Notes under the pieces: generated by a model | The model's database searches: none | What the model was told of the DNA's origin: nothing | What the model saw: the letters and a program-made list of their open reading frames with translations, nothing else | Translations under genes and position numbers: made by a program | Shown here: in pieces, positions 1-64,000 of the stretch | How the letters are laid out: every line of letters begins with the position of its first letter | How positions within the stretch are numbered: the stretch's first letter is position 1 | Assembly: GCA_041859045.1 (NCBI GenBank) | Contig: JBHELB010000039.1 | Span: 9,958-73,957, forward strand | DNA from: Candidatus Hydrogenedentales bacterium | GTDB taxonomy: Bacteria; Hydrogenedentota; Hydrogenedentia; Hydrogenedentales; SLHB01 | Direction of reading: 5' to 3' | Length of the DNA: 64,000 bases

Positions 1-10
1 GAGCGCGGCC

Positions 11-502
11 ATGATAGCGCGTGTGATGACGATTTTGGGTTTGGTAAGCCTGTTGGCGCTGGCGGGATGCCAGTCGTCGCCGTTTTCGAGGGGTTCGTCG
101 AATTCCGATACGGTGGCTTCCGCTGACAGCACGAGCGGAACGTATGAATCTCCCGCGGTTCCCCCGTCCGGTCTGGCGCTGTCGTCCGATCAGCGTTTCG
201 CGGATGTGCCGCTGCCGGTGGGGCTCAAAGAAGACTCAGAGCGCAGTTATGTGTATGAAACGCCGTCGTTGCAGATCGGCCGGATGATCTACAAGTCGCG
301 CGCGGACATGGGCGAGTTGGCGCAGTTCTATCTCGATGAAGCGCCGACGGCTCAGTGGACGTTCAAAAATATCGCCGAAGCGGAGAACAGTTCGGAACTG
401 CTGTTCGCGAAGCCCGGCCGGACGCTGAAGGTCCTTATCGAAGACCTTGGTCCGGTGAAGGGACGTCGGCTGACCTTGCACCTGACTCCCGACCATCAAT
501 AG
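11..502 (+). CDS. hypothetical lipoprotein (signal peptide, lipobox LAGC)
   Basis: ORF with N-terminal hydrophobic segment and L-A-G-C lipobox; normal amino-acid composition. Confidence 0.6.
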   Translation: MIARVMTILGLVSLLALAGCQSSPFSRGSSNSDTVASADSTSGTYESPAVPPSGLALSSDQRFADVPLPVGLKEDSERSYVYETPSLQIGRMIYKSRADMGELAQFYLDEAPTAQWTFKNIAEAENSSELLFAKPGRTLKVLIEDLGPVKGRRLTLHLTPDHQ

Positions 503-512
503 GAGCGGGGCA

Positions 513-1016
513 GTGGCGGGACAGACCTGGCAAAGGGCGGTCGGCGCGGGCGTGGTCTGGGCCATGTGCCTGTTTGCGCTGAGCGGTTGTCAGAGCGATT
601 TGGTGACCTTGTTTCCCGTGGACGAGGGGCGGGCGGTTGTTGGCGTCCGGCCGGACGATGAACAGGTCGCAATGGTCATGGACGACGTGTGGCGGGGGAT
701 GGAGACGCGCCGGATCTATCAGGTTCTGGCGAACGTATCACGTTCCTACCGCGATGCCGAGGGGCGGGACTACAAGCGGGTCGAAGCCTACTTGAACGAC
801 GCGTTTGCCCGGTACAAGACGATACGCATTCGACGCGTGCCGCCGCGGGTGGTGGTCGAGGGCGATCTGGCCACGGTGGTGGAGAGTTTTGGCACATGGG
901 GCGACCCTATCAAGGTGGGCGTCGATCCGGTGGTGAGTATTCAGGGGCAAGTGACGGCTCGGCTCCAGCGCGAGGGCGGCCGTTGGAAAATTGTGGAGTG
1001 GAGCAACCTCCCGTAA
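513..1016 (+). CDS. hypothetical lipoprotein (lipobox LSGC), SnoaL/NTF2-like fold possible
   Basis: Signal peptide plus LSGC lipobox; 11-nt gap after the previous gene. Confidence 0.55.
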   Translation: MAGQTWQRAVGAGVVWAMCLFALSGCQSDLVTLFPVDEGRAVVGVRPDDEQVAMVMDDVWRGMETRRIYQVLANVSRSYRDAEGRDYKRVEAYLNDAFARYKTIRIRRVPPRVVVEGDLATVVESFGTWGDPIKVGVDPVVSIQGQVTARLQREGGRWKIVEWSNLP

Positions 1017-1046
1017 CGGCGTGGAAACCCCGCGCAATGACCAGGA

Positions 1047-1802
1047 ATGGCAGGTAGGATCATGACCGAAGAAAAGACCACCAAGCGCAAGTTCATGGAA
1101 GACTCCGACGAGACCAAGAAGGATTTTCGGCACGACCTGCTGGCCTTTGCTGAGCATGTGCGCGAGAATCCGGTGCTGTATCTGGTTTCAATCGGCATTA
1201 TTGCGGTGGCGGCGTTGGCCGGATTGGCTTTTCGTCTGAACGCCGATGCCCGCCAGCAAGAGGTGTCCACGGCCCTCGCAAGGGCGTTTTTCGACAATAC
1301 GGATCTTGGTCCGCGTGGCGATGCGTTGGCGAAGATCACCGGCGACGGGCCTTTGGTGGCGACGGCGCAATACCTGGCTGGCGAGAGCTATTTCAAGGCC
1401 GAGCAGTATGACAAGGCGCGCGAGTGCTTCGAGAAAGTGCGCAGTCAATTTGGTACGTCGGAATACGCCCCGGAGGCCATTGAAGGGCTGGGGTTCGTCG
1501 CAGAACAAGAAGGCAAACTGGATGAGGCGTTGGCGCTTTACCAGGAAGTGGCGCAGAAGCGGAAGGATTCCTTCGCGGGCGTGCGCCAGGGGCTTAACCT
1601 TGGTCGCGTGTATGAGCAGCAGAACAAGTTCGCGGAAGCCAGCGCCGCCTATCAGACGGTGATGACCGAGTTCCCGGGCTCGCATTCGGCGGACAAGGCG
1701 AAGGCCGCGCTGGATCGCTTGCGCGCGGCGCATCCCGAAGCGTTCCCGATGGAGCAAGCCGCAACACCGGAACCTTCGACGGCACCGCCCGCGGCAAGCT
1801 GA
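1047..1802 (+). CDS. TPR-repeat membrane-anchored protein (YbgF-like)
   Basis: N-terminal TM helix, TPR-like A/L/Y-rich repeats, Pro/Ala-rich C-terminal tail. Confidence 0.6.
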   Translation: MAGRIMTEEKTTKRKFMEDSDETKKDFRHDLLAFAEHVRENPVLYLVSIGIIAVAALAGLAFRLNADARQQEVSTALARAFFDNTDLGPRGDALAKITGDGPLVATAQYLAGESYFKAEQYDKARECFEKVRSQFGTSEYAPEAIEGLGFVAEQEGKLDEALALYQEVAQKRKDSFAGVRQGLNLGRVYEQQNKFAEASAAYQTVMTEFPGSHSADKAKAALDRLRAAHPEAFPMEQAATPEPSTAPPAAS

Positions 1803-1817
1803 CGTATTCTGAGACAA

Positions 1818-1853
1818 AGCGTATCCGTCCATCCTGGGCGGATACGCTTTTTG
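1818..1853 (+). terminator. rho-independent terminator (stem gcgtatccg/cggatacgc followed by T-run)
   Basis: Inverted repeat followed by tttttg, immediately after the TPR gene stop. Confidence 0.55.
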
Positions 1854-1897
1854 TATTTACGCGCATGGGAAACGCGGCACGCTATTTCTGAAGCGCG

Positions 1898-3433
1898 TTA
1901 GAGTTCTGTGTCGAAATGCGTGACGTTAGTGGCCTCGCGGGCGTCGGCGCGTCCGGCCGCGCGGCGTTCCACGAGCAGTTTGGACAGCGCGGGACCGTCG
2001 GTGACCTCAAGACAGAAGCGCGCCGCTCCATTTCCTTGCTGATCGTAGCGCACGTGAACTCGCGAGAGGCCGTTCGCGGAGAGTACGGGCCAGTCATCGA
2101 GTTCATAGCCGCGCCAGGTCGTGGGCACGCGGGGAATGAACTGCACGTGCTGCGCGGAAGTGTCGTCGCATCCCACCATGAGCCGCGCGGCTTTGAGCGG
2201 TTCGGCCACGCACACGAGATTAAGCGCCCCGCAGCCCTGGTCGAAGTTCGGCAGATCCTCCACCGCAGGGGACGGATAGCGTTCGTAGAAGTAGTATGGG
2301 CAGTCGCGGTCAAGTTTGTAGCCACGCGGCGGCTGGAAGGTGGCTTCGGCGAGGTAGTCGGCGGCTTTGGTGGCCATCTCCATCTTGTCGAACAACAGCA
2401 TGCTCTGAAGCGCGTATCCGTGGCCGTAGGATGGGCTCATCTGTTTGTCCAGGGGCGGTGCGTCGAATTGCGTCCAGATGCCGTAGCGCTCGAACAGTTC
2501 GCGCCGGAGCGGAACACGCGCAAGATTGTCGAAGGTGCGCCGACTCGGGCGCAGGCCGTGCCACGGGGCGTGGTCGATGGCGAATCCGAAGACATCCGCG
2601 GCCATGGCGGCGACCCCGTTGAGTCCGCCAAAACCGCGGTTGATGGGGTGATCCACAATCGCCGGGTCGGGTTTGAGCGAATCGATGTCAATGCACCACG
2701 TCCATGCGCCGTCTTCAGAGACGAGATGCTTGACGATGTTTTCCTCGATCAATCGTGCGACCCGCAGGGCTTCCGTGGCTTTGTCGGGCTGATGGGATGC
2801 CTGATGGAAGCGGGCTGCCGTGTATAGGGCGAAGACGCCGAGGTAATTTTGTACGACGTTGTAGTGCAGGCCGGGGATGCCGCAACCGCCTCCGAATTCG
2901 CCACTGCCCGGCAACAGCGGGATGTGGTCGAGCATACGGATGATATAGGTGACAGGCGATTTCTCGTTGGTAAGGAAATCGGCGATGCGCACGCGCAGGG
3001 GATGGGTATGCGGCAGACGTTCCCAAAGGAGCACGAGGCCGATGACGATCGCGTTGGTGCCATCCAGTTCGCTCCCCGCGCCGGGCTCGCCGAGCTTGAA
3101 GTATTCGGGAAACGTGAAGTACCGCGCTTCGTTCTCGCGCACCATGCGCATTAGGCAGTCCGCCGTCAGACAGGCGCGCCCGAGATATCCAAACAGCGTC
3201 AGCTCCCGCAGAAACACTCCGGTATCGCGCGACCACATCGTGTCGGTCCAGGGGCGGCCGTCCACCGACGCCGAGACAAACCCCGCATTATCGCCTTCGA
3301 AACGCGAGTAGGCGTTGCGTTCCAGTACGGCTTGGAGGGATTCGCGGATTTCCCTGGTGAATAACTCCGCTGGATAGGACCCGAAGAAGCGAATGTGGCC
3401 TGGGGCATCGGTAGGACGTGCATCGGGCGTCAT
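1898..3433 (-). CDS. hypothetical protein, possibly six-hairpin glycosidase-like
   Basis: 511-aa ORF with balanced composition (W/Y/F/D/E rich). The opposing + ORF 1916..2827 is R/G/V-rich antisense junk. Function not recognised with confidence. Confidence 0.7.
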   Translation of the reverse strand: MTPDARPTDAPGHIRFFGSYPAELFTREIRESLQAVLERNAYSRFEGDNAGFVSASVDGRPWTDTMWSRDTGVFLRELTLFGYLGRACLTADCLMRMVRENEARYFTFPEYFKLGEPGAGSELDGTNAIVIGLVLLWERLPHTHPLRVRIADFLTNEKSPVTYIIRMLDHIPLLPGSGEFGGGCGIPGLHYNVVQNYLGVFALYTAARFHQASHQPDKATEALRVARLIEENIVKHLVSEDGAWTWCIDIDSLKPDPAIVDHPINRGFGGLNGVAAMAADVFGFAIDHAPWHGLRPSRRTFDNLARVPLRRELFERYGIWTQFDAPPLDKQMSPSYGHGYALQSMLLFDKMEMATKAADYLAEATFQPPRGYKLDRDCPYYFYERYPSPAVEDLPNFDQGCGALNLVCVAEPLKAARLMVGCDDTSAQHVQFIPRVPTTWRGYELDDWPVLSANGLSRVHVRYDQQGNGAARFCLEVTDGPALSKLLVERRAAGRADAREATNVTHFDTEL

Positions 3434-3500
3434 GAAGGCCTCCTTTCCGGATACTGGCCGGAGTATAGCACAGGCCTTTTCTCGACGACCTCAGGGGCTG

Positions 3501-4754
3501 CTATTCGTGGCGGTAAATCACCGCCCCTGTCGGCAGTTTTGGAAAGAAATAGGTGGCCTTTTGCGGCATCGGATCGCCGGCTTCGGCGCACGCGCGCACT
3601 TGATCGGGATGCATCGGAGGCAGAAGGAACGCCAATTTTCCGGTGTCCGGGCCCGCGGCGGCCAAGGCCCGTTCGGCGTCGTGCTCGTAGAGGTGTTCTG
3701 CGCCTTCGGGCAGATTCATCACGCGGGCCAGCACTCCACGGTGCAGGACCGCCACATCGAGGTTTCGCCACGCTTCGCTGTGGTCGTCGCCAAGGAACTC
3801 GCGGCGGTCGCCCGGCTTGAGGGTGAGGAGAAACTGCGCGCCGCTAGTGGTCTTGAGTCCCAGCCGACAGCCTTCGCCTTGCTCGACAGCCTCGGCGAGC
3901 GGGCCGTTCACGGGCGCAACGGTGAACCACTGCGACAACGCCTCAAGCAGCGCCGCCTCGGTCAGTCCCGCCGAAGCGGTAACCACACGGTGCGGCGGAC
4001 AGATTACGAGGCCCGGGTCGTCGAACGGCACAAAGCCCATCAATACGTAATCGTAACCGTGCACGCCTTGAGTCCCGTGCTGTTCTCGCATTTGGTCGCG
4101 GTAGAAACAAGCCGTCTTGAAGCGGTGGTGTCCATCGGCGATGTAGAGCCGCTTGTCCGCGAAAAAGGCGGTTACCTCGGGCGAGCCCGGCACCTTCCAT
4201 ACGCGCGTTTCCGCGCCGTCCATCGTGGTAAACGTGTTATCCGGCGGGCGGGCGGCGGCTTGTGCGTAGAATCCGGCAAGGGTATGCGCCGGGTCTGCGT
4301 ACAGCACAAAAATGGCCCCAAAGTTCGCTTGGGTGGCTTGCATTAGTTTCAGGCGGTCTTCGACCGGGCCCGCGAACGTGCGTTCGTGACCCAGGACAAT
4401 GCTTTCGCCGGGTTCCGGAATGCGGGTAACCGCGTAGAAGCCTCGGCGAAGGCGCGGGCAGCCGTCTTTAAGCGCGAAGCGCTGCTCGATGAGGTACATG
4501 GAGTCGGCATCATCTTGGGTCATGGCCCTATCGGCGAGCCATCTCCGCAAATGGTTGCCTGCCGCGGTGTATTGGTCCACGCCGTCTCCCTCTTTGGGCA
4601 GGATGACATGGACCATGTTGTAGGGGCTTTGGTCCGCCAGGCGGAGACGCTGCTCAGGGTTGATCACATCGTAGGGCGGGGTCACGGTAAGGTCGAGAGA
4701 CCCAACCACCTCCGCATTGAAACGATAGCCCCGGAATCCCTTGACGTCGGCCAT
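3501..4754 (-). CDS. DUF1015 family protein
   Basis: Internal Met start MADVKGF (M246 of the long ORF). Conserved ADGHHR motif. Upstream 245 codons of the ORF are junk-like and overlap mcsA on the other strand. Confidence 0.65.
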   Translation of the reverse strand: MADVKGFRGYRFNAEVVGSLDLTVTPPYDVINPEQRLRLADQSPYNMVHVILPKEGDGVDQYTAAGNHLRRWLADRAMTQDDADSMYLIEQRFALKDGCPRLRRGFYAVTRIPEPGESIVLGHERTFAGPVEDRLKLMQATQANFGAIFVLYADPAHTLAGFYAQAAARPPDNTFTTMDGAETRVWKVPGSPEVTAFFADKRLYIADGHHRFKTACFYRDQMREQHGTQGVHGYDYVLMGFVPFDDPGLVICPPHRVVTASAGLTEAALLEALSQWFTVAPVNGPLAEAVEQGEGCRLGLKTTSGAQFLLTLKPGDRREFLGDDHSEAWRNLDVAVLHRGVLARVMNLPEGAEHLYEHDAERALAAAGPDTGKLAFLLPPMHPDQVRACAEAGDPMPQKATYFFPKLPTGAVIYRHE

Positions 4755-4994
4755 GATTGTGAGTGCTCCCGGCGGGTTGCCCAGTAGTTTGGGGCGAATT
4801 GTACTGAGGGATCGGAAAAGATGCAAATCCTGGGACGTTTTTTGCGCACGCAGGGGTGGATTTCCGGGAACAGAATAGGCATAAGCCGTTGTTTTGAAGA
4901 TAGTTGCATCCTTTGCCCGTCGGGGGATGTGCTTGGAACGTTCGCCGTGAGCGGTGGTATACTCTAGAAGAAGAAACGAACGGAGGGCGCGGAC

Positions 4995-5513
4995 GTGTTG
5001 TGCGAGCGGTGTCATAAACATGCAGCGACGCTGCGGTACAGCGAGGTGGTGAACGGCAAGGTTTCCGCCCGGAGTATCTGCCGGACCTGCATGGACGAAC
5101 TCGAAACCGATCAAGGGACGGGGTTCGAGGTGTCTGGTGCGCCGACCGCTCGTCGCGCCCGCGTGCTCAAGGAAGAGGCCGATGCGCAGGTGCCGCACCG
5201 GTCCTGTCCGTCGTGCGGGGTAAGTTTGCGGACGGTGGTTAAGACCAACCGCGTGGGATGCCGCGACTGCTACTCCAGTTTTGCGGAAGGTATTGCTGAA
5301 CAGCTCAGGACGTTGCACCCGGCGACGCGTCACCGGGGTAAGACGCCGAATATGAGCGATGCGCGCGACCGGTTGCGGGCGAACCTTCAGGCGAAGCGGG
5401 CGTTGCTGCGCACGGCGCTGAAGGCGGAGAACTACGAAGAGGCGGCCCATGTGCGCGACGAGATTCGCGCGTTGGAATCGGGGCTGCATGCACCCTCGAC
5501 AGGACGGAACTAG
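4995..5513 (+). CDS. mcsA: protein-arginine kinase activator McsA (zinc-finger plus UVR domain)
   Basis: CxxC pairs (CERCH...CRTC, CPSCG...CRDC) and C-terminal UVR motif EEAAHVRDEIRALE. GTG start with RBS acggaggg. Confidence 0.8.
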   Translation: MLCERCHKHAATLRYSEVVNGKVSARSICRTCMDELETDQGTGFEVSGAPTARRARVLKEEADAQVPHRSCPSCGVSLRTVVKTNRVGCRDCYSSFAEGIAEQLRTLHPATRHRGKTPNMSDARDRLRANLQAKRALLRTALKAENYEEAAHVRDEIRALESGLHAPSTGRN

Positions 5514-5515
5514 CC

Positions 5516-6586
5516 ATGTTGGAAACCATGCTTAGTAAACGTTCGTTGTGGCTTTCCGCAGAAGGGCCCGAGGCGGAATTGGTGGTGAAGTCGCGCGGGG
5601 TGCTTGTACGTAATCTGTCGGACTTCGCGTTCTCGTGGCGCTGCTCGGAGTCCGAGCGACGGACCGTGGAGGAACGGATCGTGGCTGCGCTCGAGCAGTC
5701 ACGTCTGATGCCGAACGGACGTTACGTGCCTTTGTCGCAGATCGATGGCCATGAGGTGCGTTTTTTGCTGGAGCGGAACCTGGTGCCGCGCGATTTTCCG
5801 CCGCAGGTGGGGTCGGGCGTGTACATCAGCGACGACCAGAGCCTGGCGGTGCTCGTGAACGGAGTCAATCATCTGCGGCTTCAGGTGATGCTGCCCGGAC
5901 TTCAGCTTCAGGAGGCGTGGGCGCGGTTGACTATCGCCGACGACATACTGTCGGAGGTGTTGGATTTTGCGTTCGACGAGACCTTGGGCTTTTTGTCGGC
6001 GGATCTTGGGTCGGTGGGCACGGGCCTGCGCCTGAGCGCGACGTTGCACCTGCCGGCGTTGACGTTCTCGAACGCCATCCGTGGGTTGGCCGAGGGGTTG
6101 CGCGACGAATGGCACGTGCTCGAGCCGGTTTTCGGGGAGATGGGCGCGGCGCACGGCGAGCTGTATGCGCTTGCCGGGGCGTATTGTCTGGGGCGTTCGG
6201 AAGACGAGATCGTGTTTCACGTCAAGCACCTCGCCGCCGATCTTATTACCAAGGAAAAAGCGGCTCGCGAGGCGGCGATGGCGGAGAATCCGCGCGCGGT
6301 CGAGGATCGCGTGGGACGGGCGGTCGGAATTGCGCAGGGCGCTCGACTGCTGGACCTGTCTGAGGCGTTGGAGGTGTGGTCGTCGCTGCGCATGGGCCGG
6401 GCGATGGGGTTGCTTAGCGAGCCTTCGCTGATGGTATTCAATGAGCTGTTGCCCGGGCTGCAACGCGCGCATTTGGAGCTTCAAAAGGGGCATTCGCGCG
6501 ACGAAATGAGCCTGAGTGCGGATCGGGCCGATCTGTTCCGCGCGTCGTTTGGTACGGCGGCATCGCGGGGGAATGGTCAGGAGTAA
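5516..6586 (+). CDS. mcsB: protein arginine kinase McsB (ATP:guanido phosphotransferase)
   Basis: Guanido-kinase signature regions (NHLRLQV, GTGLRLSATLHLP). 2-nt gap after mcsA. Confidence 0.85.
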   Translation: MLETMLSKRSLWLSAEGPEAELVVKSRGVLVRNLSDFAFSWRCSESERRTVEERIVAALEQSRLMPNGRYVPLSQIDGHEVRFLLERNLVPRDFPPQVGSGVYISDDQSLAVLVNGVNHLRLQVMLPGLQLQEAWARLTIADDILSEVLDFAFDETLGFLSADLGSVGTGLRLSATLHLPALTFSNAIRGLAEGLRDEWHVLEPVFGEMGAAHGELYALAGAYCLGRSEDEIVFHVKHLAADLITKEKAAREAAMAENPRAVEDRVGRAVGIAQGARLLDLSEALEVWSSLRMGRAMGLLSEPSLMVFNELLPGLQRAHLELQKGHSRDEMSLSADRADLFRASFGTAASRGNGQE

Positions 6587-6589
6587 GAA

Positions 6590-6682
6590 TGGCGGAGAGG
6601 CGGGGATTCGAACCCCGGGTACCGCGATGCGGTACAACGGCTTTCGAGGCCGCCGCCTTCAACCACTCGGCCACCTCTCCGC
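6590..6682 (-). tRNA. tRNA-Ser (anticodon CGA), long variable arm
   Basis: Reverse complement reads GCGGAGAGGTGGCCGAGTGGTTGAAGGCGGCGGCCTCGAAAGCCG...GGTTCGAATCCCCGCCTCTCCGCCA. Type II tRNA with GTTCGAATCC T-loop, CCA end and CT-CGA-AA anticodon loop. Confidence 0.85.
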
Positions 6683-6810
6683 AGCACTGGGCCCCGTGAG
6701 AATCACGTGGGGGGCGTGATACTATCAGAAGACCATGCCGGGACTCAAACATCGGGTTTTGGGTCGTCTGGAGCGGGGATACGCCGGGGAACAGAGAACG
6801 CGGAGTCAAC

Positions 6811-7602
6811 ATGCGACGTTGGGTGGTGGTGTGCCTGGGCGTAGTGGGGCTGTGTTGTATGGCTGGCTGTGCGCCGCGCGCTGGGTCCGTGCCCGAGGAA
6901 ACCGAAAACGCCGAGAGCCCCCCGGTCTTGCTTGCTCCCGCCGAGGTGACGTGGAAAGCGGTCGCGCTTCCAGCCGTGGATCCGGTCCTTTCACTTGAGC
7001 AGCAGCTTGGCGAGGTGGCCGCACGCGATGCGGCGCCGGCTGAGGAGGATGTGCCCGCACCCAACACGGATTTGGCCGGGCTGGCGGCCGAAGTGGCGGC
7101 GTTGCGACAGGATTTGGCCCGGCTGCGCGCTACGACGGAGCAGTATTTGGGGATGCGGGAGGCGGCGTTGCGCATGGAAAACGAGCGCCTGCGCCTTCAA
7201 CTCGAATCGCTGCGCGCGGGACGCAACGTCCCCGCGGATGTTCCCTTCAGCTTCACACCGCCCGTTACCGCAGCGCCTGAAGCGTCGAGTGGGCAGGCGG
7301 CATCGGCCTCGGAGTTTGCGGTTGCGACGGCGGGCGACCTGACGTTCGCGATCATCAAGCGTTGGGATTCCTCAACGCCCAACAAGAACGGCGCGACGCA
7401 TCGGTTCATTTGCTCCGTGCCTCCGGGAACGAGTGAGGAGCGGCTGTCGAAGTTGGTGGACTGGTTGGCGGCGTCGTATTCGGCGGGCGATACGGTGACG
7501 GTGGATTTATTCGACGACACCGCCGCCGCGCAACGCTATGCCGCGGATACATCCAAGGAACCGGAACGGCGGATTCTGCACGCCGAACGCCCGAAACGCT
7601 GA
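6811..7602 (+). CDS. hypothetical lipoprotein with coiled-coil segment
   Basis: Signal peptide plus CMAGC lipobox; heptad-like region LRQDLARLRATTEQY..ENERLRLQLESLR. Confidence 0.55.
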   Translation: MRRWVVVCLGVVGLCCMAGCAPRAGSVPEETENAESPPVLLAPAEVTWKAVALPAVDPVLSLEQQLGEVAARDAAPAEEDVPAPNTDLAGLAAEVAALRQDLARLRATTEQYLGMREAALRMENERLRLQLESLRAGRNVPADVPFSFTPPVTAAPEASSGQAASASEFAVATAGDLTFAIIKRWDSSTPNKNGATHRFICSVPPGTSEERLSKLVDWLAASYSAGDTVTVDLFDDTAAAQRYAADTSKEPERRILHAERPKR

Positions 7603-7611
7603 GGACGGAGG

Positions 7612-9033
7612 CTACTCTTCGTTGAGCGCGGGGGACAGGTCCGTTTCGCTTGCTTCCGATTTCCGATCCGCGTCGAAAATCGTGATGGTCCGCCATTTGC
7701 CATTTCGGAAGCGCATGAAGAGTACGCCGCTGAGCATAATGACGTAGAGGCTGGTGCCGATCCAGGCTCCGACCGCTCCGCCCTTGAACACGAAGGCGAA
7801 TAGGAGCGCCATGGGCGTCAGGACGAGGTAGGCCCCTCCGGTGAAGATGAACGCCATCCACTTTGTGTCGCCCGCGCCGCGCAAGGCTCCCGAGATCACG
7901 ATGTTGATCGCGTCGAAGGCCTGGAAAATCGCCGCCATAATCAGCAGCAGGTGACCGATGCGCAGCACTTCCGGGTCCGTGGTGAAGAAAATGCGCAGCA
8001 GTTCTTTGCCCATGAACGCCATGAACAACCCCATGATTGTCATGTAGACCATCGCGATTTTCAGCGCGGTGATGGCGCGTGCGGCGGCGCGATCGTGGTC
8101 GCCGCGGCCGATCCACTGGCCGACGATGGGCGCGATGGCGTGGTTCAGCCCCAGCGCGGGCATGAACGAGATGGTCATGAACGCGAGCGCGGCGTTATGC
8201 CCGGCGAGGGCGGCTGTGCCGAAGCTGCCGATGATGAAGCTGGTGAATATCGCCCAGTTTAGGATGTCCATGAGAAAGGTGAGCCCGTTGGGGCCGCCGA
8301 TTCGGAAGAGCTCACGAAACCGTCCGAGGTCGAAACGCCATTGGGCGCGCGTGCCATAGGTTTTGGCGAACGATGGTGTGAGCAGGATCGCGAACATCGC
8401 GATGACCTGAATCGCGAGGGCGATGGTTGTGGCGATGGCGGCGCCGTTTACGCCGAGTTTGGGACAGCCCCAATTCCCGTAAATAAGCGCGTAATTGAGG
8501 GCAACGTTAATGACGTTGCTTAGGATGGACATGATGGTGGGAATGTTTGGGCGGTTGATCGCCTGAAAGAACGCGGAGAGCGCGGCCTGGCCGGTCACAA
8601 ACACGAGTCCCGCGACGCGGATGTTGAAGTAGCCTTCTTCGAGGCGGCGGACTTCGGGGGAGTGGTTCATCAACGCGAACAAATGTTCTCCGAGCCACCA
8701 GACGGGGAGAGCGAGCACGCCGGAGACGATGGAAAGGTAGATGCCCTGCCATGCGTAGCGTCCGCAGTCGTGCAGATTGCCGCGTCCCAGGCTCTGCGAG
8801 ACGAAGGTGCTGATGCACGAGGCGATGCCGACGAACAGGGTGCAGACGGCGAAGGCCCAGATGCCGCCGGAGCCGATCGCGGCGAGGGCGTCGCTGCCCA
8901 GGCGCGCGACCATGGCTTGGTCCACGAAGCCCATGAGGGTATAGCTGAACGAGCCGACGATGATCGGCGCGGCCATAGTGCTGACCTCGCGCAGTCCGGT
9001 CCAGCGGGGCTCATCGAGTTGTCTTGGCGTCAT
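7612..9033 (-). CDS. MATE family efflux transporter
   Basis: About 12 TM helices; MATE-type motifs (PIIVGSFSYTLMGFVDQAMVARLG). Confidence 0.85.
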   Translation of the reverse strand: MTPRQLDEPRWTGLREVSTMAAPIIVGSFSYTLMGFVDQAMVARLGSDALAAIGSGGIWAFAVCTLFVGIASCISTFVSQSLGRGNLHDCGRYAWQGIYLSIVSGVLALPVWWLGEHLFALMNHSPEVRRLEEGYFNIRVAGLVFVTGQAALSAFFQAINRPNIPTIMSILSNVINVALNYALIYGNWGCPKLGVNGAAIATTIALAIQVIAMFAILLTPSFAKTYGTRAQWRFDLGRFRELFRIGGPNGLTFLMDILNWAIFTSFIIGSFGTAALAGHNAALAFMTISFMPALGLNHAIAPIVGQWIGRGDHDRAAARAITALKIAMVYMTIMGLFMAFMGKELLRIFFTTDPEVLRIGHLLLIMAAIFQAFDAINIVISGALRGAGDTKWMAFIFTGGAYLVLTPMALLFAFVFKGGAVGAWIGTSLYVIMLSGVLFMRFRNGKWRTITIFDADRKSEASETDLSPALNEE

Positions 9034-9340
9034 GATGGAAATATCCGATTGTTCTAGGCCCGGCGCAGGCGGCTGGGACTTCTGTTTTCGTTAATGATTC
9101 ACTTTAGACTATGAGGGATATGCGCATCCAGGCAGTTTCTTGACTCGCCGCGCCGGTTGGGTCAAGATGTGGCGGGTGCCTTGCCGGATATCCGGGGGCG
9201 GCGGCCAATGGCGGGCGTGTACATGCGAGACCTGTCCACGTGGCCGGGGTAGAGGCTGGTTTCATGTCGGAGGTGTTCGCGTGAGGTCTGTGCGCGGGGG
9301 CGTGTGGACACAGCGCGCGGCCTAGACGGGAGAGGAAGCG

Positions 9341-10135
9341 TTGGACCCCATCTCAATCGTCGGAATCGTGCTGGCCACTGTCGCGATCCTCGCAGGGGCC
9401 ATTCTAGAACATCTGAATCCCGCATCGCTGGTGGCGCCATCGGCGTTCTTGATTATCGCGGGCGGCACGATCGGGGCGACAATCACCTGCTATTCGCTCG
9501 AAGAAATTCTCAAACTTCCGAAGGCCACGATGCGTGCGTTTCGGAAGCCTGCGATTAGCCTCGAAGAGATTATCGATGTGTTTATCGAGTTGGCGACCGC
9601 GGCGCGGCGTGAAGGGCTGCTTATTCTCGAGAACACGCCGCTGAAGATCGATCACCCCGTACTCAAGCGCGGCATTCGGCTGATCGTGGACGCGACCGAC
9701 CCTGCGTTGGCCAAGGACATGCTTGCGACGGAAGCGGCGGTGGCGGAAGAAGAGGCCAAGAGTCAGGCCGGTATCTATCAGACGGCGGGCGGGTTTGCGC
9801 CGACGATGGGCATTATCGGTACGGTGTTGGGATTGATCACGGTGTTGGGCAACCTTGAGAACGCCGATGAGCTGGGTCCGGCCATCGCGATGGCGTTCAT
9901 CGCGACGCTGTACGGTATTGCGAGCGCGAATATTCTGTTTCTGCCGATGGGTAAGAAACTGGCGTTCAATGCGAAGGAAGATACCCGGCTTACCGAGGTG
10001 ATTATCGAGGGGATTCTCGCGATTCAGTCCGGCGACAATCCGCGGATCATTCACGAGAAGCTGTTGTCGTTCGTGAACGAAGACGACGCCGAGCGGCTGC
10101 GGGTCAAAGCGGCCGCCGCCAAGGGTGGCCGCTAG
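9341..10135 (+). CDS. motA: flagellar motor stator protein MotA
   Basis: 4-TM MotA/TolQ/ExbB family; TTG start with RBS gggagaggaag; followed by motB. Confidence 0.75.
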   Translation: MDPISIVGIVLATVAILAGAILEHLNPASLVAPSAFLIIAGGTIGATITCYSLEEILKLPKATMRAFRKPAISLEEIIDVFIELATAARREGLLILENTPLKIDHPVLKRGIRLIVDATDPALAKDMLATEAAVAEEEAKSQAGIYQTAGGFAPTMGIIGTVLGLITVLGNLENADELGPAIAMAFIATLYGIASANILFLPMGKKLAFNAKEDTRLTEVIIEGILAIQSGDNPRIIHEKLLSFVNEDDAERLRVKAAAAKGGR

Positions 10136-10147
10136 TCAGCGGCGACG

Positions 10148-10936
10148 ATGAGCGCGGGACGCAAACATAAGGGCGAAGAAGCCCACGAAAACGAGGAGCG
10201 GTGGCTGCTCACGTACGCTGACCTTATTACGCTGCTCATGGTGTTTTTCGTGGTGTTGTACGCGATGTCGCGTGTGGATTCGACCAAGTTTCAGTCGCTC
10301 ATTTTTGCGATGCGCGAGGCCTTCAACAATATGCCGACGACGCCGGTGCCGACGCAAGATCGCGGCGGTCTCGAAGCGGGTCAGGCGCGCACGTTTCCAA
10401 ATCGTCCAGGAAATCCGCCCTTGAGCGCGAATCCGGTTCAGGACAGGCTCAAGCAAAATGAAGCGGAGAAGCGCGCGGAGGAGCGAACCAAGCTGAAGGA
10501 GCGCATTGAGCAACTTGTGGCCGAACGCAACCTCAGCAAGGTGGTCAATGTCTCCGAGCGGCCTGGCAATGGGAATTTGGTGGTTCGTCTTTCCGACTCG
10601 CTGCTTTTTGAGCCGGGCAGCAGCATAGTATCAGAGAGTTCGAGACCTTTGTTGGATAGTCTGACGGACGTGCTGAGAGATACCGGAAAGTTTGTGCGCA
10701 TTGAGGGACACACGGACAACATTCCCATCAGCACCGCGCGGTATCAATCGAACTGGCAGCTTTCGACGGACCGCTCCACGAGCGTGTTGATGTACATGCA
10801 GAGACGCGGCATCGGGCCGAGTATGCTCAGCGCGAGCGGCTACGGCGAGTATCGGCCCATCGCGCCCAACGATACGCCCGAGAGCCGCGCGCAGAACCGC
10901 CGCGTCGAGTTCGTTATTCTAGAGACTCCAGACTGA
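10148..10936 (+). CDS. motB: flagellar motor protein MotB (OmpA-like C-terminal domain)
   Basis: N-terminal TM plug region LLTYADLITLLMVFFVVLYAMS; C-terminal OmpA motif NRRVEFVILE. Confidence 0.8.
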   Translation: MSAGRKHKGEEAHENEERWLLTYADLITLLMVFFVVLYAMSRVDSTKFQSLIFAMREAFNNMPTTPVPTQDRGGLEAGQARTFPNRPGNPPLSANPVQDRLKQNEAEKRAEERTKLKERIEQLVAERNLSKVVNVSERPGNGNLVVRLSDSLLFEPGSSIVSESSRPLLDSLTDVLRDTGKFVRIEGHTDNIPISTARYQSNWQLSTDRSTSVLMYMQRRGIGPSMLSASGYGEYRPIAPNDTPESRAQNRRVEFVILETPD

Positions 10937-10980
10937 CCTGTCGTTCACGTTCGTTTCGCGACCGCCCGAAAGGAACACCC

Positions 10981-12228
10981 ATGCAAACACTCAGGCTTGG
11001 CTTCATTGGCGCGGGCTTCATTGCGAAATTTCAGGCACAAGCGTTGCGGTCCGTGCGCGGTTTTGATCTGGCCGCGGTGCACGCGCTGCGCGGAGCGGAG
11101 GAACTGGCCGATTTCGCGCGGCGCAACGGCCTCGGGGAACCGCTAGTCTGCCCGAGCGTGGCGGAGTTGTGCAACCGGGTCGATGTCGTGGCCGTGTTCG
11201 CGCCCAATTACGTGCGAGTGGAACTCGTGGGGCAAGTGGCGGACGCTGTGCGCGCCGGCGCAGCGCTCAAGGGCATCATCTGCGAAAAGCCGCTGGGCCG
11301 GACCGTGGCGGAAGCACGCGAACTGGTGCGGCTCGCGGAGCAAATGGGCATTCCCACGGCGTACTTTGAGAATCAACTGCACATGAAGGCCGTGCGCGCG
11401 CCGTTGGCACAGCTCGAACAGGTGCAACGCGCGATGGGGCCGATGACGTTGGCGCGTAGCGCCGAGGAACACGCCGGTCCACACGAGGGATGGTTCTGGG
11501 ATCCCACGCGGCAGGGCGGCGGTGTGCTCAGCGACATGGGGTGTCACAGCATCGCGTGCGATTGGATGGTGTTGACGCCGCTCGGCAAACCGCTGACTTT
11601 TCTGAAGCCGGTGGCGGTGAATGCCGAGGTCGCGTTGTTGAAGTGGGGCGAGGCGGCATACCGGCGCGATCTGCTGGCGCGTATGAACGTTGATTACGCG
11701 AAGACACCGGGCGAGGATTTTGCGACGGGGATGGTCACGTTTCTGAACCCCGGGACCGGGCAGCGCGTGAAAGGACAGTTCACGAACTCGTGGATGTACG
11801 ACAAGCAGGGGCTGCGGTTGTCTATGGAAGGCCTTGGGCCAGGATACGCGTTTGAGGTGAACTCGCTGCGGTCTCCGGTGGAAATCTTCATTGGCGACCA
11901 AGCGGCGGAGGCCGCCGCCAACGCCGAGCTGGCGCTGGAGAAGGCGACGGCCTCGCGTGGACTGCTGGCGGTGGAGACGAACGAGGCCGATCTCTACGGC
12001 TATGTGGACGAGCTGATTGATGCGCGGCAAGCGTTTCTAGAGGGGCGCGATGCGCTGGCGAACTGGGCGTATGGCCTCGAGATCACCAAGTTGTGCCAGG
12101 CGGCGTATCTCTCCGCGGAGCAAGGGCGGACGATTGACCTCACCGACCCGGCGATGCAAAAGACGCTTGAGACGTATGTTTCGCTGATAGCCCAGGGGCG
12201 CGGGGCAGAGCAACTGCATGTCCGCTGA
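10981..12228 (+). CDS. Gfo/Idh/MocA family oxidoreductase
   Basis: N-terminal Rossmann motif GFIGAGFIAKFQ; typical length. Confidence 0.8.
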   Translation: MQTLRLGFIGAGFIAKFQAQALRSVRGFDLAAVHALRGAEELADFARRNGLGEPLVCPSVAELCNRVDVVAVFAPNYVRVELVGQVADAVRAGAALKGIICEKPLGRTVAEARELVRLAEQMGIPTAYFENQLHMKAVRAPLAQLEQVQRAMGPMTLARSAEEHAGPHEGWFWDPTRQGGGVLSDMGCHSIACDWMVLTPLGKPLTFLKPVAVNAEVALLKWGEAAYRRDLLARMNVDYAKTPGEDFATGMVTFLNPGTGQRVKGQFTNSWMYDKQGLRLSMEGLGPGYAFEVNSLRSPVEIFIGDQAAEAAANAELALEKATASRGLLAVETNEADLYGYVDELIDARQAFLEGRDALANWAYGLEITKLCQAAYLSAEQGRTIDLTDPAMQKTLETYVSLIAQGRGAEQLHVR

Positions 12229-12254
12229 CCGCGCGGCGATGGGAATCTAACGGC

Positions 12255-14114
12255 ATGTGTGGAATCTGCGGCATTGTCGATCCGGAGGGCGTCCCACCGT
12301 CGCGCCTTGAGGCGATGAATGCGGCGCTGGTTCACCGCGGGCCGGATGACCACGGCGCTTGGATCGGCGCGGGCGCGGGGCTTGCCATGCGGCGGTTGAG
12401 TATTATCGACCTCGCGGGCGGTCGTCAGCCGATGAGCAGCGACGACGGGCGTGTCGTCGTGGTGTTCAACGGCGAGATCTACAACTTTCGCGAGCTGCGC
12501 GCTGAACTCGAAGCGCTCGATCATTTCTTTCGCACGCAGAGCGACACCGAAGTCGTTCTGCGCGGCTACGAGGCCTGGGGCGACGGCGTGCTTACGCGGC
12601 TCAACGGCATGTTCGCCATTGCCATTTACGACCAGCGCGACGAGCGTCTTATGCTCGCGCGCGATCGTGCGGGCATCAAGCCGCTGTTTTACGCGCATGA
12701 CGGCGATACGCTGGTGTTCGCGTCGGAACTGGGCGCATTGCTGCAAGGGGGCGTCAAGCCGGGGCCGCTGAATGCGGGCGCGCTCGATGCGTATTTCACG
12801 TTTCTCTACATCCCTGCCCCGGACACCATCTATGCGAATATTCTGAAACTGTTGCCCGCGGAGAAATTGGTGTTTCGGCGCGGACGGCTCACGCGGGAGC
12901 GGTATTGGCAGCCGCGTTATCAAGCGGACTCGAGTTGGACGCTCGACAGCGCATCGGAGCGGTTTCTTGAGTTACTCGACGATTCCGTGCGGCTTCAGCG
13001 CGTGGCCGATGTGCCGCTCGGGGCGTTTCTGAGCGGCGGACTCGATTCCTCGGCGGTCGTGTCGAGCTTGTGTCGCGTGTCGGATCGGGTGAAGACGTTC
13101 ACGATCGGCTTCGACGATGCTCAGGCCGACGAATTGAAGTTTGCGCGTATTGCCGCACGGCATTTCGGCACCGAGCATACCGAGGAGATGTTGCGGCCGG
13201 ATCTCGTTTCGTTGACGCCGCGCATCGCATCGCATTTCGGCGAGCCCTTTGCCGATTCCTCGGCGCTGCCGACGTGGATCGTGTCGGAGATCGCCCGGCG
13301 ACACGTGACGGTCGCGCTGTCTGGCGACGGCGGCGACGAACTGTTTGCCGGGTACACTTGGACACGCATGGCGCTGGCCGTCAATCGGTACCGGTCGCGG
13401 GTGAACGAGGACTTGCGCAATGCCGCGCGCACGATCCTCGCGGGACTTCCGGCGTCGCCGTGGTTTAACAAAGTTCGGCGCTTCAACGACGACAGCTTTC
13501 TCGAGCCGCAGGACGTGTTCCGACGACGGCAAACGTGTTTTGACGCGGCGCAACGGTCCGCATTGTATCAGCGGCCTCTTGCGGCGGCGGTGATGGGCGA
13601 CGCGACGAATCGTTTTGCGGCGCATGCGCGGGCCGCGCGGGCGCTCAGCTTGGGCGACGGCATGCTGTACCACGATTTCATGATGTATCTTCCCGACGAC
13701 ATTCTCACCAAGGTTGACCGCATGAGCATGGCGCACTCGCTGGAGGCGCGTGTGCCGTTGCTCGATCACCGCCTGATCGAGTTCGCGGCGACGGTGCCGT
13801 TTGCGATGAAGCTTCGCGGGCGCACCAGCAAGTACATCATGAAACATGCGCTGCGTGCGCGTTTGCCGAAGGCGCTGTTGCGCCAACGGAAGCAGGGATT
13901 TGCGATTCCCATACACCGTTGGTTTCGCGAGGAACTGCGGGATCATTTTCAGGACGTCGTGCTCTCGCCCGGGGCGCATTGTGTGGAGGTCTTGCGGGCG
14001 GACGCCGTGCGCGCGATCTTTGATGCCCATATTTCACGCAGGGAGAACTACGGCCATCATCTTTGGGCGTTGTTGATGTTTGAGCACTGGTCGCGGCAGA
14101 AGCCGGCCAGATGA
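12255..14114 (+). CDS. asnB: asparagine synthase (glutamine-hydrolysing)
   Basis: MCGICGI N-terminal nucleophile; SGGLDSS PP-loop. Confidence 0.9.
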   Translation: MCGICGIVDPEGVPPSRLEAMNAALVHRGPDDHGAWIGAGAGLAMRRLSIIDLAGGRQPMSSDDGRVVVVFNGEIYNFRELRAELEALDHFFRTQSDTEVVLRGYEAWGDGVLTRLNGMFAIAIYDQRDERLMLARDRAGIKPLFYAHDGDTLVFASELGALLQGGVKPGPLNAGALDAYFTFLYIPAPDTIYANILKLLPAEKLVFRRGRLTRERYWQPRYQADSSWTLDSASERFLELLDDSVRLQRVADVPLGAFLSGGLDSSAVVSSLCRVSDRVKTFTIGFDDAQADELKFARIAARHFGTEHTEEMLRPDLVSLTPRIASHFGEPFADSSALPTWIVSEIARRHVTVALSGDGGDELFAGYTWTRMALAVNRYRSRVNEDLRNAARTILAGLPASPWFNKVRRFNDDSFLEPQDVFRRRQTCFDAAQRSALYQRPLAAAVMGDATNRFAAHARAARALSLGDGMLYHDFMMYLPDDILTKVDRMSMAHSLEARVPLLDHRLIEFAATVPFAMKLRGRTSKYIMKHALRARLPKALLRQRKQGFAIPIHRWFREELRDHFQDVVLSPGAHCVEVLRADAVRAIFDAHISRRENYGHHLWALLMFEHWSRQKPAR

Positions 14115-14171
14115 GCCGAACCCGGGCGCGTGCTACACTGTTGTGCGTCGTTACTCAGGAGGAAATGCGCG

Positions 14172-15125
14172 ATGCGTATGCGGTATTTGGGAAAGACTGG
14201 GGTGAGCGTTTCCGAGATTTGTTTGGGAACGATGACGTTTGGCAACGAAGCGGACGAAGCGACGTCGGCGGGGCTGATGGACCATGCATTCCAGGCGGGT
14301 GTGAACTTTTTTGACACGGCGAATATTTACAACGGCGGCCGCTCGGAGGAGATCGTGGGGCGGTGGCTGAAGGGACGCCGCGAGGCGATTGTGCTCGCGA
14401 CGAAGTGCCATTTCCCCACGGGCGACGGCCCGAACGAGCGTGGCAGCTCGCGCCGGAACATTCTGCTTTCGGTGGAGAAGAGTTTGGCGCGGCTCGGAAC
14501 GGACTGGATCGATCTGCTGTACCTTCACCATTGGGACTCCAACACGGCGATTGAAGAGTCGTTGGCGGCCGTGGACGCCTTGGTGCGTCAGGGGAAAGTG
14601 CTGTATGCGGCGGCATCGAATTTCGCGGCGTGGCAAGTGATGAAGGCGGCGGGTATTGCTGAGCGGCGCGGTTTCGGGCCGATTACGGCGATACAGCCCA
14701 TGTACAACTTGCTCAAACGCCAGGCGGAGGTTGAGATTTTGCCGATGGCACAGAGCGAGGGAATCGCGGTGTGTCCGTATAACCCGATGGCGGCGGGAAT
14801 GCTGACGGGCAAGTATCTGCGCGGCGAGCAGGGACGGCTCGATGTCAATCAGGTGTACAAGAAGCGCTACGGCGCGGAGCATTACCCGGAGGTGAGCCGG
14901 GACTTCGTTGTGTATGCCCAGGAACGCGGGGTGTCCCCGGCGGCGTTGGCGGTCGCGTGGGTGGCGTCGCATCCGGCTGTTACGAGCGCGATCATCGGGG
15001 CGCGTAATCTGGATCAGCTTCGCGACACCTTGGGGTGCGCCGCGATAGCGCTTACGGCGGAGGAACGTGCGGAAATCTCAGCGCTGTCGCCCGCACCGCC
15101 CTTGGCTACCGACCGCGAGGGGTGA
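14172..15125 (+). CDS. aldo/keto reductase
   Basis: Starts MRMRYLGKTGVSVSEICLGTMTFG with RBS aggagg 10 nt upstream; AKR family motifs. Confidence 0.85.
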   Translation: MRMRYLGKTGVSVSEICLGTMTFGNEADEATSAGLMDHAFQAGVNFFDTANIYNGGRSEEIVGRWLKGRREAIVLATKCHFPTGDGPNERGSSRRNILLSVEKSLARLGTDWIDLLYLHHWDSNTAIEESLAAVDALVRQGKVLYAAASNFAAWQVMKAAGIAERRGFGPITAIQPMYNLLKRQAEVEILPMAQSEGIAVCPYNPMAAGMLTGKYLRGEQGRLDVNQVYKKRYGAEHYPEVSRDFVVYAQERGVSPAALAVAWVASHPAVTSAIIGARNLDQLRDTLGCAAIALTAEERAEISALSPAPPLATDREG

Positions 15126-15180
15126 TGAGAGTGGACGGGCTGCGGCGCTTTACTAGGCGCCTGAGAGGAGGAATGGGTTC

Positions 15181-16308
15181 ATGCGTAACTACGGCGTAGT
15201 CTCTGTCGCGTTAGGGGCGGTTTTGTTTTTGTCGGCGTGTGCAACGCGCGCCTATGACCCTGCCATGCTCCGCGGCGCCAAGGCGCCGGTATGGTCGCTC
15301 AAGACTCCGCCGGGCGGGATGAGTGTGGCGCTATCCCCGGCGGGCAGCACGTTGCGGCTGGCGGGGAGTTACGGCATGGCGATCGGCGTGAGCGTGAACG
15401 CCGTGGTGAACGATCGTCACCGCAAGGCGGTGGAAGCCGCGCTGCAGGACTACGATACGACGGCGGCGCTTGAGCAGGGACTGCGAGACGAGTTGCAGCG
15501 CGTGCTGGGTGCGTCGTTGCGGCAGGGCGCGCCTTTGACGACGACGGCGGGGTTCAACACGGAGCGCGACGCCGAAGCGGCGCGGAGGATGGGACTGGCG
15601 CGGAACGGCGGCGATCTGCTGCTGGACCTGAAAGCCGCATACGGATTGTTTGGCCCGGAGGCGCTGTTAGCGGCGAAAATGGAAGGCAAACTCGTGACGT
15701 TGCCGGAGGGACAATCGCTGTGGACATCGGATTTCCTGGTTACGCGCGGCGCGTTGTACGCGAATGACGATTTGAAGGATCCGACGAAGACGATGAAGAC
15801 CGATTTCGACGAGCTGCGGCTATCGGTGGATGAGGAAGCGGTCGCGGCGTGGACTGCGAACGGCGGTGAGCAATTCAAGAGCGCTTACGGCGAACTCACG
15901 AAGGACGTGGCGGCGGCGCTATTGTGCGCGTTGGGTTTGGAGGACAGCGCACGCGGGCGGTATGTGCTGGGGGTGAACGCGATTCGGCAGAAGGAATATG
16001 AAGAGGCCGAGACGCATCTGGCGCGTGCCATCGAACTCGAGCCCGGTTTCGTGGAGGCCCAGAACGCTCGCGCGGTGAATGCGGCCCGTAGCGGCAACCG
16101 CGCCAGTGCGCTGGAGATCGCGACTGGACTCACGAAATCCGCACCTGAAGCGCCTGCGCCGTGGTTCAATGCTGCGTGGTGGTTGGCGGAGGAGGGGAAG
16201 GCTTCGGAGGCGCAAGGATACTACGACAAGGCCCTGAGTCTTGGGGCTCCGAAGAGTTCCAGCCTGGAGAAACTCATCAGCAAGGCGGAGAAAGAGCGCA
16301 CGAACTAG
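15181..16308 (+). CDS. hypothetical lipoprotein with C-terminal TPR-like region
   Basis: Signal peptide plus LSAC lipobox; C-terminal TPR-like repeats. Confidence 0.55.
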   Translation: MRNYGVVSVALGAVLFLSACATRAYDPAMLRGAKAPVWSLKTPPGGMSVALSPAGSTLRLAGSYGMAIGVSVNAVVNDRHRKAVEAALQDYDTTAALEQGLRDELQRVLGASLRQGAPLTTTAGFNTERDAEAARRMGLARNGGDLLLDLKAAYGLFGPEALLAAKMEGKLVTLPEGQSLWTSDFLVTRGALYANDDLKDPTKTMKTDFDELRLSVDEEAVAAWTANGGEQFKSAYGELTKDVAAALLCALGLEDSARGRYVLGVNAIRQKEYEEAETHLARAIELEPGFVEAQNARAVNAARSGNRASALEIATGLTKSAPEAPAPWFNAAWWLAEEGKASEAQGYYDKALSLGAPKSSSLEKLISKAEKERTN

Positions 16309-16325
16309 GGGCTACAATCACTCCG

Positions 16326-17027
16326 ATGGACAGCGGCGTACTTATCATCATGCCGGCGTACAACGAGGGGGCCCGGATTGCCGAAGTGGTCAAGGGGGTC
16401 CGCGCGGCGGCTCCGCATGCCGTGTTGGTGATCGACGACGGTTCGAGCGACGACACGGCGGAGCAGGCGCGCGGGGCGGGAGCGGTGGTGGTCTCGCTGC
16501 CGTTCAATATGGGCTATGGCGTGTCGTTGCAGACCGGCTATAAGTACGCGGCGGAGCATGGCTGCGACTATCTTGTGCAGCTCGATGCGGACGGCCAGCA
16601 CGATCCGGCGGGGATTGCGGTGCTGCTCGAGCGCGTACGCGAAGGGCGCTGCGATGTGTGTATCGGGTCGCGGTTTCTCGAGGGTCAACCGTACTCCATT
16701 CCTTTTGCACGGCGAATCGGGATGATCCTATTCCGGCGTATTGCGTCGTTTCTCATCGGCGCGACGATCACCGATCCCACAAGCGGATTCCAGGCGATGA
16801 ACCGGCGCGTCATCGAGTTTTTCTGCCGCGACCATTACCCCGTGGACTATCCCGACACTGACGTTATTGTGGCGTTGCATCATCACGGCTTTCGTGTGGC
16901 CGAGGCGCCGGTGGTCATGCATGCGAATCCCACGGGAAAATCGATCCATGCGGGATTACGGCCCGTGTATTATCTATTCAAGATGGCGCTGGCCATCCCG
17001 ATGAACCTGCTGCGCAAGGAGGGCTGA
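16326..17027 (+). CDS. family 2 glycosyltransferase (dolichyl-phosphate mannosyltransferase-like)
   Basis: Start at MDSGVLIIMPAYNEG (internal Met of ORF 16161); GT2 motifs PAYNE, DDGSSD, DAD. Confidence 0.8.
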   Translation: MDSGVLIIMPAYNEGARIAEVVKGVRAAAPHAVLVIDDGSSDDTAEQARGAGAVVVSLPFNMGYGVSLQTGYKYAAEHGCDYLVQLDADGQHDPAGIAVLLERVREGRCDVCIGSRFLEGQPYSIPFARRIGMILFRRIASFLIGATITDPTSGFQAMNRRVIEFFCRDHYPVDYPDTDVIVALHHHGFRVAEAPVVMHANPTGKSIHAGLRPVYYLFKMALAIPMNLLRKEG

Positions 17028-17030
17028 GGC

Positions 17031-17390
17031 ATGGACGTTCGCCAGAAGATACTGGCCGCGGTGTGTGGCATCGGGCTGTTGCTTGTGATTCTCGAACTGG
17101 TGCGCCGTCGCAAGTTGCGCGAGGACTACGCCTGGATGTGGTTGCTGGCGGGCGTGGTGATCGCGGTGGTCGGGCTCAACTACAACCTGCTGCTGTGGGT
17201 CACCCGGTTCATCGGCGCGGGATTTACGTCATCGACACTGTTTTTCTTTGGACTGTTCTTTCTGCTCGCGCTGTGTCTGCAATTCAGCGTGAAAATCTCC
17301 AAGCTCGAAACCCAAGTCAAGAACCTGACCCAGCGCCTCGCCTTGCAGGACTCCCGCATGCCCCGCGCGGACGACGATAAGCGCGGGTAA
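17031..17390 (+). CDS. DUF2304 family small membrane protein
   Basis: Small 3-TM protein immediately after the GT2 gene, as typical for DUF2304. Confidence 0.55.
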   Translation: MDVRQKILAAVCGIGLLLVILELVRRRKLREDYAWMWLLAGVVIAVVGLNYNLLLWVTRFIGAGFTSSTLFFFGLFFLLALCLQFSVKISKLETQVKNLTQRLALQDSRMPRADDDKRG

Positions 17391-17393
17391 CGC

Positions 17394-18224
17394 ATGTGGG
17401 TCACGGCGATACTACTGGCGTTTGCTGCGGCGGACGCCGCGCCACGTTTTGAGCCGATAGAAACGATCGCCGAGGGGTTTCGTGTGGCCGAGGGGCCGGT
17501 CTGGCGCGAAGGAGTGGGCCTGCTGTACTCCGATGTCCTGGACAATACCATTTACCGTGCGCCGCGCGAGGTCTATCGCCAGCCCAGTCAGGAGACCAAT
17601 GGACTGGCGTTCGATCGCGAGGGACGGCTCGTTGCCTGCGAACACGCCGCGCGCCGCGTGACGCGCACGGAGAACAACGGCGCACAGACAGTGATTGCGG
17701 AACAGTATCAGGGGAAACGCTTCAACAGTCCCAACGACGTGGCGATCCGTTCGGACGGACTCATTTACTTCACAGACCCACCGTATGGCGTCGCTCCTGC
17801 CGATAGGGAGCTTTCTTTTTCGGGGGTGTATGCGGTGCGGCCCGGAGAGCCTGCGCGGCTCGTGGCGCGGCGCGGGTTCACACACCCCAACGGGGTGACC
17901 CTGAGCCCGGACGAGCGTTATGCGTATGTTAGCGACTCCGAACAAGGATTTGTGCGGCGCTACCGTGTGAAAGCGGATGGCGCGTTGACGCGCGGACGCA
18001 CGTTCTGCCGCGTTCCGACGCCGGACGGGATGAAGACAGACCCTGCCGGTCGGTTGTGGATTGCGGCGCGGGACGGCGTGCGCGTGTACAGCCCAGGCGG
18101 GGCGCTGCTCACGACGCTACGCGTGCCCGGTCAGCCCACGAACTGCGTGCTTGGAGGCGCGAACGGGCGTACGCTTTACGTCACCACGTTCACCGCGGTC
18201 TACCGTGTGGAATGGACGGATTAG
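17394..18224 (+). CDS. SMP-30/gluconolactonase/LRE family protein
   Basis: Six-bladed propeller family motifs (EGPVW, NGLAFD, FNSPNDV, TDP, NGV). Confidence 0.7.
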   Translation: MWVTAILLAFAAADAAPRFEPIETIAEGFRVAEGPVWREGVGLLYSDVLDNTIYRAPREVYRQPSQETNGLAFDREGRLVACEHAARRVTRTENNGAQTVIAEQYQGKRFNSPNDVAIRSDGLIYFTDPPYGVAPADRELSFSGVYAVRPGEPARLVARRGFTHPNGVTLSPDERYAYVSDSEQGFVRRYRVKADGALTRGRTFCRVPTPDGMKTDPAGRLWIAARDGVRVYSPGGALLTTLRVPGQPTNCVLGGANGRTLYVTTFTAVYRVEWTD

Positions 18225-18835
18225 GCGTCGAGGAATCCTGCCCTGCGCCGGAGTTCGGTCATGTCGAACGCGGGGCCGGGGTCGATCTTGCGGCCGGGGG
18301 CGATGTCGCGGTGGCCGACGATCTCCGTGAGCGGGTACGCATCGCGCAACGCCTGGCAAACCGCAGCGCAGGAGTCGAATTGCGCCGCAGGAAACGCTTC
18401 CCACCAGGATTGGGAACCGCTGGGGTGCGTGGTACAGAGGAGTCCGCGTTCGCGAGGCAATTCGACGCCGGTTGACGTAATCAAATTCCCTGAGGATAGC
18501 GGCAGGCACGGCCCGTAGTTGGCGAGTTCGATGCCGATGCTAAAGTGGTTGAGGTCGGTGCGTCCTTTCCACGCGCTGCGCCCGGCGTGAAACGCACGAC
18601 GGTTGAACGGCACAAGCTGCGTGACGGCGCCGTCGCGATCGATGACCAAATGCGCGGACAAATAGTTCTCGTCCTTCGCGCACAGCCACTCGATGCTGCC
18701 TCGGGCCGAGCCGCCGCCGGTGTAGTGAATCACGATGAGGTCCGGCGCGATCTCGCCGCCGTGGTCGGGACTCGGAACAAAACGCACGTCAACTAACCGA
18801 TGCGTTTGCCGATCTACTGCTGAAAGGGTTGTCAT
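18221..18835 (-). CDS. N-acetylmuramoyl-L-alanine amidase (amidase_2, AmpD-like)
   Basis: IVIHYTGG and HAGRSAWKGRTDLNHFSIGIELANYG motifs; start at MTTLSAV. Confidence 0.7.
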   Translation of the reverse strand: MTTLSAVDRQTHRLVDVRFVPSPDHGGEIAPDLIVIHYTGGGSARGSIEWLCAKDENYLSAHLVIDRDGAVTQLVPFNRRAFHAGRSAWKGRTDLNHFSIGIELANYGPCLPLSSGNLITSTGVELPRERGLLCTTHPSGSQSWWEAFPAAQFDSCAAVCQALRDAYPLTEIVGHRDIAPGRKIDPGPAFDMTELRRRAGFLDA

Positions 18836-18910
18836 TTTCTGCTCTCCGCCGCTGCCCATCGTCTCTATACGAGAGACCGGCGCGTTGCAGCGGAGGCGTA
18901 GCGGAAGGCG

Positions 18911-19345
18911 CTACGAGATTGTGCGGGCGATGGTGCCGAGGTAATCGACGAACATGGCGAATTCCATGTTCTGACTAAACGTCTCGGCGAGTTGAAGGGC
19001 GACGAGGCTGCGGCTGTCTTCCAGGCTTCTGACGCGGATGACGCGGGCATCGCCCGTGAAGGATTCGGGGAGGAAGAGGTCCGACGGGCATGGGCCCGTC
19101 GGGAGAATCAGCGAGACAACCATGCCGGGGGTGAGACGATGTTTGGTGAGTGCCCAAATGCCAGTGGTGGAAATGTCCTGGACGATGGCCGGGCCGATGA
19201 GGTGTTGACGCGTGCCGGGGATTTCCACGGAAAGCGTCGCCTTGAGTAAGAAGCGGTGGCGCTTGGCACGGCGTCGCTCATGATTCCGCTCGAAGGGATC
19301 ATCCCATGCGGCATCGACGTCGTATCTACGCAGTGCGGTACTCAT
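18911..19345 (-). CDS. PilZ domain protein
   Basis: RRxxR and D-I-S-T-T-G c-di-GMP binding motifs. Confidence 0.7.
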   Translation of the reverse strand: MSTALRRYDVDAAWDDPFERNHERRRAKRHRFLLKATLSVEIPGTRQHLIGPAIVQDISTTGIWALTKHRLTPGMVVSLILPTGPCPSDLFLPESFTGDARVIRVRSLEDSRSLVALQLAETFSQNMEFAMFVDYLGTIARTIS

Positions 19346-19621
19346 CGTTTATGTGCCTGTGGACGGCACCCCCTGATTGTGAGGTCCCCAGGATCTCATT
19401 CATCCTTGGCATATAATACCAGACTACGCGGTATGTTTCAACAGAAATTTCTGCTTGCTCACTTTTAGTCTAATTATGGTCGTTTGGGTTTTGGTGGATG
19501 GTCCGGTTTCTGGGGGATTGTATTCCTGGATGAGCGGAGCGGCGCGTTGCGGTGACGGGGGAGAGGTGCTAGACTTTTTCGTGGCGGAGTGTCCCTGGAC
19601 TACGAAGGAAGGAGGCCTGGC

Positions 19622-20710
19622 ATGGCGGATCTCGACAAGTACCTGAAAATGATGGTCGATTTTGGGGCGTCGGACCTTCATTTTTGTACTGGGTGTAAAC
19701 CGATTTTCCGGAAGGATGGAAGCCTGACGGCGCTTCGGAACGAGGAAGTGCTGGATAGCGTGACGGCAAAACGAATGATCTATGAGATCACGCCTGCGGC
19801 GAATGAGAAGGAGTTTAATGAGGTCTGGGACTCGGATTTTGCATACGAGTTAGAGGGGGTGGGACGTTTTCGCTGCAACGCGTTCATGGACCACAAGGGG
19901 ATGGGGGCGGTGTTTCGCCTGATTCCGACCGACGTGTTGACGTGCGAGCAGCTCGGCTTGCCCGACGCGGTGAAGAAGTTTTGCACGTTGAACAAGGGGC
20001 TGGTGTTGGTGACGGGGCCGACGGGCAGCGGGAAGTCGACGACGCTGGCAGCGTTGCTGGACCAGATCAACGCGACGCGAAGCGACCACATCATCACGAT
20101 CGAGGATCCGATCGAGTTTGTGCATAAGAACAAGCGGTGTCTGGTGAATCAGCGCGAGGTGCACCGGCACACGAAGAGCTTTCGTGCGGCGCTGCGTGCG
20201 GCGCTACGTGAGGATCCGGACATCGTGCTGGTGGGCGAGATGCGCGACCTGGAGACGACGCATATTGCGATTGAGACGGCGGAAACGGGGCACCTGGTGT
20301 TTGGGACGTTGCACACGACCACGGCGATCTCGACGGTGGACCGCTTGGTGGATCAGTTCCCGCCGGAACAGCAGACCCAGATTCGCGTGATGTTGGCGTC
20401 GTCGTTGAAGGGCGTGGTGGCGCAGAATCTGTTGAAGAAAAAAGGCGGCGGGCGCGTGGGGGCGCTCGAAGTGTTGGTGGTGAATCAGGCAGTATCGGCG
20501 CTGATTCGCGACGGGAAGACGAGCCAGATCATGAGCATCATGCAGACCGCGAAGCGGGAAGGCATGACGCTGTTGAACGAAGAGTTGACGCGCTTCGTGA
20601 AAGAGGACGTGGTGGAGGCGGAAGAGGCATGGCGCAAGGCAGTGGATAAAGAAGATCTGCTGAAGCATTTTGAGTCGGCGGGGATTTCGTTCAAGGCGCC
20701 TGCGGAGTAA
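19622..20710 (+). CDS. pilT: type IV pilus twitching motility ATPase PilT
   Basis: Walker A GPTGSGKST; PilT family-wide conservation; start MADLDKYLKMM. Confidence 0.9.
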   Translation: MADLDKYLKMMVDFGASDLHFCTGCKPIFRKDGSLTALRNEEVLDSVTAKRMIYEITPAANEKEFNEVWDSDFAYELEGVGRFRCNAFMDHKGMGAVFRLIPTDVLTCEQLGLPDAVKKFCTLNKGLVLVTGPTGSGKSTTLAALLDQINATRSDHIITIEDPIEFVHKNKRCLVNQREVHRHTKSFRAALRAALREDPDIVLVGEMRDLETTHIAIETAETGHLVFGTLHTTTAISTVDRLVDQFPPEQQTQIRVMLASSLKGVVAQNLLKKKGGGRVGALEVLVVNQAVSALIRDGKTSQIMSIMQTAKREGMTLLNEELTRFVKEDVVEAEEAWRKAVDKEDLLKHFESAGISFKAPAE

Positions 20711-20763
20711 GGGGGAAGAACACGGACTGACACGGAGAGAGATAGAGAGAGACGAGGGTGATG

Positions 20764-20798
20764 CGCCCGGCACAGATGCCGGGCGCATTTGTTTTTTG
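20764..20798 (+). terminator. rho-independent terminator (9-bp stem gcgcccggc / gccgggcgc followed by T-run)
   Basis: Perfect inverted repeat with 6-nt loop followed by atttgttttttgg, 54 nt after the pilT stop. Confidence 0.8.
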
Positions 20799-20859
20799 GG
20801 TCAGCGCGCTGCAACGCGGTGGGCGGGTTGATGAATGGAGTCAACAGCGAGGTGAGGCG

Positions 20860-22110
20860 ATGGTGAACTGGCTGGGCTGGTGGAAGCGAGGCGCGGGGGC
20901 GCGTGTGGAGCAGAGGTCGCCGGGCGAACGATTTGGGACGGTGTCGTTGACGGAGGACATGAGGGGCTTGATGCGGGCGGGGGAATCCTTTGTTCGGCTT
21001 CCGAGCGAGACGCCGTTCGCGATGCTCGAAGTGTACCGGTTTTTGCGCGATGCGATTCCGGATGTTAGCGACGCGGTGTGGACGTGGAAGCGCTTGTGTC
21101 AGACCGGCTACGACGTGGAGATTTTAGAGGCGTCGTCGGAGATGGCGCGCGCTCGGGCGGAGCGCCTGCTGAAGGCCCTGGACCGGCGGGTGAATAGCGG
21201 GGACCGCGGGATGGACGGTCTGCTGGACGTGTTTTATGCGTCGCTGTTTACGTATGGCGCGGCGGCGTTGGAGATTGTGCTGTCGCCGAGCCGGGAGTCG
21301 ATTGCGGACGTGGTGCCGGTGGACGTTTGGACGGTGCGGTTCAAGCGTGAACGTGGGCAGTTGCAGCCGTATCAGGTGATCGATGGGGAAGAGATTCGGT
21401 TGCCCCGCGAGCGGTTCGTGTATGTGGGGTTGGACCGCGACGGGACAAATCCTTATGGGCGCTCGATGCTTCGCTCAATCCCGTTTGTGGTGAAGATTCA
21501 GCAGCGGCTGATCGAAGACATGGCGAAGGCGACGCACAACGCGGGGTGGGCGAAGCTGCACGTGAAGTATTCGCCGGAGTCGCGCGAGCGCGGGGAGTCG
21601 GTGGAGGCATATGGGCAGCGGATCGCGGGGAACTTTGAGGCGCTGCGCACGCGGCTGAGCGGGTTGGAGGCGGATCAGAATCTGGTGACGTACGACAACG
21701 TGGACGTGTCGTTGATCCGGGGGGATTCGCAGAGCCGGATTTTCTACGACAACCTGAAGGCGATTGAGGAGCAGGTGATCACGGGGATGCACTTGATGCC
21801 GATCCTGATGGGCCGGAATTACGGGACGACGGAAACGTATGGAACGGCGCAGTTCGAGATCGTGAATCGTCAGGTGGAGGCGGTGAACCGCAGCGTGAAG
21901 CGGATTTTGGAGCGCCTCTACAACTTCGAGCTGGCGCTGATGTGGGGCGAGGCGCGGGCGCGCGTGCGGATGCGGACGAATCGGACGGTGGATGTGCTGA
22001 AAGAGGCGACGGCGCGTGGAAAAGAGATTGCGAATGTGTTGGCGCTGCGCGACGCGGGTCTGATGGATGCGGCGGGGACTGCGGAGATGCTGGGAATTGG
22101 CGGGAACTAG
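20860..22110 (+). CDS. phage portal protein-like (HK97-family-like)
   Basis: Start MVNWLGWW after the terminator (RBS gaggtgagg). Motifs resembling portal family consensus: G..L..FYASL..G.AALEI, NPYGRSML, C-terminal IEEQVITGMHLMPILMG. Confidence 0.6.
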   Translation: MVNWLGWWKRGAGARVEQRSPGERFGTVSLTEDMRGLMRAGESFVRLPSETPFAMLEVYRFLRDAIPDVSDAVWTWKRLCQTGYDVEILEASSEMARARAERLLKALDRRVNSGDRGMDGLLDVFYASLFTYGAAALEIVLSPSRESIADVVPVDVWTVRFKRERGQLQPYQVIDGEEIRLPRERFVYVGLDRDGTNPYGRSMLRSIPFVVKIQQRLIEDMAKATHNAGWAKLHVKYSPESRERGESVEAYGQRIAGNFEALRTRLSGLEADQNLVTYDNVDVSLIRGDSQSRIFYDNLKAIEEQVITGMHLMPILMGRNYGTTETYGTAQFEIVNRQVEAVNRSVKRILERLYNFELALMWGEARARVRMRTNRTVDVLKEATARGKEIANVLALRDAGLMDAAGTAEMLGIGGN

Positions 22111-22136
22111 CGAGGAAATGCGGGGAGGACGGCGTG

Positions 22137-22826
22137 ATGGGGTTGGAACCATTTGTATTTCGTCATTGGGGCGCGGTGATGTCGCGCGAGACGCCGGAGA
22201 ACGCGGAGGCGGACGTTGCGGCGGTGAACCAGTTCGCGTTGCGTCCGTTGGCGCGGGAGGAATTCGCGGCGTTTCGACTGGACCTCTGCAATAACCAGGT
22301 GGACCGCCATTTCAGCCGGTTCCCCGAGGAAGAGCTGACGCGAATCACGGAGATGACGCCGGGACGTCCGTTGATGGAGCGGCATGACCTGCGCGGATCG
22401 TTGCCGCGGGGAACGTTTTTTCGGGCGCAGGTGCACCGGGATAGCGAACGCGTGTCGGTGCGGCCGGATGTGTATGTGCTACGCACGCGGGAGAACGAAG
22501 ATTTCATTTTGAACATCGAGGGGGGCGTGTACCGCGAGACGTCGATCGGGTTCTCATTTCAAACGCCGGAGTGCTCGGTGTGCGGGAAGGATTTGCGCAC
22601 CTGTGATCACGTGCCGGGGCGGAGTTACGGGGATGCCTTGTGTCACTACGTGATGCGCGGGGTGCTGGAGGTCATCGAAGGGTCGGTGGTGCCTGCGGGA
22701 TCGCAGGGGACGACGTTTGTGTCGCAGACGCGGGGACTTCCGCTGGCGGAGGCGCTCGACGTGGCGCGGCGGGCGTACCACGCGCCGATCGTGTTGCGGC
22801 CAGGCCGTGCGTGGTCGGAGGAGTAG
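22137..22826 (+). CDS. hypothetical protein of phage-head cluster (Cys/His motif CSVCG...CDH)
   Basis: 229 aa, RBS ggggagg. Sits where a prohead protease or scaffold is expected, but no S78/U35 or ClpP motifs recognised. Confidence 0.5.
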   Translation: MGLEPFVFRHWGAVMSRETPENAEADVAAVNQFALRPLAREEFAAFRLDLCNNQVDRHFSRFPEEELTRITEMTPGRPLMERHDLRGSLPRGTFFRAQVHRDSERVSVRPDVYVLRTRENEDFILNIEGGVYRETSIGFSFQTPECSVCGKDLRTCDHVPGRSYGDALCHYVMRGVLEVIEGSVVPAGSQGTTFVSQTRGLPLAEALDVARRAYHAPIVLRPGRAWSEE

Positions 22827-22828
22827 AG

Positions 22829-23053
22829 GTGAAAACGGCAAGAGGTACTGACGAGCGAGGACCGGAGCGGGAGACTTGCGCGTATCACTTGGCGCACGAG
22901 GCGGAGTTCCGGGCGCTCTCGCGAGGATTGGATGAAGTGAAGGGACGCGTGCACGGCATCGAGACCAAGGTGGAGCGGGGCGTGCTGTTGCTGGTGGCGA
23001 ATCTGGTGGGTGTGGTGATGACGCTGGTGCAGCAGTTGCTGCGTTCGATGTGA
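22829..23053 (+). CDS. small hypothetical protein with C-terminal hydrophobic helix
   Basis: GTG start 3 nt after the previous stop; 74 aa; C-terminal LLLVANLVGVVMTLVQQLL. Confidence 0.4.
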   Translation: MKTARGTDERGPERETCAYHLAHEAEFRALSRGLDEVKGRVHGIETKVERGVLLLVANLVGVVMTLVQQLLRSM

Positions 23054-23062
23054 GGGGAAGAC

Positions 23063-23761
23063 ATGTACGGGAGAGTCTTTATTGAAGAGCGGGCCGGGAA
23101 CCCGGACGCGCTGGGCGAAGAGTGGGACGGGCGGTTCGTCGTGCATCGTCACCGTGATGCGGAGGGGCCGCATGTCGATTTGCGTCTGGAACAGGACGGG
23201 TTTCTGGCGGGCTGGCGGATCGCCGGGGAATTCGAGAGCGGTGCATGGGCGGAAGAGAAGGCGGCGCATCCCGTGCACTGGCTGGACCGCGACGGAGACG
23301 CGGTACGTGAGGACGCTGGGGTGTATCGCTGGATCGAGCGGGGGCCGCTGCGGCGCGTGGTGTGTCTGAAGGGCGAGCACGGCGTGCGCTGGTTGCGTGT
23401 GGAGGCGCATGAGGGGCTTCCGGCGGGCGTGGCGTGCGCGGTGCGGTGCGCGTTGGACGAAGCGGAACTGGGGCCGGAGTCGGCGCTGAGCCTGGTGAAG
23501 GATGGTCTGGTGGCGCGGAAGAGGGCGACGGCGCGGTTGCTGGGGTTGGGGCGCGAGCTGGACGGCGACGCGTTTGATGTGGAGGCCTGGCGGCGTGCGT
23601 TGGCGGGGCTCTCGCTGGAGGAGGTGCAGTCGCACCTGCGCGCGTACGAGGTGCGCTTTGACGCGAAATATCCGCCGCTTCCGGTATCGCGTCCGGAACG
23701 GCTGGACGCGGGAGCGTCAGTGCGGGGGGATGCACTGGCGATCGCGCGTGAGTCGATGTAG
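23063..23761 (+). CDS. LigD-type 3-prime-phosphoesterase (PE) domain-like protein
   Basis: N-terminal FVVHRHRDAEGPHVDLRLEQDGFLAGWRI matches the LigD PE signature FVxQxHxAxxLHYDxRLE..G.L.SWA (both His, Asp and Arg conserved). Confidence 0.5.
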   Translation: MYGRVFIEERAGNPDALGEEWDGRFVVHRHRDAEGPHVDLRLEQDGFLAGWRIAGEFESGAWAEEKAAHPVHWLDRDGDAVREDAGVYRWIERGPLRRVVCLKGEHGVRWLRVEAHEGLPAGVACAVRCALDEAELGPESALSLVKDGLVARKRATARLLGLGRELDGDAFDVEAWRRALAGLSLEEVQSHLRAYEVRFDAKYPPLPVSRPERLDAGASVRGDALAIARESM

Positions 23762-23793
23762 CGGCGAAAGAACGAAGAGAAAGGGAGACGGCT

Positions 23794-24174
23794 ATGGCGT
23801 TTGGAGATTTGGGGGGCGCGGTGACGGAACTGGTGATCACGTGTCAGACGAAGGCAAGCGGTGCGGTGAGCATTGCGCGCGGAGACGCGGTGAAGCTGGC
23901 GGGTCCGTACACGGTGGACAACGCGACGAGCGCGGAAGACGTGGTTTTTGGCGAAGCGTTGGCACCGGCGACGACGAACGGGGCGGCGATCCCTGTGAAG
24001 GTGCGCGGGATTTCGGTTCTTGCGTACACGGGAGATGCGCCGGTGGTGAATGGCGTTGTGGGGGTGTTGGCGTCGGCGACGGCGGGGAAGGTGAAGGCCC
24101 CGGCGACGGGCAACGGCGTGGGCAGGAATGTGAAGGTGGACACGGCGGCGGGGTTGGTGCACGTGTTGCTGTAG
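23794..24174 (+). CDS. small Gly/Ala/Val-rich phage head protein (DUF2190-like, decoration/cement candidate)
   Basis: 126 aa, low-complexity G/A/V-rich, immediately upstream of the capsid-like gene. Confidence 0.4.
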   Translation: MAFGDLGGAVTELVITCQTKASGAVSIARGDAVKLAGPYTVDNATSAEDVVFGEALAPATTNGAAIPVKVRGISVLAYTGDAPVVNGVVGVLASATAGKVKAPATGNGVGRNVKVDTAAGLVHVLL

Positions 24175-24198
24175 ACGGTTTGGGGAGAGGAAACGACG

Positions 24199-25248
24199 AT
24201 GGGGTATCGAGACGATATGGTGAAGGAGCGAGTGGCGTTTTTGTCGCGCGGCGCGGACGGGCTGCGTCAGGTGCGCGGGCGTGAGTTGTTTGAGACGTTG
24301 CATGGGTTGGGGCTGTCGTACGGTCAGTATTTCCGTGCGATGGGAACGAACCTGCAGGACTACTGCGCGCAGGAGTTTGGCGTGGACGTGAGCCGGATCA
24401 CGGTGGACCGGTTCTTTCAGTCGGATCCGAACGCGAAGTGGCTGTTTCCGGACATGGTGCGCGAGGCGGTCATTGCGGGAATGAAGCGCAAGCCGGTGTA
24501 CCGCGATCTGATCATCCGCGACGAGCCGGTAGTGGGTACGGCGTACGACGTGCCGTACGTTCAGGAGTCGGCGGACGACGAGGAGTTGCGCGGCGTTGCG
24601 GAAGGCGCGGCGATTCCGGAGTCGGAAATTCGCTACGGCAGCCGAATTGTACGTCTGGACAAGAAAGGGCGCGGCGTGCTGGCGTCGTACGAGGCGGTGC
24701 GCCGGATGTCGGTGGACATGCTGCGCGTTCACTTGCAGCGCATGGGCGAGCGTCTGGGCCGAAACCTGGACGCGCGTTTGGCGACGGTGTTGGTGTCGGG
24801 CGATTCGTCGGGCGCGAGCACGGCGGCGGTGACGCTGAACACGGCGACGGCGAATACGTGGACGTATGCGGACATTCTGTCGGGATTCATGAAGTTGACG
24901 TTGGACCATTACTTCACGCCGACGCACATGCTGGCGAATGGGGCGCTGACGGAGACGATCCTGAAACTCGACGAGTTCAAGGACTCGGCCCTTTTCGACT
25001 TCGCGAAAACGGGGAACCTGCCGACGCCGGTGGGCGTGAAGTTGGTGCCGATGCCGGAACAGCCGGAGAACAAGCTGACGATCCTGGACGCGGGCTATGC
25101 GGTGGAGAAACTGACGGAGCAAGACCTGTTGGTGGAAAGCGACAAGCTGATCAACCAGCAGTGGGAGCGCACGTACCTGACGGTCGTGACGGACTTCGCG
25201 GTGATCTATGAGAAGGCGCGCGTGGTGGTGCAGAGCGATTGGTCGTAG
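24199..25248 (+). CDS. putative phage major capsid protein
   Basis: 349 aa, position after portal and small decoration-like gene, balanced composition. No specific family motif recognised by eye. Confidence 0.45.
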   Translation: MGYRDDMVKERVAFLSRGADGLRQVRGRELFETLHGLGLSYGQYFRAMGTNLQDYCAQEFGVDVSRITVDRFFQSDPNAKWLFPDMVREAVIAGMKRKPVYRDLIIRDEPVVGTAYDVPYVQESADDEELRGVAEGAAIPESEIRYGSRIVRLDKKGRGVLASYEAVRRMSVDMLRVHLQRMGERLGRNLDARLATVLVSGDSSGASTAAVTLNTATANTWTYADILSGFMKLTLDHYFTPTHMLANGALTETILKLDEFKDSALFDFAKTGNLPTPVGVKLVPMPEQPENKLTILDAGYAVEKLTEQDLLVESDKLINQQWERTYLTVVTDFAVIYEKARVVVQSDWS

Positions 25249-25311
25249 CGGAGGGGGCGGCGAAGGGCGCGGGCGCGAAAGCGTTCGCGCCCTTTTGCAT
25301 GGAGATGAGAC

Positions 25312-25725
25312 ATGGCGAGCGTGGCGACGGAAGAAGGGGTGCGGGCTCGGTTTCAATGGAGCGAGGAAGACGTTCCCGAATCGCTGATCACGTTGGCGAT
25401 AGAGGATGCGCATAACCGGTTGGTGCGGGCGTTGACGGCGGAATCGTGGGGTGAAACGCCCGCGTCGGGCGTGGTGTTGGGCGAGACGTTGCTGGCGGGG
25501 GCGCAGGTGTACCGCTTGCTGGCGGCGCGCGAGGCGTTTGATCGGCGGGACGTGCGCGTAGGCGGTCAGGAGAGCGTCGGGATCGGGCGCTTCGAGGCGC
25601 TGAGCCGCACGGCGACGGCGCTGGAGGACGAGGCGTGGGCGGTGCTAGAGGCCTTTACGCGTATGCATGAGGGACGGGCTCCGATGAGTGCGTCGGACAC
25701 GGTTCCGGTGCTAGGAGAGGGATAA
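25312..25725 (+). CDS. putative head-tail connector (gp6-like) protein
   Basis: 137 aa; pattern VRARFQWSEEDVPESLITLAIEDAHNRLVRALT resembles gp6-like connector consensus. Confidence 0.35.
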   Translation: MASVATEEGVRARFQWSEEDVPESLITLAIEDAHNRLVRALTAESWGETPASGVVLGETLLAGAQVYRLLAAREAFDRRDVRVGGQESVGIGRFEALSRTATALEDEAWAVLEAFTRMHEGRAPMSASDTVPVLGEG

Positions 25726-25728
25726 GCC

Positions 25729-26412
25729 GTGGCGATCACGCTGGGAACGCTGTCGTTGGACGAACGATACGTGGCGGTGAAAGAGCGATTCGAAGAGGTC
25801 GGCGGACGCGACGAACGGCGCGTCGAGTTGACGGGACTTGTTTCCGATGTGTCGACGGTTGCGGGAATTGAGGCGCGACTGGAGGAGATTCTTCGGGAAG
25901 CGTCGACAAACCGCAGTTGGACCACATTTTCCGTGCGCGCGGGACGACGGCTATGGGTGCGGCGGTTGTCCTACGAACGCGAAGTGCAGCGCGGACGGAA
26001 GACGGGGGTATTCAAGCTGGTGTTGGAGGTGCGCGATTTCTTTGAGGAGTCGGACACGGAGACCGTGGTGACGTGGGAGGCTTTTTCGGGAAGCACGCGG
26101 GAATTTGCGAGTAGTGGGACTGGGGCGACGCCGATTTCCGCGGTGATTGTTCCGGAAGTGGACGTGACGTCGTGGGCGCTTAGCGACGGGACGAACACAC
26201 TGTCGGCGCAAGGCGTGTTCGCTGCGGGTGTGGCGATACGCGTGGATGGCGTGGCGCGGAAGGTGTGGGTTGGCGAGCGCGAGATCACGGGATATGTGGA
26301 AGGCACGTTTCCTGAGGTGCGCCCGGAAGGGACGACGTTGACGTATACCGACAGTGATGAAGGCGCGCATGCGGCGGCGATCACGGTTTCGTATCGCGAT
26401 CGGTGGTGGTAG
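25729..26412 (+). CDS. hypothetical protein (phage-like cluster)
   Basis: 227 aa, 3-nt gap from previous gene. Confidence 0.5.
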   Translation: MAITLGTLSLDERYVAVKERFEEVGGRDERRVELTGLVSDVSTVAGIEARLEEILREASTNRSWTTFSVRAGRRLWVRRLSYEREVQRGRKTGVFKLVLEVRDFFEESDTETVVTWEAFSGSTREFASSGTGATPISAVIVPEVDVTSWALSDGTNTLSAQGVFAAGVAIRVDGVARKVWVGEREITGYVEGTFPEVRPEGTTLTYTDSDEGAHAAAITVSYRDRWW

Positions 26413-26415
26413 TTC

Positions 26416-28155
26416 ATGCAATACCAAATCGAAGTGCTGGAGCAGGGCGGCTTTCGCAAGGCGGTATATGACGATGTGCTGTTGCTTGAGGCGGAGCGCG
26501 GGCAGGTGGACCGGGGCGTGCGCGTGGAGGGGTTGTTGCCGCCGGGACTGGCGGAATTGGGGCCGGGAGACCGGATCCGTGTGTTGGTGGACGGCGCGTT
26601 GTTTTGCGAGGCCCCCGTGCGCCGGGTGACGCCGCAATGGGGCGATCTCAAGACGCTGATTCTCGATAAATACGTGAACGCGCACGAGCTGGTGTACGTC
26701 GAGGCGTCAACTTCGGGGCCGGAGTGGAACAATCGGGTGCAGGTGGCGCTGTTGGCGTGTCCGGTGAAGACGGCGGTGCAGCAGGTGATTGACAGGGCGT
26801 TGGGTGCGGTTCACTACGGCGTGGCGCATACGGCATTTCCAGACGGCGCACAACGCGAGTATGCGAAGTTTGAAGCGCGGAAGACTGCAGGAAACGAACT
26901 GGAGACGGGCGGCATTTCAGCGGGCCAGTGGGTGGGCGCGCCACGGTTGGACGCGAGCGAGGCGTATGCCAAGGATGGCGACACGATCGCGGGGTTGAAG
27001 GTGGACGGCGCGGCGTGGCCGGACCTGCGGCTGCTCATGATTGACGCCGAGGAGACGTCGAAGAATGGTCACGCGGTGTCGCGTCACCCCGAGGTCACGG
27101 CGATGACGGCGGAAGAGTATGCGGCGTCGGCGTATGCGTGGCGCGCGCAACGATCGAAGGAGTCGCTGCAGGCGTTGATCGACGGGCACGGAATTGATGC
27201 GGTGGAACTGAACCCACATCGGAACGCGGCGGGCGCATTCGACGATCGCGTGGATGCGTATGGGCGCTACGTGGGGCTGATCTACGGCGGCGGACTTTGT
27301 TTCAACGCGGCAATGGTCGAGCAGGGAATGGCGGAAATCTATTTGTATGAAGAGGGCCGCTATCACGAGCCGTCGATGGCGTTGAAGGATTACTACTCGT
27401 ACGTGGGGCCGTCGGAAGACACGCTGGCGGTCGTGGGCGGGGGCCCGGTGAGCATGGCGGTGGACGCAGGGCTGATGGAGGCGTTGATGGCGCTGGCGTT
27501 GATGGGGGGCGGGTGCCGTTGGGGGGTGAGGGCGGACGGGACCGTGTGGTTTTGCGAAGCGAGTACGGCCGAGCACGTGGCGTTCGAGTCGCCGTCGGAG
27601 ACGGGCGTGAGCTGGGGGATGTCCGATATAGGTCTCGTGAACGAGTTGACATTCGAAGGAGGTGAGTTGGCGTTGCCGCTAACGAAGACCTATGCGCGAG
27701 AGGCCAGTGTCAGGCGCTACGGAAGCGCGTCGGGACGACTGGTGCATTACGGTCTTAACGCGGAGCAGGACGTAGACCGCTTGGCGGCGGCGTTACTCGA
27801 TGATTTGGCGTATCCATCGTTAACGGGCGACGTCGTGTTTCATCGGGGAAAGGGAGACGTGCATCCCGGCGAATTGATCGAAATCCGTGGAGCGCCGTTT
27901 CGGCGATATCACGAGGCATTGTCTGGGGAATGGGGCGGGCGCTACGCAGGGCGACTGGTGGGGGCGGTGGCGTCGGTGACGCACCGATTCACGGGGCGTC
28001 GCGTGCGGACGACCGCGACGCTGACGAGTCCGGGGCGCGCGGTTGAGAATCCCCTGCGGTTTATTGTGCGCAGTCAACCGAGCGAAGCGGAGATGTATGC
28101 GTTTCGATTGGACGACGAGGTGGTTGGATTGGACATGAGCTATCACCTGGACTGA
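26416..28155 (+). CDS. large hypothetical protein with embedded SNase/thermonuclease-like domain
   Basis: Residues about 190-360 (AKDGDTIAGLKVDG..RLLMIDAEETSKNGH...DAYGRYVGLIYGGGLCFNAAMVEQGMAEIY) align motif-for-motif with staphylococcal nuclease (DGDT, RLLxxDxPE, DKYGRxLAY..N..LV.G.A). Confidence 0.6.
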   Translation: MQYQIEVLEQGGFRKAVYDDVLLLEAERGQVDRGVRVEGLLPPGLAELGPGDRIRVLVDGALFCEAPVRRVTPQWGDLKTLILDKYVNAHELVYVEASTSGPEWNNRVQVALLACPVKTAVQQVIDRALGAVHYGVAHTAFPDGAQREYAKFEARKTAGNELETGGISAGQWVGAPRLDASEAYAKDGDTIAGLKVDGAAWPDLRLLMIDAEETSKNGHAVSRHPEVTAMTAEEYAASAYAWRAQRSKESLQALIDGHGIDAVELNPHRNAAGAFDDRVDAYGRYVGLIYGGGLCFNAAMVEQGMAEIYLYEEGRYHEPSMALKDYYSYVGPSEDTLAVVGGGPVSMAVDAGLMEALMALALMGGGCRWGVRADGTVWFCEASTAEHVAFESPSETGVSWGMSDIGLVNELTFEGGELALPLTKTYAREASVRRYGSASGRLVHYGLNAEQDVDRLAAALLDDLAYPSLTGDVVFHRGKGDVHPGELIEIRGAPFRRYHEALSGEWGGRYAGRLVGAVASVTHRFTGRRVRTTATLTSPGRAVENPLRFIVRSQPSEAEMYAFRLDDEVVGLDMSYHLD

Positions 28156-28170
28156 CGAGAAGGAGGGGGA

Positions 28171-28686
28171 ATGCGAGGCAAGGGGTATACGAAGACGGCC
28201 TGGCAGGTGCAGGAACGGCCCGTGTCGTCGTCGAAGCTGAACACGTGGGACGATCGTATCGAGCAGGCATTGGAGCGGGCGTTCTTTTACGTGGGGCAGA
28301 CGGCGGGTGATGAGAACGGCGTGTTGCGCGGCGCGACATCATTGGATTTGAAGACGACTCAGGCGTCGCCGGCGGGACGGAGTGTGGTGGTGAATGCGGG
28401 GTGCGCGTTGATTGCGCGATGTCCGTATCGCTTGGGGTCGAGTATGGCCACGGCGGAGGTAACGCCGCCCGCGACGTATCCGCGCGTGGATTTGGTGCAG
28501 GCGCGGCTGGACTCGTGGGATGTGAGCGTTCGTACGGGGACCGAAGCGGCGTCGCCGATGGCTCCAGAGGCGGAGGCGAACTGCATTGCGTTGGCGGAAC
28601 TGCATCTGCGGCCAGGAATGGTGAGCGTCAAGGATACGGACGACGGCGTGAATGGGTACATTGTGGATGTGCGGGCGTTCTTGTAG
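28171..28686 (+). CDS. hypothetical protein (phage-like cluster)
   Basis: 171 aa ORF, co-directional. Confidence 0.45.
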   Translation: MRGKGYTKTAWQVQERPVSSSKLNTWDDRIEQALERAFFYVGQTAGDENGVLRGATSLDLKTTQASPAGRSVVVNAGCALIARCPYRLGSSMATAEVTPPATYPRVDLVQARLDSWDVSVRTGTEAASPMAPEAEANCIALAELHLRPGMVSVKDTDDGVNGYIVDVRAFL

Positions 28687-28702
28687 AAGAGGAGAAGAAG
28701 CG

Positions 28703-29074
28703 ATGGATGGTAGCGTGAGTGAATGGGGCCTGACGTTGGCGACGATGGTGTTTGGGGCGCTGTGGACGGCGTTTCGATCGAGCGACGTGTTGGGGCGCGT
28801 GCGCGATGAACGGTTCCGAAAAGCGTTGAGCGCGTTGGAGGCGGGCGTGGAGCAGACGTACCGGACGTATGTGCGGGCGCTGAAGGAGTCGCGCGCGGAC
28901 GGGAAACTGACGGACGAGGAGCGACGCCAGGCGCGGTTGCTGGCGCGGGACACCGCGATGGCGTTTGGCCGTACGCAGGGCGTCGACGTGTTGCAGACGC
29001 TTGGGCGTGAGTACATCGACGTGTGGATCGCAAAATTGGTGAATGGCCTGAAGATCGGCGCGGGTTTGGCGTAG
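28703..29074 (+). CDS. small hypothetical protein with N-terminal TM helix (last gene of cluster)
   Basis: Start MDGSVSEWGLTLATMVFGALWTAF with RBS agaggagaag. Confidence 0.4.
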   Translation: MDGSVSEWGLTLATMVFGALWTAFRSSDVLGRVRDERFRKALSALEAGVEQTYRTYVRALKESRADGKLTDEERRQARLLARDTAMAFGRTQGVDVLQTLGREYIDVWIAKLVNGLKIGAGLA

Positions 29075-29081
29075 GGAATTC

Positions 29082-29128
29082 GGGGGGGATTCTTGCCGGA
29101 GGAGAATCTCCCCCAATCCTTTTCAAAG
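29082..29128 (+). terminator. hairpin (gggggggattct / agaatctccccc) with weak T tract
   Basis: Near-perfect inverted repeat 8 nt after the last cluster gene stop, followed by aatccttttc. Confidence 0.4.
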
Positions 29129-29252
29129 AGCGCACTTTCTCGTAAATGCACCCACCTTTCCTCTCGCGAAGAGTCCCACCTGCGAGTCAATACCCTTCAG
29201 ACAAGTTCACTTCTTTGCCGCTCAGAGCAGGCGTTTTCTGTCGATCGCCGGG

Positions 29253-29281
29253 TTGACAGTGCGGCCGATTTCGCCGATAAT
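29253..29281 (+). promoter_or_regulatory. sigma70-like promoter TTGACA-17-GATAAT
   Basis: Consensus -35 hexamer with exact 17-nt spacer to GATAAT; about 180-nt leader before the OMP gene. Confidence 0.55.
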
Positions 29282-29463
29282 GCGGCCGGGGGTGGGTCTT
29301 TGTTTTCGACCCAGACAGCAGTATTCGTCACTTACCCGGGCAAAAGTGCGCGGGTGAGGTGTGTCTGTGGCGCAAAACGAAGCTCATTCCGGATGGAGTT
29401 TTCATGTTATCGGGGATAGGGGACCGGTCTCTGACAAGGGGCCAAACGCGAAGGAGAAGGCAG

Positions 29464-31041
29464 ATGCGCAAGGGGCTTTTGGTGCTGGCTGTTGCGGCGA
29501 TGATGTTCTGCACGGCCGCCTCCGCCGAGCTGCAGAATGTGCAGGTTGGCGGCGAGGTTCGCATTATGGGGAACTGGATTCCGAACTGGGCGGTCGAGCC
29601 GGGGCCGTTGGAGATTCGGATTCCGGCGACGCAGTTGTTCAACCGTCCGATCGGCGACATGGTGACGCGTGGGGCGTTCAACGGCGCGGGCATCTTGAGC
29701 CCGTATGCGTGGGGCAACACGAACGACCTGCGTCTGATCGAAGAGCGCACGCGCGTGAACTTCAAGGCGGAGTTCACGGACAACGTGAGCGCGTTCATCG
29801 AGCTCGAGAGCTATGATTTTTGGGGCGAGGATTTCCGTTCGAACTACGTGACCGGCGCGGATGCGCGCGCGGCGACGGGTGATGACGTGGAAGTGTATCA
29901 GTCGTACATCGAGACGAGCGAAATGTACGGCTATCCGGTGTCGCTGCGCATTGGCCGCCAGGAATTGGCGTTCGGTAATCAGTGGCTGGTCGGGCCGAAG
30001 GACTTCGGCCCGTTCTTCCGCGGCCGTTCGTTCGATGCGATTCGCGCGACGTACGCGACGGACCTGTTCAAGGTCGACGCGTGGATGTCGAAGCTGAACG
30101 AAGGCGGCGTGGCGGAGCAGGACGGCGACGTCGATTTCTACGGCGTGTACGGCACGTACCTGGGCCTTGAGAACATCACGATCGACGCGTACTGGATGCT
30201 GGTCCGCGATGGCCGCAGCCTGAACGACACCAATCGTCTCTGGTTCGGCGAGTGGATCGAAGACGTGTTGAACCTGGATGACTACGACGTGACGAATCTC
30301 AACACGGTGGGTCTGCGCGGCGCGGGCAAAATCGACGCGTTCGATTTCGATGCGGAAGTGGCCTATCAGTTCGGCAGCGCGGATCAGGTTGGTTTCGCGT
30401 TCAAGCCGTTCACGTACGGCGACGACGGCGCGGACTACGGCGTGTGGGGCGCGAACCTGGGCGCGGGCTACACCTTCGACATGATGTGGCAGCCGCGCCT
30501 TCACCTGGGCTACACCTACTACGGCGGCGAAGACAACCGCGACATCAATTTCTGGCAGTGGCTGAATCCGTTCGACCTGCCGGAGGCGAGCGTCAGCTTC
30601 AACCGTCTGTTCACGAACGTGATGCACGGCGGTTTCCTCGATCTGCAGGGCGACTTTTCGAACGGCCACGTGTTCGAGGCCGACGTGATGGCGCACCCGA
30701 CCGAGAAGACGATGGTCATGCTGGGGCTGACCTATTTCATGGCCGACGAGACGTTCTCGTACCCGATGTTCGTGAAGATCGGCAAGTTCCGCGTGCCGGT
30801 GGCCCCGAACCTGTCCTTCTGGGATAAGGGCGGCGACAGCGACATCGGTTGGCAGCTCGACCTGGTCGGCGCGTACAACTACAGCGAAGACCTGTCGTTC
30901 ATGCTTCACTGGAGCCACATGTTTGTGGGCGACGGCCTGAGCGACGGCAACTTCAACGCCTGGAACGGCCTACTGTTCACCGGCGGCGACGGCGAAGACG
31001 ACTCCGACTACTACTGTGTCGAGACGCGTATTCGCTTCTAG
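29464..31041 (+). CDS. outer-membrane beta-barrel protein (porin-like)
   Basis: Signal peptide MRKGLLVLAVAAMMFCTAASA; alternating aromatic/Gly-rich beta-strand pattern; terminal Phe (TRIRF); RBS aaggagaagg. Confidence 0.65.
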   Translation: MRKGLLVLAVAAMMFCTAASAELQNVQVGGEVRIMGNWIPNWAVEPGPLEIRIPATQLFNRPIGDMVTRGAFNGAGILSPYAWGNTNDLRLIEERTRVNFKAEFTDNVSAFIELESYDFWGEDFRSNYVTGADARAATGDDVEVYQSYIETSEMYGYPVSLRIGRQELAFGNQWLVGPKDFGPFFRGRSFDAIRATYATDLFKVDAWMSKLNEGGVAEQDGDVDFYGVYGTYLGLENITIDAYWMLVRDGRSLNDTNRLWFGEWIEDVLNLDDYDVTNLNTVGLRGAGKIDAFDFDAEVAYQFGSADQVGFAFKPFTYGDDGADYGVWGANLGAGYTFDMMWQPRLHLGYTYYGGEDNRDINFWQWLNPFDLPEASVSFNRLFTNVMHGGFLDLQGDFSNGHVFEADVMAHPTEKTMVMLGLTYFMADETFSYPMFVKIGKFRVPVAPNLSFWDKGGDSDIGWQLDLVGAYNYSEDLSFMLHWSHMFVGDGLSDGNFNAWNGLLFTGGDGEDDSDYYCVETRIRF

Positions 31042-31107
31042 CATCTGACAAATAACGGGGGGAATCCTCAATAGAGAGGGTTCCCCCCGCAGTTATTTGG
31101 GGTGTGG

Positions 31108-31215
31108 CTACCGCAGGATGCGGACAACGGCGACGGCGATGATCAGCGGCACGATCATAATCAGCACGCGCCAGTGTTCGGTGACGTAGAGAAAGATGTC
31201 GCGCCAGGTGATCAT
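31108..31215 (-). CDS. 35-aa hydrophobic micro-protein, translationally coupled (ATGA overlap)
   Basis: MITWRDIFLYVTEHWRVLIMIVPLIIAVAVVRILR. Its ATG overlaps the TGA of the upstream zinc-ribbon gene. Below the ORF-track threshold; coordinates +/-1. Confidence 0.3.
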   Translation of the reverse strand: MITWRDIFLYVTEHWRVLIMIVPLIIAVAVVRILR

Positions 31216-31964
31216 GGGCCGTACTTCTTTTTCTGTTGTTCACGCCACTTGGCGAGGTCGGCGGGATTCAGGCCATCGCGTTCCATGCGCATCACGCCGT
31301 CGCCACGGTCGTCTTTGTCCGGCGCGGCGAACAGAATATGCAGGCCAAGACCGATCGTGATGACCGCCACGGCGATGCCCGCGACGCAGCGGAAGCGGTC
31401 GTGATAGTATTTCTCGCGCCAGAGTCCCCATGCGCCCCAGAGCATCGCAAGAAGCGGGATGATCATCAGCACGAGCGCGGGATGAAACAGCCCCAGCGGC
31501 GGAATCGGCACGCGCGGGAGATTTGGCAGCGCCCAGACGATGCCCATCGCGAAGAAACCCACGCCCGCAGTGTACACGCAGAGCTGCCACACCGGGGGCG
31601 CGGCCCAGCCGCTTTGCACTAGGGCCTCGTCGGCGATATCCGTGGCAGGGCGATGGCGATGTGTGTGATGTTCGTGAGGCGCGGGCGGCTCGGGGGCGTT
31701 CTGCAACGCCGCGAAGGACGTTGCGGGCGCTTCTTGCTCGGGCTCGGGCTCAGTGGCGTGTCGATGCGCCTCGGTTTGGCGGCTCTTGCGCTCGTCGTAA
31801 CAGACTTTGCACAGGCGGCGTCCGCCCTTGGTGAGGTGGATGTGATTTCCACAGACCATCTTGCGGCAGCGGTCGCACCCGATGCCGCAGACGTCGCACA
31901 GCAACACCCCACACTCGACGCAAAAGCCCATCGAACTGCGGATTTGGCAGAGCGCGCATTCCAT
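31212..31964 (-). CDS. zinc-ribbon (B-box-like, 4 x CxxC) membrane protein
   Basis: N-terminal CALC...CVEC...CDVC...CDRC...CGNH...CKVC, His/Pro-rich linker, then 3-4 TM helices. Confidence 0.6.
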   Translation of the reverse strand: MECALCQIRSSMGFCVECGVLLCDVCGIGCDRCRKMVCGNHIHLTKGGRRLCKVCYDERKSRQTEAHRHATEPEPEQEAPATSFAALQNAPEPPAPHEHHTHRHRPATDIADEALVQSGWAAPPVWQLCVYTAGVGFFAMGIVWALPNLPRVPIPPLGLFHPALVLMIIPLLAMLWGAWGLWREKYYHDRFRCVAGIAVAVITIGLGLHILFAAPDKDDRGDGVMRMERDGLNPADLAKWREQQKKKYGP

Positions 31965-32124
31965 TGGAGGCCTCCCGCCACGGTTGAGGTCACTCTAGCA
32001 CAGGGCAGGCAGCGTCGCAATAGGCCGTCGGCGCGGGGCGATTCGCGGGGTTGCATTTTACCCCCCAAAAACGTCACTCTTACCTCCCGGTTTTTAGGTT
32101 CTGTGTGGTGGGAAACGGTATGCG

Positions 32125-33516
32125 ATGAAATATGTCTTTTGGGGTTGGTTGGGGGTCATGCTCGTGTTGTCGGGCGTGGCGGCGATCTGGCGGCCCGCGC
32201 CAACTGACAATCGAATCAAACTCGTCTGGGCTACAGACGACGCGCCGAACCGGCGCGAAGTCGTCGCGTTGTTCAACGCCACGAACACGAAATACCGCGT
32301 CGAGCTCGACTCGCAACAAGCGGGTGGCGGATTCGAAAAGGTCATCATCCAGTGCCTGGCGGGCGTCGGACCGGACATGTTCGACTGCTACGACCCGTTC
32401 CAGTTGGCGGCGTTTGTTCGCGCCGGGGTGGCGCGCGACTGTACTGATGACCTTGCGGCGATGGGCGTGGATATGAGCGAGGTTTGGCCCTGTGTCGAGC
32501 CGACGTTCCGGTTGGATGGGCGGGTCTACGGACACCCCGGCAACGTTTCCGCCCCGGCGATCTGGTACAACAAGCGCCTGTTCGACGAGGCGGGCGTGCC
32601 GTATCCGCGGCCGGATTGGACCTGGGATGAGTTCATGGACATCGCGCGCAAACTGACGCGGCGCGATGAGTACGGGCGGCCGGTGCAGTTTGGTTATTTG
32701 GGGCCAGCGGATCCATTGCAGTTCAAGCTGTTCGTTCACATGTGGAACGGGCACTTTTACAACGAGGCGCGGACGCGCTCCATTCTCGATAGTCCAGAGG
32801 CCGGGGCGGGCATTCAGTTCCTGCAGGACCTCGTCTACAAGCACCGTATCATGCCCACGCCATCCGACGAAGGAGCGATGGCCTCCGCGGGCGGTTGGGG
32901 GACGGCGACGATTTCGTTGCTTGCGGGCGAGAAAGGGGCGATGGCCACGGGAGGGCGGTGGTGGCTGCTGATTTTGCGCAAGCCGGAGTATCGCCATCTG
33001 CGCCTGGGGGTGGTGGAACTCCCGCGCGGGCCGTCCGGCCGTATTCTCGGCGACGGGAAATCGACGCTCATTAACAAGCATAGCAGCCAAATCGCGGGCG
33101 CGCTCGAATTTCTCGCGTTCCTGCACGGCCAAGCATACAACGACCTTATCAACCGACAAGCCGACGGCCTTGCGCCCGTGATGAAGTATTGCAGCACGGA
33201 CGCGTTCCTGCACAACCCCGAGTATCCGCAAGAGGACTATAACGACGCGTGGCGCGCGGCGGCGGCGCACGCGGATCCGAATGCGGTGAGCCCCTATATC
33301 AACGGCGCCACGGCGGACAAAACGCTGATCATGCAGTCCGACCTGGTGAAAGCGGGGAAAAAGACGGGCGAAGACGCCATGCGTTCGACGGCCATTGAAT
33401 TGAACAAAGCCATCGTACGGCAACTCCGCATCGACCCGTCGTTGAAGGAAAAGTACATGCAGGCGGTTGCCGCGGGGGCCGCGCCCGCCTGGGATCGCCC
33501 CGAGGACGCGCCATGA
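32125..33516 (+). CDS. sugar ABC transporter substrate-binding protein (family 1)
   Basis: N-terminal anchor/signal, SBP_bac_1-like length and composition; operon with two permeases. Confidence 0.75.
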   Translation: MKYVFWGWLGVMLVLSGVAAIWRPAPTDNRIKLVWATDDAPNRREVVALFNATNTKYRVELDSQQAGGGFEKVIIQCLAGVGPDMFDCYDPFQLAAFVRAGVARDCTDDLAAMGVDMSEVWPCVEPTFRLDGRVYGHPGNVSAPAIWYNKRLFDEAGVPYPRPDWTWDEFMDIARKLTRRDEYGRPVQFGYLGPADPLQFKLFVHMWNGHFYNEARTRSILDSPEAGAGIQFLQDLVYKHRIMPTPSDEGAMASAGGWGTATISLLAGEKGAMATGGRWWLLILRKPEYRHLRLGVVELPRGPSGRILGDGKSTLINKHSSQIAGALEFLAFLHGQAYNDLINRQADGLAPVMKYCSTDAFLHNPEYPQEDYNDAWRAAAAHADPNAVSPYINGATADKTLIMQSDLVKAGKKTGEDAMRSTAIELNKAIVRQLRIDPSLKEKYMQAVAAGAAPAWDRPEDAP

Positions 33517-34472
33517 GACCGAACGTTCGCATTACGTTGGTTGCGCTGGCCTTTTTGTTGCCGAACTTTCTCGGGTTCGCGGTGTTCACGCTTGTGCCGG
33601 TGGTCTTTTCGCTGGGCGCGTCGTTCACCAACTGGAACCTGATGCGCACCGTGCCGTTGCGCTTCGTCGGTCTTGAGAATTACCTCGATCTCATCGCGGA
33701 ACCCCGGTTCTGGCTGTACTTCGTCAACACGATCTACCTCATGCTCGGCATGCCGGTGGCCATTGCGGGCTCGCTGCTGCTTGCCGTCATGCTCAGCACG
33801 AAAATCCGCGGGCTCACCGTCTACCGCACGTTGTTCTACCTGCCGTCGTTCACCGCGGGCATCGCCGTGTTCGTGTTGTGGAAACAGCTCTACAACCCAG
33901 AGTTTGGCCCGATTAACACAACGCTGCGCTGGGTGTTCGACATGATCCATCTGGACGCCCTCAAGCCGCCGATGTGGTTGCTGTCCACGGCGAATCTGCT
34001 GGGGCTCGGGGTCGAGCAGGTTGAGTTGACGTTTAGCGAGTTTGGCCTGGGCGCACGCGACGCGATCATCATCATGGGCATCTGGCTGGCGGTGGGCGGC
34101 GGCAACATGCTGTTGTACCTCGCGGGCATCTCGAACATTCCCGAAGAACTGTACGAAGCGGCCGATATCGACGGCGCGAACGCCTGGAAGAAGTTTTGGC
34201 ACGTGACCTGGCCACAGCTTGCCCCGACGACGTTCTTCATCGTGATCATGAGTTTCATCGGCGGGCTGCAGGGCGGGTTCGAACAAGCCCGCGTGATGAC
34301 CAACGGCGGCCCGGCAGGCACCACCACCACCCTGGCCTTCTACATCTACTCAAAAGCGTTCCTTGAGTTTCAAATCGGGTACGCCTCGGCCATTGCGTGG
34401 GTCTTGTTCGCGCTGATCTTCGCGCTCACCGCCGTGAATTGGAGGTATGGCAGCCGCTATGTCAACTACTGA
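33513..34472 (+). CDS. sugar ABC transporter permease (MalF/UgpA-like)
   Basis: 6 TM helices; EAA-like motif region EAADIDGANAWKKFWHVTWP. Confidence 0.85.
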   Translation: MRPNVRITLVALAFLLPNFLGFAVFTLVPVVFSLGASFTNWNLMRTVPLRFVGLENYLDLIAEPRFWLYFVNTIYLMLGMPVAIAGSLLLAVMLSTKIRGLTVYRTLFYLPSFTAGIAVFVLWKQLYNPEFGPINTTLRWVFDMIHLDALKPPMWLLSTANLLGLGVEQVELTFSEFGLGARDAIIIMGIWLAVGGGNMLLYLAGISNIPEELYEAADIDGANAWKKFWHVTWPQLAPTTFFIVIMSFIGGLQGGFEQARVMTNGGPAGTTTTLAFYIYSKAFLEFQIGYASAIAWVLFALIFALTAVNWRYGSRYVNY

Positions 34473-35403
34473 GCGCCCCACGCCCGCTTCCCCCACGACA
34501 GCGCGCCGTTGGTTTGCCCGCAACGGCCGTTTCGGCGTGTATCACGTCTTCCTGGTAATTATCGCGTGTACGATGCTTATCCCGTTCCTGTGGATGGTGA
34601 CCGCCAGCAGCAAACCGCTGAGCGAGGTCGAGCGCATGAGCCCCATCCCCCGCGAGTCGACGGTCCAAAACTACCTCGACCAGAGCGGCGCGGGCGCATT
34701 CTCGTTGCTCGAATATTACGTGCACAATGCGAAGCGCAATTTCGAGGCGGTATGGAATTCGCGGGACATTACCTTCAAGAAGTACTTCTTCAACAGCCTG
34801 TTTGTGGCGGGTTGGGTCACGCTGCTGACCTGTCTCACCAGTTCCATGGCCGCGTACGCCTTTGCGCGGCTCCAGTGGCCGGGCCGCGATGCGGTGTTTA
34901 AGCTCTATTTGGCGACGATGATGATCCCCGGCGTCGTCACGATGATTCCCAACTATACGCTCGTCGTGAAGCTGCATTTGCTCGACACCTACGCCGCGCT
35001 CATCGTGCCCGCCGCGTTCAGCGCCTTTGGCACGTTCCTGTTGCGCCAATTTATGCTCGGCATCCCGCCGTCCATGGACGAAGCCGCCACCATCGACGGC
35101 GCGTCGCATTGGCGGATTTTCTGGGACATCATCCTGCCGCTCTCCCAGCCCGGCCTGGTTACGCTGGCCATGTTCACGTTCCTGGGCCAGTACGGCAGCT
35201 TCTTCTGGCCGCTCGTTTGCATCAAGAGCCAGCACCTCCAGACCCTCCCGGTGGGCATGCTCTACTTCGACACCCTCTACGCCCGCGAGACCAACCTCAT
35301 CATGGCCGCGTCGGTCATCAACATCGTCCCCTTGGTCATCCTGTTCGTCGTACTCCAGAAGCAGATCGTCCGGGGCATCCAACTGGGCGGCGTCAAAGGG
35401 TAA
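34447..35403 (+). CDS. sugar ABC transporter permease (MalG/UgpE-like)
   Basis: EAA motif DEAATIDGASHWRIFWDIILP; start may be 34459 instead. Confidence 0.85.
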   Translation: MAAAMSTTERPTPASPTTARRWFARNGRFGVYHVFLVIIACTMLIPFLWMVTASSKPLSEVERMSPIPRESTVQNYLDQSGAGAFSLLEYYVHNAKRNFEAVWNSRDITFKKYFFNSLFVAGWVTLLTCLTSSMAAYAFARLQWPGRDAVFKLYLATMMIPGVVTMIPNYTLVVKLHLLDTYAALIVPAAFSAFGTFLLRQFMLGIPPSMDEAATIDGASHWRIFWDIILPLSQPGLVTLAMFTFLGQYGSFFWPLVCIKSQHLQTLPVGMLYFDTLYARETNLIMAASVINIVPLVILFVVLQKQIVRGIQLGGVKG

Positions 35404-35502
35404 TTCGTCCCCAATACTCTGTTCCTAAGTTCAGGTATGGCATGCTTTTACCTTCCGCAATCCCCATCATATGGTATGGGTAATCTGTTTACATACAATA
35501 TA

Positions 35503-35531
35503 TTGACGTTTGGGGCCCTCTGTGCTAGACT
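35503..35531 (+). promoter_or_regulatory. candidate promoter TTGACG-17-TAGACT with overlapping palindrome CAATATATTG (35496-35505)
   Basis: Hexamers with 17-nt spacer in an AT-rich island; 10-bp perfect palindrome overlaps the -35. Confidence 0.35.
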
Positions 35532-35608
35532 GCGCTTTGCGAAGGAGAACCCCCTCGAGGGGAGCGACCGGAGCCTCTGACCATTCCGCCGCGCGCGGCA
35601 ATGGCCTG

Positions 35609-35638
35609 TTGGACATCGGCCCCATCCGGGTCTATAAT
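35609..35638 (+). promoter_or_regulatory. sigma70-like promoter TTGGAC-18-TATAAT upstream of thyX
   Basis: Perfect -10 TATAAT, 68 nt upstream of the thyX ATG. Confidence 0.55.
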
Positions 35639-35706
35639 CGACCCTCTGCGAGTTCTCCCAGTCTTTGGTCCCGGCGCTGACGTATCTACGAAGGAATTTG
35701 TTACAC

Positions 35707-36489
35707 ATGGAATGGGTGAAGCCGAGCGTCTTTCTCGTGGGCGAGACACGCGTTGTGGACGAGGGTCTTCATGCGTACTTAGAGCACCTGGGCGTTCCAA
35801 ATTGGACCAGCGACGCCCCCAGCGACCCCGAGCGGTTGACGGAAGTCTTTGGCCGTCTGTGCTACCGGAGCTTTGAGCCGGGGTTGAACCCGAACGTGAC
35901 CCGGGTGCGCCAGGGGAACCAGCCGTACCTGAGCAACGTGGTGAAGGTGGGGCATGGCAGCGTGCTCGAACATGCCGTGTTGAACTTCATATTTGCGGAC
36001 GTAAGCCGGGTGTTTACGCACGAACTGGTGCGCCACCGGGCGGGCACGGCGATCTCGCAGGAGTCGCTGCGTTTTGTGCGGCTGGACCGGCTGTCGGCGT
36101 ATATGCCGATGCATATCCAGGAAAGCGAAGAGGGGATGGCGGTGTTCACCAAGACCCTCGAGCAGTTGGAAGAGGTGCAGAAGAGCCTGGCGCGGGTGTT
36201 TGAGGTCGAGACGGAAGAGGCGTTTTCGCGCAAGAAGAAGCTGACCTCGGCGTTCCGCCGGGTGGCGCCGGAAGGCGTGGCGACGACGGTGGGGTGGTCG
36301 TGCAATTTCCGCGCGCTGCGCCATGTGATCGAAATGCGCACCGCGCCGGACGCGGAAGAGGAAATTCGCCTGGTGTTTGGCCAGGTTTATGAACAAGTGC
36401 ACCGGCGGTATCCGAACCTCCTGGGCGACTATGAAGTCGTTGAGGCGGACGGATTGCCGTGGGTGAAGACCACGAACAAAAAAGTATAA
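35707..36489 (+). CDS. thyX: FAD-dependent thymidylate synthase ThyX
   Basis: ThyX signature RHRxxxxxxS (VRHRAGTAISQES); start MEWVKPSVFLVGETR. Confidence 0.8.
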   Translation: MEWVKPSVFLVGETRVVDEGLHAYLEHLGVPNWTSDAPSDPERLTEVFGRLCYRSFEPGLNPNVTRVRQGNQPYLSNVVKVGHGSVLEHAVLNFIFADVSRVFTHELVRHRAGTAISQESLRFVRLDRLSAYMPMHIQESEEGMAVFTKTLEQLEEVQKSLARVFEVETEEAFSRKKKLTSAFRRVAPEGVATTVGWSCNFRALRHVIEMRTAPDAEEEIRLVFGQVYEQVHRRYPNLLGDYEVVEADGLPWVKTTNKKV

Positions 36490-36533
36490 GAAGACTGTTT
36501 GTCCCAGTCGTCACGTCTTGGGAGGGACTGACC

Positions 36534-38609
36534 ATGTTATTCACCGTGACCGAGCGTTTCTATCTTTCCGAGCGTTTTTTGGAGCGTTTCAGCGGGCAGC
36601 AGCCGAAGTGGGGGCCGCTGGGGTATGTGACGTTCAAGCGCACGTATGCCCGCGTGGTGGACGGCGAGACCAAGCGCACCGAGGAGTACTGGGAGACGCT
36701 GAAGCGTGTGGTGGAGGGCTGCTACACGATCCAGCTCAACCATTGCCGCAATTTGAAGCTGCCGTGGAATCCGCAGAAGGCGCAGCGCTCGGCGCAGGAA
36801 ATGTACCGGTTGATGTGGGAGTTCAAGTTCCTTCCGCCGGGGCGCGGCTTGTGGATGATGGGAACGGACTATATTTACGAGCGGGGCTCGGGCGCGCTGA
36901 ATAACTGCGCGTTCGTGTCGACGGCGGAAATCGACTTCAGCTTTTCCGAGCCGTTCTGTTTCTTGATGGACCTCTCCATGCTCGGCGTGGGCGTGGCGTT
37001 TGACACGAAAGGCGCGGGCCAAGTCGAGGTGCAGACCCCGCAGGTCGGCGCTTCCACGTACGTCGTCGACGACTCGAAGGAAGGCTGGGTGGATCTCGTG
37101 CGCTGCCTGCTGGAGGCCTATGTGGGCCACGGCAAGCGCCCGGCGCATATCGATTACTCGCGCGTCCGCCCGATGGGCGCGCCGATCCGCACCTTTGGCG
37201 GCATCGCGCCGGGTCCCGGCCCGTTGATGGAATGCGTGGAGAACATCGACAAGGTTTTGAAGCCGCGCATCGGCGAACGGATCACGTCCACGGATATCAC
37301 CGATCTCATGAACGTGCTCGGCAAGTGTGTGGTGTCGGGCGGCGTGCGGCGCACGGCCGAGCTGGCGCTGGGCAGCCCGGAAGACGCCGACTACCTCAAG
37401 CTCAAAGACCCGGATTTGCACGGCGAGCAGTTGATGGCGTGGCGCTGGGCTTCGAACAACAGCGTCGAGGCGCGCGTGGGAATGGACTACACCCAGGTGG
37501 GCCAGCAGACCGCGAAAAACGGCGAGCCGGGGTATTTCTGGCTGGAGAATGCGCGCGCGTATGGGCGTCTGAAAGACGGGCCGACCTGGGTGGACGCGAA
37601 GGTCGCGGGCACGAATCCTTGCGCGGAGCAGAGCCTCGAGTCGTATGAGATCTGCAACCTCGTCGAAACGTTCCCGTCACTGCATGAAAGCTACGAGGAG
37701 TACGAGCGGACGCTGAAGTTCGCGTATCTCTACGCGAAGACCGTCACGCTGATCCCCACACACATCGAACGCACGAACGCAATCATGTTGCGCAACCGGC
37801 GCATCGGACTGTCGCAATCGGGCATCATCGAATCGTTTGAACGCCACGGCCGGCGCACGCATCTGGAATGGTGCGACCGCGGCTATGCATACATCGCCAA
37901 GCTCGACCGCATCTACGCGCAGTGGCTGTGCATTCCCGAGAGCATTAAGAAGACCAGCATCAAGCCGAGCGGCACGGTGTCGCTGCTGCCCGGCGTCACG
38001 CCCGGCATTCACTATCCGCACGCGGAGTTCTACTACCGCACAATCCGCCTTGACCGCACGAGCCCGTTGGTTGAGCCGATTCGCCGCGCAGGTTACCGGA
38101 TCGAGGAATCGGTCTATGGCGACAACACGTACGTGGTGTACTTTCCTGTCAAGCAGAAGCACTTCCAACGCTCCAAGCACGACGTGTCAGTCTGGGAGCA
38201 GGTCGAGAACGTGGCGCAGATGCAACACTACTGGGCGGACAATCAAGTCAGCGCGACCGTAACGTTCAAGGCCGAGGAGGCGCACGAACTGCCGTTCATT
38301 CTTGAGCTGTACGAGCCGAAGCTGAAGTCGATCAGCTTCCTGCCGCTCAAGGACCACAATTACGCGCAGGCGCCGTATCAGGAGATCACCGAGGAGATGT
38401 ACAACAACGCCTCGGTGCGCCTGAAGCCGCTGAACTTCGAGAACCTGAATACGGATGAGGCGCTGGACCTCTACTGCGACGGCGACAAGTGCGAGATGCC
38501 CGTGCAGGAGGTTGAGGTGGTTGTTCCGCAGGAAGAGTTCTCGTTCGAGTTCGACAAGTCGAACGGCAAAGAACACTCCGCGGAAGAGGAGACGGCGGTT
38601 CCGAAATAG
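36534..38609 (+). CDS. nrdJ: adenosylcobalamin-dependent (class II) ribonucleotide reductase-like
   Basis: Active-site motif TNPCAEQ (NPCGE family, thiyl Cys plus Glu); C-terminal Cys pair CDGDKC; about 690 aa monomeric size; no ATP-cone. Confidence 0.55.
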   Translation: MLFTVTERFYLSERFLERFSGQQPKWGPLGYVTFKRTYARVVDGETKRTEEYWETLKRVVEGCYTIQLNHCRNLKLPWNPQKAQRSAQEMYRLMWEFKFLPPGRGLWMMGTDYIYERGSGALNNCAFVSTAEIDFSFSEPFCFLMDLSMLGVGVAFDTKGAGQVEVQTPQVGASTYVVDDSKEGWVDLVRCLLEAYVGHGKRPAHIDYSRVRPMGAPIRTFGGIAPGPGPLMECVENIDKVLKPRIGERITSTDITDLMNVLGKCVVSGGVRRTAELALGSPEDADYLKLKDPDLHGEQLMAWRWASNNSVEARVGMDYTQVGQQTAKNGEPGYFWLENARAYGRLKDGPTWVDAKVAGTNPCAEQSLESYEICNLVETFPSLHESYEEYERTLKFAYLYAKTVTLIPTHIERTNAIMLRNRRIGLSQSGIIESFERHGRRTHLEWCDRGYAYIAKLDRIYAQWLCIPESIKKTSIKPSGTVSLLPGVTPGIHYPHAEFYYRTIRLDRTSPLVEPIRRAGYRIEESVYGDNTYVVYFPVKQKHFQRSKHDVSVWEQVENVAQMQHYWADNQVSATVTFKAEEAHELPFILELYEPKLKSISFLPLKDHNYAQAPYQEITEEMYNNASVRLKPLNFENLNTDEALDLYCDGDKCEMPVQEVEVVVPQEEFSFEFDKSNGKEHSAEEETAVPK

Positions 38610-38628
38610 GCGCATCAGGAAGGACACC

Positions 38629-38856
38629 ATGCTCTCGAAAAAAACGAACTATCGTCTAGTCGTGTGCTTTGTTCTTGTCCAGGCTGTTGCGGTATGCGTG
38701 GTCCTCGGGCTGTTTCTTGTGGACTTCGCGGCGAGCTTCGCGCTGACAAAAGAGCGGCCTTCAGTTGAAGGGATGCTCCTGATCCTGGTGAACCTCAACG
38801 TCCTCTTGCTTCTCTTGCTGAACATCAAGCAGCACCCACCGAAGGACGGCGAATAG
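38629..38856 (+). CDS. small 2-TM hypothetical membrane protein
   Basis: 76 aa, RBS aggaagga, 20 nt after the RNR stop. Confidence 0.35.
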   Translation: MLSKKTNYRLVVCFVLVQAVAVCVVLGLFLVDFAASFALTKERPSVEGMLLILVNLNVLLLLLLNIKQHPPKDGE

Positions 38857-39079
38857 CGCCCCAGAACGTTACCCACAGGCCTTGCGAGCAGAAAGGTTCG
38901 TGCGCGTAACCCGGGTCTTGAGGCTCGATTCGTGCGCGATCATGCTGTTGACACGGCGGAAGTGCTGGCAGTCCCCGCTTTTCCTACAGGACTTGCTTTC
39001 AATCGCCCCTTGATGCGATGACATGCCACGGCGCAAAAACCGCGACCTGGAGTAAGAACCTTCGCCTCAGGCGCTTCTG

Positions 39080-40357
39080 CTATTTTGTGGGCGGTTTGCT
39101 GCCGTCTTTTCCGCGCAACGGCTCGGCCGCACCGCGAATTTCGAGGCGAATCTTTGCGAGGTGATTCGGGCCGCCGTCGAGGACGATGATACGGTACGGG
39201 CCGTGCGTGAGGACCTCGCCCTGCGCCGGGATGCGGCCCGTCGCATGCATGACCCAGCCGCCGACGGTTTCCACTTCGTCGTCTTCAATGCGCACGCCCA
39301 TCGCCTCGCAGGCATCTTCGAGTGGCATGCGCGCGTCGATAATGAAGGCGTTGGGCGCGGCCTGCCGGATTTGACTTTCCTCGCGGTCGTGTTCGTCCTG
39401 AATGTCGCCGAAGATTTGCTCAAGAATGTCCTCAATCGTGACCAGGCCGTCCGTGCCGCCGTATTCATCCGTAACGATCGCGATGTGCTGTTTGGCGGTC
39501 TTGAGGGTCTTGAGCAGATCGTCGAGTTTGATCGTATCCGGCACGTGAAGCACTTCACGCACGAAACGCGTGATGCTGGGATTCTCGGGTTGATCGTCGA
39601 GCAACACATCATAGGCGTTGATCGTGCCGATGATGGTGTCGATGCTGTCGCGGTAGATGGCGATGCGGGTGCGCCCGGTCTGCACAAACAGGTCGAACAG
39701 TTCCTGGCGCGTGGCGGTTTCAGGCAATGCCTCAATGTCGATGCGCGGAACCATGATCTCGTTGGCCTGGGTGTGTTGCAGATCGATGATCGAGTGGATC
39801 ATGCGCTGCTCTTCGCGTTCGATCGTGCCGTGCTCCGCGCTTTCGTCAACGAGGATGCGGACGTCGTCGAGCGAAGTCATGAAAGGGCTGATGTGGTGTT
39901 GTTCGCGCCCCACCGCGCGCATGAGCAAGCGGATCAGCGCGGTTGTAGGCGCAGTAATGGGAATCAGCACCCACTGAAACACTTGAATGATAGGAAACAG
40001 CGCCAGCGACAGGCGGCTCGGGTGTTTGCGGAAGAAGCTCTTGGGCATGATCTCGGAAAAGACCAGATAGACCGGCGTCGCAATGAGGGTCGCGAGCAGG
40101 GGCGAGTCGAGTACGTCGACCAGCGCGGTCGTGCCGAGCACGAGCAGGATATTGTTCGCGATGAGCAACATCGTGAGCAGCGCGTCGGGTCGGTACATGC
40201 AGCGCAGCAGGCGCGCGGCCCGGGGCAGGTGCTCCTCTTCGGCGAGGTAGCGAATGCGGATCGGGTTCGCGGAGACAAACCCAATCTCGTACCCGGCGAA
40301 CAGCGCCTGGAGCACGATCGTGATGAGGAAGACGAAGAGCGCAATCTCCGGGCTCAT
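39080..40357 (-). CDS. CNNM/DUF21-CBS-CorC_HlyC family (hemolysin/magnesium-cobalt efflux-like) protein
   Basis: DUF21 TM domain, CBS pair, C-terminal CorC_HlyC; start MSPEIALFVF. Confidence 0.8.
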   Translation of the reverse strand: MSPEIALFVFLITIVLQALFAGYEIGFVSANPIRIRYLAEEEHLPRAARLLRCMYRPDALLTMLLIANNILLVLGTTALVDVLDSPLLATLIATPVYLVFSEIMPKSFFRKHPSRLSLALFPIIQVFQWVLIPITAPTTALIRLLMRAVGREQHHISPFMTSLDDVRILVDESAEHGTIEREEQRMIHSIIDLQHTQANEIMVPRIDIEALPETATRQELFDLFVQTGRTRIAIYRDSIDTIIGTINAYDVLLDDQPENPSITRFVREVLHVPDTIKLDDLLKTLKTAKQHIAIVTDEYGGTDGLVTIEDILEQIFGDIQDEHDREESQIRQAAPNAFIIDARMPLEDACEAMGVRIEDDEVETVGGWVMHATGRIPAQGEVLTHGPYRIIVLDGGPNHLAKIRLEIRGAAEPLRGKDGSKPPTK

Positions 40358-41700
40358 GCCGTCTCCTCCCCGTTCGCGGCGGCGGCCTCGGGCATGCGCT
40401 CGATGCGCACGCGCGACGCGCGTTTCCCTTCGCACTCCTCGACGACGTAGCGCAGCCCCGCATGCTCAACGGTATCGCCGGTCTCCGGAACTTTCTCAAG
40501 CAGATGCATGACCAAGCCCGCGACCGTCGTGTGTTCCTCGTCTTCGAACTCCACATTCAGCAATTCGGCGAGTTCGTCGATGGAAAACGAACCCGGCACG
40601 ACGTATTCGGTCTCGGAGACTTTCTCGTACTCCGGCGTTTCGATTTCGTCCTCGTCGAGAATGTCGCCGACCACTTCTTGCAGGGCATCGTGCAGCGTGG
40701 CCAGTCCGCTGGTGCCGCCGTACTCGTCGACGACAATCGCCATGTGCGCGCGGTGGCGCTGAGTCTCCTTCACGAACTGGCGCACGGTCATGGTTTCCGG
40801 CACGAAATGCACGGGCCGCAGCAGAGGACGGATCGGGCGGCTGAGTTCGCCCTTCGCGATTGCGGGAAGAAGATCCTTCGCCACGAGAATGCCCGCGATA
40901 CTGTCGAGATCGTCGCGAAACACCGGCAAGCGGGAGTATTCATGCTGCCGCAACACGTCGAGGGCATCCTGGGTTGTCGCGGCTTCCGGCAGCGCGACGA
41001 CGTCGGGCCGGGGCACGATGATGGTGCGGACTTGGGCGTCGCTGAACTCCAGCACGCCCTCGATCATCTCGCGTTTTTCTTCCTCGATAACCCCCTGCGC
41101 CTCTTCACTCGCGAGGACGGACTTGAGCTCCTCGTCGGTAATGAAGGGCGCCGCGCGAAGTTCGTGCAGGTGCAGCAGGCGGAACAAGAGGTCGGTGAAC
41201 GAGAGCAGTATTTTGCAGAAGGGTTTGAGGAGGTAGTCGGTCGCCCAAAGCGGGACCGCGACGGCACGGGCAAATCCTTCCGCCATGCGCACGGCGACGA
41301 TCTTGGGCATGATCTCCCCGAAGAACACCAGTGCGAACGTGACCGCAAGCACGGCCAACCCATAGGCCTCGGCCTCTGAAAGCGGCGTCGCGGAGAAAAA
41401 ATCCTCGAGGTGCGCGCCGAGCACCGCGCCCAGGGTCACATTGACCATGAGGTTCATCACGAGAATGGTCGTGATAAGGTGGCCGGGGTTGGCCATCAAC
41501 TGCGTGATGATGCGCGCGGGAAGCGCTTCCTCTTCGCTGAGCGCGCGCAGCCGCAGTTTGTGAATCGAAAAAAACGCCGTTTCCGCGCCGGAGGTAAACG
41601 CCGACAATCCGAGCAGCAGCAGAATCGCGAGCACGCGTCCCGGCGGCATATGCACGTTCCACAGGGCGAACCACTCCGCGGCAGTAACTGGATAGTCCAT
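40354..41700 (-). CDS. CNNM/DUF21-CBS-CorC_HlyC family protein (paralog)
   Basis: Same architecture as the downstream paralog; start MDYPVTAAEW; 4-nt overlap with downstream gene. Confidence 0.8.
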   Translation of the reverse strand: MDYPVTAAEWFALWNVHMPPGRVLAILLLLGLSAFTSGAETAFFSIHKLRLRALSEEEALPARIITQLMANPGHLITTILVMNLMVNVTLGAVLGAHLEDFFSATPLSEAEAYGLAVLAVTFALVFFGEIMPKIVAVRMAEGFARAVAVPLWATDYLLKPFCKILLSFTDLLFRLLHLHELRAAPFITDEELKSVLASEEAQGVIEEEKREMIEGVLEFSDAQVRTIIVPRPDVVALPEAATTQDALDVLRQHEYSRLPVFRDDLDSIAGILVAKDLLPAIAKGELSRPIRPLLRPVHFVPETMTVRQFVKETQRHRAHMAIVVDEYGGTSGLATLHDALQEVVGDILDEDEIETPEYEKVSETEYVVPGSFSIDELAELLNVEFEDEEHTTVAGLVMHLLEKVPETGDTVEHAGLRYVVEECEGKRASRVRIERMPEAAAANGEETA

Positions 41701-41828
41701 TGAGACAGCCGACGACGCGTCCCCATTCGAAGCGGCGATAGCCACGACGCAGCAGGTGGCGGCGATGCCCGTGATCAAGGCGACGCCGCGGCGGCGAATT
41801 CCCCCGATTTCGCTCCGCAAAACGACTA

Positions 41829-42311
41829 CTACCTCCTCTTCGCCGCGGGGCGGCTCAGTTTAGGCCAGGCCTCTTCGATGGAAATACCGAGATATTGAGC
41901 TTGTTTTTCGGCCATTTGCTTGCAGGCGCGTTCGGTCTTGTGCGTATATCCAAGCAAATGCAACATACCATGACAAAACAGCAGCCGCACTTCGTCGCGC
42001 ATGGCCTGGGCGTCTTCGCGGGCGTCGCGCGCGACGGTGTCCAGGGAAATAACGATATCGCCGAGAACTCGCGGCTGCGCGACTGCGCCGCTGGCTTGCG
42101 CAAACGACAGCACGTCGGTTGGTCGGTCTTGCTTGCGGTAGTCGCGATTCAATTCGCGAATAAACGGATCGCTGCAGTAGAGGAGACTGACTTCGCAGGG
42201 AACGGTCATTCCCTCTCCTTCGCAAATCTGCTGGGCGAGCCGGGCCAGCACGTCGCGACGGCACGGGGTGCGCCACGGGGACTCGTTACGAACCTCGAGA
42301 TGAACGGTCAT
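41829..42311 (-). CDS. ybeY: rRNA maturation RNase YbeY
   Basis: HxxxH...LLGYxH zinc motif (LLFCHGMLHLLGYTH). Confidence 0.9.
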   Translation of the reverse strand: MTVHLEVRNESPWRTPCRRDVLARLAQQICEGEGMTVPCEVSLLYCSDPFIRELNRDYRKQDRPTDVLSFAQASGAVAQPRVLGDIVISLDTVARDAREDAQAMRDEVRLLFCHGMLHLLGYTHKTERACKQMAEKQAQYLGISIEEAWPKLSRPAAKRR

Positions 42312-44827
42312 AGGTCACCTCCTATCGGCGGGGCGGCAATGCTCGCCTGTTTCTTTCGCACGTCGTCGGGATACGCGATGCGCGTGTGCTGACTCGTCAG
42401 AATGCGGCGCGTCACCACGCGCGCGATCGTATCGAGATCGCGAAGCGTCAATTCGCACTCGTCGAACTGACGATCCAACAGGCGCGCGGAGACGAGTTTG
42501 TCCACCACCTCGCGGATGCGCTCTTCGTTCGGATTCTTGATCGAGCGTACCGAGGATTCCGCCGCATCGCAAATCATGAGAATGGCGGTCTCCGGGGTCT
42601 GCGGCTTGGGGCCAGGATAACGGAAGTCGGCTTCGTCGATATCGCCGTGTTTCTGCTGCGCGAGCGCTTGTTGATGAAAGAAACTGATCATGGACGTGCC
42701 GTGGTGCTCGAGGATGCCGTCGACAATCGGCTTGGGCAGATGAAAATCGCGCGCCATCTCCGCGCCTTCGATGACATGCGACGCGATCGCGCGCGCGCTG
42801 AGGCGCGGCGACAATTCGTCGTGGACGTTTACGCCGGTCTGGTTCTCGCTGAAGTACTCCGGTCGCCGCAGCTTGCCGATGTCGTGGTAATACGCGCAGA
42901 CCCGTGCGAGCAGGCCGTTCGCGCCGATGGCGTCGGCGGCGGCTTCCGCCAACTGGCCCAGCATGAGGCTGTGGGCGTAGGTCGCGGGCACTTCAATGGC
43001 GAGACGGCTGAGCAGCTCGTTGTTGAGGTCGGAGTACTCGAGCAGTTGGATGTCGGTCACGATGCCCGTGAGGCGTTCGAGCGGCGAGAGCAGCCCCGGC
43101 ACCAGAAAGAGGCACGCCAGCGCGTTCAAGGCGATGAGCCAGAGGCGCTGGATGAGCAGGTCGCCTGAGGGAGCGCCGCCGGTAAGCGTGGCAGCGAGGA
43201 TCACGACGAGTCCCGTGGCGGCGGCGGCGAGGGCCGCGCCGGTCATGTCGCTGCGCCGACGGACTTTGGAGATGGTCAGGGCACCGGCGAACGCCATCGC
43301 GCCGAGCGTGATGAGGACGCCCCAGTTGTATTGGTATTGAACGGAGACCAACAAGGCCATGAGCATACTGGCCACAAGGGCCACACGCACATTGAGCAGG
43401 ATCGCCAACAGGATGGCTCCCGCGGCGACAGGCACGGCGTAGCCGGTGGGGTCGAAGTAGGAGATGACGCGGCTGAGAATGAGCATTCCGCAGATGATGA
43501 GCAATGACAGGTGCACACGGCGGCGCGAAGGCATGCTGCGGCGTCGGCTCACCAACGGCACGACGCGCGCGAGGCAGATCAGGGCCATCGCCGTGAAAAC
43601 GGCGTACGCCGTAAGCTGCGCCGCAAAGCCCGCGACTTTGCCCTGGCCCGATTGCCGCAGGCGCTGGTGCGTTTCGTAGGCGAGAATGGACTGTTGAGTC
43701 CACGGCCGACCCATTTCCTGGATCGGTTGGTATCGCTCGTACTTGCGCAACACGGACTTCTCTTTGGCGCGGGCATTTTCGCGCTGACGCTCCGTTTCTT
43801 CAGGGTAGAACGCAAGCGTGGGGGAGATATCCAACTGTGCGAGTTGATACGCGGCGTCTTGGAGCTCCTGGGTCGAGGCCGCCACCGCTTCGCCGGTGGC
43901 GAGGGTCTGGCGGATGGCCTCGTCGAGCTGAGTGCGGAGCATGCGGCGGGCGGCCGCAAGCACGGGCAGCGCCGCGGTACTGGTGATTTCCTCGCGTAGC
44001 GCCTGGCCCTGGACCGGGGCGTCGCGCAGGATCACAATCGCGGCGGGCGAGGGTTGATCCGCCGAGGCTTGCTCCGGCGAAGGCAGCACGCCGTAATTGA
44101 GAACGTGCCGCAGGGCCGTCTCGGATGCGGCGAGAAGACGATCAAAATAACGGTATTCGAAGAGCGGCCCTTGAGGGTCGGTGAGAGTCGTGGTTTTCTG
44201 CGGGGCGGTGTCCTGCGGAGAAGCGGCGGACGCGAATTCGCGTTTGGGAAGCGACTCCAGGCGTGGGGTCACCCAAAGCGCCAAAGAGGCCGGGTTCTCG
44301 ATGCCTTCGAACTGTGGGTCTTGCGCGAGCGTGCGAACGTAATTCGTCACCGCGTCGTTTACGAGCACATCCGGAGATTGCGCCGAGGTGGAATCGCGCA
44401 GCGCCTGACGCACAACGCGCTCCAAATCGCCGCGCCGCGCCTGCAACGCCTGCACGCGTTGGCGGAACGCCGCCAGTTGTTCGTCAACGCGTCCAGGATT
44501 GACGCGATAGACATCGGGCACCTTCGCCGCCGCTTCGTCTCGAACTTTGGCGGTGGCGTCGAGGTCTTCCACCTCGAAGGGGAACTGCGCCTGAATGGTT
44601 TCCTTGGCGAGCTCGTTGTAATTGATCTTTGCTTTTTGGTCGAGGCGCCCTTGCGACGGAGAGAGGGCGAGCGTGGCCAGGATGACCACGAAGGCCGCGC
44701 CGTACACCGCCCAATCGCCCAGGGCCCGCTGCGGGTTCCCGGGCGCGGGTTCTGTCGCCCCGCGATAGAAGCCTTTTCCCATGCGGCCTTTTCGGCGGCC
44801 GAACCGGGGCCAAGAGAAAGACATCAC
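42308..44827 (-). CDS. 7TM-receptor with intracellular HD hydrolase domain (PgpH/YqfF-like HDIG)
   Basis: Large extracellular region, 7 TM helices, C-terminal HD motif (HSLMLGQLAEAAA...YYHDIGK); phoH-ybeY neighbourhood. Confidence 0.75.
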   Translation of the reverse strand: MMSFSWPRFGRRKGRMGKGFYRGATEPAPGNPQRALGDWAVYGAAFVVILATLALSPSQGRLDQKAKINYNELAKETIQAQFPFEVEDLDATAKVRDEAAAKVPDVYRVNPGRVDEQLAAFRQRVQALQARRGDLERVVRQALRDSTSAQSPDVLVNDAVTNYVRTLAQDPQFEGIENPASLALWVTPRLESLPKREFASAASPQDTAPQKTTTLTDPQGPLFEYRYFDRLLAASETALRHVLNYGVLPSPEQASADQPSPAAIVILRDAPVQGQALREEITSTAALPVLAAARRMLRTQLDEAIRQTLATGEAVAASTQELQDAAYQLAQLDISPTLAFYPEETERQRENARAKEKSVLRKYERYQPIQEMGRPWTQQSILAYETHQRLRQSGQGKVAGFAAQLTAYAVFTAMALICLARVVPLVSRRRSMPSRRRVHLSLLIICGMLILSRVISYFDPTGYAVPVAAGAILLAILLNVRVALVASMLMALLVSVQYQYNWGVLITLGAMAFAGALTISKVRRRSDMTGAALAAAATGLVVILAATLTGGAPSGDLLIQRLWLIALNALACLFLVPGLLSPLERLTGIVTDIQLLEYSDLNNELLSRLAIEVPATYAHSLMLGQLAEAAADAIGANGLLARVCAYYHDIGKLRRPEYFSENQTGVNVHDELSPRLSARAIASHVIEGAEMARDFHLPKPIVDGILEHHGTSMISFFHQQALAQQKHGDIDEADFRYPGPKPQTPETAILMICDAAESSVRSIKNPNEERIREVVDKLVSARLLDRQFDECELTLRDLDTIARVVTRRILTSQHTRIAYPDDVRKKQASIAAPPIGGDL

Positions 44828-45711
44828 CGCGCGCCGCCTGTTTCGCCGCGGGCGGCCTCTTCGCTTTCGGCCGCTTCATACGCCGCCACGATGCGCTCGA
44901 CGAGCGGGTGACGGACGACATCGGAGCGGGTGAGATGAACGACCGCGATGCCTTCGGTATTACGCAGGATGCGCTGGACTTCGACGAGTCCGGAACGCGT
45001 GCCGCGCGGCAGGTCGATTTGCGTGACATCGCCGGTGATGACGGCTTTCGAGCCCTCGCCCAGGCGGGTCAGGAACATTTTCATCTGTTCCATGGTGGTG
45101 TTCTGCGCTTCATCGAGAATGGCGAACACATTGGAGAGGGTTCGCCCGCGCATGAACGCCAGCGGCGCGACCTCGATCATTTCGCGCTCGACCAATCGCC
45201 GCGCGCGGTCGACGTCCACCATCGCGTAGAGCGCGTCATAGAGCGGGCGCAGGTAGGGGTTGACCTTCTGCACCAGATCGCCGGGCAAGAACCCCAGGCT
45301 TTCGCCCGCCTCGACCGCCGGCCGTGTGAGAACAAGTCGGTCCACTTCCTTATTCAGCAGGGCCGAAACCGCCGCCGCCATGGCCAGGAAGGTCTTTCCG
45401 GTTCCCGCGGGGCCAATCACGATGGTCACCGCGTGGCGCTGCATCATATCGAGATAGGCGTGCTGACCGCGCGTGCGCGGCTTGATGGAGATGTCGCGGC
45501 GCAACGCCTGCGGCGTCTCGCCCAGCACGGCCCCCATGTCGCTCAGACGATTCTGGTCCGCCTCGCGCAAGGCAAAGGTGACATCCGCAAGGGTGGGCGT
45601 GTGTCCGCGCCGAACGGCTTCGAGCAATTGATCAAGCAAACGGCCCACACGCGCAGTGACGGCGTCGTCGCCGATCACGACTACTTTCGCTCCACGATCG
45701 ACGATGCGCAC
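44824..45711 (-). CDS. phoH: PhoH family ATPase
   Basis: Walker A GPAGTGKT; PhoH family conservation. Confidence 0.9.
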
Positions 45712-45844
45712 AGGGGCGGTTTCTTGAATCCGCCGGCGCAGTTCGCCGTTCCGTCCCAGTAACTTGACGGCTTCTTCTTGGCTATTCAGGAGAATCTCGT
45801 GTGTCAGGGTCGCGTCGCGCTCCTCTGTAATCGTCCTTTGGGGG

Positions 45845-46132
45845 TCATTGCGGGGGCAGGTCCACGCGGTAGACCTTTTCCCCCTCGCGGACGAGGTTCT
45901 TATTTTGGCGGATGGACTGCTCGACCTCCACGGGGTCGGTCTTGAGGCGTTGGACGTCCTCTTTCAATTTGTCGCGCTCCGCGCGCAGGGCGTCGTGTTC
46001 GCGCTCGATGGCCTGAGTTTCCTTTTGGCTGTCGAGGTAGTCCCGCCAACAAGCGGCAAGGTCGCGATGGTAGGCGTACCCTGCGGTACCCGCCACCACC
46101 GCGACCAACGCTATCCAATACTTGAGATTCAT
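45845..46132 (-). CDS. ftsB: septum formation initiator FtsB/DivIC-like
   Basis: N-terminal TM plus coiled coil, directly downstream of eno. Confidence 0.6.
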   Translation of the reverse strand: MNLKYWIALVAVVAGTAGYAYHRDLAACWRDYLDSQKETQAIEREHDALRAERDKLKEDVQRLKTDPVEVEQSIRQNKNLVREGEKVYRVDLPPQ

Positions 46133-46153
46133 AGCCTCCGTGGGAAGGCGCGC

Positions 46154-47470
<1,317 letters not shown>

Positions 47471-47538
47471 CTATCTCCTTCCTGCTACCAGTCTACTCCA
47501 CCTTGCGGCGGCACACAAACGCCAAATCGGCTATATCG

Positions 47539-48354
47539 CTACCCTTTCCAGGGGAACAGCGCATCGCGCAACCCGCGATTTAGGTAATCGTCATGCACAT
47601 TCTCGTATTCATACCGTTTCCGCCGGGCCTCGACGGTTTCCCGGAGTCCCTGAGCGGCGTCCGCCGCGGCGTACTTCCGCGCCAGCATCTCGTAGGCGCT
47701 CGAAACCAGCGCCACAAGCCAGCCCGGCAGTATGAACGGCGCCAACGGCAACGCCAGCACCGAAATCGCCACAAAAAACAGAGTCATCAGCGCCAGACCG
47801 ATGCTGAATCCCGGGTTATCGAGCACCAGCATCGCCGCCAGCCTAAGCGTCGTCAATGGGCGCTCGTTCTTCTGTACCAACGCAGGAAACGCATAGAGCG
47901 CCGTCAACGCACCAAACGCCAATATCCACAACGCCAATCCGCTCAGCGCATAGCCGAGCCAGCTCAGCGAGGGGCCCAATCGCTGGGAGTAAAAAAACAC
48001 GCTGCTTGCCAGGCAGATTGTCGCGATCGTGTAAATGGCGCCCAATGCCGCCGCACACCCCGCGTAGCGCCGTATTCCCTCGAAAAAAGTCCCCAGTTGG
48101 CCATCGCGCGTGTCGATGAGCTGCTTTGCCAACGCGGCCATCCCGGCGGTCATCACCGGAACCAGCACCGCGACACTGAGCAACGCGAACGGCGCAGCCA
48201 AGAGCAACATCCCCGGTCCGCCGCTCACCAACAGCGATATTCCCAGCAGCAGCGGCGTCAACGCCACCACCGACCACAAGAACGACGCAACGATAAGCTT
48301 CCCGAGGTGGTCGTAGGTCACCCAGAAGGCCATTTTCATGGCCCGCCCGAGCAC
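47539..48354 (-). CDS. DUF624-like multi-pass membrane protein
   Basis: 6 TM helices; start possibly at MKMAFW (48336). Confidence 0.45.
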   Translation of the reverse strand: MLGRAMKMAFWVTYDHLGKLIVASFLWSVVALTPLLLGISLLVSGGPGMLLLAAPFALLSVAVLVPVMTAGMAALAKQLIDTRDGQLGTFFEGIRRYAGCAAALGAIYTIATICLASSVFFYSQRLGPSLSWLGYALSGLALWILAFGALTALYAFPALVQKNERPLTTLRLAAMLVLDNPGFSIGLALMTLFFVAISVLALPLAPFILPGWLVALVSSAYEMLARKYAAADAAQGLRETVEARRKRYEYENVHDDYLNRGLRDALFPWKG

Positions 48355-48396
48355 TAGGGTTCCCTCCCGTCAACCTCGTGCGTTGAATACATTCGT

Positions 48397-49395
48397 CTAC
48401 AGAAACTTCTGAACGCGGCTACGCTTGCGCTGTTCGTTCAACCATTTGGCGAACTTCGCGCTCGCGGCCGTCTCACGCAGCTTGGGCTCGATGTCCTTGC
48501 GGACATCATCCAGCGTCGCCTGACCCGCCGCCTCGCGCTTCTCAGCCTTGAGCAAGCTGAAGCCGGTATCCGTCTCGACAACGCCACTCACCCCGCCTTC
48601 AGGCAGCGCCCACAGGGCATCGTCCAGCGCATCCACCAAGTCGCCCTTCGCAACCCACCCGATCACGCCGCCTTCCTTCGCGCCGGGCGCCTCGGAATGG
48701 GCAATGGCAAGGTCGCCAAAACTCGCGCCGGCCTTGAGCTCTTCGGCCAGCTTCTCCACCCGCGCCCGCACCACCGCGCGCTTGGCCGCGTCGGCCGGAG
48801 CGGACAGAAAAATCTGCCGTGCGCGGATGCGTTCAGGACGGGAAAACTCGGATGCGTGGTCCTGGAAATACTGCGCGACGTCGGACTCGGTCACTTCGAC
48901 TTCCGCCTCGAACTGTCTGCGCTTCTCGTTGGCCATCCGGCTTGCGAGAATCATTTTCTTCAAGTTTTCGCGGTACTCGCTCAACGTCAGTCCTGCGGCC
49001 TCGACTTCCTTCTGGAAGGCTTCGGCGGTCGGATACTGCGCGCGTTCCGCCTGGACGCGGCGCTCGATGTCTTCGTCATTGACCTTAATGCCCGCGATCA
49101 GCGCTTCGCGCAGGAGAATCTTGGCGTCAATCGCCTGATCCACCGCGTCGTTCATGAGCTTTTCCGCCGCGGCGTCGAAAGCCGCCTCGCTGCTCGCGCT
49201 GCGCTGAAGCCCGTTCAACGCCGGACGGATCTCAGCGATAATCTCGCTCTGGAGAATGGGTTCCTTGTCCACCACCGCCACGATTCGGTCCAGTGTCTCG
49301 GCCTGAACGGATGGCATCCCTGTCCAAATCACAAACGCCATTACCGCCGCACTAACGACGGCCGCCACTTGGCCCAAGTTCATCTTTTTGGTCAT
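48397..49395 (-). CDS. SurA/PrsA-like peptidyl-prolyl cis-trans isomerase (parvulin domain)
   Basis: Signal peptide, SurA N-domain-like region, one PpiC parvulin domain (GGVIGWVAKGDLVDALDDALWALPEGGVSGVVETDTGFSLL). Confidence 0.7.
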   Translation of the reverse strand: MTKKMNLGQVAAVVSAAVMAFVIWTGMPSVQAETLDRIVAVVDKEPILQSEIIAEIRPALNGLQRSASSEAAFDAAAEKLMNDAVDQAIDAKILLREALIAGIKVNDEDIERRVQAERAQYPTAEAFQKEVEAAGLTLSEYRENLKKMILASRMANEKRRQFEAEVEVTESDVAQYFQDHASEFSRPERIRARQIFLSAPADAAKRAVVRARVEKLAEELKAGASFGDLAIAHSEAPGAKEGGVIGWVAKGDLVDALDDALWALPEGGVSGVVETDTGFSLLKAEKREAAGQATLDDVRKDIEPKLRETAASAKFAKWLNEQRKRSRVQKFL

Positions 49396-49607
49396 CGGCT
49401 TGCTTCCCCCGTGTACACTGATCGCAGGCTCCACGTCTTGAAAACCCGCCCTACATTCAAGCCAAAAGCATACCACAGGTGCGGCTCACACTCAATCGAG
49501 GGGTTGCCGTTCCCTGGCGATTCTTGCTAGACTTTCACCTCTTGGCGGCGGCGTGTGCCCCGCCGGCATATTTTGGCGGAAGTACTCCACCTCAAAGGAG
49601 GTCTCTC

Positions 49608-50762
49608 ATGGCGATTGCTCCCCATGGCGGTACGTTGGTTAACCGGTTTCTCAAGGGCGCGGAACTCGAGGCGGCGAAGAAAAAAGCGGCCGGACTGCCG
49701 AAAATCACGGTGGACGCCTATGCCGCGTTCGATATCGATTGTATCGCCAAGGGCATCTTTAGTCCTTTGACGGGGTTCATGGGCGAAGCCGAGGTGCGCT
49801 CCGTGCTCGATACGATGCACCTGCGCCCGGGCATTCCGTGGACGATCCCGATTCTGTTGTCGGTCACCCCGAAAGAAGCCGACACGCTCGAGATCGGCGG
49901 CGGCGTGGCCATCGAAAATGACTTGGGCGAGATCGTCGCCATCCTTGACCTGCGCGAGAAGTTCACGGTCGATCACCGCGAAATCGCGGAAAAAACCTAC
50001 CGCACCCTCGACGAATCGCACCCGGGCGTGAAATACACGCTGTCGCTGGGCGACGTCTTCCTGGCGGGCGATCTCGACGTGTTGGCCGAGCGCACCATCG
50101 AGTTCCAGGATCACAACCTGTCGCCCAAGGAGACCCGTGCGGCGTTCGAGCATCACGGCTGGAAACGGATCGTCGCGTTCCAGACCCGCAACCCCATCCA
50201 CCGCGCGCATGAGTACATCACGAAATGCGCCCTCGAGATCTGCGACGGTCTGCTGATCCATCCGCTGATGGGCACGACCAAGAGCGACGATATCCCCGGC
50301 GACGTGCGCATGCGCTGCTACCAGGTCTTGATCGACGACTACTATCCCCGGGAGCACACGATGCTCTCGCTGATGCCCGTGAACATGCGCTATGCGGGAC
50401 CGAAAGAAGCGATTCTGCACGCAATCGTCCGCCGCAACTACGGCTGCACGCACTTCATCGTCGGTCGCGACCACGCGGGGGTGGGCAACTTCTACGGCAC
50501 GTACGATGCCCATTACATCTTCGATGAGTTCGACCCCGCGGAACTGGGCATTACGCCGTTGTTCTTCGATCACAGTTTCTGGTCCAAACGCACAAACAGC
50601 ATGGCCACGAAGAAGACCTGCCCCGGCACGGACGCGGACCACGTCATCCTGAGCGGCACGAAGGTGCGCGAGATGCTCAAGCGCGGCGAGATTCCGCCCG
50701 AGGAGTTCACGCGTCCCGAGGTCGCCAAGATCCTCATCGAGTGGGCGCAGAGCGTCGAATAA
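49608..50762 (+). CDS. sat: sulfate adenylyltransferase (ATP sulfurylase)
   Basis: QTRNPIHRAHE and GRDHAG motifs; RBS aaggagg. Confidence 0.9.
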   Translation: MAIAPHGGTLVNRFLKGAELEAAKKKAAGLPKITVDAYAAFDIDCIAKGIFSPLTGFMGEAEVRSVLDTMHLRPGIPWTIPILLSVTPKEADTLEIGGGVAIENDLGEIVAILDLREKFTVDHREIAEKTYRTLDESHPGVKYTLSLGDVFLAGDLDVLAERTIEFQDHNLSPKETRAAFEHHGWKRIVAFQTRNPIHRAHEYITKCALEICDGLLIHPLMGTTKSDDIPGDVRMRCYQVLIDDYYPREHTMLSLMPVNMRYAGPKEAILHAIVRRNYGCTHFIVGRDHAGVGNFYGTYDAHYIFDEFDPAELGITPLFFDHSFWSKRTNSMATKKTCPGTDADHVILSGTKVREMLKRGEIPPEEFTRPEVAKILIEWAQSVE

Positions 50763-50800
50763 ACCATCCCTCATCCTGGGCGTCCTCCGGGGCGCCCAGG

Positions 50801-52144
50801 ATGCTCGTCATCGGCCTAGATGGCGCGGCGCCGCAGTGGGTGTTTGGGCCAGAGGCATTCCACTTGCCCCATCTTCAACGCCTGTGCGCAAGCGGACGCG
50901 GGGGTGTGTTGCGCAGTTGCGATCCCCCCATCACGATTCCTGCCTGGGCCTGCATGACCTCCGGGCGCGACCCTGGCGCGCTTGGACTCTACGGCTTTCA
51001 CAACCGCCCGGACCATTCCTACGCCCCACTTCGTCTGCCTAACGGTGCAGATCTGCATGCGCCGCGTCTCTGGGATTGGGCATCGCAGGCCGGACGGCGC
51101 GCGATCGTGCTAGGCATGCCCCTGACCGCGCCCGCGCGCCCGGTGAATGGGTGCCTCCTGGGCGATCCTTTTGCAGCGCAGGACGGCGACTATCGGTGCT
51201 ATCCGCCGGGAATTCAGGCGGAGCTCGAGAAGGAACTCGGCGAACCGCTGCAAACGGATGTCGAGGGCTATCGCACCTTGGACAAACCGCGCCTGCTCGA
51301 ACGACTGCGGAGGTATCTCGACAATCGCTATGCGTTTGCGCGGCATTTGCTTACGACGCGGGCCTGGGACCTTTTTTTCATGGTGGACCTGACGCTGGAT
51401 CGGCTCCACCACGGGTTCTGGGGCGATGTGTCCACGCTTGAATCCGTCTACCGCGCCTTGGACGAGCATGTCGGGCGTCTCGTCGCGCTCGCGCCGCGGG
51501 CAAACGTCCTTATCGTGTCGGACCACGGCGCGCGGACCTGCCACGGCGTGCTGCATCTCAATGAGTGGCTGCGCCGGGAGGGGTGGCTGGTGCTGCGCGA
51601 CGAACCGCGAGCCGCGATACGTCTTGAGGACGCCGCCGTGGACTGGACGCGCACTCGGGCCTGGGCGAGCGGCGGCTACGCGGCGCGGGTCTGGCTGAAT
51701 GTGGCCGGACGTGAACCGGAAGGCGTGGTGTCGCGAGAACGTTTCGAGTCCACACGAAACGAGTTGGCCTCGAGTATCGAGGCGATGCTCGGTCCCAGCG
51801 GCATGCATTTGGGCAATACGGTGTTGCGCCCGGACGATTTGTATACGGAGTCTCATGGAACGCCGCCGGACCTGTTGGTTTATCCCGGTGGCCTCGATTA
51901 CCGGGCGTCTGGCTTGGTCGGTACGCCATCGCTTTTCGACCGCGCCAACGACACCGGGCCGGATGCGGCCAATCACGACCAGGACGGAATCTTTATCCTG
52001 AGCGGGACGGGAATCGACGCGGAGAAACAGATGGATACACTCGGAATTCTTGATATTGCGCCGATTGTGCTGCGCCTGATGGGGCTGGAAACCCCACCTC
52101 CACTCTCTCCGAGTATATTTTTCGCAGGAAATACAGGAAGCTAA
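50801..52144 (+). CDS. alkaline phosphatase / nucleotide pyrophosphatase family protein
   Basis: Type I phosphodiesterase motifs (MLVIGLDGA, VSDHG). Confidence 0.65.
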   Translation: MLVIGLDGAAPQWVFGPEAFHLPHLQRLCASGRGGVLRSCDPPITIPAWACMTSGRDPGALGLYGFHNRPDHSYAPLRLPNGADLHAPRLWDWASQAGRRAIVLGMPLTAPARPVNGCLLGDPFAAQDGDYRCYPPGIQAELEKELGEPLQTDVEGYRTLDKPRLLERLRRYLDNRYAFARHLLTTRAWDLFFMVDLTLDRLHHGFWGDVSTLESVYRALDEHVGRLVALAPRANVLIVSDHGARTCHGVLHLNEWLRREGWLVLRDEPRAAIRLEDAAVDWTRTRAWASGGYAARVWLNVAGREPEGVVSRERFESTRNELASSIEAMLGPSGMHLGNTVLRPDDLYTESHGTPPDLLVYPGGLDYRASGLVGTPSLFDRANDTGPDAANHDQDGIFILSGTGIDAEKQMDTLGILDIAPIVLRLMGLETPPPLSPSIFFAGNTGS

Positions 52145-52207
52145 ACCAGTGTTTCTTGTAAACATCAAGTGTAACTGAACGCGAAAATCACCCTAAGGAG
52201 AACTTCG

Positions 52208-52831
52208 ATGACCAAGTGGATGTTCGGAAGCATGCTGATGTTGGCGGTCGCGGTAACGGGAAGCGCGTGGGCGGCGACGGCCGCTCCATACCCCCTGACC
52301 ACCTGCCCGGTCACGGGCGGCCCGCTGGGGTCGATGGGCGATCCCATCACGAAAGTCATTGATGGCCGCGAAGTGCGTTTCTGTTGTGGGGGGTGCCCCG
52401 CGAAGTTCGAAGCAAAAAGGGCGGACTACTTCAAGAAAATGGACGAAGAAATCGTCAAGCAGCAAAAACCGCTGTATCCTGTCCAGACCTGCGTGGTGAG
52501 CGGCGACAAGCTCGGCGGTCACGGCGAGCCGATTGCCTATGTGCGCGATAACCGCCTGTTTTTGCTCTGCTGCGATGGGTGCAAGAAGGAAATCGATCAG
52601 GATACCGCCAAGTATTCCGCCGAGCTGGACAAGGCCGCGGCGGAGCAGCAGAAGAAGACGTATCCGATTGATACCTGTGTGGTTTCGGACAAGAAGTTCG
52701 CGGCGCAGGGCGCGGCCGCCAGTGTGGTTTTTGGTGGGCGGCTCGTACAATTCTGTTCGCAGGAGTGCGTGAGAGAATTCGAGAAAAACCCGTCGAAGTA
52801 CCTGAAAAAACTTGACGCTGCCAAGAAATAG
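52208..52831 (+). CDS. periplasmic protein with three YHS/TRASH-like metal-binding repeats
   Basis: Signal peptide; three repeats of TC.V(S/T)G..L....I.....R...CC.GC...F. Confidence 0.6.
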   Translation: MTKWMFGSMLMLAVAVTGSAWAATAAPYPLTTCPVTGGPLGSMGDPITKVIDGREVRFCCGGCPAKFEAKRADYFKKMDEEIVKQQKPLYPVQTCVVSGDKLGGHGEPIAYVRDNRLFLLCCDGCKKEIDQDTAKYSAELDKAAAEQQKKTYPIDTCVVSDKKFAAQGAAASVVFGGRLVQFCSQECVREFEKNPSKYLKKLDAAKK

Positions 52832-52860
52832 AGTTTCACACCATCCGTTTCCCTCGAGGT

Positions 52861-52890
52861 CGCATGAGGCGCGTTCGCGCGCCTCATGCG
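52861..52890 (+). terminator. 13-bp perfect stem hairpin with TTCG loop (no U tract)
   Basis: cgcatgaggcgcg ttcg cgcgcctcatgcg, 30 nt after the YHS gene stop. Confidence 0.4.
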
Positions 52891-52986
52891 ATACGTGCTA
52901 TGCTGTCCTTGGCAAGGATAGGACGGGGGGAAACAGGCGATTCGAGGGTGGACGCACGCACACGCGCTACCTGATAGATCGCCGGA

Positions 52987-55900
52987 GTGGGACTTGGCAT
53001 GTCTGTTTCGGACCCCCGAGAGGCCGAAACGTCGCGCACCTCATGGCAAGGGCTTCTCAAGAGCCTCCATTCCCTTACGAGGGTGGCGTGCCGGCTTGTG
53101 ACGGCGGACGGTTCTGTGCTCGCTTCGGCGGGATGGAAACCGGCGCTGTGCCGTCGGTTTCCGGTGAAGAGCCATAACGGCACCTCGTGCGCCTGCGAGA
53201 AGAACTTCGCCAGTGCGCGTCGACGGTGTGCGCATGGCCTGTTGCGTCGTGAGTTCTTGACCCAGTCTCGCACGGGAGAAACGCTCCGGCTTCAGTTCGG
53301 GAATGTCCTGACTGCGCCCCCCACAGCCAAAACGCTTCGCGAGACCGCCAAGCGTCATGGATTCGACGAAACCGCCTACCTCGAGACCATGAGGTCGGTG
53401 CCTGTCGTCGAAGCGACGCAACTCAAAGCGGCTGTCCATCTGGCTCAGCAACTCGTTGAATCCATTTCGGCGGGCGCAGCGACCAAAAATGGGAACGGCC
53501 TTCCCTCGCTCAATGGCGCGCTTTCTCCCGCCATGCACACACAGTCCGCGGAAACCGCGCTTGAGCGACGCCTGATCATTGAGCACCTTATCTCCGACAT
53601 CTCTTCCACGCTGCTGCGTACGGCGCCGGATGTGCTCGATGAGCAAATAGAAGCCGTGCTAGAACGCGTGCGGAATGTTTTCGAGGCCGATGCCGCGCAT
53701 TTTTTTGAGATAGATACGACCAACGGCAAGGTTCTGTCCATTTATGAGGCGCGCGGCGGCGATGCGATCGAAAGCGTGCAATTTCTGAAGAGCGAGGAGT
53801 CGAGCCCTTTCACCTACTCCAAGGGCGTTTTCGGTCGAGGAGAAAGTCTCGTCGTAACCGACCGCTCCGACTTGCCCCCGGAGGCGCAGGCCGAGCGGGA
53901 GCTATGGGAAAGAGCGAACGTCGTGGCCGCGCTGGTGACGCCCGTGGCAACCGTGCGCGGCATGAAGGGCATCTTTTCGCTGGCGTGCGCACGCGCGCAT
54001 GCTTGGCTCGCGGACGACTCGGCGGTGCTACGCCTGATCGGCGATCTGCTGCTCTATGCGCTGCAACACAGGCACGATGCGGAGGAGGCGAAGCGTGCGC
54101 ATCAGCGTCTTCGTCTTGCGGCGCTCTCGGCGGATTTCGGAATTTACGACTACGACGCCACGACGGAGACGTTTACGCTCGATCCGATGACCATGACGCT
54201 GTTCGGGTTCGCGCCCGGCGAATTCGATGGCACTTGGCAATCGCTCTCCACGCGCCTCACCTCGGAAGTGGCCCGCGCCATGCGCGCCGCGTTGGATGCG
54301 GTCGTTGCGGGAGAAGGCGGCATCGACGGTTTCGAGTTCCCCGTTCTTCTCCCCGACAACACGGAACGCTGGATTTTGGCGTATGGCGCGCGGATGGCCG
54401 ATCTCGACGGGCCGCGAGAGAAGATCGTGGGTGTAACGCTGGACATCACATACCGCAAGCGCCTCGAGCAGTCAACGCTTCACCGCGAGGAACTGTATCG
54501 CCTTCTGACGGAAGGTTCGCGCGACATGATCTCGCAGCACACGGCGGACACGCGCATTCTATACGTGTCGCCCGCGTGCCGCCGCTTGCTTGGCTATGAG
54601 CCGGAGGAACTGGTCGGCGTGCAGGGAAGCTCGCTGGTGATCAACGAGGATTTCCCCAAGGTATTGGCGAAGGTGCGCAGTCGTTTCGGCTCGGGTCACA
54701 ACACGTATTCGGCCGAAATGCGAATGGTGCGCAAAGACGGCAGCGTGGTCTGGGTTGAAACGCTGGGCCGCTTGCGGCGTGACGAGAGCGGACGACTTGT
54801 CGAGATCGTCTGCAGCACGCGCGATATTTCCGCGCGCAAGCATACGGAAGCCGCGTTGCGCGAAAGCGAGCTTCGGTACCGCTTGCTGGCGCAACACGCG
54901 ATTGACGTGATCTGGACGTGCGATTTGAATCTGCATTTCACGTACATGAGCCCTTCGGTCGTGCGTCTGCTTGGGTATACTCCGGAGGAGGCGCTCGCCA
55001 CTGCGCCGCAGGGCACGCTGACGCCGAGGTCCATTGCATTAGTAAGCAAGGCGCTGGCGGAAGAACTGCGCATTGAGGCGATACGTCCTGGACAAAGCCG
55101 TCCGCGAACCCTCGAAATCGAACAGATCCGAAAGGACGGGACCATTGTATGGACCGAAGCCACGGCTTCGTTCATGCGCGACGAGCAAGGAAAGATATCG
55201 GGGATCGTCGGGGTCACGCGCGACATTACGGAGCGGCGCGAGGCGGAGAAGGCGCTGCGGGCAAGTGAAGAGCGCATGCGTCTTGTACTCGAGGCAACGT
55301 CGCACGGCGTGTGGGACGCCAACATCGAGACGGGCGACATTTACTACAGCGGCAGTTGCGTGCGGATGCTTGGCTATGCCCCGCAGGAAATGCCGCACGA
55401 CCCCAAGCACTGGTGGGAGTTGCTTCATTCCGACGATCGCGCGCGCGTCGAGCAGGCCCTTTCCCAAGTGATCGACGGCGCGTTGCAGGCGTTCGCCATT
55501 GAATTTCGTTTGCGCAATGCGGAAGGGGCGTGGCAGTGGGTTCTCAGCCGTGGGCGAGTCGTGTCGTTCGGGGAAAACGGCAAGCCGGTGCGCGTTGTGG
55601 GAACGCACACCGATATCTCCGATCGCCGACGCGCGGAAGAGGCCTTGCGGGAGGCCCACGATCAACTCGAGGCCCGTGTGCAACAACGCACGGCGGAGTT
55701 GGCGCGGTCCAATGCGGTGCTTTGGACCGAGATCGCCGAGCGCCGTAGGGCGGAGGCCGCCTTGCGGGAAAGCGAATCGAAGAATCGCGCGTTGCTGAAG
55801 GCCATTCCCGACTTCATCCTGCAAGTGGCCGACGATGGCACGGTGCTCGATTACCAGGGGCCGTCGGAGCCGGGCGGCTTCGCGACTTCAACGGCGATCG

Positions 55901-56763
55901 GGCATGACCTCGCGGGCATTTTGGGCGAGGCGCACACGCGCGCGTTTATGAACACCGCGCATCGCGTGCTTAGCGCGGGCGGGATCGAGGTGCTCAATTT
56001 CCAGCAGGACCGCGCGGGCGAACAGCGAGACTACGAAGCCCGCCTCGTGGTCAGCGGCGCGGCGCGTGTGATGGCGATTATCCGCGATGTGACCGAGCAG
56101 CGAAGACTGGAAAAGCAGATCCTCGCGATCAGCGCGCGCGAAGAGCGGCGTATCGGGCAGGACCTTCATGATGGCTTGGGCCAACACCTGACGGGCGTCG
56201 CGTTCTTGGCCAAAGTGCTGGAGCGGAAACTCAGCGGCCGGGAAGTTCCGGAACATGAAGAAGCCGCGCAGATCGCCCGGTTGGTCAGCGATGCCGTTAG
56301 CCACACCCGCGCGCTCGCACGAGGGCTTCACCCGCTTGGCCTCGATGCGCACGGCCTTATGGAAGGATTGGAGACGTTGGCGAGTACGACCAGTCGGCTG
56401 TTCGAGATCGAGTGCCGGTTCCATTGCCCCGTCGCCGTGCTTATCGAAGACGAAAATACTTCCACGCATGTCTTTCGTATCGCGCAGGAAGCGGTGCACA
56501 ATGCCGTGCGGCATGGACGCGCCCATCTCATCGACATTCACCTAACGCGCGAGGACGATCTGTGCCGCCTCGAGGTTGTCGATAACGGCGTGGGATTCAC
56601 CCCCGAAACGAAGGGAAAGGGAATGGGCTTGCACATTATGGATTACCGTGCCAAAATGCTCGGGGGGGGCGTTGAAGTTACATCGAAGCCGCATGAAGCG
56701 AGGACAAGCATTGTGTGTGTGTTCCCTCACTTCGGACGTGAGACGGAAAGGAGAGCCCCTTAA
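52987..56763 (+). CDS. multi-PAS sensor histidine kinase (HisKA_3/HATPase, NarL-type)
   Basis: Cys-rich PocR-like N-terminus, GAF-like region, at least 4 PAS/PAC segments, coiled coil, HisKA_3 box EERRIGQDLHDGLGQHL, HATPase_c. ATG at 52999 is an alternative start. Confidence 0.85.
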   Translation: MGLGMSVSDPREAETSRTSWQGLLKSLHSLTRVACRLVTADGSVLASAGWKPALCRRFPVKSHNGTSCACEKNFASARRRCAHGLLRREFLTQSRTGETLRLQFGNVLTAPPTAKTLRETAKRHGFDETAYLETMRSVPVVEATQLKAAVHLAQQLVESISAGAATKNGNGLPSLNGALSPAMHTQSAETALERRLIIEHLISDISSTLLRTAPDVLDEQIEAVLERVRNVFEADAAHFFEIDTTNGKVLSIYEARGGDAIESVQFLKSEESSPFTYSKGVFGRGESLVVTDRSDLPPEAQAERELWERANVVAALVTPVATVRGMKGIFSLACARAHAWLADDSAVLRLIGDLLLYALQHRHDAEEAKRAHQRLRLAALSADFGIYDYDATTETFTLDPMTMTLFGFAPGEFDGTWQSLSTRLTSEVARAMRAALDAVVAGEGGIDGFEFPVLLPDNTERWILAYGARMADLDGPREKIVGVTLDITYRKRLEQSTLHREELYRLLTEGSRDMISQHTADTRILYVSPACRRLLGYEPEELVGVQGSSLVINEDFPKVLAKVRSRFGSGHNTYSAEMRMVRKDGSVVWVETLGRLRRDESGRLVEIVCSTRDISARKHTEAALRESELRYRLLAQHAIDVIWTCDLNLHFTYMSPSVVRLLGYTPEEALATAPQGTLTPRSIALVSKALAEELRIEAIRPGQSRPRTLEIEQIRKDGTIVWTEATASFMRDEQGKISGIVGVTRDITERREAEKALRASEERMRLVLEATSHGVWDANIETGDIYYSGSCVRMLGYAPQEMPHDPKHWWELLHSDDRARVEQALSQVIDGALQAFAIEFRLRNAEGAWQWVLSRGRVVSFGENGKPVRVVGTHTDISDRRRAEEALREAHDQLEARVQQRTAELARSNAVLWTEIAERRRAEAALRESESKNRALLKAIPDFILQVADDGTVLDYQGPSEPGGFATSTAIGHDLAGILGEAHTRAFMNTAHRVLSAGGIEVLNFQQDRAGEQRDYEARLVVSGAARVMAIIRDVTEQRRLEKQILAISAREERRIGQDLHDGLGQHLTGVAFLAKVLERKLSGREVPEHEEAAQIARLVSDAVSHTRALARGLHPLGLDAHGLMEGLETLASTTSRLFEIECRFHCPVAVLIEDENTSTHVFRIAQEAVHNAVRHGRAHLIDIHLTREDDLCRLEVVDNGVGFTPETKGKGMGLHIMDYRAKMLGGGVEVTSKPHEARTSIVCVFPHFGRETERRAP

Positions 56764-56765
56764 CC

Positions 56766-57458
56766 ATGAATGACGCGCCCACCACAGGCCAAGCCCGTAT
56801 TCTTATTGTGGACGATCATCCCATCGTGCGGCGCGGCTTGGCTCAGCTTATCGACCATGAGCCCGATCTGCATGTCGCCTATGAGGCGGAGAACGCCCAG
56901 GAAGCCTTTGAGATTCTCGAATCCGCCGAGGACAACCTGCCGGAGATCGCGGTGGTGGATATCTCGCTGCCTGGCATGACGGGCATCGACCTGATCAAGC
57001 ACCTGCGCACCCGTTATCCCTCGGTGCGCATTCTGGCGCTTTCCATGCTCGATGAAAATTTGTACGCCGAGCGCGCGCTGCGTTCGGGCGCCAATGGCTA
57101 CATCATGAAGCAGGAAGCGACGGAGCGCGTGATCACCGCGTTGCGGCGTGTCCTCCGCGGCGAGGTTTACCTCAGCGACGAAATGTCGTCGAAGATGATT
57201 CAGCAATTGGTCAGCGCCCGCGCGGAAGGGGGCGCGACCTCATTGTCGCGATTGTCCGACCGTGAGATCGAAGTTTTCCGTCGCATCGGCCAAGGACGCA
57301 GCACGCGACAGATCGCGGAGGCGCTGCATCTCAGCGTGAAGACGATCGAGACCTACCGCGAGAACATCAAGCACAAGCTCAAACTGAAGAATGCGTCGGA
57401 GCTCGTGCAACACGCGGTCCAATGGGTGCAGATGGAAGAGGGCGCCGTGCCGCACTAG
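56766..57458 (+). CDS. NarL/LuxR family response regulator
   Basis: REC domain (ILIVDDHP...D) plus C-terminal LuxR HTH (LSDREIEVFRRIGQGRSTRQIAEALHLSVKTIETY). Confidence 0.9.
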   Translation: MNDAPTTGQARILIVDDHPIVRRGLAQLIDHEPDLHVAYEAENAQEAFEILESAEDNLPEIAVVDISLPGMTGIDLIKHLRTRYPSVRILALSMLDENLYAERALRSGANGYIMKQEATERVITALRRVLRGEVYLSDEMSSKMIQQLVSARAEGGATSLSRLSDREIEVFRRIGQGRSTRQIAEALHLSVKTIETYRENIKHKLKLKNASELVQHAVQWVQMEEGAVPH

Positions 57459-57576
57459 AGCAGTTTAAGCAAAGCCGTAGCCACTTGGCGCTACGCATTT
57501 CAAAAAACGGCGCGGGGTAGACCTCGGAAAACGGCCACGCCATTTTTTAAAATGCTTTAGGCGCGGATGTCTCGTC

Positions 57577-58497
57577 CTACGGAAGCAGGCCGCCCCGGCC
57601 CAGCACATAGCCCAAGGCAAGCCCGAGCGCGGCGGCAACGGCGCTCACCGCCGCCCAAATGATGTGGATGCTTCGACGTTTCCACATGCCGTGAAGGCTC
57701 GATCGAAACGACGCGCCCAATGTGGGCTCGAGACGCGCCACGACGACGGTGATGTTGTCTTTCCCCCCGTTCTCGTTGGCCAAATCGACCAAGCGCCGCG
57801 CAATCTCCGCGGGACCGCCGCTTTGCTTAAAGATTTCGGCGATTTCGGAATCCTTCACCATGTTCACCAAGCCGTCCGTGCACAGCAGCAACATGTCGCC
57901 GGGCGCCGTGTGCCAGAGATAGGTGTCGACTTCGGTCTGTTCGTGGGTGCCGATACAGCGCGTCACCAGATTACGACGCAGATCCGATTCCGCCTCGGAC
58001 TTGCTCATCATGCCGAGTTTTACTTGCTCATCCACCCACGAGTGATCTTCCGTGCGGTCGATGATTTCCCCTTCGCGCAGGTGATAACAGCGAGAATCGC
58101 CAATGTTCGCGATGTAGGCCCGGCGCGGTTGAACCAGCGCCGTCAATAGGGTCGTGCCCATAGGGCGTGCGGCTTTCACAAGTTCTTTGTTCGTCTGAAA
58201 GATGCTCGTGTTCGCCTTAATCATCTGGTCACGCAGTAAGGCAAGCGTCGCTTGGCCTTCTTCATTTCCTTCCGTTGGGGGAGGCGGCTGTTTCAGAATG
58301 TCTTTCACAATGGACACCGCCAGCTTACTGGCGATTTCGCCACCGACATGGCCCCCGAGCCCATCGGCTACGCACAACAGCGCCCCTTCGTCAAACAACG
58401 TCAACCCCGGCGTTCCCTCGCGAAACACGCCGAAGTAGTCTTCGTTGTTCTTTTTGCGGCGGCCAATATCTGTCTGCGCGGCAATGTCGATGCGCAT
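57577..58497 (-). CDS. PP2C-family Ser/Thr phosphatase with C-terminal TM anchor
   Basis: PP2C motifs (GRRKKNNEDYF, ADGLGGH, TDGL, GKDNITVVV). Confidence 0.85.
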   Translation of the reverse strand: MRIDIAAQTDIGRRKKNNEDYFGVFREGTPGLTLFDEGALLCVADGLGGHVGGEIASKLAVSIVKDILKQPPPPTEGNEEGQATLALLRDQMIKANTSIFQTNKELVKAARPMGTTLLTALVQPRRAYIANIGDSRCYHLREGEIIDRTEDHSWVDEQVKLGMMSKSEAESDLRRNLVTRCIGTHEQTEVDTYLWHTAPGDMLLLCTDGLVNMVKDSEIAEIFKQSGGPAEIARRLVDLANENGGKDNITVVVARLEPTLGASFRSSLHGMWKRRSIHIIWAAVSAVAAALGLALGYVLGRGGLLP

Positions 58498-58744
58498 GGA
58501 GCCTTCCTATTCGCCTGGAGCATTCTCACCAGGGATACCTACGCCGACGACCATAGGTATAAAACCTAAAGCGCCTAGCCCTTCCCCGGGAATCATACTG
58601 GCGAAACGCCCGCGCCATTGCAACCCTGCGGAACGAAAAGAGATGGAGCGTTTCCGGAAAAGGAGATGACCGCTTTCGAAAAGCGCCTAGCGTGTTGTTA
58701 TACTCTTCCCGCGCGTCCAAACGATTCAACCATGCGAGGGAGCC

Positions 58745-59809
58745 ATGTCAAGCCGGTCATTGTTTCAATCCATCATGAAGTACGAAAGTTTTGACCGCAT
58801 GCCGGTCGTCCATTGGGACGGTTGGCCGGAGACGATTGTGCGTTGGCATAAGGAGGGTCTTCCGGCCGACGCGAACGCCTGCGAGTTCTTTAAGGCCGAT
58901 CCGTTGCCTCCTGGCGTGCCGGTGAACGTTCACCTCTACCCGCTGTTCGAGGAGCAGGTTTTGGAGGAGACCTCCGAGTACCGGCTCATCCGTCAGCCGG
59001 ATGGCGTGGTCGCTCAGCATTTCCTCGGGCGCTCATCCATTCCGCACTTCGTCGATTTCACGATGAAGGATCGCGAGGGCTGGCCCGAGTACCAGAAGCG
59101 CTTGCAGCCCGATCCCGCGCGTGTTCCGGCGGATCTCGACGACATCATCGCGCGGCTCGAGGCGAGCGGCCAGCCGCTGTGCGTGCCGACCGGAAGTCTC
59201 GTGGGCTGGATTCGGGATTGGATGGGCGTTGAGAATTTCTGCATGCAGTGCTGCATCGACCCCGATCTCATTGCGGAAATCGTCGATACGATGGCGACGC
59301 TCACCTGCTGGGGATTGGAGCAGGTACTGCCCAAGGTGCGCGTCGATTTCGGTTGGGGATGGGAGGACATCTGCTTCAAGAGTGGTCCCCTTGTGAGTCC
59401 TGTGCTGTTCGAGCGGATCATGGTTCCCGCCTACCGCCGTATCGCCGACACGCTGAAAAAATACGGCTGCGATCTGTACGCGGTGGATTGCGACGGGCTC
59501 ATCGACCAACTGTTGCCGCACTGGCTCGACGCGGGCGTAAATGTAATGTTTCCGCTCGAGATCGGTTCATGGAAGGCCGATCCGATGTCATATCGGAAGA
59601 AATACGGAAAGGACCTGCGCATTTTCGGCGGGATCGACAAGCTGGCGATCGAGCGTGGCCGCGATGCCATCGACGAGGAAATTGAGCGCCGCAAACCGCT
59701 CATGGCGGACGGCGGGTTTATCCCGATGCCTGACCATCTCATTACGCCGGATACCGCGCTCGACGACTACCGGTACTACCTGGATCGGATGCGGGAACTG
59801 CGGTTTTAG
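58745..59809 (+). CDS. uroporphyrinogen decarboxylase (URO-D) family protein (MtaA/CmuA-like)
   Basis: URO-D fold family size and conserved patches. Confidence 0.6.
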   Translation: MSSRSLFQSIMKYESFDRMPVVHWDGWPETIVRWHKEGLPADANACEFFKADPLPPGVPVNVHLYPLFEEQVLEETSEYRLIRQPDGVVAQHFLGRSSIPHFVDFTMKDREGWPEYQKRLQPDPARVPADLDDIIARLEASGQPLCVPTGSLVGWIRDWMGVENFCMQCCIDPDLIAEIVDTMATLTCWGLEQVLPKVRVDFGWGWEDICFKSGPLVSPVLFERIMVPAYRRIADTLKKYGCDLYAVDCDGLIDQLLPHWLDAGVNVMFPLEIGSWKADPMSYRKKYGKDLRIFGGIDKLAIERGRDAIDEEIERRKPLMADGGFIPMPDHLITPDTALDDYRYYLDRMRELRF

Positions 59810-59858
59810 GGACCAAGGGTATTTGGAAGGCGCGGATTTCTTCACGGAGAAGGGGCGT

Positions 59859-61190
59859 ATGCGGACGGGACGGCGGCAGTATGGTTCTTGGTATTGTGCA
59901 CTGGCGTGCGTGTTGTGCGCGTCGGCGCAGGCGGCGCTGTTTACGCAGCCGTCGATACGTGTGCCGGTCGGCCCCAATCCCTCCTCCGTTGTTGCGCTCG
60001 ACCTGAACGGCGACGCCCTTCCTGAGATCGTCACCGCCGATACCGGCCGCTTGGTCTCGCCGGATGAACAACGCCCGGCCAACGACGAAGTCTCGTTGCT
60101 TATTGCGCGCGGCCCGCTTGAGTATCACAAGGAAGTCCCCTTGCGCACGGGCTTTGGGCCGTTGTGCGTGATCGCGGCGAACTTTGACGCGCAGAAGGCC
60201 CCCGACCTGCTCGTCGCGAATTTCCACGCCGCGCGCGAGCGTCACCTCAGTCTCTTCCGTAACCTCGGCGAAAATCGCTTCGAGACCGCCGGCTATTTTG
60301 TCGTACCAGAGACCGCGATCACGTACAAACGCGCGCTGGACGGCGATGGGCGGCCGGTATTCACCAAGCCCGCGCTGACGTCGGTGATCGCGGCGGACTT
60401 CAATCACGACACGTTCCGCGATGCCATCGCCACGGGTTGGGCCAGCGACGTGTTGGTCTACTTCCCCGGCGCTACGGAGGGCTATTTCGGCGCGCCGCAG
60501 TTGATCTCGGCCGATGGCGGGCCGCGCGATCTTCAGGCCGCGGATTTCGATAAGGATGGCGAACTCGATCTCGCGGTGACCTTCTACGCGGCGGGCGAGA
60601 TCGGTTTGTTTCGCGGCGACGGCAAGGGCGGATTCGCTCCGGCGGCGCGTTTTCCCGCCCGCGGTCCTTTGCCTCATTCCCTGCGCATCGCCGACATGAA
60701 CAATGATTCGCGCCCGGACCTTGTCGTGTCTCATTGCCACGCCACCGACGCGGTGGTGATTTACTACGGCGATGGCGGTTTCGAGTTCTCCGTCGCGCAG
60801 GAGATTTCGCTCGGCAAGGACCACGCGGCATTGGAACAGGAAATCCGCGGAATCGCGGTCGAGGACTTGAATTTCGACGGCGCACCGGACATCGTCGCGG
60901 CGTGTTCGCTGTCGCAGCAGGTTAAGGTGATCCTGAACTACGCTTCACAAGGCGTGCGCCCACGAAATTTCAGCATCGAGACGTACACTTTTTCGTCCGG
61001 ACGTCCGAATGCCGTGGCCTTGGCGGATCTCAACCAGGATGGCGCAAAGGACATCGTTGTCGCGCTTCACCGGGCCAATGCGGTCGAGTTTCTCCTGAAT
61101 ACCGCCCGGCCCCCCAAGCCCGAGCCGCCGCCAAAACCGGTCCCCCCTTCAAAGCCCGCGAAGAAAAAAGCGGGGGCGGATTCGCGTTAG
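59859..61190 (+). CDS. secreted FG-GAP/VCBS repeat beta-propeller protein with Pro/Lys-rich C-terminal tail
   Basis: Signal peptide; repeated D.N.DG..D...(A/T) FG-GAP motifs; C-terminal PPKPEPPPKPVPPSKPAKKK. Confidence 0.6.
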   Translation: MRTGRRQYGSWYCALACVLCASAQAALFTQPSIRVPVGPNPSSVVALDLNGDALPEIVTADTGRLVSPDEQRPANDEVSLLIARGPLEYHKEVPLRTGFGPLCVIAANFDAQKAPDLLVANFHAARERHLSLFRNLGENRFETAGYFVVPETAITYKRALDGDGRPVFTKPALTSVIAADFNHDTFRDAIATGWASDVLVYFPGATEGYFGAPQLISADGGPRDLQAADFDKDGELDLAVTFYAAGEIGLFRGDGKGGFAPAARFPARGPLPHSLRIADMNNDSRPDLVVSHCHATDAVVIYYGDGGFEFSVAQEISLGKDHAALEQEIRGIAVEDLNFDGAPDIVAACSLSQQVKVILNYASQGVRPRNFSIETYTFSSGRPNAVALADLNQDGAKDIVVALHRANAVEFLLNTARPPKPEPPPKPVPPSKPAKKKAGADSR

Positions 61191-63391
61191 TGCGAGAGTG
61201 TTTTTCGTGTGCGACGAGACGGCACGAGGGCTTTGGCGCGTCGGATGAGCGCGGCGCTGTCCGCGGCGGAAAGTGGACGTAACCCGAAGCGAACCGCTTC
61301 ATAGTCGTTCAGAAACGCGGCGACTTCTTCCGCGGCGGGCCAGTGCCAGGCATGAACTTGCGCGAGCACCTCTCCGGCGGTCTTGCCGCTGGGCTCGAGT
61401 CCCGCGCGGCGGGCATGCCCCAGGAAGACACGATACGCATGCGCAGCGCGCGCTTGGTCCGCCGATAGGCGCGCCCCGATTCCCAAGCGCCGCTGTCTGC
61501 GCCAACGCCGCCAGGTTAACCCACCCGCTACCGCGAGTAGTCCGCCGAGCGTTACGAACACCGTCACCGGCGCGCCCTGGCGCGCACCCTCGACCGCGCC
61601 CGTTGCCACTTCTGCGCGCGGCCGGTCCTGCAACGCGCCGGGCATGCCGAGCCAGCCCATCGCGGTATTCTGAAGTCGGCTCCACGTCGTTATGCCTTGG
61701 TAACCCACCACGTTGCGGAACCACAGCATGCGCGCGCGGTGAACTTGCCTCATCGCGGCGCGGAACATCGCATTTCCGGTGGATTCAAGTTCGCCGAGGG
61801 GCGAGGGGTCGAACCGCACCCAGCCTTGATCGACGAAGTACACCTCAACCCAGAGGTGCGCCATGCTCCGCCGCACCAGGTACGCACGATCCGCGTCGCT
61901 CCATTCGCCGCCGCGGTAGCCTTGCACGACACGCGATGGAATGCCAATGCTTCGAAGCATCAGCGCCATCGCGCTCGCATAGAGTTCGCAATGGCCAACT
62001 CGGGCATCGTGGATAAACGCATCCACCGCGTAACGTCCGGGAAGGGCCGGTACGCTCAGCGAATAGAGAAATCCCGGTCCTTCGAGATACTGCTGCACCG
62101 CCAGCGCTTTGTCGTACGCCGTTGGCGCGTTGCGCGTGAGGTCTTGCGCCAACGTGCGGGTGCGCGGCTCCACTTCGGCGTTGGTGAGCAGAAAATAGTC
62201 GCGCTTTCCCATCACTGCGCGATAGGTTTCGGGGCAATTCCGCAAGACTTCGGGCGTGGGCTGGCGCGTGTCCGACCACGCCGTGCAATAGAACGAGGCG
62301 TGGCGTCCGCCGATACGCACCACCGAAAAATCGCTGTCGCGGTTCCATGCCAACGCCGTGCTGGCGTCCGCGACTTGCCGCACCGTGGCGAGGATCGGGA
62401 CGCCTTCGGCGCCGGGATCCTCAAGAAACAAGTGCTGCCGTACGAGAACGCGGTCGTCGAAACCGGCGCTTGCGGCAAACAAGGTCCCGCCGTCCGCCCC
62501 GAAGCGGACGCGTGCGCGCTGATCGTCGAAATTGTGCGAAACGGATATTGCGGTCCAGGTGTCGGACGTGAAGTAATTGAGCGGATGGATCCGCCAATAT
62601 AGCTCGTCTGGATAGGCCCCCTCGGGAAGATCGGGAAACTCCGCACGCAGTACAATCGTCTCGTCCTTGGCAATGTCGGTCGCCGCGCCGCCAAGACTCA
62701 CCTCCGACGGGGTCCCGGTGGCGGCGGTGATTACGTTCGAGCGTCCCAAAGCGCCCGCCTCGATGCGCGGCAACAACACGAATACCGCAATCGTCAGCGC
62801 CAAGGCGGTAAGGCCCATGGTCCAACCGATCCGCCCCAAGCGTTGGCCGCGCAGGCGATCGGGCCAGACCCGGCGGACGTCGACGCCCAGTTCGAGGTTC
62901 TTGCGCGTTTCGTGTGTGGCGAGCCCCACCAGGGCGCCATACATTTCGAGCAAGACCAAGGCGGGCAGCGCCGTCAGACCAAATAGCAGCAGCGCGGGAC
63001 CGATACCCGCCTCGGGCAACAACGAACACGCGCCGAGCACCATGAAAAACGCCATGAGAAAAATCTGGGCGTAATCGCGCGGGGTTTTCTGATGCCACAT
63101 TTTATAGGTCTGCACGTAGACCACCACGAGCAACACGGTGTCGATCAGACGGAATACCGACCAGAAGTAAAACAGCGAGAGGATAAACAGCGCGGATATG
63201 ATATTCGTCACTTGGCGATACGCGCGGTATCGCGCGTCGAGACGAAGCGCCAGCGACTCGGCCGCCAACACCGCCAACGGCCACAGCAGAAGCCGGGCGC
63301 CATACTCGGGAACGCTCGACAACGCCGCATAGCCGGAGACGATCAATAGCCCTGTCGCGATCTGGAGGTAGCGCGGGATGGCTTTATGCAT
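61187..63391 (-). CDS. transglutaminase-domain membrane protein (TgpA-like: DUF3488 + TGase core + DUF4129)
   Basis: N-terminal multi-TM region, Cys-His-Asp transglutaminase core (GHCELYA...HLWVEVYFVDQGWVRFDPS). Start MHKAIPRY (M142 of the long ORF). Confidence 0.75.
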   Translation of the reverse strand: MHKAIPRYLQIATGLLIVSGYAALSSVPEYGARLLLWPLAVLAAESLALRLDARYRAYRQVTNIISALFILSLFYFWSVFRLIDTVLLVVVYVQTYKMWHQKTPRDYAQIFLMAFFMVLGACSLLPEAGIGPALLLFGLTALPALVLLEMYGALVGLATHETRKNLELGVDVRRVWPDRLRGQRLGRIGWTMGLTALALTIAVFVLLPRIEAGALGRSNVITAATGTPSEVSLGGAATDIAKDETIVLRAEFPDLPEGAYPDELYWRIHPLNYFTSDTWTAISVSHNFDDQRARVRFGADGGTLFAASAGFDDRVLVRQHLFLEDPGAEGVPILATVRQVADASTALAWNRDSDFSVVRIGGRHASFYCTAWSDTRQPTPEVLRNCPETYRAVMGKRDYFLLTNAEVEPRTRTLAQDLTRNAPTAYDKALAVQQYLEGPGFLYSLSVPALPGRYAVDAFIHDARVGHCELYASAMALMLRSIGIPSRVVQGYRGGEWSDADRAYLVRRSMAHLWVEVYFVDQGWVRFDPSPLGELESTGNAMFRAAMRQVHRARMLWFRNVVGYQGITTWSRLQNTAMGWLGMPGALQDRPRAEVATGAVEGARQGAPVTVFVTLGGLLAVAGGLTWRRWRRQRRLGIGARLSADQARAAHAYRVFLGHARRAGLEPSGKTAGEVLAQVHAWHWPAAEEVAAFLNDYEAVRFGLRPLSAADSAALIRRAKALVPSRRTRKTLSH

Positions 63392-63989
63392 ACACCACCT
63401 CCCGCGGATCGAGCACGCGCAGCCCAGGACCCACGACGCGCCCCCAAAGCCCGGGGTCCGGCGAGAGGCACACGAGCGCCGCGCCGCGCGGTAATGCGGC
63501 CGCCGCGCGCGCGAACGGATCGGGGGCATCCTCGGCCACCGGCTCGACGCGCGCGAGCAAGTCCAGAATACGCGCCGCGTGCGAACGGCCCTCGCCTTCG
63601 GGCACGTCTCGGTCACCCACGGACATCGCCACCGCGTATTGCCGGTTGAGCAGGGTGACCGCCAACGAAGCAAGCACTTCGACGGTATCCTCAAATCGTT
63701 CGTCGAAGTCCTCGAGCCTTGGACATTGCCGGGCGTCGAGCACGAATACAAGCCGCCGCGCCACGCTTCGTTCGAGTTCGCGCACCAACGGTTTGCCCAC
63801 GCGCGCACTCGCACGCCAAGAGATCAGCCGTGGATCGTCGCCCGGCACATATTCGCGCAGGGAGAAGAATTCATCGCCGTCGCGCAGGGCTGTGCGCGAG
63901 CGCGCGCCGGTGCGCGTGCTCTGTTCGAGCGACGCGGTGCGCAGCGGGCGCACGCGTGGATACACCACCACCTCGGCATTGTCTTGCAT
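63384..63989 (-). CDS. DUF58 family protein (MoxR-associated, vWA-like); N-terminus probably beyond window end
   Basis: DUF58 motif FFSLREYVPGDDPRLISWRASAR; overlaps the TGase gene start by 8 nt. Confidence 0.6.
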   Translation of the reverse strand: MQDNAEVVVYPRVRPLRTASLEQSTRTGARSRTALRDGDEFFSLREYVPGDDPRLISWRASARVGKPLVRELERSVARRLVFVLDARQCPRLEDFDERFEDTVEVLASLAVTLLNRQYAVAMSVGDRDVPEGEGRSHAARILDLLARVEPVAEDAPDPFARAAAALPRGAALVCLSPDPGLWGRVVGPGLRVLDPREVVYA

Positions 63990-64000
63990 AAGGCGGCGAC

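What the first reader, a model, noticed from the sequence alone, without database searches (positions are those of the whole stretch)
20860..29074. Head-only phage-like operon with no terminase, tail or integrase
Eleven co-directional, tightly packed genes begin right after the pilT terminator. They include a portal-like protein, a DUF2190-like decoration candidate, a capsid-sized 349-aa protein and a gp6-like connector candidate. No small or large terminase precedes the portal; the upstream neighbour is pilT. No tape measure, tube, sheath or baseplate genes follow, and no integrase, repressor or att-like repeat is visible; a porin gene comes next. GC content and codon style match the host. 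This is not a standard prophage. Candidates are a domesticated capsid element, a capsid-forming satellite that depends on a helper phage terminase and tail, or a novel packaging system.
Basis: partly seen in the sequence, partly recalled or inferred. Interest (0 to 1): 0.8.

Follow-up and report, generated by a model that had tools for sequence, protein, structure and literature searches.

The report
Domesticated phage capsid-and-baseplate operon
Eleven virus-derived genes that encode a phage head plus a short tail tip are inherited like ordinary chromosomal genes in about 70 species of the little-known phylum Hydrogenedentota, so the bacteria have probably kept an ancient virus remnant for their own use, although no DNA-packaging enzyme lies beside it.

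Summary
The block is real: 11 tightly packed + strand genes (20860-29074) between the pilT terminator and a porin gene. It is not head-only. It encodes a portal, an HK97-type prohead protease, an HK97-fold capsid protein and a conserved head accessory protein. It also encodes a siphovirus-type baseplate: Dit, a gp27/Mu-gp44-like hub with an inserted, apparently active staphylococcal-nuclease domain, and a receptor-binding-protein "shoulder" protein. One head gene fuses a LigD-type 3'-phosphoesterase to the capsid-binding C-terminal domain of phage protease/scaffold proteins.

The same block, in the same order, occurs once in each of 72 species-level genomes, nearly all labelled Hydrogenedentota. 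Protein lengths are near-invariant and dN/dS is 0.02-0.33. Block GC tracks host GC, divergence tracks the neighbouring host genes, and a shared promoter-like motif is present.

No terminase, integrase, tube, tape measure or att site lies in the 64-kb window or within 10 kb in any of the 72 genomes. The closest real viruses are only 22-34% identical.

Best reading: an ancient, vertically inherited, domesticated phage particle operon, like a gene transfer agent (GTA) but with an unusual architecture. What it carries is unknown. Whether a terminase exists elsewhere could not be tested.

The parts
20760..20789 (+). Intrinsic terminator of pilT; upstream boundary of the block
   Evidence: 13-bp GC-rich stem followed by a T run
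20809..20824 (+). Conserved promoter/operator-like motif (CTGCAACGCGGTGGGC; family consensus GTGCAACRCCGTGGGC), 36 nt upstream of the portal ATG
   Evidence: TGCAAC occurs within 120 nt upstream of the portal gene in 23 of 49 loci, against 2.5% of background windows. Exact copies sit upstream of the second sub-operon where the block is split (L002, L068, L215). In the window there are 2 matches with up to 2 mismatches, against 0.24 expected.
20860..22110 (+). g1, portal protein (416 aa)
   Evidence: Pfam Portal_Mu 38 bits (cutoff 23.9); phrog_3753 portal E 9e-48. 22-30% identical to phage portals. 53-80% identical across the fetched loci.
22137..22826 (+). g2, prohead maturation protease, HK97/S78-like protease domain only (229 aa), with a Cys/His insert
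   Evidence: hhalign against the phage fHoEfm07 head maturation protease gives prob 91%, E 9e-7. Against the IMG/VR viral protease-scaffold protein it gives prob 95%, E 5e-8. His83 and Ser136 (TSIGF) are invariant. phrog_16951 E 7e-36.
22829..23053 (+). g3, 74-aa protein with a coiled-coil-like segment and a conserved C-terminal hydrophobic helix; function unassigned (membrane anchor or lysis helper is a guess)
   Evidence: Hydropathy and family consensus. No family hit. No match to viral scaffold proteins. Conserved in 46 loci.
23063..23761 (+). g4, LigD-type 3'-phosphoesterase (PE) domain (about residues 20-105) fused to a C-terminal domain (about 135-216) homologous to the C-terminal capsid-binding/scaffold part of viral prohead protease-scaffold proteins
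   Evidence: The family profile hits PE structures 3p43 and 3p4h at E 4e-7 and 1e-6. H30, H37, D39, R41 and H69 are invariant. C-terminal domain: tblastn hits at the syntenic position in 16 viral contigs; profile-profile prob 83%, E 8.6e-6. All named members of the 350-protein family carry Hydrogenedentes-type labels.
23794..24174 (+). g5, conserved small head protein (126 aa), probably a decoration or accessory capsid protein
   Evidence: phrog_4588 virion structural protein E 9e-7. Homologous to the ~130-aa ORF directly upstream of the capsid gene in related viral contigs (hhalign prob 97%, E 1.5e-10).
24199..25248 (+). g6, HK97-fold major capsid protein (349 aa)
   Evidence: Pfam Phage_capsid_4 57 bits; phrog_3922 E 2e-51. 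The profile hits HK97 gp5 (1ohg, 2gp1, 3qpr) at E 4e-5. 56-87% identical in 72 genomes. dN/dS 0.02-0.11 in the closely related pairs; 0.16 against the nearest relative of the window, L001.
25271..25292 (+). GC-rich hairpin plus T run after the capsid gene (possible attenuator)
   Evidence: 9-bp stem, 7 GC pairs; its function is inferred
25312..25725 (+). g7, 137-aa protein; head-tail adaptor by position only
   Evidence: No Pfam, PHROG, PDB or hhalign match. Conserved in 57 loci and always sits between the capsid gene and Dit.
25729..26412 (+). g8, distal tail protein (Dit)
   Evidence: Pfam SPP1_Dit 25.8 bits (cutoff 25); phrog_33 Dit. The family profile hits SPP1 gp19.1 (2x8k) at E 1.7e-5.
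26416..28155 (+). g9, baseplate hub / tail-associated protein (gp27 / Mu gp44 fold) with an inserted staphylococcal-nuclease domain (about residues 183-320)
28171..28686 (+). g10, 171-aa baseplate peripheral protein with the 'shoulder' fold of siphophage receptor-binding proteins / TssK / SPP1 gp22
28703..29074 (+). g11, 123-aa protein with an N-terminal hydrophobic segment; function unassigned (holin-like role is a guess)
   Evidence: Start codon taken from the independent gene call. No family hit in 19 members. Conserved in 36 loci. Still present next to the capsid gene in lineages that lack g7-g10.
29082..29114 (+). Intrinsic terminator; downstream boundary of the block
   Evidence: 13-bp stem plus T-rich tail

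Best explanation
The block is an ancient phage morphogenesis operon that the Hydrogenedentota lineage has domesticated. It is vertically inherited, host-regulated and kept under strong purifying selection, as gene transfer agents (GTAs) are.

Shown by the analyses:
- It encodes a portal, a prohead protease, an HK97-fold capsid protein and a conserved small head protein.
- It encodes a siphovirus-type baseplate: Dit, a hub and a receptor-binding-protein shoulder protein.
- The hub carries an SNase domain with an intact catalytic set.
- A LigD-type 3'-phosphoesterase with an intact catalytic set is fused to the C-terminal domain that related phages have at the end of their protease/scaffold protein.
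- The genes between head and baseplate (stopper, terminator, tube, chaperones, tape measure) and the terminase genes upstream of the portal are cleanly missing in every genome examined.

Inferred:
- Under a dedicated promoter, a producer cell assembles procapsids on the portal.
- The scaffold-derived domain of g4 carries the phosphoesterase into the shell.
- g2 matures the shell and g5 decorates it.
- g7 joins the portal directly to a Dit-hub-g10 stub, giving a short-tailed particle whose tip displays a nuclease.
- The small membrane proteins g3 and g11, plus a conserved 164-aa protein in many genomes, help release.

Most likely payload (inferred, about 40-45%): host DNA packaged by a terminase encoded elsewhere. 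That would make this a new, independently evolved GTA, with the phosphoesterase co-delivered to heal DNA 3' ends.
For: Identity of the parts.

Unit conservation. Same gene order and strand, one locus in each of 72 different assemblies. Protein lengths are near-invariant: g9 576-582 aa, g10 170-172, g5 124-127.

Purifying selection on all 11 genes. dN/dS is 0.02-0.33 in close pairs with dS 0.14-0.6.

Long residence and vertical descent. Block GC tracks flank GC over hosts of 52-67.5% GC (r 0.86, 35 genomes). Pairwise identities of block proteins correlate with those of syntenic flanking host orthologues (r 0.90-0.997), and the capsid protein is more conserved than those host proteins. The window's ribonucleotide reductase is 80% identical to that in L012, where the capsid protein is also 80%.

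No mobility or lysogeny genes, att repeats or tRNA.

No close free virus. IMG/VR holds only two short fragments of the same element, then nothing above 34% identity. No hub+SNase relative was found in IMG/VR.

Shared cis element. A TGCAAC-type motif lies upstream of the portal gene and is duplicated upstream of the second half where the operon is split.

The element tolerates being split (L002, L067, L068, L215) and lacks g7-g10 at the locus in L063 and L064. Parts can therefore act in trans, which makes an unlinked terminase plausible.
Against: No large or small terminase was found in the block, in the 64-kb window, or within 10 kb of the block in 72 genomes. DNA packaging is therefore unsupported by any gene seen here.

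No stopper, terminator, tube or tape measure was found. Whether a Dit-hub complex can dock on a head through g7 alone is untested.

g3, g7 and g11 have no assignable fold or family.

There is no expression, proteomic or microscopy evidence.

Distribution was measured by a pattern-seeded scan of species representatives. How many Hydrogenedentota lack the block is unknown, and a full species-tree comparison was not possible.

The scaffold-domain homology of g4 rests on moderate statistics (prob 83%, E 8.6e-6).
Confidence: 0.6

Rival explanations
1. A DNA-free, phage-derived delivery or enzyme particle. The terminase was truly lost. The capsid is loaded with protein cargo (the g4 phosphoesterase, through its scaffold-derived domain). 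The baseplate with its nuclease-bearing hub attaches the particle to cells or to extracellular DNA. On this reading it is a bacteriocin-like, DNA-scavenging or nanocompartment function rather than gene transfer.
For: Terminase is absent in cis in all 72 genomes. The loss of terminase and of the tube/tape-measure segment looks like two clean deletions retained across all loci examined. The enzyme fused to a capsid-targeting domain resembles cargo loading. The SNase catalytic residues are conserved on the outward-facing hub insertion. L063 and L064 keep only the head genes plus g11.
Against: The portal, presumed adaptor and RBP-like protein are all under purifying selection, which fits a DNA-ejecting machine. 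No precedent is known to me for portal-bearing capsids kept without DNA. Both enzyme domains act on nucleic-acid ends, which fits a DNA payload equally well. The operon can be split, so missing genes may simply lie elsewhere.
Confidence: 0.2
2. A capsid-forming phage satellite (cf-PICI-like) that makes its own heads and borrows terminase and tail from a helper phage.
For: It has its own portal, protease and capsid without terminase or long-tail genes, which resembles capsid-forming satellites.
Against: There is no integrase, replication, repressor or small-terminase gene, no att repeats and no tRNA site. There is one copy per genome in 72 species, with host-tracking GC and co-divergence with flanking host genes. 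It encodes its own baseplate, so it would not accept a helper tail. A helper would have to co-exist wherever the block occurs, and no related virus above 34% identity is in IMG/VR.
Confidence: 0.05
3. A decaying cryptic prophage remnant with no function.
For: The gene set is truncated relative to related phages: no terminase, tube, tape measure or lysogeny module.
Against: All 11 genes are intact with near-invariant lengths in dozens of species that have diverged to 56-87% capsid-protein identity. dN/dS is 0.02-0.33. The promoter motif is conserved. A neutral remnant would not survive this divergence.
Confidence: 0.02
4. An ordinary complete prophage whose remaining modules lie just outside the inspected region.
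For: None beyond the phage origin of the genes.
Against: Host housekeeping genes abut both ends. pilT and its terminator end 70 nt upstream, and the porin, an ABC transporter, ThyX and a ribonucleotide reductase lie downstream. The rest of the 64-kb window is host metabolism and signalling genes. The 10-kb flanks in 72 genomes hold different host genes and no phage genes.
Confidence: 0.01

Closest known systems
Gene transfer agents of the RcGTA type (Rhodobacter capsulatus and other Alphaproteobacteria)
   Different: From memory of the literature: RcGTA encodes its terminase at the head of the cluster and has stopper, terminator, tube and tape-measure genes. None of these is in the block here or within 10 kb of it. 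No sequence-level relationship was found: the head genes are nearest to a different, Mu/HK97-like phage lineage. The SNase-bearing hub and the phosphoesterase-scaffold fusion have no GTA counterpart that I know of.
Head modules of the siphophage/myophage lineage that includes Enterococcus phage fHoEfm07, Bacillus phage vB_BcM_CUBc25 and about 47 IMG/VR contigs
   Same: Homologous portal, protease, small pre-capsid protein and capsid protein, in the same order.
   Different: Identity is only 22-34%. Where the neighbourhood was inspected, a terminase or terminase-sized gene lies directly upstream of the portal: annotated TerL in CUBc25, TerS plus an unannotated 491-aa ORF in fHoEfm07, and a 532-aa unscanned ORF in L093. 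Their protease is fused to a C-terminal scaffold domain. The annotated phages have a full tail with tape measure. In the element the protease is truncated and its former C-terminal domain is attached to a phosphoesterase.
Capsid-forming phage-inducible chromosomal islands (cf-PICIs) and similar satellites
   Same: They encode their own capsid, portal and protease while lacking a large terminase and a long tail.
   Different: From memory: satellites are mobile (integrase, att, replication, helper-sensing regulators) and patchily distributed. This block has none of those genes, is single-copy and co-diverges with the host. It also carries its own baseplate.
Encapsulin nanocompartments
   Same: A domesticated HK97-fold shell. 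An enzyme joined to a shell-binding peptide or domain resembles cargo targeting.
   Different: From memory: encapsulins have no portal, protease, adaptor or baseplate. This block has a portal, a protease and a baseplate, plus a putative adaptor.
Other head-bearing defective-phage particles (Brachyspira VSH-1, Bacillus PBSX, Desulfovibrio Dd1)
   Same: Host-controlled phage-like particles that package host DNA. For some of them packaging genes were not recognised in the cluster (from memory, not checked here).
   Different: They are taxonomically unrelated, and no homology was tested or seen. Those particles have complete tails.

Membership tests
Gene transfer agent (GTA) | Phage-like structural gene cluster fixed in the host chromosome, vertically inherited and under purifying selection | tested here: met
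   72 genomes with one locus each and conserved order. dN/dS 0.02-0.33. GC tracks the host, r 0.86. Co-divergence with syntenic host genes, r 0.90-0.997.
Gene transfer agent (GTA) | No phage replication, integration or lysogeny functions | tested here: met
   None in the window or in 10-kb flanks of 72 loci. No att repeats and no adjacent tRNA.
Gene transfer agent (GTA) | Encodes a terminase that packages host DNA | tested here: not met
   No TerL or TerS in the block, the window or the 10-kb flanks.
Gene transfer agent (GTA) | Particles carry random host DNA fragments and transfer them to recipients | not testable with these tools
   Needs particle purification, sequencing of DNase-protected DNA and a transfer assay.
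Gene transfer agent (GTA) | Production under host regulatory control | tested here: inconclusive
   A conserved TGCAAC-type motif lies upstream of the portal gene and of split sub-operons. The regulator is unknown.
Capsid-forming satellite (cf-PICI-like) | Integrase and attachment sites; mobile, patchy distribution | tested here: not met
Capsid-forming satellite (cf-PICI-like) | Own capsid, portal and protease but no tail genes; uses helper tails | tested here: not met
   Capsid, portal and protease are present, but Dit, hub and RBP-shoulder genes are also present.
Complete or recently inactivated siphovirus prophage | Terminase, head-tail connectors, tube, tape measure, lysis and lysogeny modules contiguous | tested here: not met
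   Only the head genes, one possible adaptor and the baseplate are present. Host genes abut both ends.
Encapsulin | HK97-fold shell without portal or tail; cargo with a targeting peptide | tested here: not met
   Portal, protease and baseplate are present. A cargo-like fusion does exist.
Tailocin / contractile injection system | Tube (and sheath) without a capsid | tested here: not met
   No tube or sheath gene; capsid and portal are present.
HK97-fold capsid proteins | Sequence or structure match to the HK97 gp5 fold | tested here: met
   The profile hits 1ohg, 2gp1 and 3qpr at E 4e-5 to 1.5e-4 over residues 99-330. Pfam Phage_capsid_4 is above cutoff.
LigD 3'-phosphoesterase (PE) domain | Fold-family match plus the metal-binding and catalytic His/His/Asp/Arg/His set | tested here: met
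   The profile hits 3p43 and 3p4h at E 4e-7 and 1e-6. H30, H37, D39, R41 and H69 are invariant in 19 sequences. The single-sequence Pfam score is below cutoff (15.6 against 31.1). Activity was not tested.
Staphylococcal nuclease (SNase) domain | OB-fold match plus the Ca-binding and catalytic Asp/Asp/Glu/Arg/Arg set | tested here: met

The most novel reading that the evidence does not exclude
Hydrogenedentota maintain a previously undescribed class of domesticated viral machine. It would be a portal-bearing capsid filled through a scaffold fusion with a DNA 3'-end-healing enzyme. It would be joined, with no tail tube, directly to a baseplate whose hub displays an active nuclease, and it would work without any terminase. 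That would make it neither a GTA, nor a tailocin, nor an encapsulin. It could be, for example, a particle that cuts, captures or processes DNA, or that delivers enzymes to neighbouring cells.
Probability: 0.2. Interest if true: 0.92.

Novelty: new variant of a known kind. Interest (0 to 1): 0.75.

Why it matters
To my knowledge, only a handful of independent phage-to-host domestications that keep a capsid are known. All of those with assigned genes are in well-studied lineages. This would add one in a candidate phylum that, as far as I know, has no pure culture and is common in sediments, groundwater and digesters.

The architecture has not been reported in the searched literature. It combines a head with a baseplate stub, has no terminase in cis, places a nuclease in the hub and fuses a DNA-end-healing enzyme to a capsid-targeting domain.

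It gives a concrete, testable case for three questions:
- How far can a tailed-phage virion be pared down and still be useful to a cell?
- How are enzymes loaded into phage-derived shells?
- Does gene-transfer-agent-like exchange operate in uncultured phyla?

There is also a practical consequence. Public annotation calls these genes 'hypothetical' or 'thermonuclease family protein'. Fragments of the block are listed as viruses in IMG/VR. The block is therefore a recurrent false positive for prophage and virus calling.

Tried and rejected
1. Terminase hunt. These searches found nothing: Pfam/PHROG on the 11 block proteins and 38 of the other window ORFs, covering every ORF of 230 aa or more; tblastn with TerL/TerS of the two related phages against the window and about 1 Mb of Hydrogenedentota flanks; inspection of the ORF upstream of the portal in the most divergent loci, which is a membrane/TPR protein; and ORFs inserted inside the block, which are ankyrin/Kelch, NHL, an IS transposase, DUF6414 and a CBM protein.

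2. Using the operator motif to find unlinked operons. Only 2 came from the element and the rest looked like chance matches. This was not informative.

3. Sequence-profile searches against the PDB gave no credible hit for g2, g5, g7, g10 or the 164-aa accessory protein. g2 and g5 were resolved by profile comparison with viral homologues, and g10 by structure.

4. My holin (LL-H-like) guess for g11 and XhlA-like guess for g3 were not supported by Pfam scans. They are left unassigned.

5. g7 against the annotated adaptor of phage fHoEfm07 gave no similarity.

6. g3 as a leftover of the ancestral scaffold gave no similarity.

7. A sigma-54 reading of the upstream motif was rejected by eye: the reverse strand has CC where the invariant GG of the -24 element should be.

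8. The GC skew of about +0.3 over the block is not a conserved property. It ranges from -0.19 to +0.38 in other genomes.

9. No Rfam family matches in or around the block.

10. A search for hub+SNase relatives in IMG/VR found none.

Full report
OBSERVATION. Window positions 20860-29074 hold eleven + strand genes separated by 3-63 nt. An independent gene caller on identical public contigs gives the same eleven products: 416, 229, 74, 232, 126, 349, 137, 227, 579, 171 and 123 aa. This fixes g3 at 22829-23053 and g11 at 28703-29074. A strong terminator hairpin (20760-20789) closes pilT 70 nt before g1, and another (29082-29114) follows g11. A third hairpin with a T run sits right after the capsid gene (25271-25292). 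The flanks are host genes. Upstream lie Amidase_2, PilZ and pilT. Downstream lie an Alginate_exp porin, an ABC transporter, ThyX and a class II ribonucleotide reductase. The rest of the 64-kb window is metabolism, motility and signalling. No att-like repeat brackets the block, and the only tRNA is 14 kb away.

WHAT THE GENES ARE: HEAD.
- g1 is a portal (Pfam Portal_Mu above cutoff; PHROG portal E 9e-48).
- g6 is the major capsid protein (Phage_capsid_4 57 bits; PHROG E 2e-51). A profile of 21 family members hits HK97 gp5 structures at E 4e-5.
- g2 had only an 'unknown function' PHROG. Its profile aligns with the protease domain of the head maturation protease of Enterococcus phage fHoEfm07 (prob 91%) and of an IMG/VR viral protease-scaffold protein (prob 95%). 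The His (ERHD) and Ser (TSIGF) residues are invariant, and both share a Cys/His insert.
- g5 is homologous to the ~130-aa gene that precedes the capsid gene in related viral contigs (prob 97%).
- g4 is the unusual one. Its N-terminal half is a LigD-type 3'-phosphoesterase domain. The profile hits the solved stand-alone PE domains 3p43 and 3p4h at E 4e-7 and 1e-6, and the His/His/Asp/Arg/His set is invariant.
- The C-terminal ~80 residues of g4 are homologous to the C-terminal domain of the viral protease-scaffold fusion proteins. Support comes from tblastn hits at the syntenic position in 16 viral contigs and a profile-profile comparison at prob 83%, E 8.6e-6.
- In those viruses one 390-600-aa protein carries protease plus this C-terminal domain. 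Here the protease gene (229 aa) has lost it, and the domain is attached to the phosphoesterase. From established knowledge of lambda C/Nu3, P2 gpO and the HK97 protease, such C-terminal regions bind the inside of the procapsid. I therefore infer that g4 is carried into the shell. This step is inference.

WHAT THE GENES ARE: TAIL TIP.
- g8 is a Dit (Pfam SPP1_Dit at cutoff; PHROG Dit; family profile hits SPP1 gp19.1 at E 1.7e-5).
- g7, between capsid and Dit, matches nothing. It is an adaptor by position only.
- g3 (conserved C-terminal hydrophobic helix) and g11 (N-terminal hydrophobic segment) are unassigned.
- So the block is head plus baseplate. Relative to related phages it lacks the terminase genes upstream of the portal. 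It also lacks the whole stopper-terminator-tube-chaperone-tape-measure segment between head and Dit.

DISTRIBUTION AND EVOLUTION.
- The capsid protein retrieved 72 loci from 72 different species-representative assemblies. Nearly all are labelled Candidatus Hydrogenedentota, at 56-87% identity over the full length.
- Gene order and strand are the same wherever the contig allows. Protein lengths are almost invariant.
- Flanking genes differ between genomes. No flanking family occurs in more than 7 loci, and none is phage-like.
- Where sub-clades share flanking host orthologues, block-protein identities co-vary with them (r 0.90-0.997). The capsid protein is more conserved than those host proteins.
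- Block GC follows host GC from 52 to 67.5% (r 0.86).
- In close pairs with unsaturated dS, dN/dS is 0.02-0.11 for the capsid protein, 0.04-0.09 for the portal, and at most 0.33 for every gene.
- In IMG/VR only two short fragments belong to this clade. The next viral relatives are 22-34% identical. No hub+SNase relative was found there.
- Wherever a source names the g4, g9 and g10 homologues, the name is 'hypothetical' or 'thermonuclease family protein', almost always from Hydrogenedentes-labelled metagenome-assembled genomes (MAGs).
- This is the signature of one old domestication followed by vertical descent. It is not the signature of a prophage, a satellite or a remnant.

VARIATION THAT INFORMS MECHANISM.
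- Sixteen loci carry a ~550-aa Gly-rich protein with an N-terminal hydrophobic segment between g2 and g3. One locus has a CBM-containing protein at that position. This looks like a variable adhesin or fibre slot.
- Twenty-one loci carry a conserved 164-aa protein between g10 and g11. It has an S-x-H...D...H-x-H pattern, but no family or structure match.
- The two most divergent lineages (L063, L064) have only g1-g6, that accessory gene or g11, and no g7-g10 at the locus.
- L002 and L067 lack g1-g4 at the locus. L068 and L215 have a 4-kb insertion of unrelated genes between g4 and g5. L034 has an IS transposase between the capsid gene and g7.
- The modules can therefore be separated in the genome, which makes unlinked partners such as a terminase conceivable.

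REGULATION.
- A TGCAAC-containing motif (fullest form GTGCAACRCCGTGGGC, often followed by a TATA-like element) lies 45-95 nt upstream of the portal gene in 23 of 49 loci, against 2.5% of background windows.
- In the window it is at 20809-20824.
- In split operons an exact copy reappears upstream of the second half (L002, L068, L215), and a close variant appears in L067.
- This argues for a dedicated, shared control element. The factor that reads it is unknown.

HOW IT MOST LIKELY WORKS.
Shown: the parts list, its conservation and its selection.
Inferred:
- Under a specific signal the operon is transcribed, and the hairpin after the capsid gene lowers downstream expression.
- Procapsids assemble on the portal with g4 inside.
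- g2 matures them and g5 decorates them.
- g7 bridges the portal to a Dit hexamer and hub trimer carrying g10, plus lineage-specific fibres. This gives a short-tailed particle with a nuclease at its tip.
- Release involves g3, g11 and the accessory protein.

PAYLOAD. Two nucleic-acid-end enzymes are built into the particle. From established enzymology, SNase leaves 3'-phosphate ends and the LigD PE domain removes 3'-phosphates. Their presence points to DNA as the business of the particle. My leading reading is GTA-like transfer of host DNA packaged by a terminase encoded elsewhere (about 40-45%). The main rival is a terminase-free enzyme or cargo particle (about 20%). A satellite, a remnant or a truncated view of a prophage are each unlikely (5% or less).

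LIMITS. No expression or particle data exist. g3, g7 and g11 remain unassigned. 'Phylum-wide' means 72 species found by a pattern-seeded scan; the number of Hydrogenedentota lacking the block is unknown.

COMPARISON AND NOVELTY. Functionally the block behaves like a GTA locus, but it fails the defining terminase test in cis and has a different architecture and ancestry. It is not a cf-PICI (no mobility genes, own baseplate). It is not an encapsulin (portal, protease and baseplate present). It is not a tailocin (capsid present, no tube). No paper in the searchable library links Hydrogenedentota with GTAs or capsids, or describes an SNase-bearing hub of this kind. I rate it a new variant of a known kind (a domesticated phage particle). 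There is a real chance (about 0.2) that it is something categorically different.

Noticed in passing
window 20809-20824; L002 9460-9475; L068 9525-9540 and about 2355; L215 (two sites): A conserved GTGCAACRCCGTGGGC-type motif, often followed by a TATA-like element, lies upstream of the portal gene. It is duplicated upstream of the second half wherever the operon is split. This suggests a dedicated regulator or sigma factor, which was not identified.
   Followed up: partly
window 24108-24123: The only other window match to that motif with up to 2 mismatches lies inside g5, 76 nt upstream of the capsid gene, on the same strand. It could be an internal promoter. It could also be a by-product of the conserved G-N-G-V-G codons.
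   Followed up: no
window 19000-29500: GC skew is about +0.27 to +0.31 over pilT and the block, against about 0.05-0.15 in the flanks. The skew of the homologous block in other genomes ranges from -0.19 to +0.38, so it is not a property of the element. The cause in this genome is unexplained.
   Followed up: partly
e.g. L041 6484-8136, L009 848-2716, L053 2124-3680 (between g2 and g3): A variable slot in 16 loci holds a ~550-aa Gly-rich protein with an N-terminal hydrophobic segment. In L053 it holds a protein with a weak carbohydrate-binding-module match. There is no family hit. It may be a head fibre or adhesin. It is absent from the window.
   Followed up: partly
e.g. L012 14483-14977 (between g10 and g11 in 21 loci; next to the capsid gene in L063): A conserved 164-aa protein has invariant S106, H108, D118, H154 and H156, a pattern reminiscent of LAS/M15 zinc peptidases. 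It has no Pfam, PHROG or PDB match. It is absent from the window.
   Followed up: partly
L034 11136-12227; L068 5554-9414; L215: An IS (DDE transposase) is inserted between the capsid gene and g7 in one genome. A 4-kb insertion with ankyrin/Kelch and NHL-repeat genes lies between g4 and g5 in others, and the promoter motif is regenerated downstream of it.
   Followed up: yes
L006, L014, L015, L022, L024 and others (labelled Nitrospiraceae/Nitrospirales), L029 (Planctomycetota), L035 (Bathyarchaeia), L071 (Rhodothermaeota): Genomes with non-Hydrogenedentota labels carry the same block at the same identity range. This most likely reflects mislabelled or mis-binned MAGs rather than transfer between phyla.
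   Followed up: no
L075, L076 (IMG/VR UViG 3300025589_000772, 3300036961_000458): Fragments of this chromosomal block are catalogued as viral genomes in IMG/VR. The block is thus a recurrent false positive for virus and prophage callers.
   Followed up: partly
window 18221-18859 (- strand): An Amidase_2 gene with endolysin-type PHROG matches (E 2.5e-25) lies 2 kb upstream of the block on the opposite strand. It is not linked to the block in other genomes. It could be a host AmpD-like enzyme or a recruited lysin.
   Followed up: no
window 1898-3433 (-), 6811-7602 (+), 31212-31964 (-), 47539-48354 (-): Four sizeable ORFs (511, 263, 250 and 271 aa) have no Pfam or PHROG match at all.
   Followed up: no
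window 24199-24495 (g6 residues 1-98): The match to mature HK97 gp5 starts at about residue 99. The capsid protein may therefore have an N-terminal delta-like domain that the g2 protease removes.
   Followed up: no

What the first reader, a model, noticed from the sequence alone, without database searches (positions are those of the whole stretch)
23063..23761. LigD-type 3-prime-phosphoesterase-like protein inside the head cluster
The N-terminus FVVHRHRDAEGPHVDLRLEQDGFLAGWRI reproduces the LigD PE-domain signature FVxQKHxAxxLHYDxRLE...G.L.SWA. The catalytic His, His, Asp and Arg positions are all present. Standalone PE domains normally belong to NHEJ end-healing. One sits here between the portal and capsid genes, which is unexpected for a head morphogenesis operon.
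Basis: partly seen in the sequence, partly recalled or inferred. Interest (0 to 1): 0.65.

Follow-up and report, generated by a model that had tools for sequence, protein, structure and literature searches.

The report
DNA-end-repair enzyme fold in capsid cassette
A gene in a virus-like capsid gene cluster, which is conserved across the uncultured phylum Hydrogenedentota, encodes a protein whose front half has the fold and metal-binding site of a bacterial DNA-end-repair enzyme, and whose back half looks like a capsid-assembly module; this combination was not found in any sequenced phage searched.

Summary
Window 23063..23761 (+) is a real 232-aa ORF between a Mu-type portal gene and an HK97-type major capsid gene.

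**Front half (residues ~1-117).** It is a compact beta-barrel of the LigD 3'-phosphoesterase (PE) superfamily. The seven best Foldseek matches in the PDB are all PE structures. A profile built from the family's sequences matches archaeal PE 3P43 at E 2.8e-6. The Mn ligands (H30, H37, D39) and phosphate ligands (R41, H69) are kept in 140 of 144 family members. PaeLigD Tyr88 is an invariant Trp and Glu82 is lost. Curated Pfam and TIGRFAM cut-offs are not reached.

**Back half (residues ~118-232).** It is a helical domain with no known relative. In other loci the same domain is joined to a coiled coil, or fused to the upstream head-module protein. It therefore looks like a scaffold-type assembly module.

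**Context.** The gene is a fixed member of an ~8.3 kb cassette running from the portal gene to a 140-aa ORF. The cassette occurs about once per genome in about 70 Hydrogenedentota species. Its flanks are unrelated host genes, with no terminase or integrase next to it.

**Best reading (inferred, not shown).** The protein is a scaffold-position head protein that loads a probably active Mn-dependent 3'-end-healing enzyme into a phage-derived particle.

No counterpart was found in PHROGs, 50,697 GenBank phage records or BFVD.

The parts
23063..23761 (+). PE-like two-domain protein (232 aa), the finding itself
   Evidence: ORF; 258 homologues of ~230 aa; AF2 model with pLDDT 90.3
23063..23413 (+). 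N-terminal beta-barrel (aa 1-117) of the LigD 3'-phosphoesterase superfamily
   Evidence: Strands at 2-8, 23-32, 35-44, 47-54, 61-70, 81-93, 97-104 and 107-116. Seven best Foldseek PDB hits are all PE structures. Profile vs PDB gives 3P43 at E 2.8e-6.
23144..23191 (+). Active-site motif H28-R-H30-R-D32-x4-H37-V-D39-L-R41-L-E43 (PaeLigD Gln40, His42, Asp43, His48, Asp50, Arg52, Glu54)
   Evidence: Residue alignments. Family conservation: H30 and H37 in 140/144, D39 and R41 in 143/144. Roles of the PaeLigD residues from PMC3300020.
23267..23281 (+). H69-P-V-H-W73: equivalent of PaeLigD His84...Tyr88, with Tyr replaced by an invariant Trp
   Evidence: Alignment; H69 in 143/144 and W73 in 141/144
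23414..23677 (+). Helical C-domain (aa 118-205), a putative scaffold-type assembly module
   Evidence: Helices 121-133, 138-170, 173-180 and 185-202. Invariant D147, G148, R152, E196, R198. The same domain is attached to a coiled coil in P0260 and fused to the upstream protein in L072. No PDB fold match.
23678..23761 (+). Pro-rich linker (YPPxPVSRPE) and short C-terminal helix (aa 206-232)
   Evidence: pLDDT 63-70 with a helix at 222-230; conserved P204, P205, S209
20758..22110 (+). Portal protein (Mu-type). The true start is probably the ATG at 20860.
   Evidence: PF06074 at 2.1e-9 and phrog_3753 at 1.2e-47. A terminator-like hairpin at 20760..20789 lies inside the GTG-start ORF. Homologues are 416-457 aa.
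22137..22826 (+). Conserved 229-aa head-module protein (phrog_16951). A prohead-protease role is my inference only.
   Evidence: phrog_16951 at 1.5e-35, function unknown. No Pfam or PDB hit. Invariant His/Ser and a CxxC...CxH motif. Fused to the C-domain in L072.
22829..23053 (+). Small conserved protein (~74 aa) with a hydrophobic C-terminal helix, directly upstream of the PE-like gene
   Evidence: ORF frame; homologues of 64-90 aa at the same position; no family hit
23794..24174 (+). 126-aa virion structural or decoration-like protein
   Evidence: phrog_4588 at 9.3e-7; 43-78% identical across the cassettes, mostly above 57%
24199..25248 (+). Major capsid protein (HK97 fold)
   Evidence: PF25209 at 4.5e-15, phrog_3922 at 2.2e-51, TIGR01554; 55-87% identical across species
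25312..25725 (+). 137-aa conserved cassette protein, function unknown (a head-tail connector role is an inference from position)
   Evidence: Conserved order in 47 loci; no family hit
25729..26412 (+). Dit-like distal tail protein
   Evidence: PF22768 at 1.3e-5 and phrog_33
26416..28155 (+). 579-aa tail-region protein with a staphylococcal-nuclease (SNase) domain
   Evidence: PF00565 at 4.9e-7. SNase D21/R35/D40/E43/R87 equivalents are conserved in 35-38 of 38 homologues (the residue roles are from my own knowledge).
28171..29074 (+). Two last cassette genes (171 aa and 140 aa)
   Evidence: Weak PHROG head/virion-protein hits for the 171-aa protein; conserved order
29082..29114 (+). Terminator-like hairpin closing the cassette
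   Evidence: 13-bp stem followed by a T-rich tail

Best explanation
The ORF encodes a two-domain, scaffold-position head protein of a phage-derived particle cassette.

**N-terminal domain (residues ~1-117).** It folds as a minimal eight-stranded barrel of the LigD 3'-phosphoesterase (PE) superfamily. It keeps the three Mn2+ ligands (H30, H37, D39) and two of the three phosphate ligands (R41, H69). The third, Tyr88 in PaeLigD, is an invariant Trp (W73).

**C-terminal domain (residues ~118-232).** It forms a small helical domain, a Pro-rich linker and a terminal helix. This half is an assembly module. In related head modules the same domain hangs on a coiled coil, or is fused to the preceding head-module protein.

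**Proposed mechanism.**
1. The C-domain docks the protein inside the assembling procapsid, as a scaffolding or internal protein does.
2. This loads a Mn-dependent 3'-phosphoesterase into the head.
3. In the head, or after ejection with the DNA, the enzyme converts blocked 3' ends (3'-phosphate or 3'-ribonucleotide) to 3'-OH.
4. A plausible source of such ends is the SNase-type nuclease on the 579-aa tail protein of the same cassette, because SNase chemistry leaves 3'-phosphates.

**Shown:** the ORF, the fold, the active-site conservation, the fixed position in a cassette conserved across Hydrogenedentota, and the C-domain swaps.

**Inferred:** incorporation into the capsid, catalytic activity, a DNA substrate, and the link to SNase.
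For: **Fold.** The AF2 model has pLDDT 90.3. Its seven best Foldseek PDB hits are all LigD-PE structures at probability 1.0.

**Sequence.** Profile against PDB gives E 2.8e-6. The reciprocal profile search reaches PE-like and LigD proteins over residues 23-117.

**Active site.**
- The five positions HHDRH are kept in 140 of 144 full-length members, and W73 in 141 of 144.
- These positions rank 5th to 26th most conserved of 232.
- In PaePE the equivalent residues are the essential Mn and phosphate ligands (PMC3300020).
- In PE the site lies on the barrel's outer, hydrophilic face (Nair et al. 2010, from my own knowledge). Conservation there argues for a ligand or catalytic role and not for fold stability.

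**Position.** The order portal, phrog_16951 protein, small protein, PE-like, phrog_4588 protein, capsid protein is kept in about 70 species. Genes are tightly spaced on one strand, with terminator-like hairpins at both ends.

**C-domain as an assembly module.**
- P0260 is a coiled-coil protein with the same C-domain (37% identity, E 1e-8). It is followed by a homologue of the 126-aa gene.
- In L072 the C-domain is fused in frame to the upstream phrog_16951 protein, and the barrel is absent.
- P0260 and the window's upstream protein both hit phrog_37798 weakly, in different parts of that profile.

**SNase.** The catalytic residues are conserved in the 579-aa protein.
Against: - No experiment and no structure of a complex exists. 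Capsid incorporation is inferred only from gene position and two domain-swap cases, each known from a single metagenomic contig. P0260 has no relatives in 5.8 billion proteins.
- The C-domain matches no known scaffold family or fold.
- The capsid protein has about 80 residues before its Pfam-matched region, so it might carry its own scaffold-like extension.
- Tyr88 is replaced by Trp, Glu82 is lost and Gln40 is His. The chemistry or substrate may therefore differ from LigD PE.
- Four divergent family representatives have lost the metal-binding histidines, and L072 lacks the barrel altogether. The activity is therefore dispensable in some lineages.
- The curated PE models are not reached.
- A head-internal enzyme and a tail-borne nuclease need not meet, so the SNase link is speculative.
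Confidence: 0.5

Rival explanations
1. Exapted, catalytically irrelevant barrel. The PE-like barrel is only a structural or oligomerisation module of a scaffolding protein, taking the place of the usual coiled coil. The conserved His/Asp/Arg cluster binds a metal or a phosphate group (for example DNA or the portal) for assembly, with no turnover.
For: The same C-domain works with a coiled coil (P0260) or fused to the upstream protein with no barrel at all (L072). Four divergent members lost the metal histidines but kept the C-domain. Tyr88 is Trp and Glu82 is lost.
Against: 140 of 144 members keep all five Mn and phosphate ligands. These rank among the most conserved positions of the protein. 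That pattern is hard to explain for surface residues unless a catalytic-type site is used.
Confidence: 0.2
2. Active phosphoesterase with a non-DNA-end substrate. The enzyme acts on something else, for example RNA 2',3'-cyclic or 3'-phosphate ends, nucleotides, or a phosphorylated component of the particle or cell envelope. It is not a DNA end-healing enzyme.
For: Residues that tune PaeLigD specificity (Gln40, Glu82, Tyr88) are all changed, while the core metal site is kept. New invariant basic residues appear (R24, R52, K66).
Against: Every characterised member of the superfamily acts on nucleic-acid 3' ends (PMC3300020). The protein is encoded in a DNA-packaging-type head module beside a nuclease-bearing protein.
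Confidence: 0.15
3. Passenger ('moron') repair gene. The gene is a host-benefit end-healing gene that happens to sit in the head module. It is not part of the particle and acts in the cytoplasm with host NHEJ proteins.
For: PE domains normally work in NHEJ (PMC3300020). Other loci do show unrelated insertions inside the cassette.
Against: Its position is fixed in about 70 species, unlike the variable insertions. It is tightly coupled to its neighbours. Its C-domain is shared with a coiled-coil protein at the same position and with a fusion to the upstream head-module protein. No Ku or ligase gene was seen in the cassette or in the flanks examined.
Confidence: 0.08
4. The resemblance to PE is chance or convergent, and the barrel belongs to another beta-barrel phosphohydrolase class, such as triphosphate tunnel metalloenzymes (CYTH).
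For: Pfam and TIGRFAM scores are below their cut-offs. CYTH/TTM structures appear in the Foldseek list from rank 9 and in BFVD.
Against: PE structures fill ranks 1-7 with 22-27% identity, while the TTM hits have 6-15% identity and E values above 0.007. The sequence profile hits only PE proteins. The motif-by-motif match includes all the metal ligands.
Confidence: 0.02

Closest known systems
Stand-alone archaeal PE enzymes (MbaPE, PDB 3P43; CkoPE, PDB 3P4H) and the PE domain of P. aeruginosa LigD (3N9B, 2LJ6)
   Same: Eight-stranded beta-barrel fold. The motif F-V-x-x-x-H...H-x-D-x-R-L-E...H-P is present, with the Mn ligands His42/His48/Asp50 and the phosphate ligands Arg52/His84 conserved. The compact size is like the 118-aa CkoPE.
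   Different: 22-27% identity and below the Pfam and TIGRFAM cut-offs. Tyr88 is Trp, Glu82 is Ala or Gly, and Gln40 is His. The helix between strands 5 and 6 and the long beta4-beta5 loop are missing. By inference, the eighth strand appears to come from the N-terminus (aa 2-8). A conserved ~115-aa helical C-domain is added. The gene lies in a capsid module and not beside Ku or ligase genes.
Phage scaffolding proteins and protease-scaffold fusions (lambda C/Nu3, P22 gp8, phi29 gp7; from my own knowledge)
   Same: The gene lies between the portal and putative protease genes and the decoration-like and capsid genes. The C-terminal half is helical. The C-domain is found on a coiled coil (P0260) and fused to the upstream head-module protein (L072), as in protease-scaffold fusions.
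   Different: No detectable sequence or fold similarity to any known scaffold. The N-terminal half is an enzyme-type beta-barrel and not a coiled coil.
Encapsulin cargo loading, and engineered P22 scaffold-fusion cargo (from my own knowledge; P22 nanocage reviews listed)
   Same: By inference, an enzyme would be carried into an HK97-fold shell by a C-terminal targeting or scaffold module.
   Different: This cassette has a portal, a Dit-like protein and other tail-region genes, so it is not an encapsulin operon. The targeting has not been demonstrated.
Gene transfer agents and other domesticated phage-derived particles (RcGTA-type; reviews PMC11841831 and PMC9953437, listed)
   Same: A compact cluster of structural genes only, about one copy per genome, conserved across a clade, embedded in unrelated host genes, with no integrase or replication genes.
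   Different: No terminase, tail tube or tape-measure gene was recognised in or next to the cassette. Neither DNA packaging nor particles are known. No GTA is described for this phylum.
Virion-borne DNA-end proteins and phage use of NHEJ (T4 gp2, Mu N, mycobacteriophage Corndog/Omega Ku; from my own knowledge)
   Same: The concept is a phage-encoded protein that travels with, or acts on, the ends of the delivered linear DNA.
   Different: None of these has a PE fold. No PE-like protein was found in 50,697 GenBank phage records with three queries, in PHROGs or in BFVD.

Membership tests
LigD 3'-phosphoesterase (PE) superfamily (Pfam PF13298 LigD_N; TIGR02777) | Score above the curated model cut-off | tested here: not met
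   PF13298 scores 15.6 bits against a cut-off of 31.1, covering only profile positions 2-54 of 107. TIGR02777 scores 21 bits against 144. One family member, P0312, carries a precomputed PF13298 hit.
LigD 3'-phosphoesterase (PE) superfamily | Eight-stranded antiparallel beta-barrel PE fold | tested here: met
   AF2 pLDDT 90.3 with eight strands. Foldseek PDB ranks 1-7 are all PE structures, probability 1.0, target TM-score up to 0.62.
LigD 3'-phosphoesterase (PE) superfamily | Mn2+ ligands His42, His48 and Asp50 (PaeLigD numbering) | tested here: met
   H30, H37 and D39 align to them. They are kept in 140, 140 and 143 of 144 members. Residue roles from PMC3300020.
LigD 3'-phosphoesterase (PE) superfamily | Phosphate ligands Arg52 and His84 | tested here: met
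   R41 and H69, each in 143 of 144 members
LigD 3'-phosphoesterase (PE) superfamily | Phosphate ligand Tyr88 | tested here: not met
   Replaced by Trp73 in 141 of 144 members
LigD 3'-phosphoesterase (PE) superfamily | Specificity residues Gln40 and Glu82 | tested here: not met
   Position 28 is His in 136 of 144 members (Gln in 7). Position 67 is variable Ala, Gly, Met or Ser.
LigD 3'-phosphoesterase (PE) superfamily | [quoted passage not shown] | not testable with these tools
   Needs a biochemical assay
LigD 3'-phosphoesterase (PE) superfamily | Genomic association with NHEJ genes (Ku, ligase, polymerase domains) | tested here: not met
   No such gene in the cassette, in the flanks of L001-L003, or among the window ORFs scanned. 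The rest of the genomes was not searched.
Phage scaffolding or internal head protein | Gene lies in the head module between the portal (and putative protease) and the major capsid gene | tested here: met
   Conserved order in about 70 loci
Phage scaffolding or internal head protein | Homology to a described scaffold family | tested here: not met
   No PHROG, Pfam or PDB sequence or fold match for the C-domain
Phage scaffolding or internal head protein | Helical or coiled-coil assembly domain shared with proteins at the same position | tested here: inconclusive
   The C-domain is helical. It is shared with the coiled-coil protein P0260 and with the L072 fusion to the upstream protein. Each case rests on one contig, and P0260 is a singleton.
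Phage scaffolding or internal head protein | Physical presence in procapsids | not testable with these tools
   Needs particle purification, proteomics or cryo-EM
Gene transfer agent or domesticated phage-derived particle | Structural-gene cluster without integration, replication or lysogeny genes, conserved in about one copy per genome across a host clade | tested here: met
   71 loci in GTDB species representatives, nearly all labelled Hydrogenedentota, on chromosomal contigs up to 7.9 Mb. The order is conserved and the flanks are unrelated.
Gene transfer agent or domesticated phage-derived particle | Terminase present for DNA packaging | tested here: not met
   None recognised in the cassette, in the adjacent genes of the loci, or among 20 window ORFs scanned. 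One could be encoded elsewhere in the genome.
Gene transfer agent or domesticated phage-derived particle | Particles that package random host DNA and transfer it | not testable with these tools
   Needs culture or particle-fraction sequencing
Encapsulin cargo system | HK97-fold shell gene with no portal or tail genes | tested here: not met
   Portal, Dit-like and other tail-region genes are present

The most novel reading that the evidence does not exclude
The cassette is a phylum-wide domesticated virus-derived particle of Hydrogenedentota (a new viriform or GTA-like element). Its scaffold has been replaced by an enzyme. A PE-type 3'-end-healing phosphoesterase would be loaded into every head through a scaffold domain, and would work with the SNase-type nuclease of the tail protein as a particle-borne DNA end-processing pair (cut to 3'-phosphate, heal to 3'-OH) during DNA delivery or acquisition.
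Probability: 0.2. Interest if true: 0.85.

Novelty: new variant of a known kind. Interest (0 to 1): 0.65.

Why it matters
PE-type 3'-phosphoesterases are known only as NHEJ end-healing modules: a domain of LigD, or small stand-alone proteins.

Here the fold, with its metal site under clear purifying selection, is joined to a capsid-assembly-type domain. It is a fixed gene of a virus-like head cassette kept in about 70 species of an uncultured phylum.

If the protein is packaged and active, it would be the first natural case I could find of a DNA-end-repair enzyme delivered by, or built into, a phage-type capsid. It would also be a natural counterpart of engineered 'scaffold-fusion cargo' in P22 capsids.

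The cassette itself is a candidate domesticated particle in a phylum where none is described. All the parts are small, soluble-looking proteins, so they can be tested by heterologous expression without culturing the host.

Tried and rejected

**Searches for the whole protein that found nothing.**
- PHROGs: no hit.
- 50,697 GenBank phage records: no match with the window protein or with two canonical small PE-like proteins.
- BFVD viral structures: nothing at E <= 1e-3.
- IMG/VR: a single hit, a 7.9 kb contig carrying the same cassette next to a TPR gene.

**Searches for the C-domain alone that found nothing new.**
- No PHROG or Pfam hit.
- No PDB sequence hit.
- No PDB fold hit for a dedicated model, best E 1.3.
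- A profile search of 5.8 billion proteins returned only the same family plus P0260.
- P0260 itself has no relatives.
- Each locus holds only one protein with this domain.

**The upstream 229-aa protein.** It gave no Pfam or PDB hit, even as a profile. 'Protease' therefore remains my inference.

**Readings considered and rejected.**
- Ordinary prophage: rejected because host genes abut the cassette on both sides, and no integrase, terminase, replication or lysis genes recur next to it.
- PICI or satellite: rejected for lack of integrase and replication genes.
- Tailocin or contractile injection system: rejected because no sheath or tube gene was recognised.
- Encapsulin: rejected because a portal and tail-region genes are present.

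**Other dead ends.**
- Literature searches found no report of a PE domain in a virion or head module, and no phage-like particle or GTA described for Hydrogenedentota.
Full report
**1. The observation**

Window 23063..23761 (+) is a 232-aa ORF with an ATG start.
- It starts 10 bp after the stop of a small upstream ORF and is preceded by a GAGG-type ribosome-binding sequence.
- The start codon agrees with 33 aligned homologues, in which M1 is invariant.
- The quoted N-terminal string is present.

- a Mu-type portal at 20758..22110 (PF06074 at 2.1e-9; phrog_3753 at 1.2e-47);
- an HK97-type major capsid protein at 24199..25248 (PF25209 at 4.5e-15; phrog_3922 at 2.2e-51).

**2. Is it a PE domain?**

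With the single sequence the evidence is thin:

| Search | Result |
|---|---|
| Pfam LigD_N | 15.6 bits against a cut-off of 31.1; first half of the model only |
| TIGR02777 | 21 bits against a cut-off of 144 |
| phmmer vs PDB | archaeal PE 3P43 at E 5e-4 |

With family information the case becomes solid.
- A 33-sequence profile matches 3P43 at E 2.8e-6 over residues 17-107 and 3P4H at 3.9e-5. PaeLigD PE (2LJ6, 3N9B) and 5DMP come next, at E 0.03-0.04, not significant on their own. Nothing else credible appears.
- The same profile, run exhaustively against 1.84 billion representatives, finds its own narrow family first (35 representatives at E < 1e-30). After that come small stand-alone PE-like proteins and LigD proteins, aligned over residues ~23-117.
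- Two of those hits, P0175 and P0180, pass Pfam LigD_N at 1.7e-15 and 2.4e-11.
- An AlphaFold2 model (pLDDT 90.3) shows eight strands in residues 2-116, then a helical domain.
- The seven best Foldseek matches in the PDB are all LigD-PE structures (3P4H, 3N9B, 3P43, 3N9D, 5DMP, 2LJ6). Probability is 1.00, E is 4.5e-6 to 7e-4, and identity is 22-27%. Triphosphate-tunnel enzymes follow at much weaker scores.

**3. The active site**

In PaeLigD, His42, His48 and Asp50 bind Mn2+. His42, His48, Asp50, Arg52, His84 and Tyr88 are needed for both activities. Gln40, Glu82, Lys66 and Arg76 tune one or the other (PMC3300020).

The alignments give this mapping, with family conservation from 144 full-length members:

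| PaeLigD residue | Residue here | Conservation in family |
|---|---|---|
| His42 | H30 | 140/144 |
| His48 | H37 | 140/144 |
| Asp50 | D39 | 143/144 |
| Arg52 | R41 | 143/144 |
| His84 | H69 | 143/144 |
| Tyr88 | W73 | Trp in 141/144 |
| Gln40 | H28 | His in 136/144, Gln in 7 |
| Glu82 | A67 | variable |

- 140 of the 144 members keep all five of H, H, D, R, H.
- These positions rank 5th to 26th most conserved of 232, against a mean barrel identity of ~55%.
- Four divergent representatives (P0128, P0130, P0142, P0153) have lost the metal histidines.
- Other invariant polar residues (R24, D32, E43, R52, K66) have no described counterpart.

My reading is that the metal and phosphate core is under selection and is probably functional. 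The periphery that sets substrate preference in LigD is different.

**4. The other half of the protein**

Residues ~118-205 form four helices. A Pro-rich stretch (YPPxPVSRPE) and a terminal helix follow. This half is as conserved as the barrel, at 54% mean identity.

It has no match in PHROGs, in Pfam, in PDB sequences, or in PDB folds using a dedicated model with pLDDT 90.6.

Two natural 'domain swaps' indicate its role.
- **P0260.** This 233-aa metagenomic protein has a long coiled coil in place of the barrel and the same C-domain (37% identity over the core, E 1e-8). The next gene on its contig is a homologue of the window's 126-aa gene that follows the PE-like gene.
- **L072.** In one Hydrogenedentota-type MAG the C-domain is fused in frame to the C-terminus of the upstream phrog_16951-family protein. 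The barrel and the small upstream gene are absent.

Coiled-coil proteins before the capsid gene, and fusions of the preceding head-module protein to the scaffold, are the classical scaffold arrangements (my own knowledge of lambda C/Nu3 and related systems).

P0260 and the window's upstream protein also both hit phrog_37798 weakly, in different parts of that 490-position profile.

I therefore take the C-domain to be a scaffold-type assembly module. Each swap is known from only one contig, and P0260 has no relatives.

**5. The surroundings**

The gene belongs to a compact transcription-unit-like cassette on one strand:

| Gene | Window coordinates | Evidence |
|---|---|---|
| Portal | 20758..22110 | PF06074, phrog_3753 |
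| 229-aa protein | 22137..22826 | phrog_16951 |
| ~74-aa protein with a hydrophobic tail | 22829..23053 | no family hit |
| PE-like protein | 23063..23761 | this finding |
| 126-aa protein | 23794..24174 | phrog_4588 |
| Capsid protein | 24199..25248 | PF25209, phrog_3922 |
| 137-aa protein | 25312..25725 | no family hit |
| Dit-like protein | 25729..26412 | PF22768 |
| 579-aa protein with an SNase domain | 26416..28155 | PF00565 |
| 171-aa and 140-aa proteins | 28171..29074 | weak PHROG hits for the 171-aa protein only |

- Terminator-like hairpins lie just before the cassette (20760..20789, after the PilT-like gene), after the capsid gene, and after the last gene (29082..29114).
- The genes outside are ordinary host genes: an amidase and PilZ-domain, PilT-like and alginate-export-type proteins.
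- Ten further large window ORFs include no terminase.

The same cassette, in the same order, is found in 71 loci of GTDB species representatives.
- Almost all are labelled Hydrogenedentota.
- It occurs about once per genome, on contigs up to 7.9 Mb.
- It is also present in the three metagenomic contigs looked up directly.

Identity to the window's proteins across these loci:

| Protein | Identity |
|---|---|
| Capsid protein | 55-87% |
| Portal | 52-76% |
| PE-like protein | 38-69% (mostly 45-60%) |

No gene recurs upstream of the portal or downstream of the last gene in more than 6 and 9 loci respectively. The cassette is therefore bounded, and has no adjacent terminase, integrase, replication or lysis genes.

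Only one IMG/VR contig carries it. GenBank phages have at best 35%-identical capsid proteins and no PE-like protein.

This pattern is what one expects of a long-resident, possibly domesticated, phage-derived element. I could not test vertical inheritance or particle production.

**6. Mechanism**

The best-supported account runs as follows.
1. The C-domain brings the protein into the assembling head, as a scaffolding or internal protein would.
2. The barrel is a Mn-dependent 3'-phosphoesterase carried along with it.
3. It acts on DNA 3' ends in the particle, or after delivery.

A possible partner is encoded in the same cassette. The 579-aa protein has an SNase domain (PF00565 at 4.9e-7). The equivalents of SNase D21, R35, D40, E43 and R87 are conserved in 35-38 of 38 homologues (the residue roles are from my own knowledge). 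SNase-type cleavage leaves 3'-phosphates, which are the substrate of PE phosphomonoesterases.

This link, the activity and the packaging are all inferences.

The main rival is that the barrel is only a structural module. That view is supported by the barrel-less L072 fusion and by the four members with a degraded site. It is opposed by the near-universal conservation of the site.

**7. Comparison with known systems and novelty**

The protein works like, and is structurally a member of, the PE superfamily. It fails the curated family thresholds and lacks Tyr88, Glu82 and Gln40. I therefore file it as a divergent new branch and not as a LigD_N family member.

It sits where a scaffold sits, but matches no known scaffold.

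The cassette resembles a GTA-type domesticated element, but no terminase was found.

No publication on a PE domain in a virion or head module, or on such a cassette in Hydrogenedentota, was found.

**Verdict.** The finding is a new variant of a known kind: a PE fold joined to a scaffold-type domain in a conserved phage-derived cassette. It is of above-average interest and can be tested directly by heterologous expression.

Noticed in passing
window 20758..29114; loci L001-L077: The whole ~8.3 kb head plus tail-region cassette (from the portal gene to a 140-aa ORF) is conserved in order, about once per genome, in 71 loci of GTDB species representatives. Nearly all are labelled Hydrogenedentota. 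The flanks are unrelated host genes with no adjacent terminase or integrase, so it is a candidate domesticated phage-derived particle.
   Followed up: partly
window 26416..28155: The 579-aa tail-region protein carries a staphylococcal-nuclease domain. Its catalytic Asp, Arg and Glu equivalents are conserved in 35-38 of 38 homologues, so the cassette may encode an active Ca-dependent nuclease on the particle.
   Followed up: partly
L072 9230..10279: In one MAG the phrog_16951-family protein is fused in frame to the C-domain of the PE-like family. The PE barrel and the small upstream gene are missing.
   Followed up: yes
L009 7564..9417; L013 8473..9738; L015 7660..9345; L019 7210..8505; L042 7998..9674; L046 8902..9705; L068 2121..3677: Many loci carry an extra, length-variable gene (about 270-620 aa) between the phrog_16951 gene and the small gene. 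It has a conserved N-terminus (PRYLEELRIGGGYG..DGGADLD), and in several loci also a conserved C-terminal segment. L013 and L009, the two tested, give a weak Phage_depo_C hit (E 0.03-0.04). It looks like a fibre or depolymerase-like diversity module. It is absent from the window.
   Followed up: partly
window 22829..23053: A small conserved protein (64-90 aa in homologues) with a coiled-coil-like N-part and a hydrophobic C-terminal helix always sits directly upstream of the PE-like gene. It has no family hit.
   Followed up: partly
window 20760..20789 and 20860: A strong terminator-like hairpin (13-bp stem plus a T-run) after the PilT-like gene lies inside the GTG-start portal ORF. The real portal start is probably the ATG at 20860, giving 416 aa as in L002.
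   Followed up: partly
window 20500..29500: The cassette has a markedly higher GC skew (0.26-0.32) than its flanks: 0.08-0.23 in the six windows upstream and -0.07 to 0.15 in the seven downstream. GC content is the same (0.61-0.65).
   Followed up: no
L035 12174..13283; L054 10744..14700: Some cassettes are interrupted. L035 has a 363-aa ORF that looks transposase-like by eye (not scanned) between the capsid gene and the 137-aa gene. L054 has ~4 kb of inserted ORFs, not scanned against any family library, between the PE-like gene and the 126-aa gene.
   Followed up: no
proteins P0175-P0216 (alignment A5): By profile, the nearest non-family relatives of the barrel are 111-135 aa stand-alone PE-like proteins with the motif HxDLMLE. 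In them the Arg52 equivalent is Met in 13 of 14 (Phe in one). His42, His48, Asp50 and His84 are kept in all 14 and Tyr88 in 12. This looks like an uncharacterised PE-like subfamily.
   Followed up: no
window 22137..22826: The phrog_16951 protein has an invariant His (MERHD), an invariant Ser (ETSIGFSF) and a CxxC...CxH metal-ribbon-like motif, but no Pfam or PDB match. It may be an undescribed type of prohead protease.
   Followed up: partly

What the first reader, a model, noticed from the sequence alone, without database searches (positions are those of the whole stretch)
23063..28155. Biochemically complementary pair: SNase-like nuclease (makes 3-prime-phosphate ends) plus LigD-PE-like enzyme (removes 3-prime-phosphates)
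SNase-family enzymes leave 3-prime-phosphate termini. LigD PE converts 3-prime-PO4 or 3-prime-ribonucleotide ends to 3-prime-OH. Having both in one phage-like operon suggests a coupled cleave-and-heal nucleic-acid processing function. That could serve DNA end preparation for packaging, or an anti-host or anti-phage role. It is not a known feature of head modules.
Basis: inference. Interest (0 to 1): 0.6.

Follow-up and report, generated by a model that had tools for sequence, protein, structure and literature searches.

The report
Nuclease and phosphoesterase in domesticated phage particle
Both enzyme genes are real, but they are two parts of an 8-kb phage-derived particle gene cluster that Hydrogenedentota bacteria have inherited vertically and kept under selection, with the nuclease built into the tail tip and the phosphoesterase probably loaded into the capsid; that the two enzymes work as a cut-and-repair pair remains unproven.

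Summary
The gene at 26416-28155 encodes a gp27/VgrG-type tail hub. It carries an inserted staphylococcal-nuclease domain whose catalytic residues are intact. The gene at 23063-23761 encodes a divergent LigD-PE-type barrel. Its metal and phosphate ligands are invariant, and it is fused to a conserved helical C-terminal domain.

Both genes belong to a collinear block of 11 genes (20860-29074), running from portal to a small membrane protein. I found this block in 72 species genomes, nearly all Hydrogenedentota. It sits among host genes and co-diverges with them. It is under purifying selection (dN/dS 0.06-0.2). It has no terminase, integrase, tail tube or tape measure within 10 kb.

True viral relatives share only the portal, g2, g5 and capsid genes. 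They have a large terminase (shown in the one contig examined) and lack both enzymes.

The C-terminal domain of the PE-like protein is homologous to the C-terminal end of the phage protease/scaffold-like protein (hhalign 94%). This suggests the enzyme is loaded into the capsid.

So the pair is best read as two particle-borne enzymes of a domesticated, GTA-like element. Direct cleave-and-heal coupling is possible but untested. Three points weaken it: the predicted opposite-end placement, a missing monoesterase-specific residue, and split loci.

The parts
20760..20797 (+). Terminator-like hairpin plus T-run after host PilT. It marks the upstream boundary of the cluster.
   Evidence: 13-pair stem with 9 GC pairs, then TGTTTTTTGG.
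20860..22110 (+). Portal protein, Mu-type, 416 aa.
   Evidence: Pfam PF06074 at 2.1e-9 and phrog_3753 at 1.2e-47. The start is set after the PilT terminator and matches the 416-aa gene call.
22137..22826 (+). g2, 229 aa, phrog_16951. It is homologous to the N-terminal half of the 395-598-aa protease/scaffold-like proteins of viral relatives. A prohead-protease role is inferred only.
   Evidence: phrog_16951 at 1.5e-35. Invariant H83, D84, S136, E181, S183 and CxxC..CxH. No Pfam, NCBIfam or PDB hit.
22829..23053 (+). g3, a 74-aa protein with a hydrophobic C-terminal segment. Function unknown.
   Evidence: Gene call of 74 aa on Logan contigs. An ORF cluster in 21 loci. No Pfam hit.
23063..23761 (+). 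PE-like protein, 232 aa. The LigD-PE-type beta-barrel is aa 22-118 (nt 23126-23416). The scaffold-derived helical C-terminal domain is aa 136-216 (nt 23468-23710).
   Evidence: for the barrel and active site. for the C-terminal domain.
23794..24174 (+). g5, 126 aa, phrog_4588 virion structural protein. It sits in the decoration position before the capsid gene.
   Evidence: phrog_4588 at 9.3e-7. Mean pairwise identity 66%. The same PHROG sits before the capsid gene in viral contig L090.
24199..25248 (+). Major capsid protein, HK97-type, 349 aa.
   Evidence: PF25209 at 4.5e-15 and phrog_3922 at 2.2e-51. Mean pairwise identity 72% across species.
25271..25300 (+). Terminator-like hairpin directly after the capsid gene.
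   Evidence: 9-pair stem with 7 GC pairs, then a T-run.
25312..25725 (+). g7, 137 aa. A head-tail adaptor by position only.
   Evidence: Conserved in 65 loci. No family or PDB hit.
25729..26412 (+). Distal tail protein (Dit)-like, 227 aa.
   Evidence: PF22768 SPP1_Dit at 1.3e-5, 25.8 bits against a 25-bit cut-off, and phrog_33 at 7e-5.
26416..28155 (+). Tail hub protein with the gp27/VgrG/Mu gp44/Tal fold, 579 aa. The inserted SNase domain is aa ~176-330 (nt 26941-27405).
28171..28686 (+). g10, 171 aa, a conserved particle protein of unknown role.
   Evidence: Weak PHROG hits to virion structural or head proteins, E about 1e-3. Found in 66-67 loci. No PDB hit.
28703..29074 (+). g11, 123 aa, with an N-terminal hydrophobic helix. 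A holin-like role is a guess.
   Evidence: Found in 45-46 loci. Gene call of 123 aa. No family hit.
29082..29124 (+). Terminator-like hairpin at the downstream boundary of the cluster.
   Evidence: 13-pair stem.

Best explanation
The two genes encode enzyme-bearing structural parts of one phage-derived particle. The particle is specified by an 11-gene chromosomal cluster (20860-29074) that Hydrogenedentota have inherited vertically and kept under selection.

Shown:
- The 579-aa protein is a gp27/VgrG-type tail hub with an inserted SNase domain. The Ca-site and catalytic residues of that domain are conserved, and it is the most conserved part of the protein.
- The 232-aa protein is a LigD-PE-type barrel with the His-His-Asp metal triad, Arg and His intact. 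It is fused to a helical domain homologous to the C-terminal end of the protease/scaffold-like protein of related phages.

Inferred:
- The hub displays three nuclease domains at the distal tail tip.
- The scaffold-derived domain loads the phosphoesterase into the procapsid as cargo, so it travels with, or acts on, whatever the capsid carries.
- The two enzymes therefore act on nucleic acid at different places and steps of particle function. The nuclease acts outside, at the target cell surface. The phosphoesterase acts on 3' ends inside the head or after ejection.
- What links them is the shared particle, not a demonstrated shared substrate.
For: Anatomy:
- Pfam and PHROG assignments of portal, capsid, Dit and SNase.
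- Hub fold: Foldseek E 2e-12 to 1e-9 to eCIS, Mu gp44, T5 and VgrG hubs.
- PE fold: the top seven PDB hits are all LigD PE structures.

Active sites across species genomes:
- PE-like: H30, H37, D39, R41 in 42 of 43 sequences; H69 and W73 in 43 of 43.
- SNase: R205, R284, Y285 in 67 of 67; D210 in 65 (plus 2 Glu); E213 in 66.
- Mapping onto PaePE His42, His48, Asp50, Arg52, His84, Tyr88 uses and PMC3300020.

Domain conservation:
- SNase domain 67.8% mean pairwise identity, against 46-49% for the hub domains.
- PE-like C-terminal domain 60.9%, against 48.8% for the barrel.

Domestication:
- 72 species loci are collinear.
- Flanks are host genes in the window and in a 4-Mb contig.
- Within two synteny groups, hub identity tracks the identity of flanking host genes (r 0.76-0.95). 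The cluster proteins are more conserved than those flanks.
- Cluster genes co-vary with each other (r 0.63-0.84).
- GC content tracks the flanks (r 0.83).
- dN/dS is 0.06-0.2.

Cargo targeting:
- hhalign of the PE-like C-terminal domain against the C-terminal end of viral g2-like proteins gives 94% probability, E 1.4e-7, over 81 columns.
- Those viral proteins are 395-598 aa, against 229 aa for g2 here.
- The C-terminal domain occurs only in this ~230-aa architecture: 49 representatives among 1.84 billion proteins.
Against: - No particle has been seen. All data come from MAGs and are computational.
- No large terminase, tail tube, tape measure or terminator gene lies within 10 kb in any locus. 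Whether a DNA-filled, tailed particle can be built at all is therefore unknown.
- The location of the SNase on the outside of the hub, and capsid loading of the PE-like protein, are inferred from homology and domain order. They are not modelled as complexes.
- The g2 protease assignment has no library support.
- The PE-like domain fails the Pfam and NCBIfam cut-offs.
Confidence: 0.5

Rival explanations
1. The hub SNase cuts DNA or RNA and leaves 3'-phosphate ends. The PE-like enzyme then converts those same ends to 3'-OH so they can prime, recombine or be ligated. An example would be processing DNA delivered into a recipient cell, as with a gene transfer agent.
For: - Both active sites are conserved.
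- Both genes are retained together in 48 loci, and their divergence is correlated (r 0.78).
- Established biochemistry fits. SNase products carry 3'-phosphates (own knowledge). [quoted passage not shown]
- Both enzymes would reach the same target cell if the capsid contents are ejected.
Against: - Correlation and co-retention hold for every gene of the block, so they are not specific to this pair.
- The two enzymes are predicted to sit at opposite ends of the particle.
- The equivalent of PaePE Glu82, which is specific for the phosphomonoesterase reaction, is not conserved. It is Ala in 19, Gly in 11, Met in 4 and others.
- Gln40 is replaced by His in 37 of 43 sequences.
- Halves of the cluster are separated in L014, L015 and L078.
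- No ligase or polymerase partner is present.
Confidence: 0.2
2. The particle is a nuclease-delivering killer, bacteriocin-like. The hub SNase is the toxic effector carried into a competitor's envelope, as with evolved VgrG or tailocin tips. The PE-like protein has an unrelated head role, for example as a scaffold.
For: - The hub fold is shared with VgrG and eCIS spikes that carry effector domains.
- The SNase domain is the most conserved part of the protein.
- No terminase lies in cis.
Against: - A complete capsid, portal and putative protease set is conserved at 66-72% identity. A pure toxin injector would not need these.
- The SNase is an internal insertion in the hub, not a C-terminal effector extension.
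- No immunity-like gene is evident in the block.
Confidence: 0.1
3. The two domains are retained as structural modules only. The SNase OB-fold would serve as a binding or adhesion domain, and the PE barrel as a scaffold core, neither with catalytic function.
For: - OB-fold SNase-like domains without activity exist, for example in Tudor-SN-type proteins (own knowledge).
- The PE-like protein sits in the scaffold position.
Against: Catalytic and metal-binding residues are near-invariant across species that share only about 46-53% overall identity. This is hard to explain without catalysis.
Confidence: 0.08
4. The cluster is an ordinary defective prophage remnant. The two enzyme genes are accidental passengers with no joint or host-level function.
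For: - The cluster lacks terminase, integrase and most tail genes, like a decayed prophage.
- Two IMG/VR entries, L077 and L078, classify fragments of it as viral.
Against: - The gene order is the same in 72 species genomes.
- dN/dS is 0.06-0.2.
- The cluster proteins are more conserved than the adjacent host genes and co-diverge with them.
- GC content is ameliorated to each host.
- No pseudogenes were seen.
Confidence: 0.04

Closest known systems
RcGTA-type gene transfer agents (Rhodobacter capsulatus GTA and alphaproteobacterial relatives)
   Same: Both are chromosomal, vertically inherited phage-derived head-tail gene clusters under purifying selection. Neither has integration or replication genes. 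Both include portal, capsid, adaptor-position, Dit and hub genes, with small genes at the end that are possibly for lysis (GTA features from own knowledge).
   Different: RcGTA encodes TerS and TerL, a tail tube, a tape measure and other tail genes in the same cluster. Here none is within 10 kb. RcGTA has no SNase-bearing hub or PE-like head protein. The host phylum differs. DNA transfer has not been shown here.
BtI1 phage-like gene string of Bacillus thuringiensis israelensis: a gp27-type hub protein with a staphylococcal-nuclease-related domain (Hardies et al. 2007, PMC2147016)
   Same: A baseplate hub homologue carries an SNase-related domain within a chromosomal phage-like gene string. The authors noted that its purpose was obscure.
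   Different: In BtI1 the domain is N-terminal and the setting is a myovirus-like element of a Firmicute. Here it is an internal insertion in a 579-aa hub. There is no sequence relationship to any GenBank phage.
LigD 3'-phosphoesterase (PE) domain and stand-alone archaeal PE proteins (PaePE 3N9B/2LJ6, CkoPE 3P43, MbaPE 3P4H)
   Same: The beta-barrel fold is shared. The equivalents of His42, His48, Asp50, Arg52 and His84 are invariant, and Tyr88 is Trp (PMC3300020).
   Different: - It scores below the Pfam and TIGRFAM cut-offs.
- The Glu82 equivalent is lost, and the Gln40 equivalent is mostly His.
- No recognisable equivalent of the disordered N-terminal Arg14/Asp15/Glu21 segment was seen.
- It is not linked to ligase, polymerase or Ku.
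- It is fused to a phage scaffold-derived domain and encoded inside a head module.
Phage Mu gpI/gpZ-type protease-scaffold proteins, and capsid-targeted internal proteins such as T4 internal proteins and Alt, or encapsulin cargo (own knowledge)
   Same: The head module is Mu-like: the portal matches PF06074, and viral relatives have one long g2-like protein before the capsid gene. A C-terminal domain shared with that protein is attached to an enzyme. This is analogous to targeting sequences that load enzymes into HK97-fold shells.
   Different: A LigD-PE-type enzyme as cargo has no counterpart among the predicted viral protein structures of BFVD. Loading into the capsid is inferred, not observed.
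Tail-associated lysins (Tal) and evolved VgrG spikes carrying enzymatic domains
   Same: The hub scaffold is gp27-like, it is decorated with an enzyme domain, and it is encoded directly after Dit.
   Different: The enzyme is a nuclease rather than a peptidoglycan hydrolase. It is inserted within the hub rather than appended at the C-terminus.

Membership tests
Staphylococcal nuclease (SNase, PF00565) | Profile match above the curated cut-off | tested here: met
   30.6 bits against a 21-bit cut-off, E 4.9e-7, aa 204-314.
Staphylococcal nuclease (SNase, PF00565) | Ca-binding and catalytic residues (S. aureus D21, R35, D40, E43, R87, Y85) | tested here: met
   The equivalents D189, R205, D210, E213, R284 and Y/F282 are aligned. 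They are conserved in 65-67 of 67 species sequences, except Y/F282 (Tyr in 51 and Phe in 12 of 67).
Staphylococcal nuclease (SNase, PF00565) | OB-fold SNase structure | tested here: met
   Foldseek matches to SNase variants: E 2e-5, TM normalised to target 0.63-0.69, 21% identity.
Staphylococcal nuclease (SNase, PF00565) | Ca-dependent cleavage that leaves 3'-phosphate ends | not testable with these tools
   This needs enzymology.
LigD 3'-phosphoesterase superfamily (PF13298 / TIGR02777) | Profile match above the curated cut-off | tested here: not met
   Pfam gives 15.6 bits against 31.1. TIGR02777 gives 21 bits against 144.
LigD 3'-phosphoesterase superfamily (PF13298 / TIGR02777) | Eight-stranded PE beta-barrel fold | tested here: met
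   The top seven Foldseek PDB hits are 3P4H, 3N9B, 3P43, 3N9D, 5DMP and 2LJ6, at E 8.6e-6 to 7e-4.
LigD 3'-phosphoesterase superfamily (PF13298 / TIGR02777) | Mn ligands His42, His48, Asp50, plus Arg52 and His84, which are essential for both activities | tested here: met
   H30, H37, D39 and R41 are kept in 42 of 43 sequences, and H69 in 43 of 43. Residue roles are from PMC3300020.
LigD 3'-phosphoesterase superfamily (PF13298 / TIGR02777) | Tyr88 | tested here: inconclusive
   It is replaced by an invariant Trp (W73, 43 of 43). The residue is aromatic, but the substitution is untested.
LigD 3'-phosphoesterase superfamily (PF13298 / TIGR02777) | Monoesterase-specific residues (Glu82, Gln40, N-terminal Arg14/Asp15/Glu21) | tested here: not met
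   - The Glu82 equivalent is Ala, Gly, Met, Arg or Pro.
- The Gln40 equivalent is His in 37 and Gln in 5 of 43 sequences.
- No alignable N-terminal segment was found.
LigD 3'-phosphoesterase superfamily (PF13298 / TIGR02777) | Association with NHEJ genes (ligase, polymerase, Ku) | tested here: not met
   No such genes are in the cluster, in the 64-kb window, or in any locus.
gp27/VgrG/Tal baseplate hub | Hub fold, and a position directly after Dit | tested here: met
   Foldseek E 2e-12 to 1e-9 to 7B5H, 8V3W, 3D37, 1WRU, 7ZQP and 8GRA. The gene follows the Dit-like gene.
Gene transfer agent (RcGTA-like domesticated particle) | A chromosomal phage-like structural cluster that is vertically inherited and under purifying selection | tested here: met
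Gene transfer agent (RcGTA-like domesticated particle) | A terminase for DNA packaging, encoded with the cluster | tested here: not met
   No TerL-like ORF family lies within 10 kb in 72 loci or in the window. The viral relative L090 has TerL next to its portal gene. Locations elsewhere in the genomes were not searchable.
Gene transfer agent (RcGTA-like domesticated particle) | Particles package random host DNA and transfer it | not testable with these tools
   This needs particle purification and sequencing.
Prophage (intact or recently defective) | Integrase, att sites, replication, lysogeny and terminase genes; a mobile distribution | tested here: not met
   - Host genes flank the cluster.
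- It co-diverges with those flanks.
- The SNase-hub protein and the PE-like protein have no match in GenBank phages.
- The SNase-hub profile has no relative in IMG/VR.
Encapsulin nanocompartment | An HK97-fold shell with targeted cargo and no portal or tail | tested here: not met
   Portal, Dit and hub genes are present and conserved. Only the cargo-targeting analogy holds.

The most novel reading that the evidence does not exclude
Hydrogenedentota carry a previously undescribed, phylum-wide domesticated phage particle that may be GTA-like.
- Relative to its phage relatives, it has lost the terminase gene that in the one viral contig examined (L090) lies directly upstream of the portal.
- It has acquired two nucleic-acid enzymes built into structural proteins. 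One is an active SNase in the tail hub. The other is a LigD-PE-type phosphoesterase loaded into the capsid through a scaffold-derived domain.
- This would be the first case of an end-healing enzyme as capsid cargo.
- In the boldest version, the two enzymes cooperate to cut and heal nucleic-acid ends during delivery to a recipient cell.
Probability: 0.4. Interest if true: 0.8.

Novelty: new variant of a known kind. Interest (0 to 1): 0.62.

Why it matters
Domesticated phage particles such as GTAs and tailocins are known from only a few lineages. A conserved, selected particle module across an uncultivated phylum would add a new lineage and a new architecture. That architecture has no terminase in cis, a minimal tail and built-in enzymes.

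A LigD-PE-type phosphoesterase attached to a scaffold-derived domain would be a new kind of capsid cargo and a new biological context for the PE superfamily. It would also be a natural example of enzyme loading into an HK97-type shell.

A nuclease that is the best-conserved part of a tail hub poses a concrete question: what does a tail tip do with nucleic acid? That question is testable with recombinant proteins.

Tried and rejected
- **Family libraries.** Profiles of g2, g5, g7 and g10 against PDB sequences found nothing, or only chance hits. Pfam and NCBIfam gave nothing for g2, g7, g10 and g11, and only chance-level sub-threshold NCBIfam hits for g5. g3 and g11 gave no Pfam hit. PADLOC gave nothing for g2, PE-like, g5, g7, SNase-hub, g10 or g11. 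The protease, adaptor and holin labels therefore remain guesses.\n- **M15 peptidase reading.** My reading of the 163-aa accessory gene as an M15 peptidase got no Pfam support. A homologue in L078 gave only a sub-threshold hit (E 0.005).\n- **Phage databases.** tblastn of the SNase-hub and the PE-like protein against GenBank phages found no match. An IMG/VR scan with the hub profile found no relative.\n- **PilT.** The PilT gene directly upstream was considered as a possible partner ATPase and rejected. It is not conserved next to the cluster in any other locus, and a terminator separates it from the portal gene.\n- **GC skew.** The elevated GC skew of the cluster was considered as a sign of foreign origin and rejected. 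It is a third-codon-position effect shared with PilT and is absent in other species, while GC content matches the flanks.\n- **Literature.** Searches for Hydrogenedentes or Hydrogenedentota with gene transfer agent, capsid or prophage, and for LigD PE with capsid and phage, found nothing relevant.\n- **Not done.** I ran no further search on a terminase query, because the output cannot be restricted to Hydrogenedentota.

Full report
**Observation.**
The + strand between 20.8 and 29.1 kb carries a tight run of ORFs.
- The 579-aa protein matches Pfam SNase above the curated cut-off (30.6 bits against 21).
- A direct alignment to S. aureus nuclease shows equivalents of D21, R35, D40, E43, Y85 and R87.
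- The 232-aa protein matches LigD_N only below cut-off: Pfam gives 15.6 bits against 31.1, and TIGR02777 gives 21 bits against 144.
- It does hit the archaeal PE structures 3P43 and 3P4H by sequence.
- Its AlphaFold model (pLDDT 89) has LigD PE structures as its seven best PDB matches.

So both domain assignments stand. The second is a divergent member of its superfamily.

**What the two proteins are.**
- The model of the 579-aa protein (pLDDT 83) matches baseplate hubs over its whole length. These include eCIS, diffocin, Mu gp44, T5 pb3, VgrG and T4 gp27, at E 2e-12 to 1e-7.
- It matches SNase structures only over aa ~176-330. It is therefore a tail hub with an inserted nuclease domain, encoded directly after a Dit-like gene.
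- In 67 species sequences the catalytic set is essentially invariant.
- The SNase domain is the most conserved part of the protein, at 67.8% mean pairwise identity against 46-49% for the hub domains.
- The 232-aa protein has a beta-barrel (aa 22-118) followed by helices.
- Mapping onto P. aeruginosa LigD PE through the 2LJ6 alignment places H30, H37 and D39 on the Mn ligands His42, His48 and Asp50. R41 falls on Arg52, H69 on His84 and W73 on Tyr88.
- These residues are required for both PE activities (PMC3300020). They are kept in 42-43 of 43 species sequences.
- The equivalent of Glu82, implicated specifically in 3'-phosphomonoesterase activity, is not conserved. The Gln40 equivalent is His in 37 and Gln in 5 of 43.

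**Context in the window.**
The genes form one block:
- portal (20860-22110);
- g2 (phrog_16951);
- a 74-aa gene, g3;
- the PE-like gene;
- g5 (phrog_4588);
- the HK97-type capsid gene;
- g7;
- a Dit-like gene;
- the SNase-hub gene;
- g10;
- a 123-aa membrane protein, g11.

Terminator-like hairpins bracket the block and one follows the capsid gene. Everything else in the 64-kb window is ordinary host sequence. This includes PilT, an amidase, an alginate-export porin, transporters, RNR, ThyX and two-component genes. There is no terminase, integrase, tail tube or tape measure.

**Related loci.**
- Homologues of both proteins number in the hundreds. They have nearly fixed lengths and 45-60% identity. 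Where named, they come almost all from Hydrogenedentes/Hydrogenedentota MAGs, on contigs up to 4 Mb.
- A scan of one genome per species found 72 loci.
- tblastn shows the same gene order wherever the contig reaches. PE-like is present in 48 of the 50 loci that extend upstream as far as the g5/PE-like position.
- The flanks differ across the phylum but are shared within subclades.
- Within two such groups, pairwise identity of the hub protein correlates with that of flanking host genes (r 0.76-0.95). The particle proteins are more conserved than the flanks: 61-83% against 40-54%, except DJ-1 at 84%.
- Cluster genes co-vary with each other (r 0.63-0.84).
- Cluster GC content tracks flank GC content (r 0.83).
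- dN/dS for close pairs is 0.06-0.2 for the PE-like, hub, capsid and portal genes.

This is the signature of a vertically inherited, selected host element, not of a mobile or decaying prophage.

**Relation to real phages.**
- Neither enzyme-bearing protein has any match in GenBank phages.
- The hub profile finds nothing in IMG/VR.
- No BFVD viral structure resembles the PE-like model.
- A capsid profile finds two IMG/VR fragments of the same cluster. It then finds 46 viral contigs at only 21-34% capsid identity.
- Those contigs share portal, a g2-like gene and the capsid gene, but nothing else of the block. None has PE-like, Dit-like, hub or g10.
- In one of them, L090, TerL lies directly upstream of the portal gene. 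Its g2-like protein is 557 aa, followed by a phrog_4588 protein and the capsid gene.
- Across 38 viral loci the g2-like protein is 395-598 aa, against 229 aa here.
- Profile-profile comparison shows that the helical C-terminal domain of the PE-like protein (aa 136-216) is homologous to the C-terminal end of those long viral proteins. The match has probability 94%, E 1.4e-7, over 81 columns. A single-sequence comparison gave only 41%.
- That C-terminal domain occurs nowhere else: 49 representatives among 1.84 billion proteins, all in the same ~230-aa architecture or as fragments, apart from one 867-aa protein with ten repeated matches that was not examined.

I infer that the ancestral protease/scaffold-type gene was split, and that its capsid-directed C-terminal end now carries a PE barrel. 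The PE-like enzyme would then be loaded into the capsid.

**Mechanism.**
Shown:
- two conserved active sites;
- the hub identity of the 579-aa protein;
- the scaffold-derived domain of the PE-like protein;
- vertical inheritance and purifying selection.

Inferred:
- The particle displays a nuclease at its tail tip and carries a phosphoesterase in its head.
- The two enzymes act at different places and steps.

It is not specifically supported, for four reasons:
- The co-conservation is that of the whole block.
- The enzymes are predicted to sit at opposite ends of the particle.
- The monoesterase-specific Glu is missing.
- The halves can be separated. L014 and L015 start at g5 with host genes upstream. 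L078 has the head half, including PE-like, followed by a weak M15-like gene and a g11-like gene, with no tail genes.

I give the coupling about 0.2.

**Known comparators.**
- The nearest concept is an RcGTA-type gene transfer agent. The missing cis terminase and tail genes mean it cannot be filed as one.
- A hub with an SNase-related domain was noted once, in the B. thuringiensis BtI1 element, with no explanation (PMC2147016).
- Literature searches found no description of this Hydrogenedentota cluster, or of a PE-type enzyme in a head module.

**Limits.**
- All genomes are MAGs, and some carry odd taxonomic labels.
- No multimer models were possible.
- Genes elsewhere in these genomes could not be searched.
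- The roles of g2, g3, g5, g7, g10 and g11 rest on position only.

**Verdict.**
The main result is a conserved domesticated particle module with two built-in enzymes. It is a new variant of a known kind, with interest about 0.6.

Noticed in passing
window 19589-29074: Cluster genes and the upstream PilT gene strongly prefer G over C at third codon positions (skew +0.37 to +0.56). Downstream host genes are near zero. In 28 other species the cluster's overall GC skew averages only +0.06, so this is specific to this genome. It remains unexplained.
   Followed up: partly
L003, L010, L012, L013, L015, L020, L030, L042, L044, L062 (e.g. L030:4148-5506): Ten loci carry an extra 450-500-aa protein with an N-terminal anchor and Gly/Asp-rich repeats. 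Where its position was checked it lies between g2 and the PE-like gene. It has no Pfam match and is absent from the window.
   Followed up: partly
26 loci, e.g. L042:12267-12758; L078:5787-6272: A ~163-aa accessory gene sits between g10 and g11 in 26 loci. The only support for a Peptidase_M15 reading is a sub-threshold hit (E 0.005) to the L078 homologue. With the membrane protein g11 it might form a lysis cassette. It is absent from the window.
   Followed up: partly
L014:1-7650, L015, L078:1-7881: Split variants exist. L014 and L015 begin at g5 and the capsid gene, with host genes upstream and no portal, g2 or PE-like. IMG/VR contig L078 has portal through capsid genes including PE-like, then the M15-like gene and a g11-like gene, but no g7, Dit, SNase-hub or g10. 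Whether the missing halves lie elsewhere is unknown.
   Followed up: partly
loci L004, L006, L013, L017, L023, L025, L034, L041, L052 and others: MAG records carrying this Hydrogenedentota-type cluster are labelled Nitrospirales/Nitrospiraceae, Bathyarchaeia, Rhodothermaeota, FCB group or Vicinamibacterales. These are probably labelling or binning errors.
   Followed up: no
window 25271-25300: A strong terminator-like hairpin (9 pairs, 7 GC, then a T-run) lies directly after the capsid gene. It could attenuate transcription into the tail genes.
   Followed up: no
L077 and L078 (IMGVR_UViG_3300025589_000772, IMGVR_UViG_3300036961_000458): Two IMG/VR 'viral' contigs are fragments of this chromosomal cluster. 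L078 has a host-like TPR gene upstream of its portal gene, and L077 has no long ORF in the 2.7 kb upstream of its portal gene. L077's ORFs look AT-rich (composition not measured).
   Followed up: partly
window 18221-18859 (-) and 18911-19345 (-): A host Amidase_2 (N-acetylmuramoyl-L-alanine amidase) gene and a small ORF lie just upstream of PilT. They are not conserved next to the cluster elsewhere, so they are probably unrelated to it.
   Followed up: partly
window 35665-38609: ThyX (flavin-dependent thymidylate synthase) lies directly upstream of a class II (B12-dependent) ribonucleotide reductase, and the two ORFs overlap. This is host nucleotide metabolism, noted only in passing.
   Followed up: no
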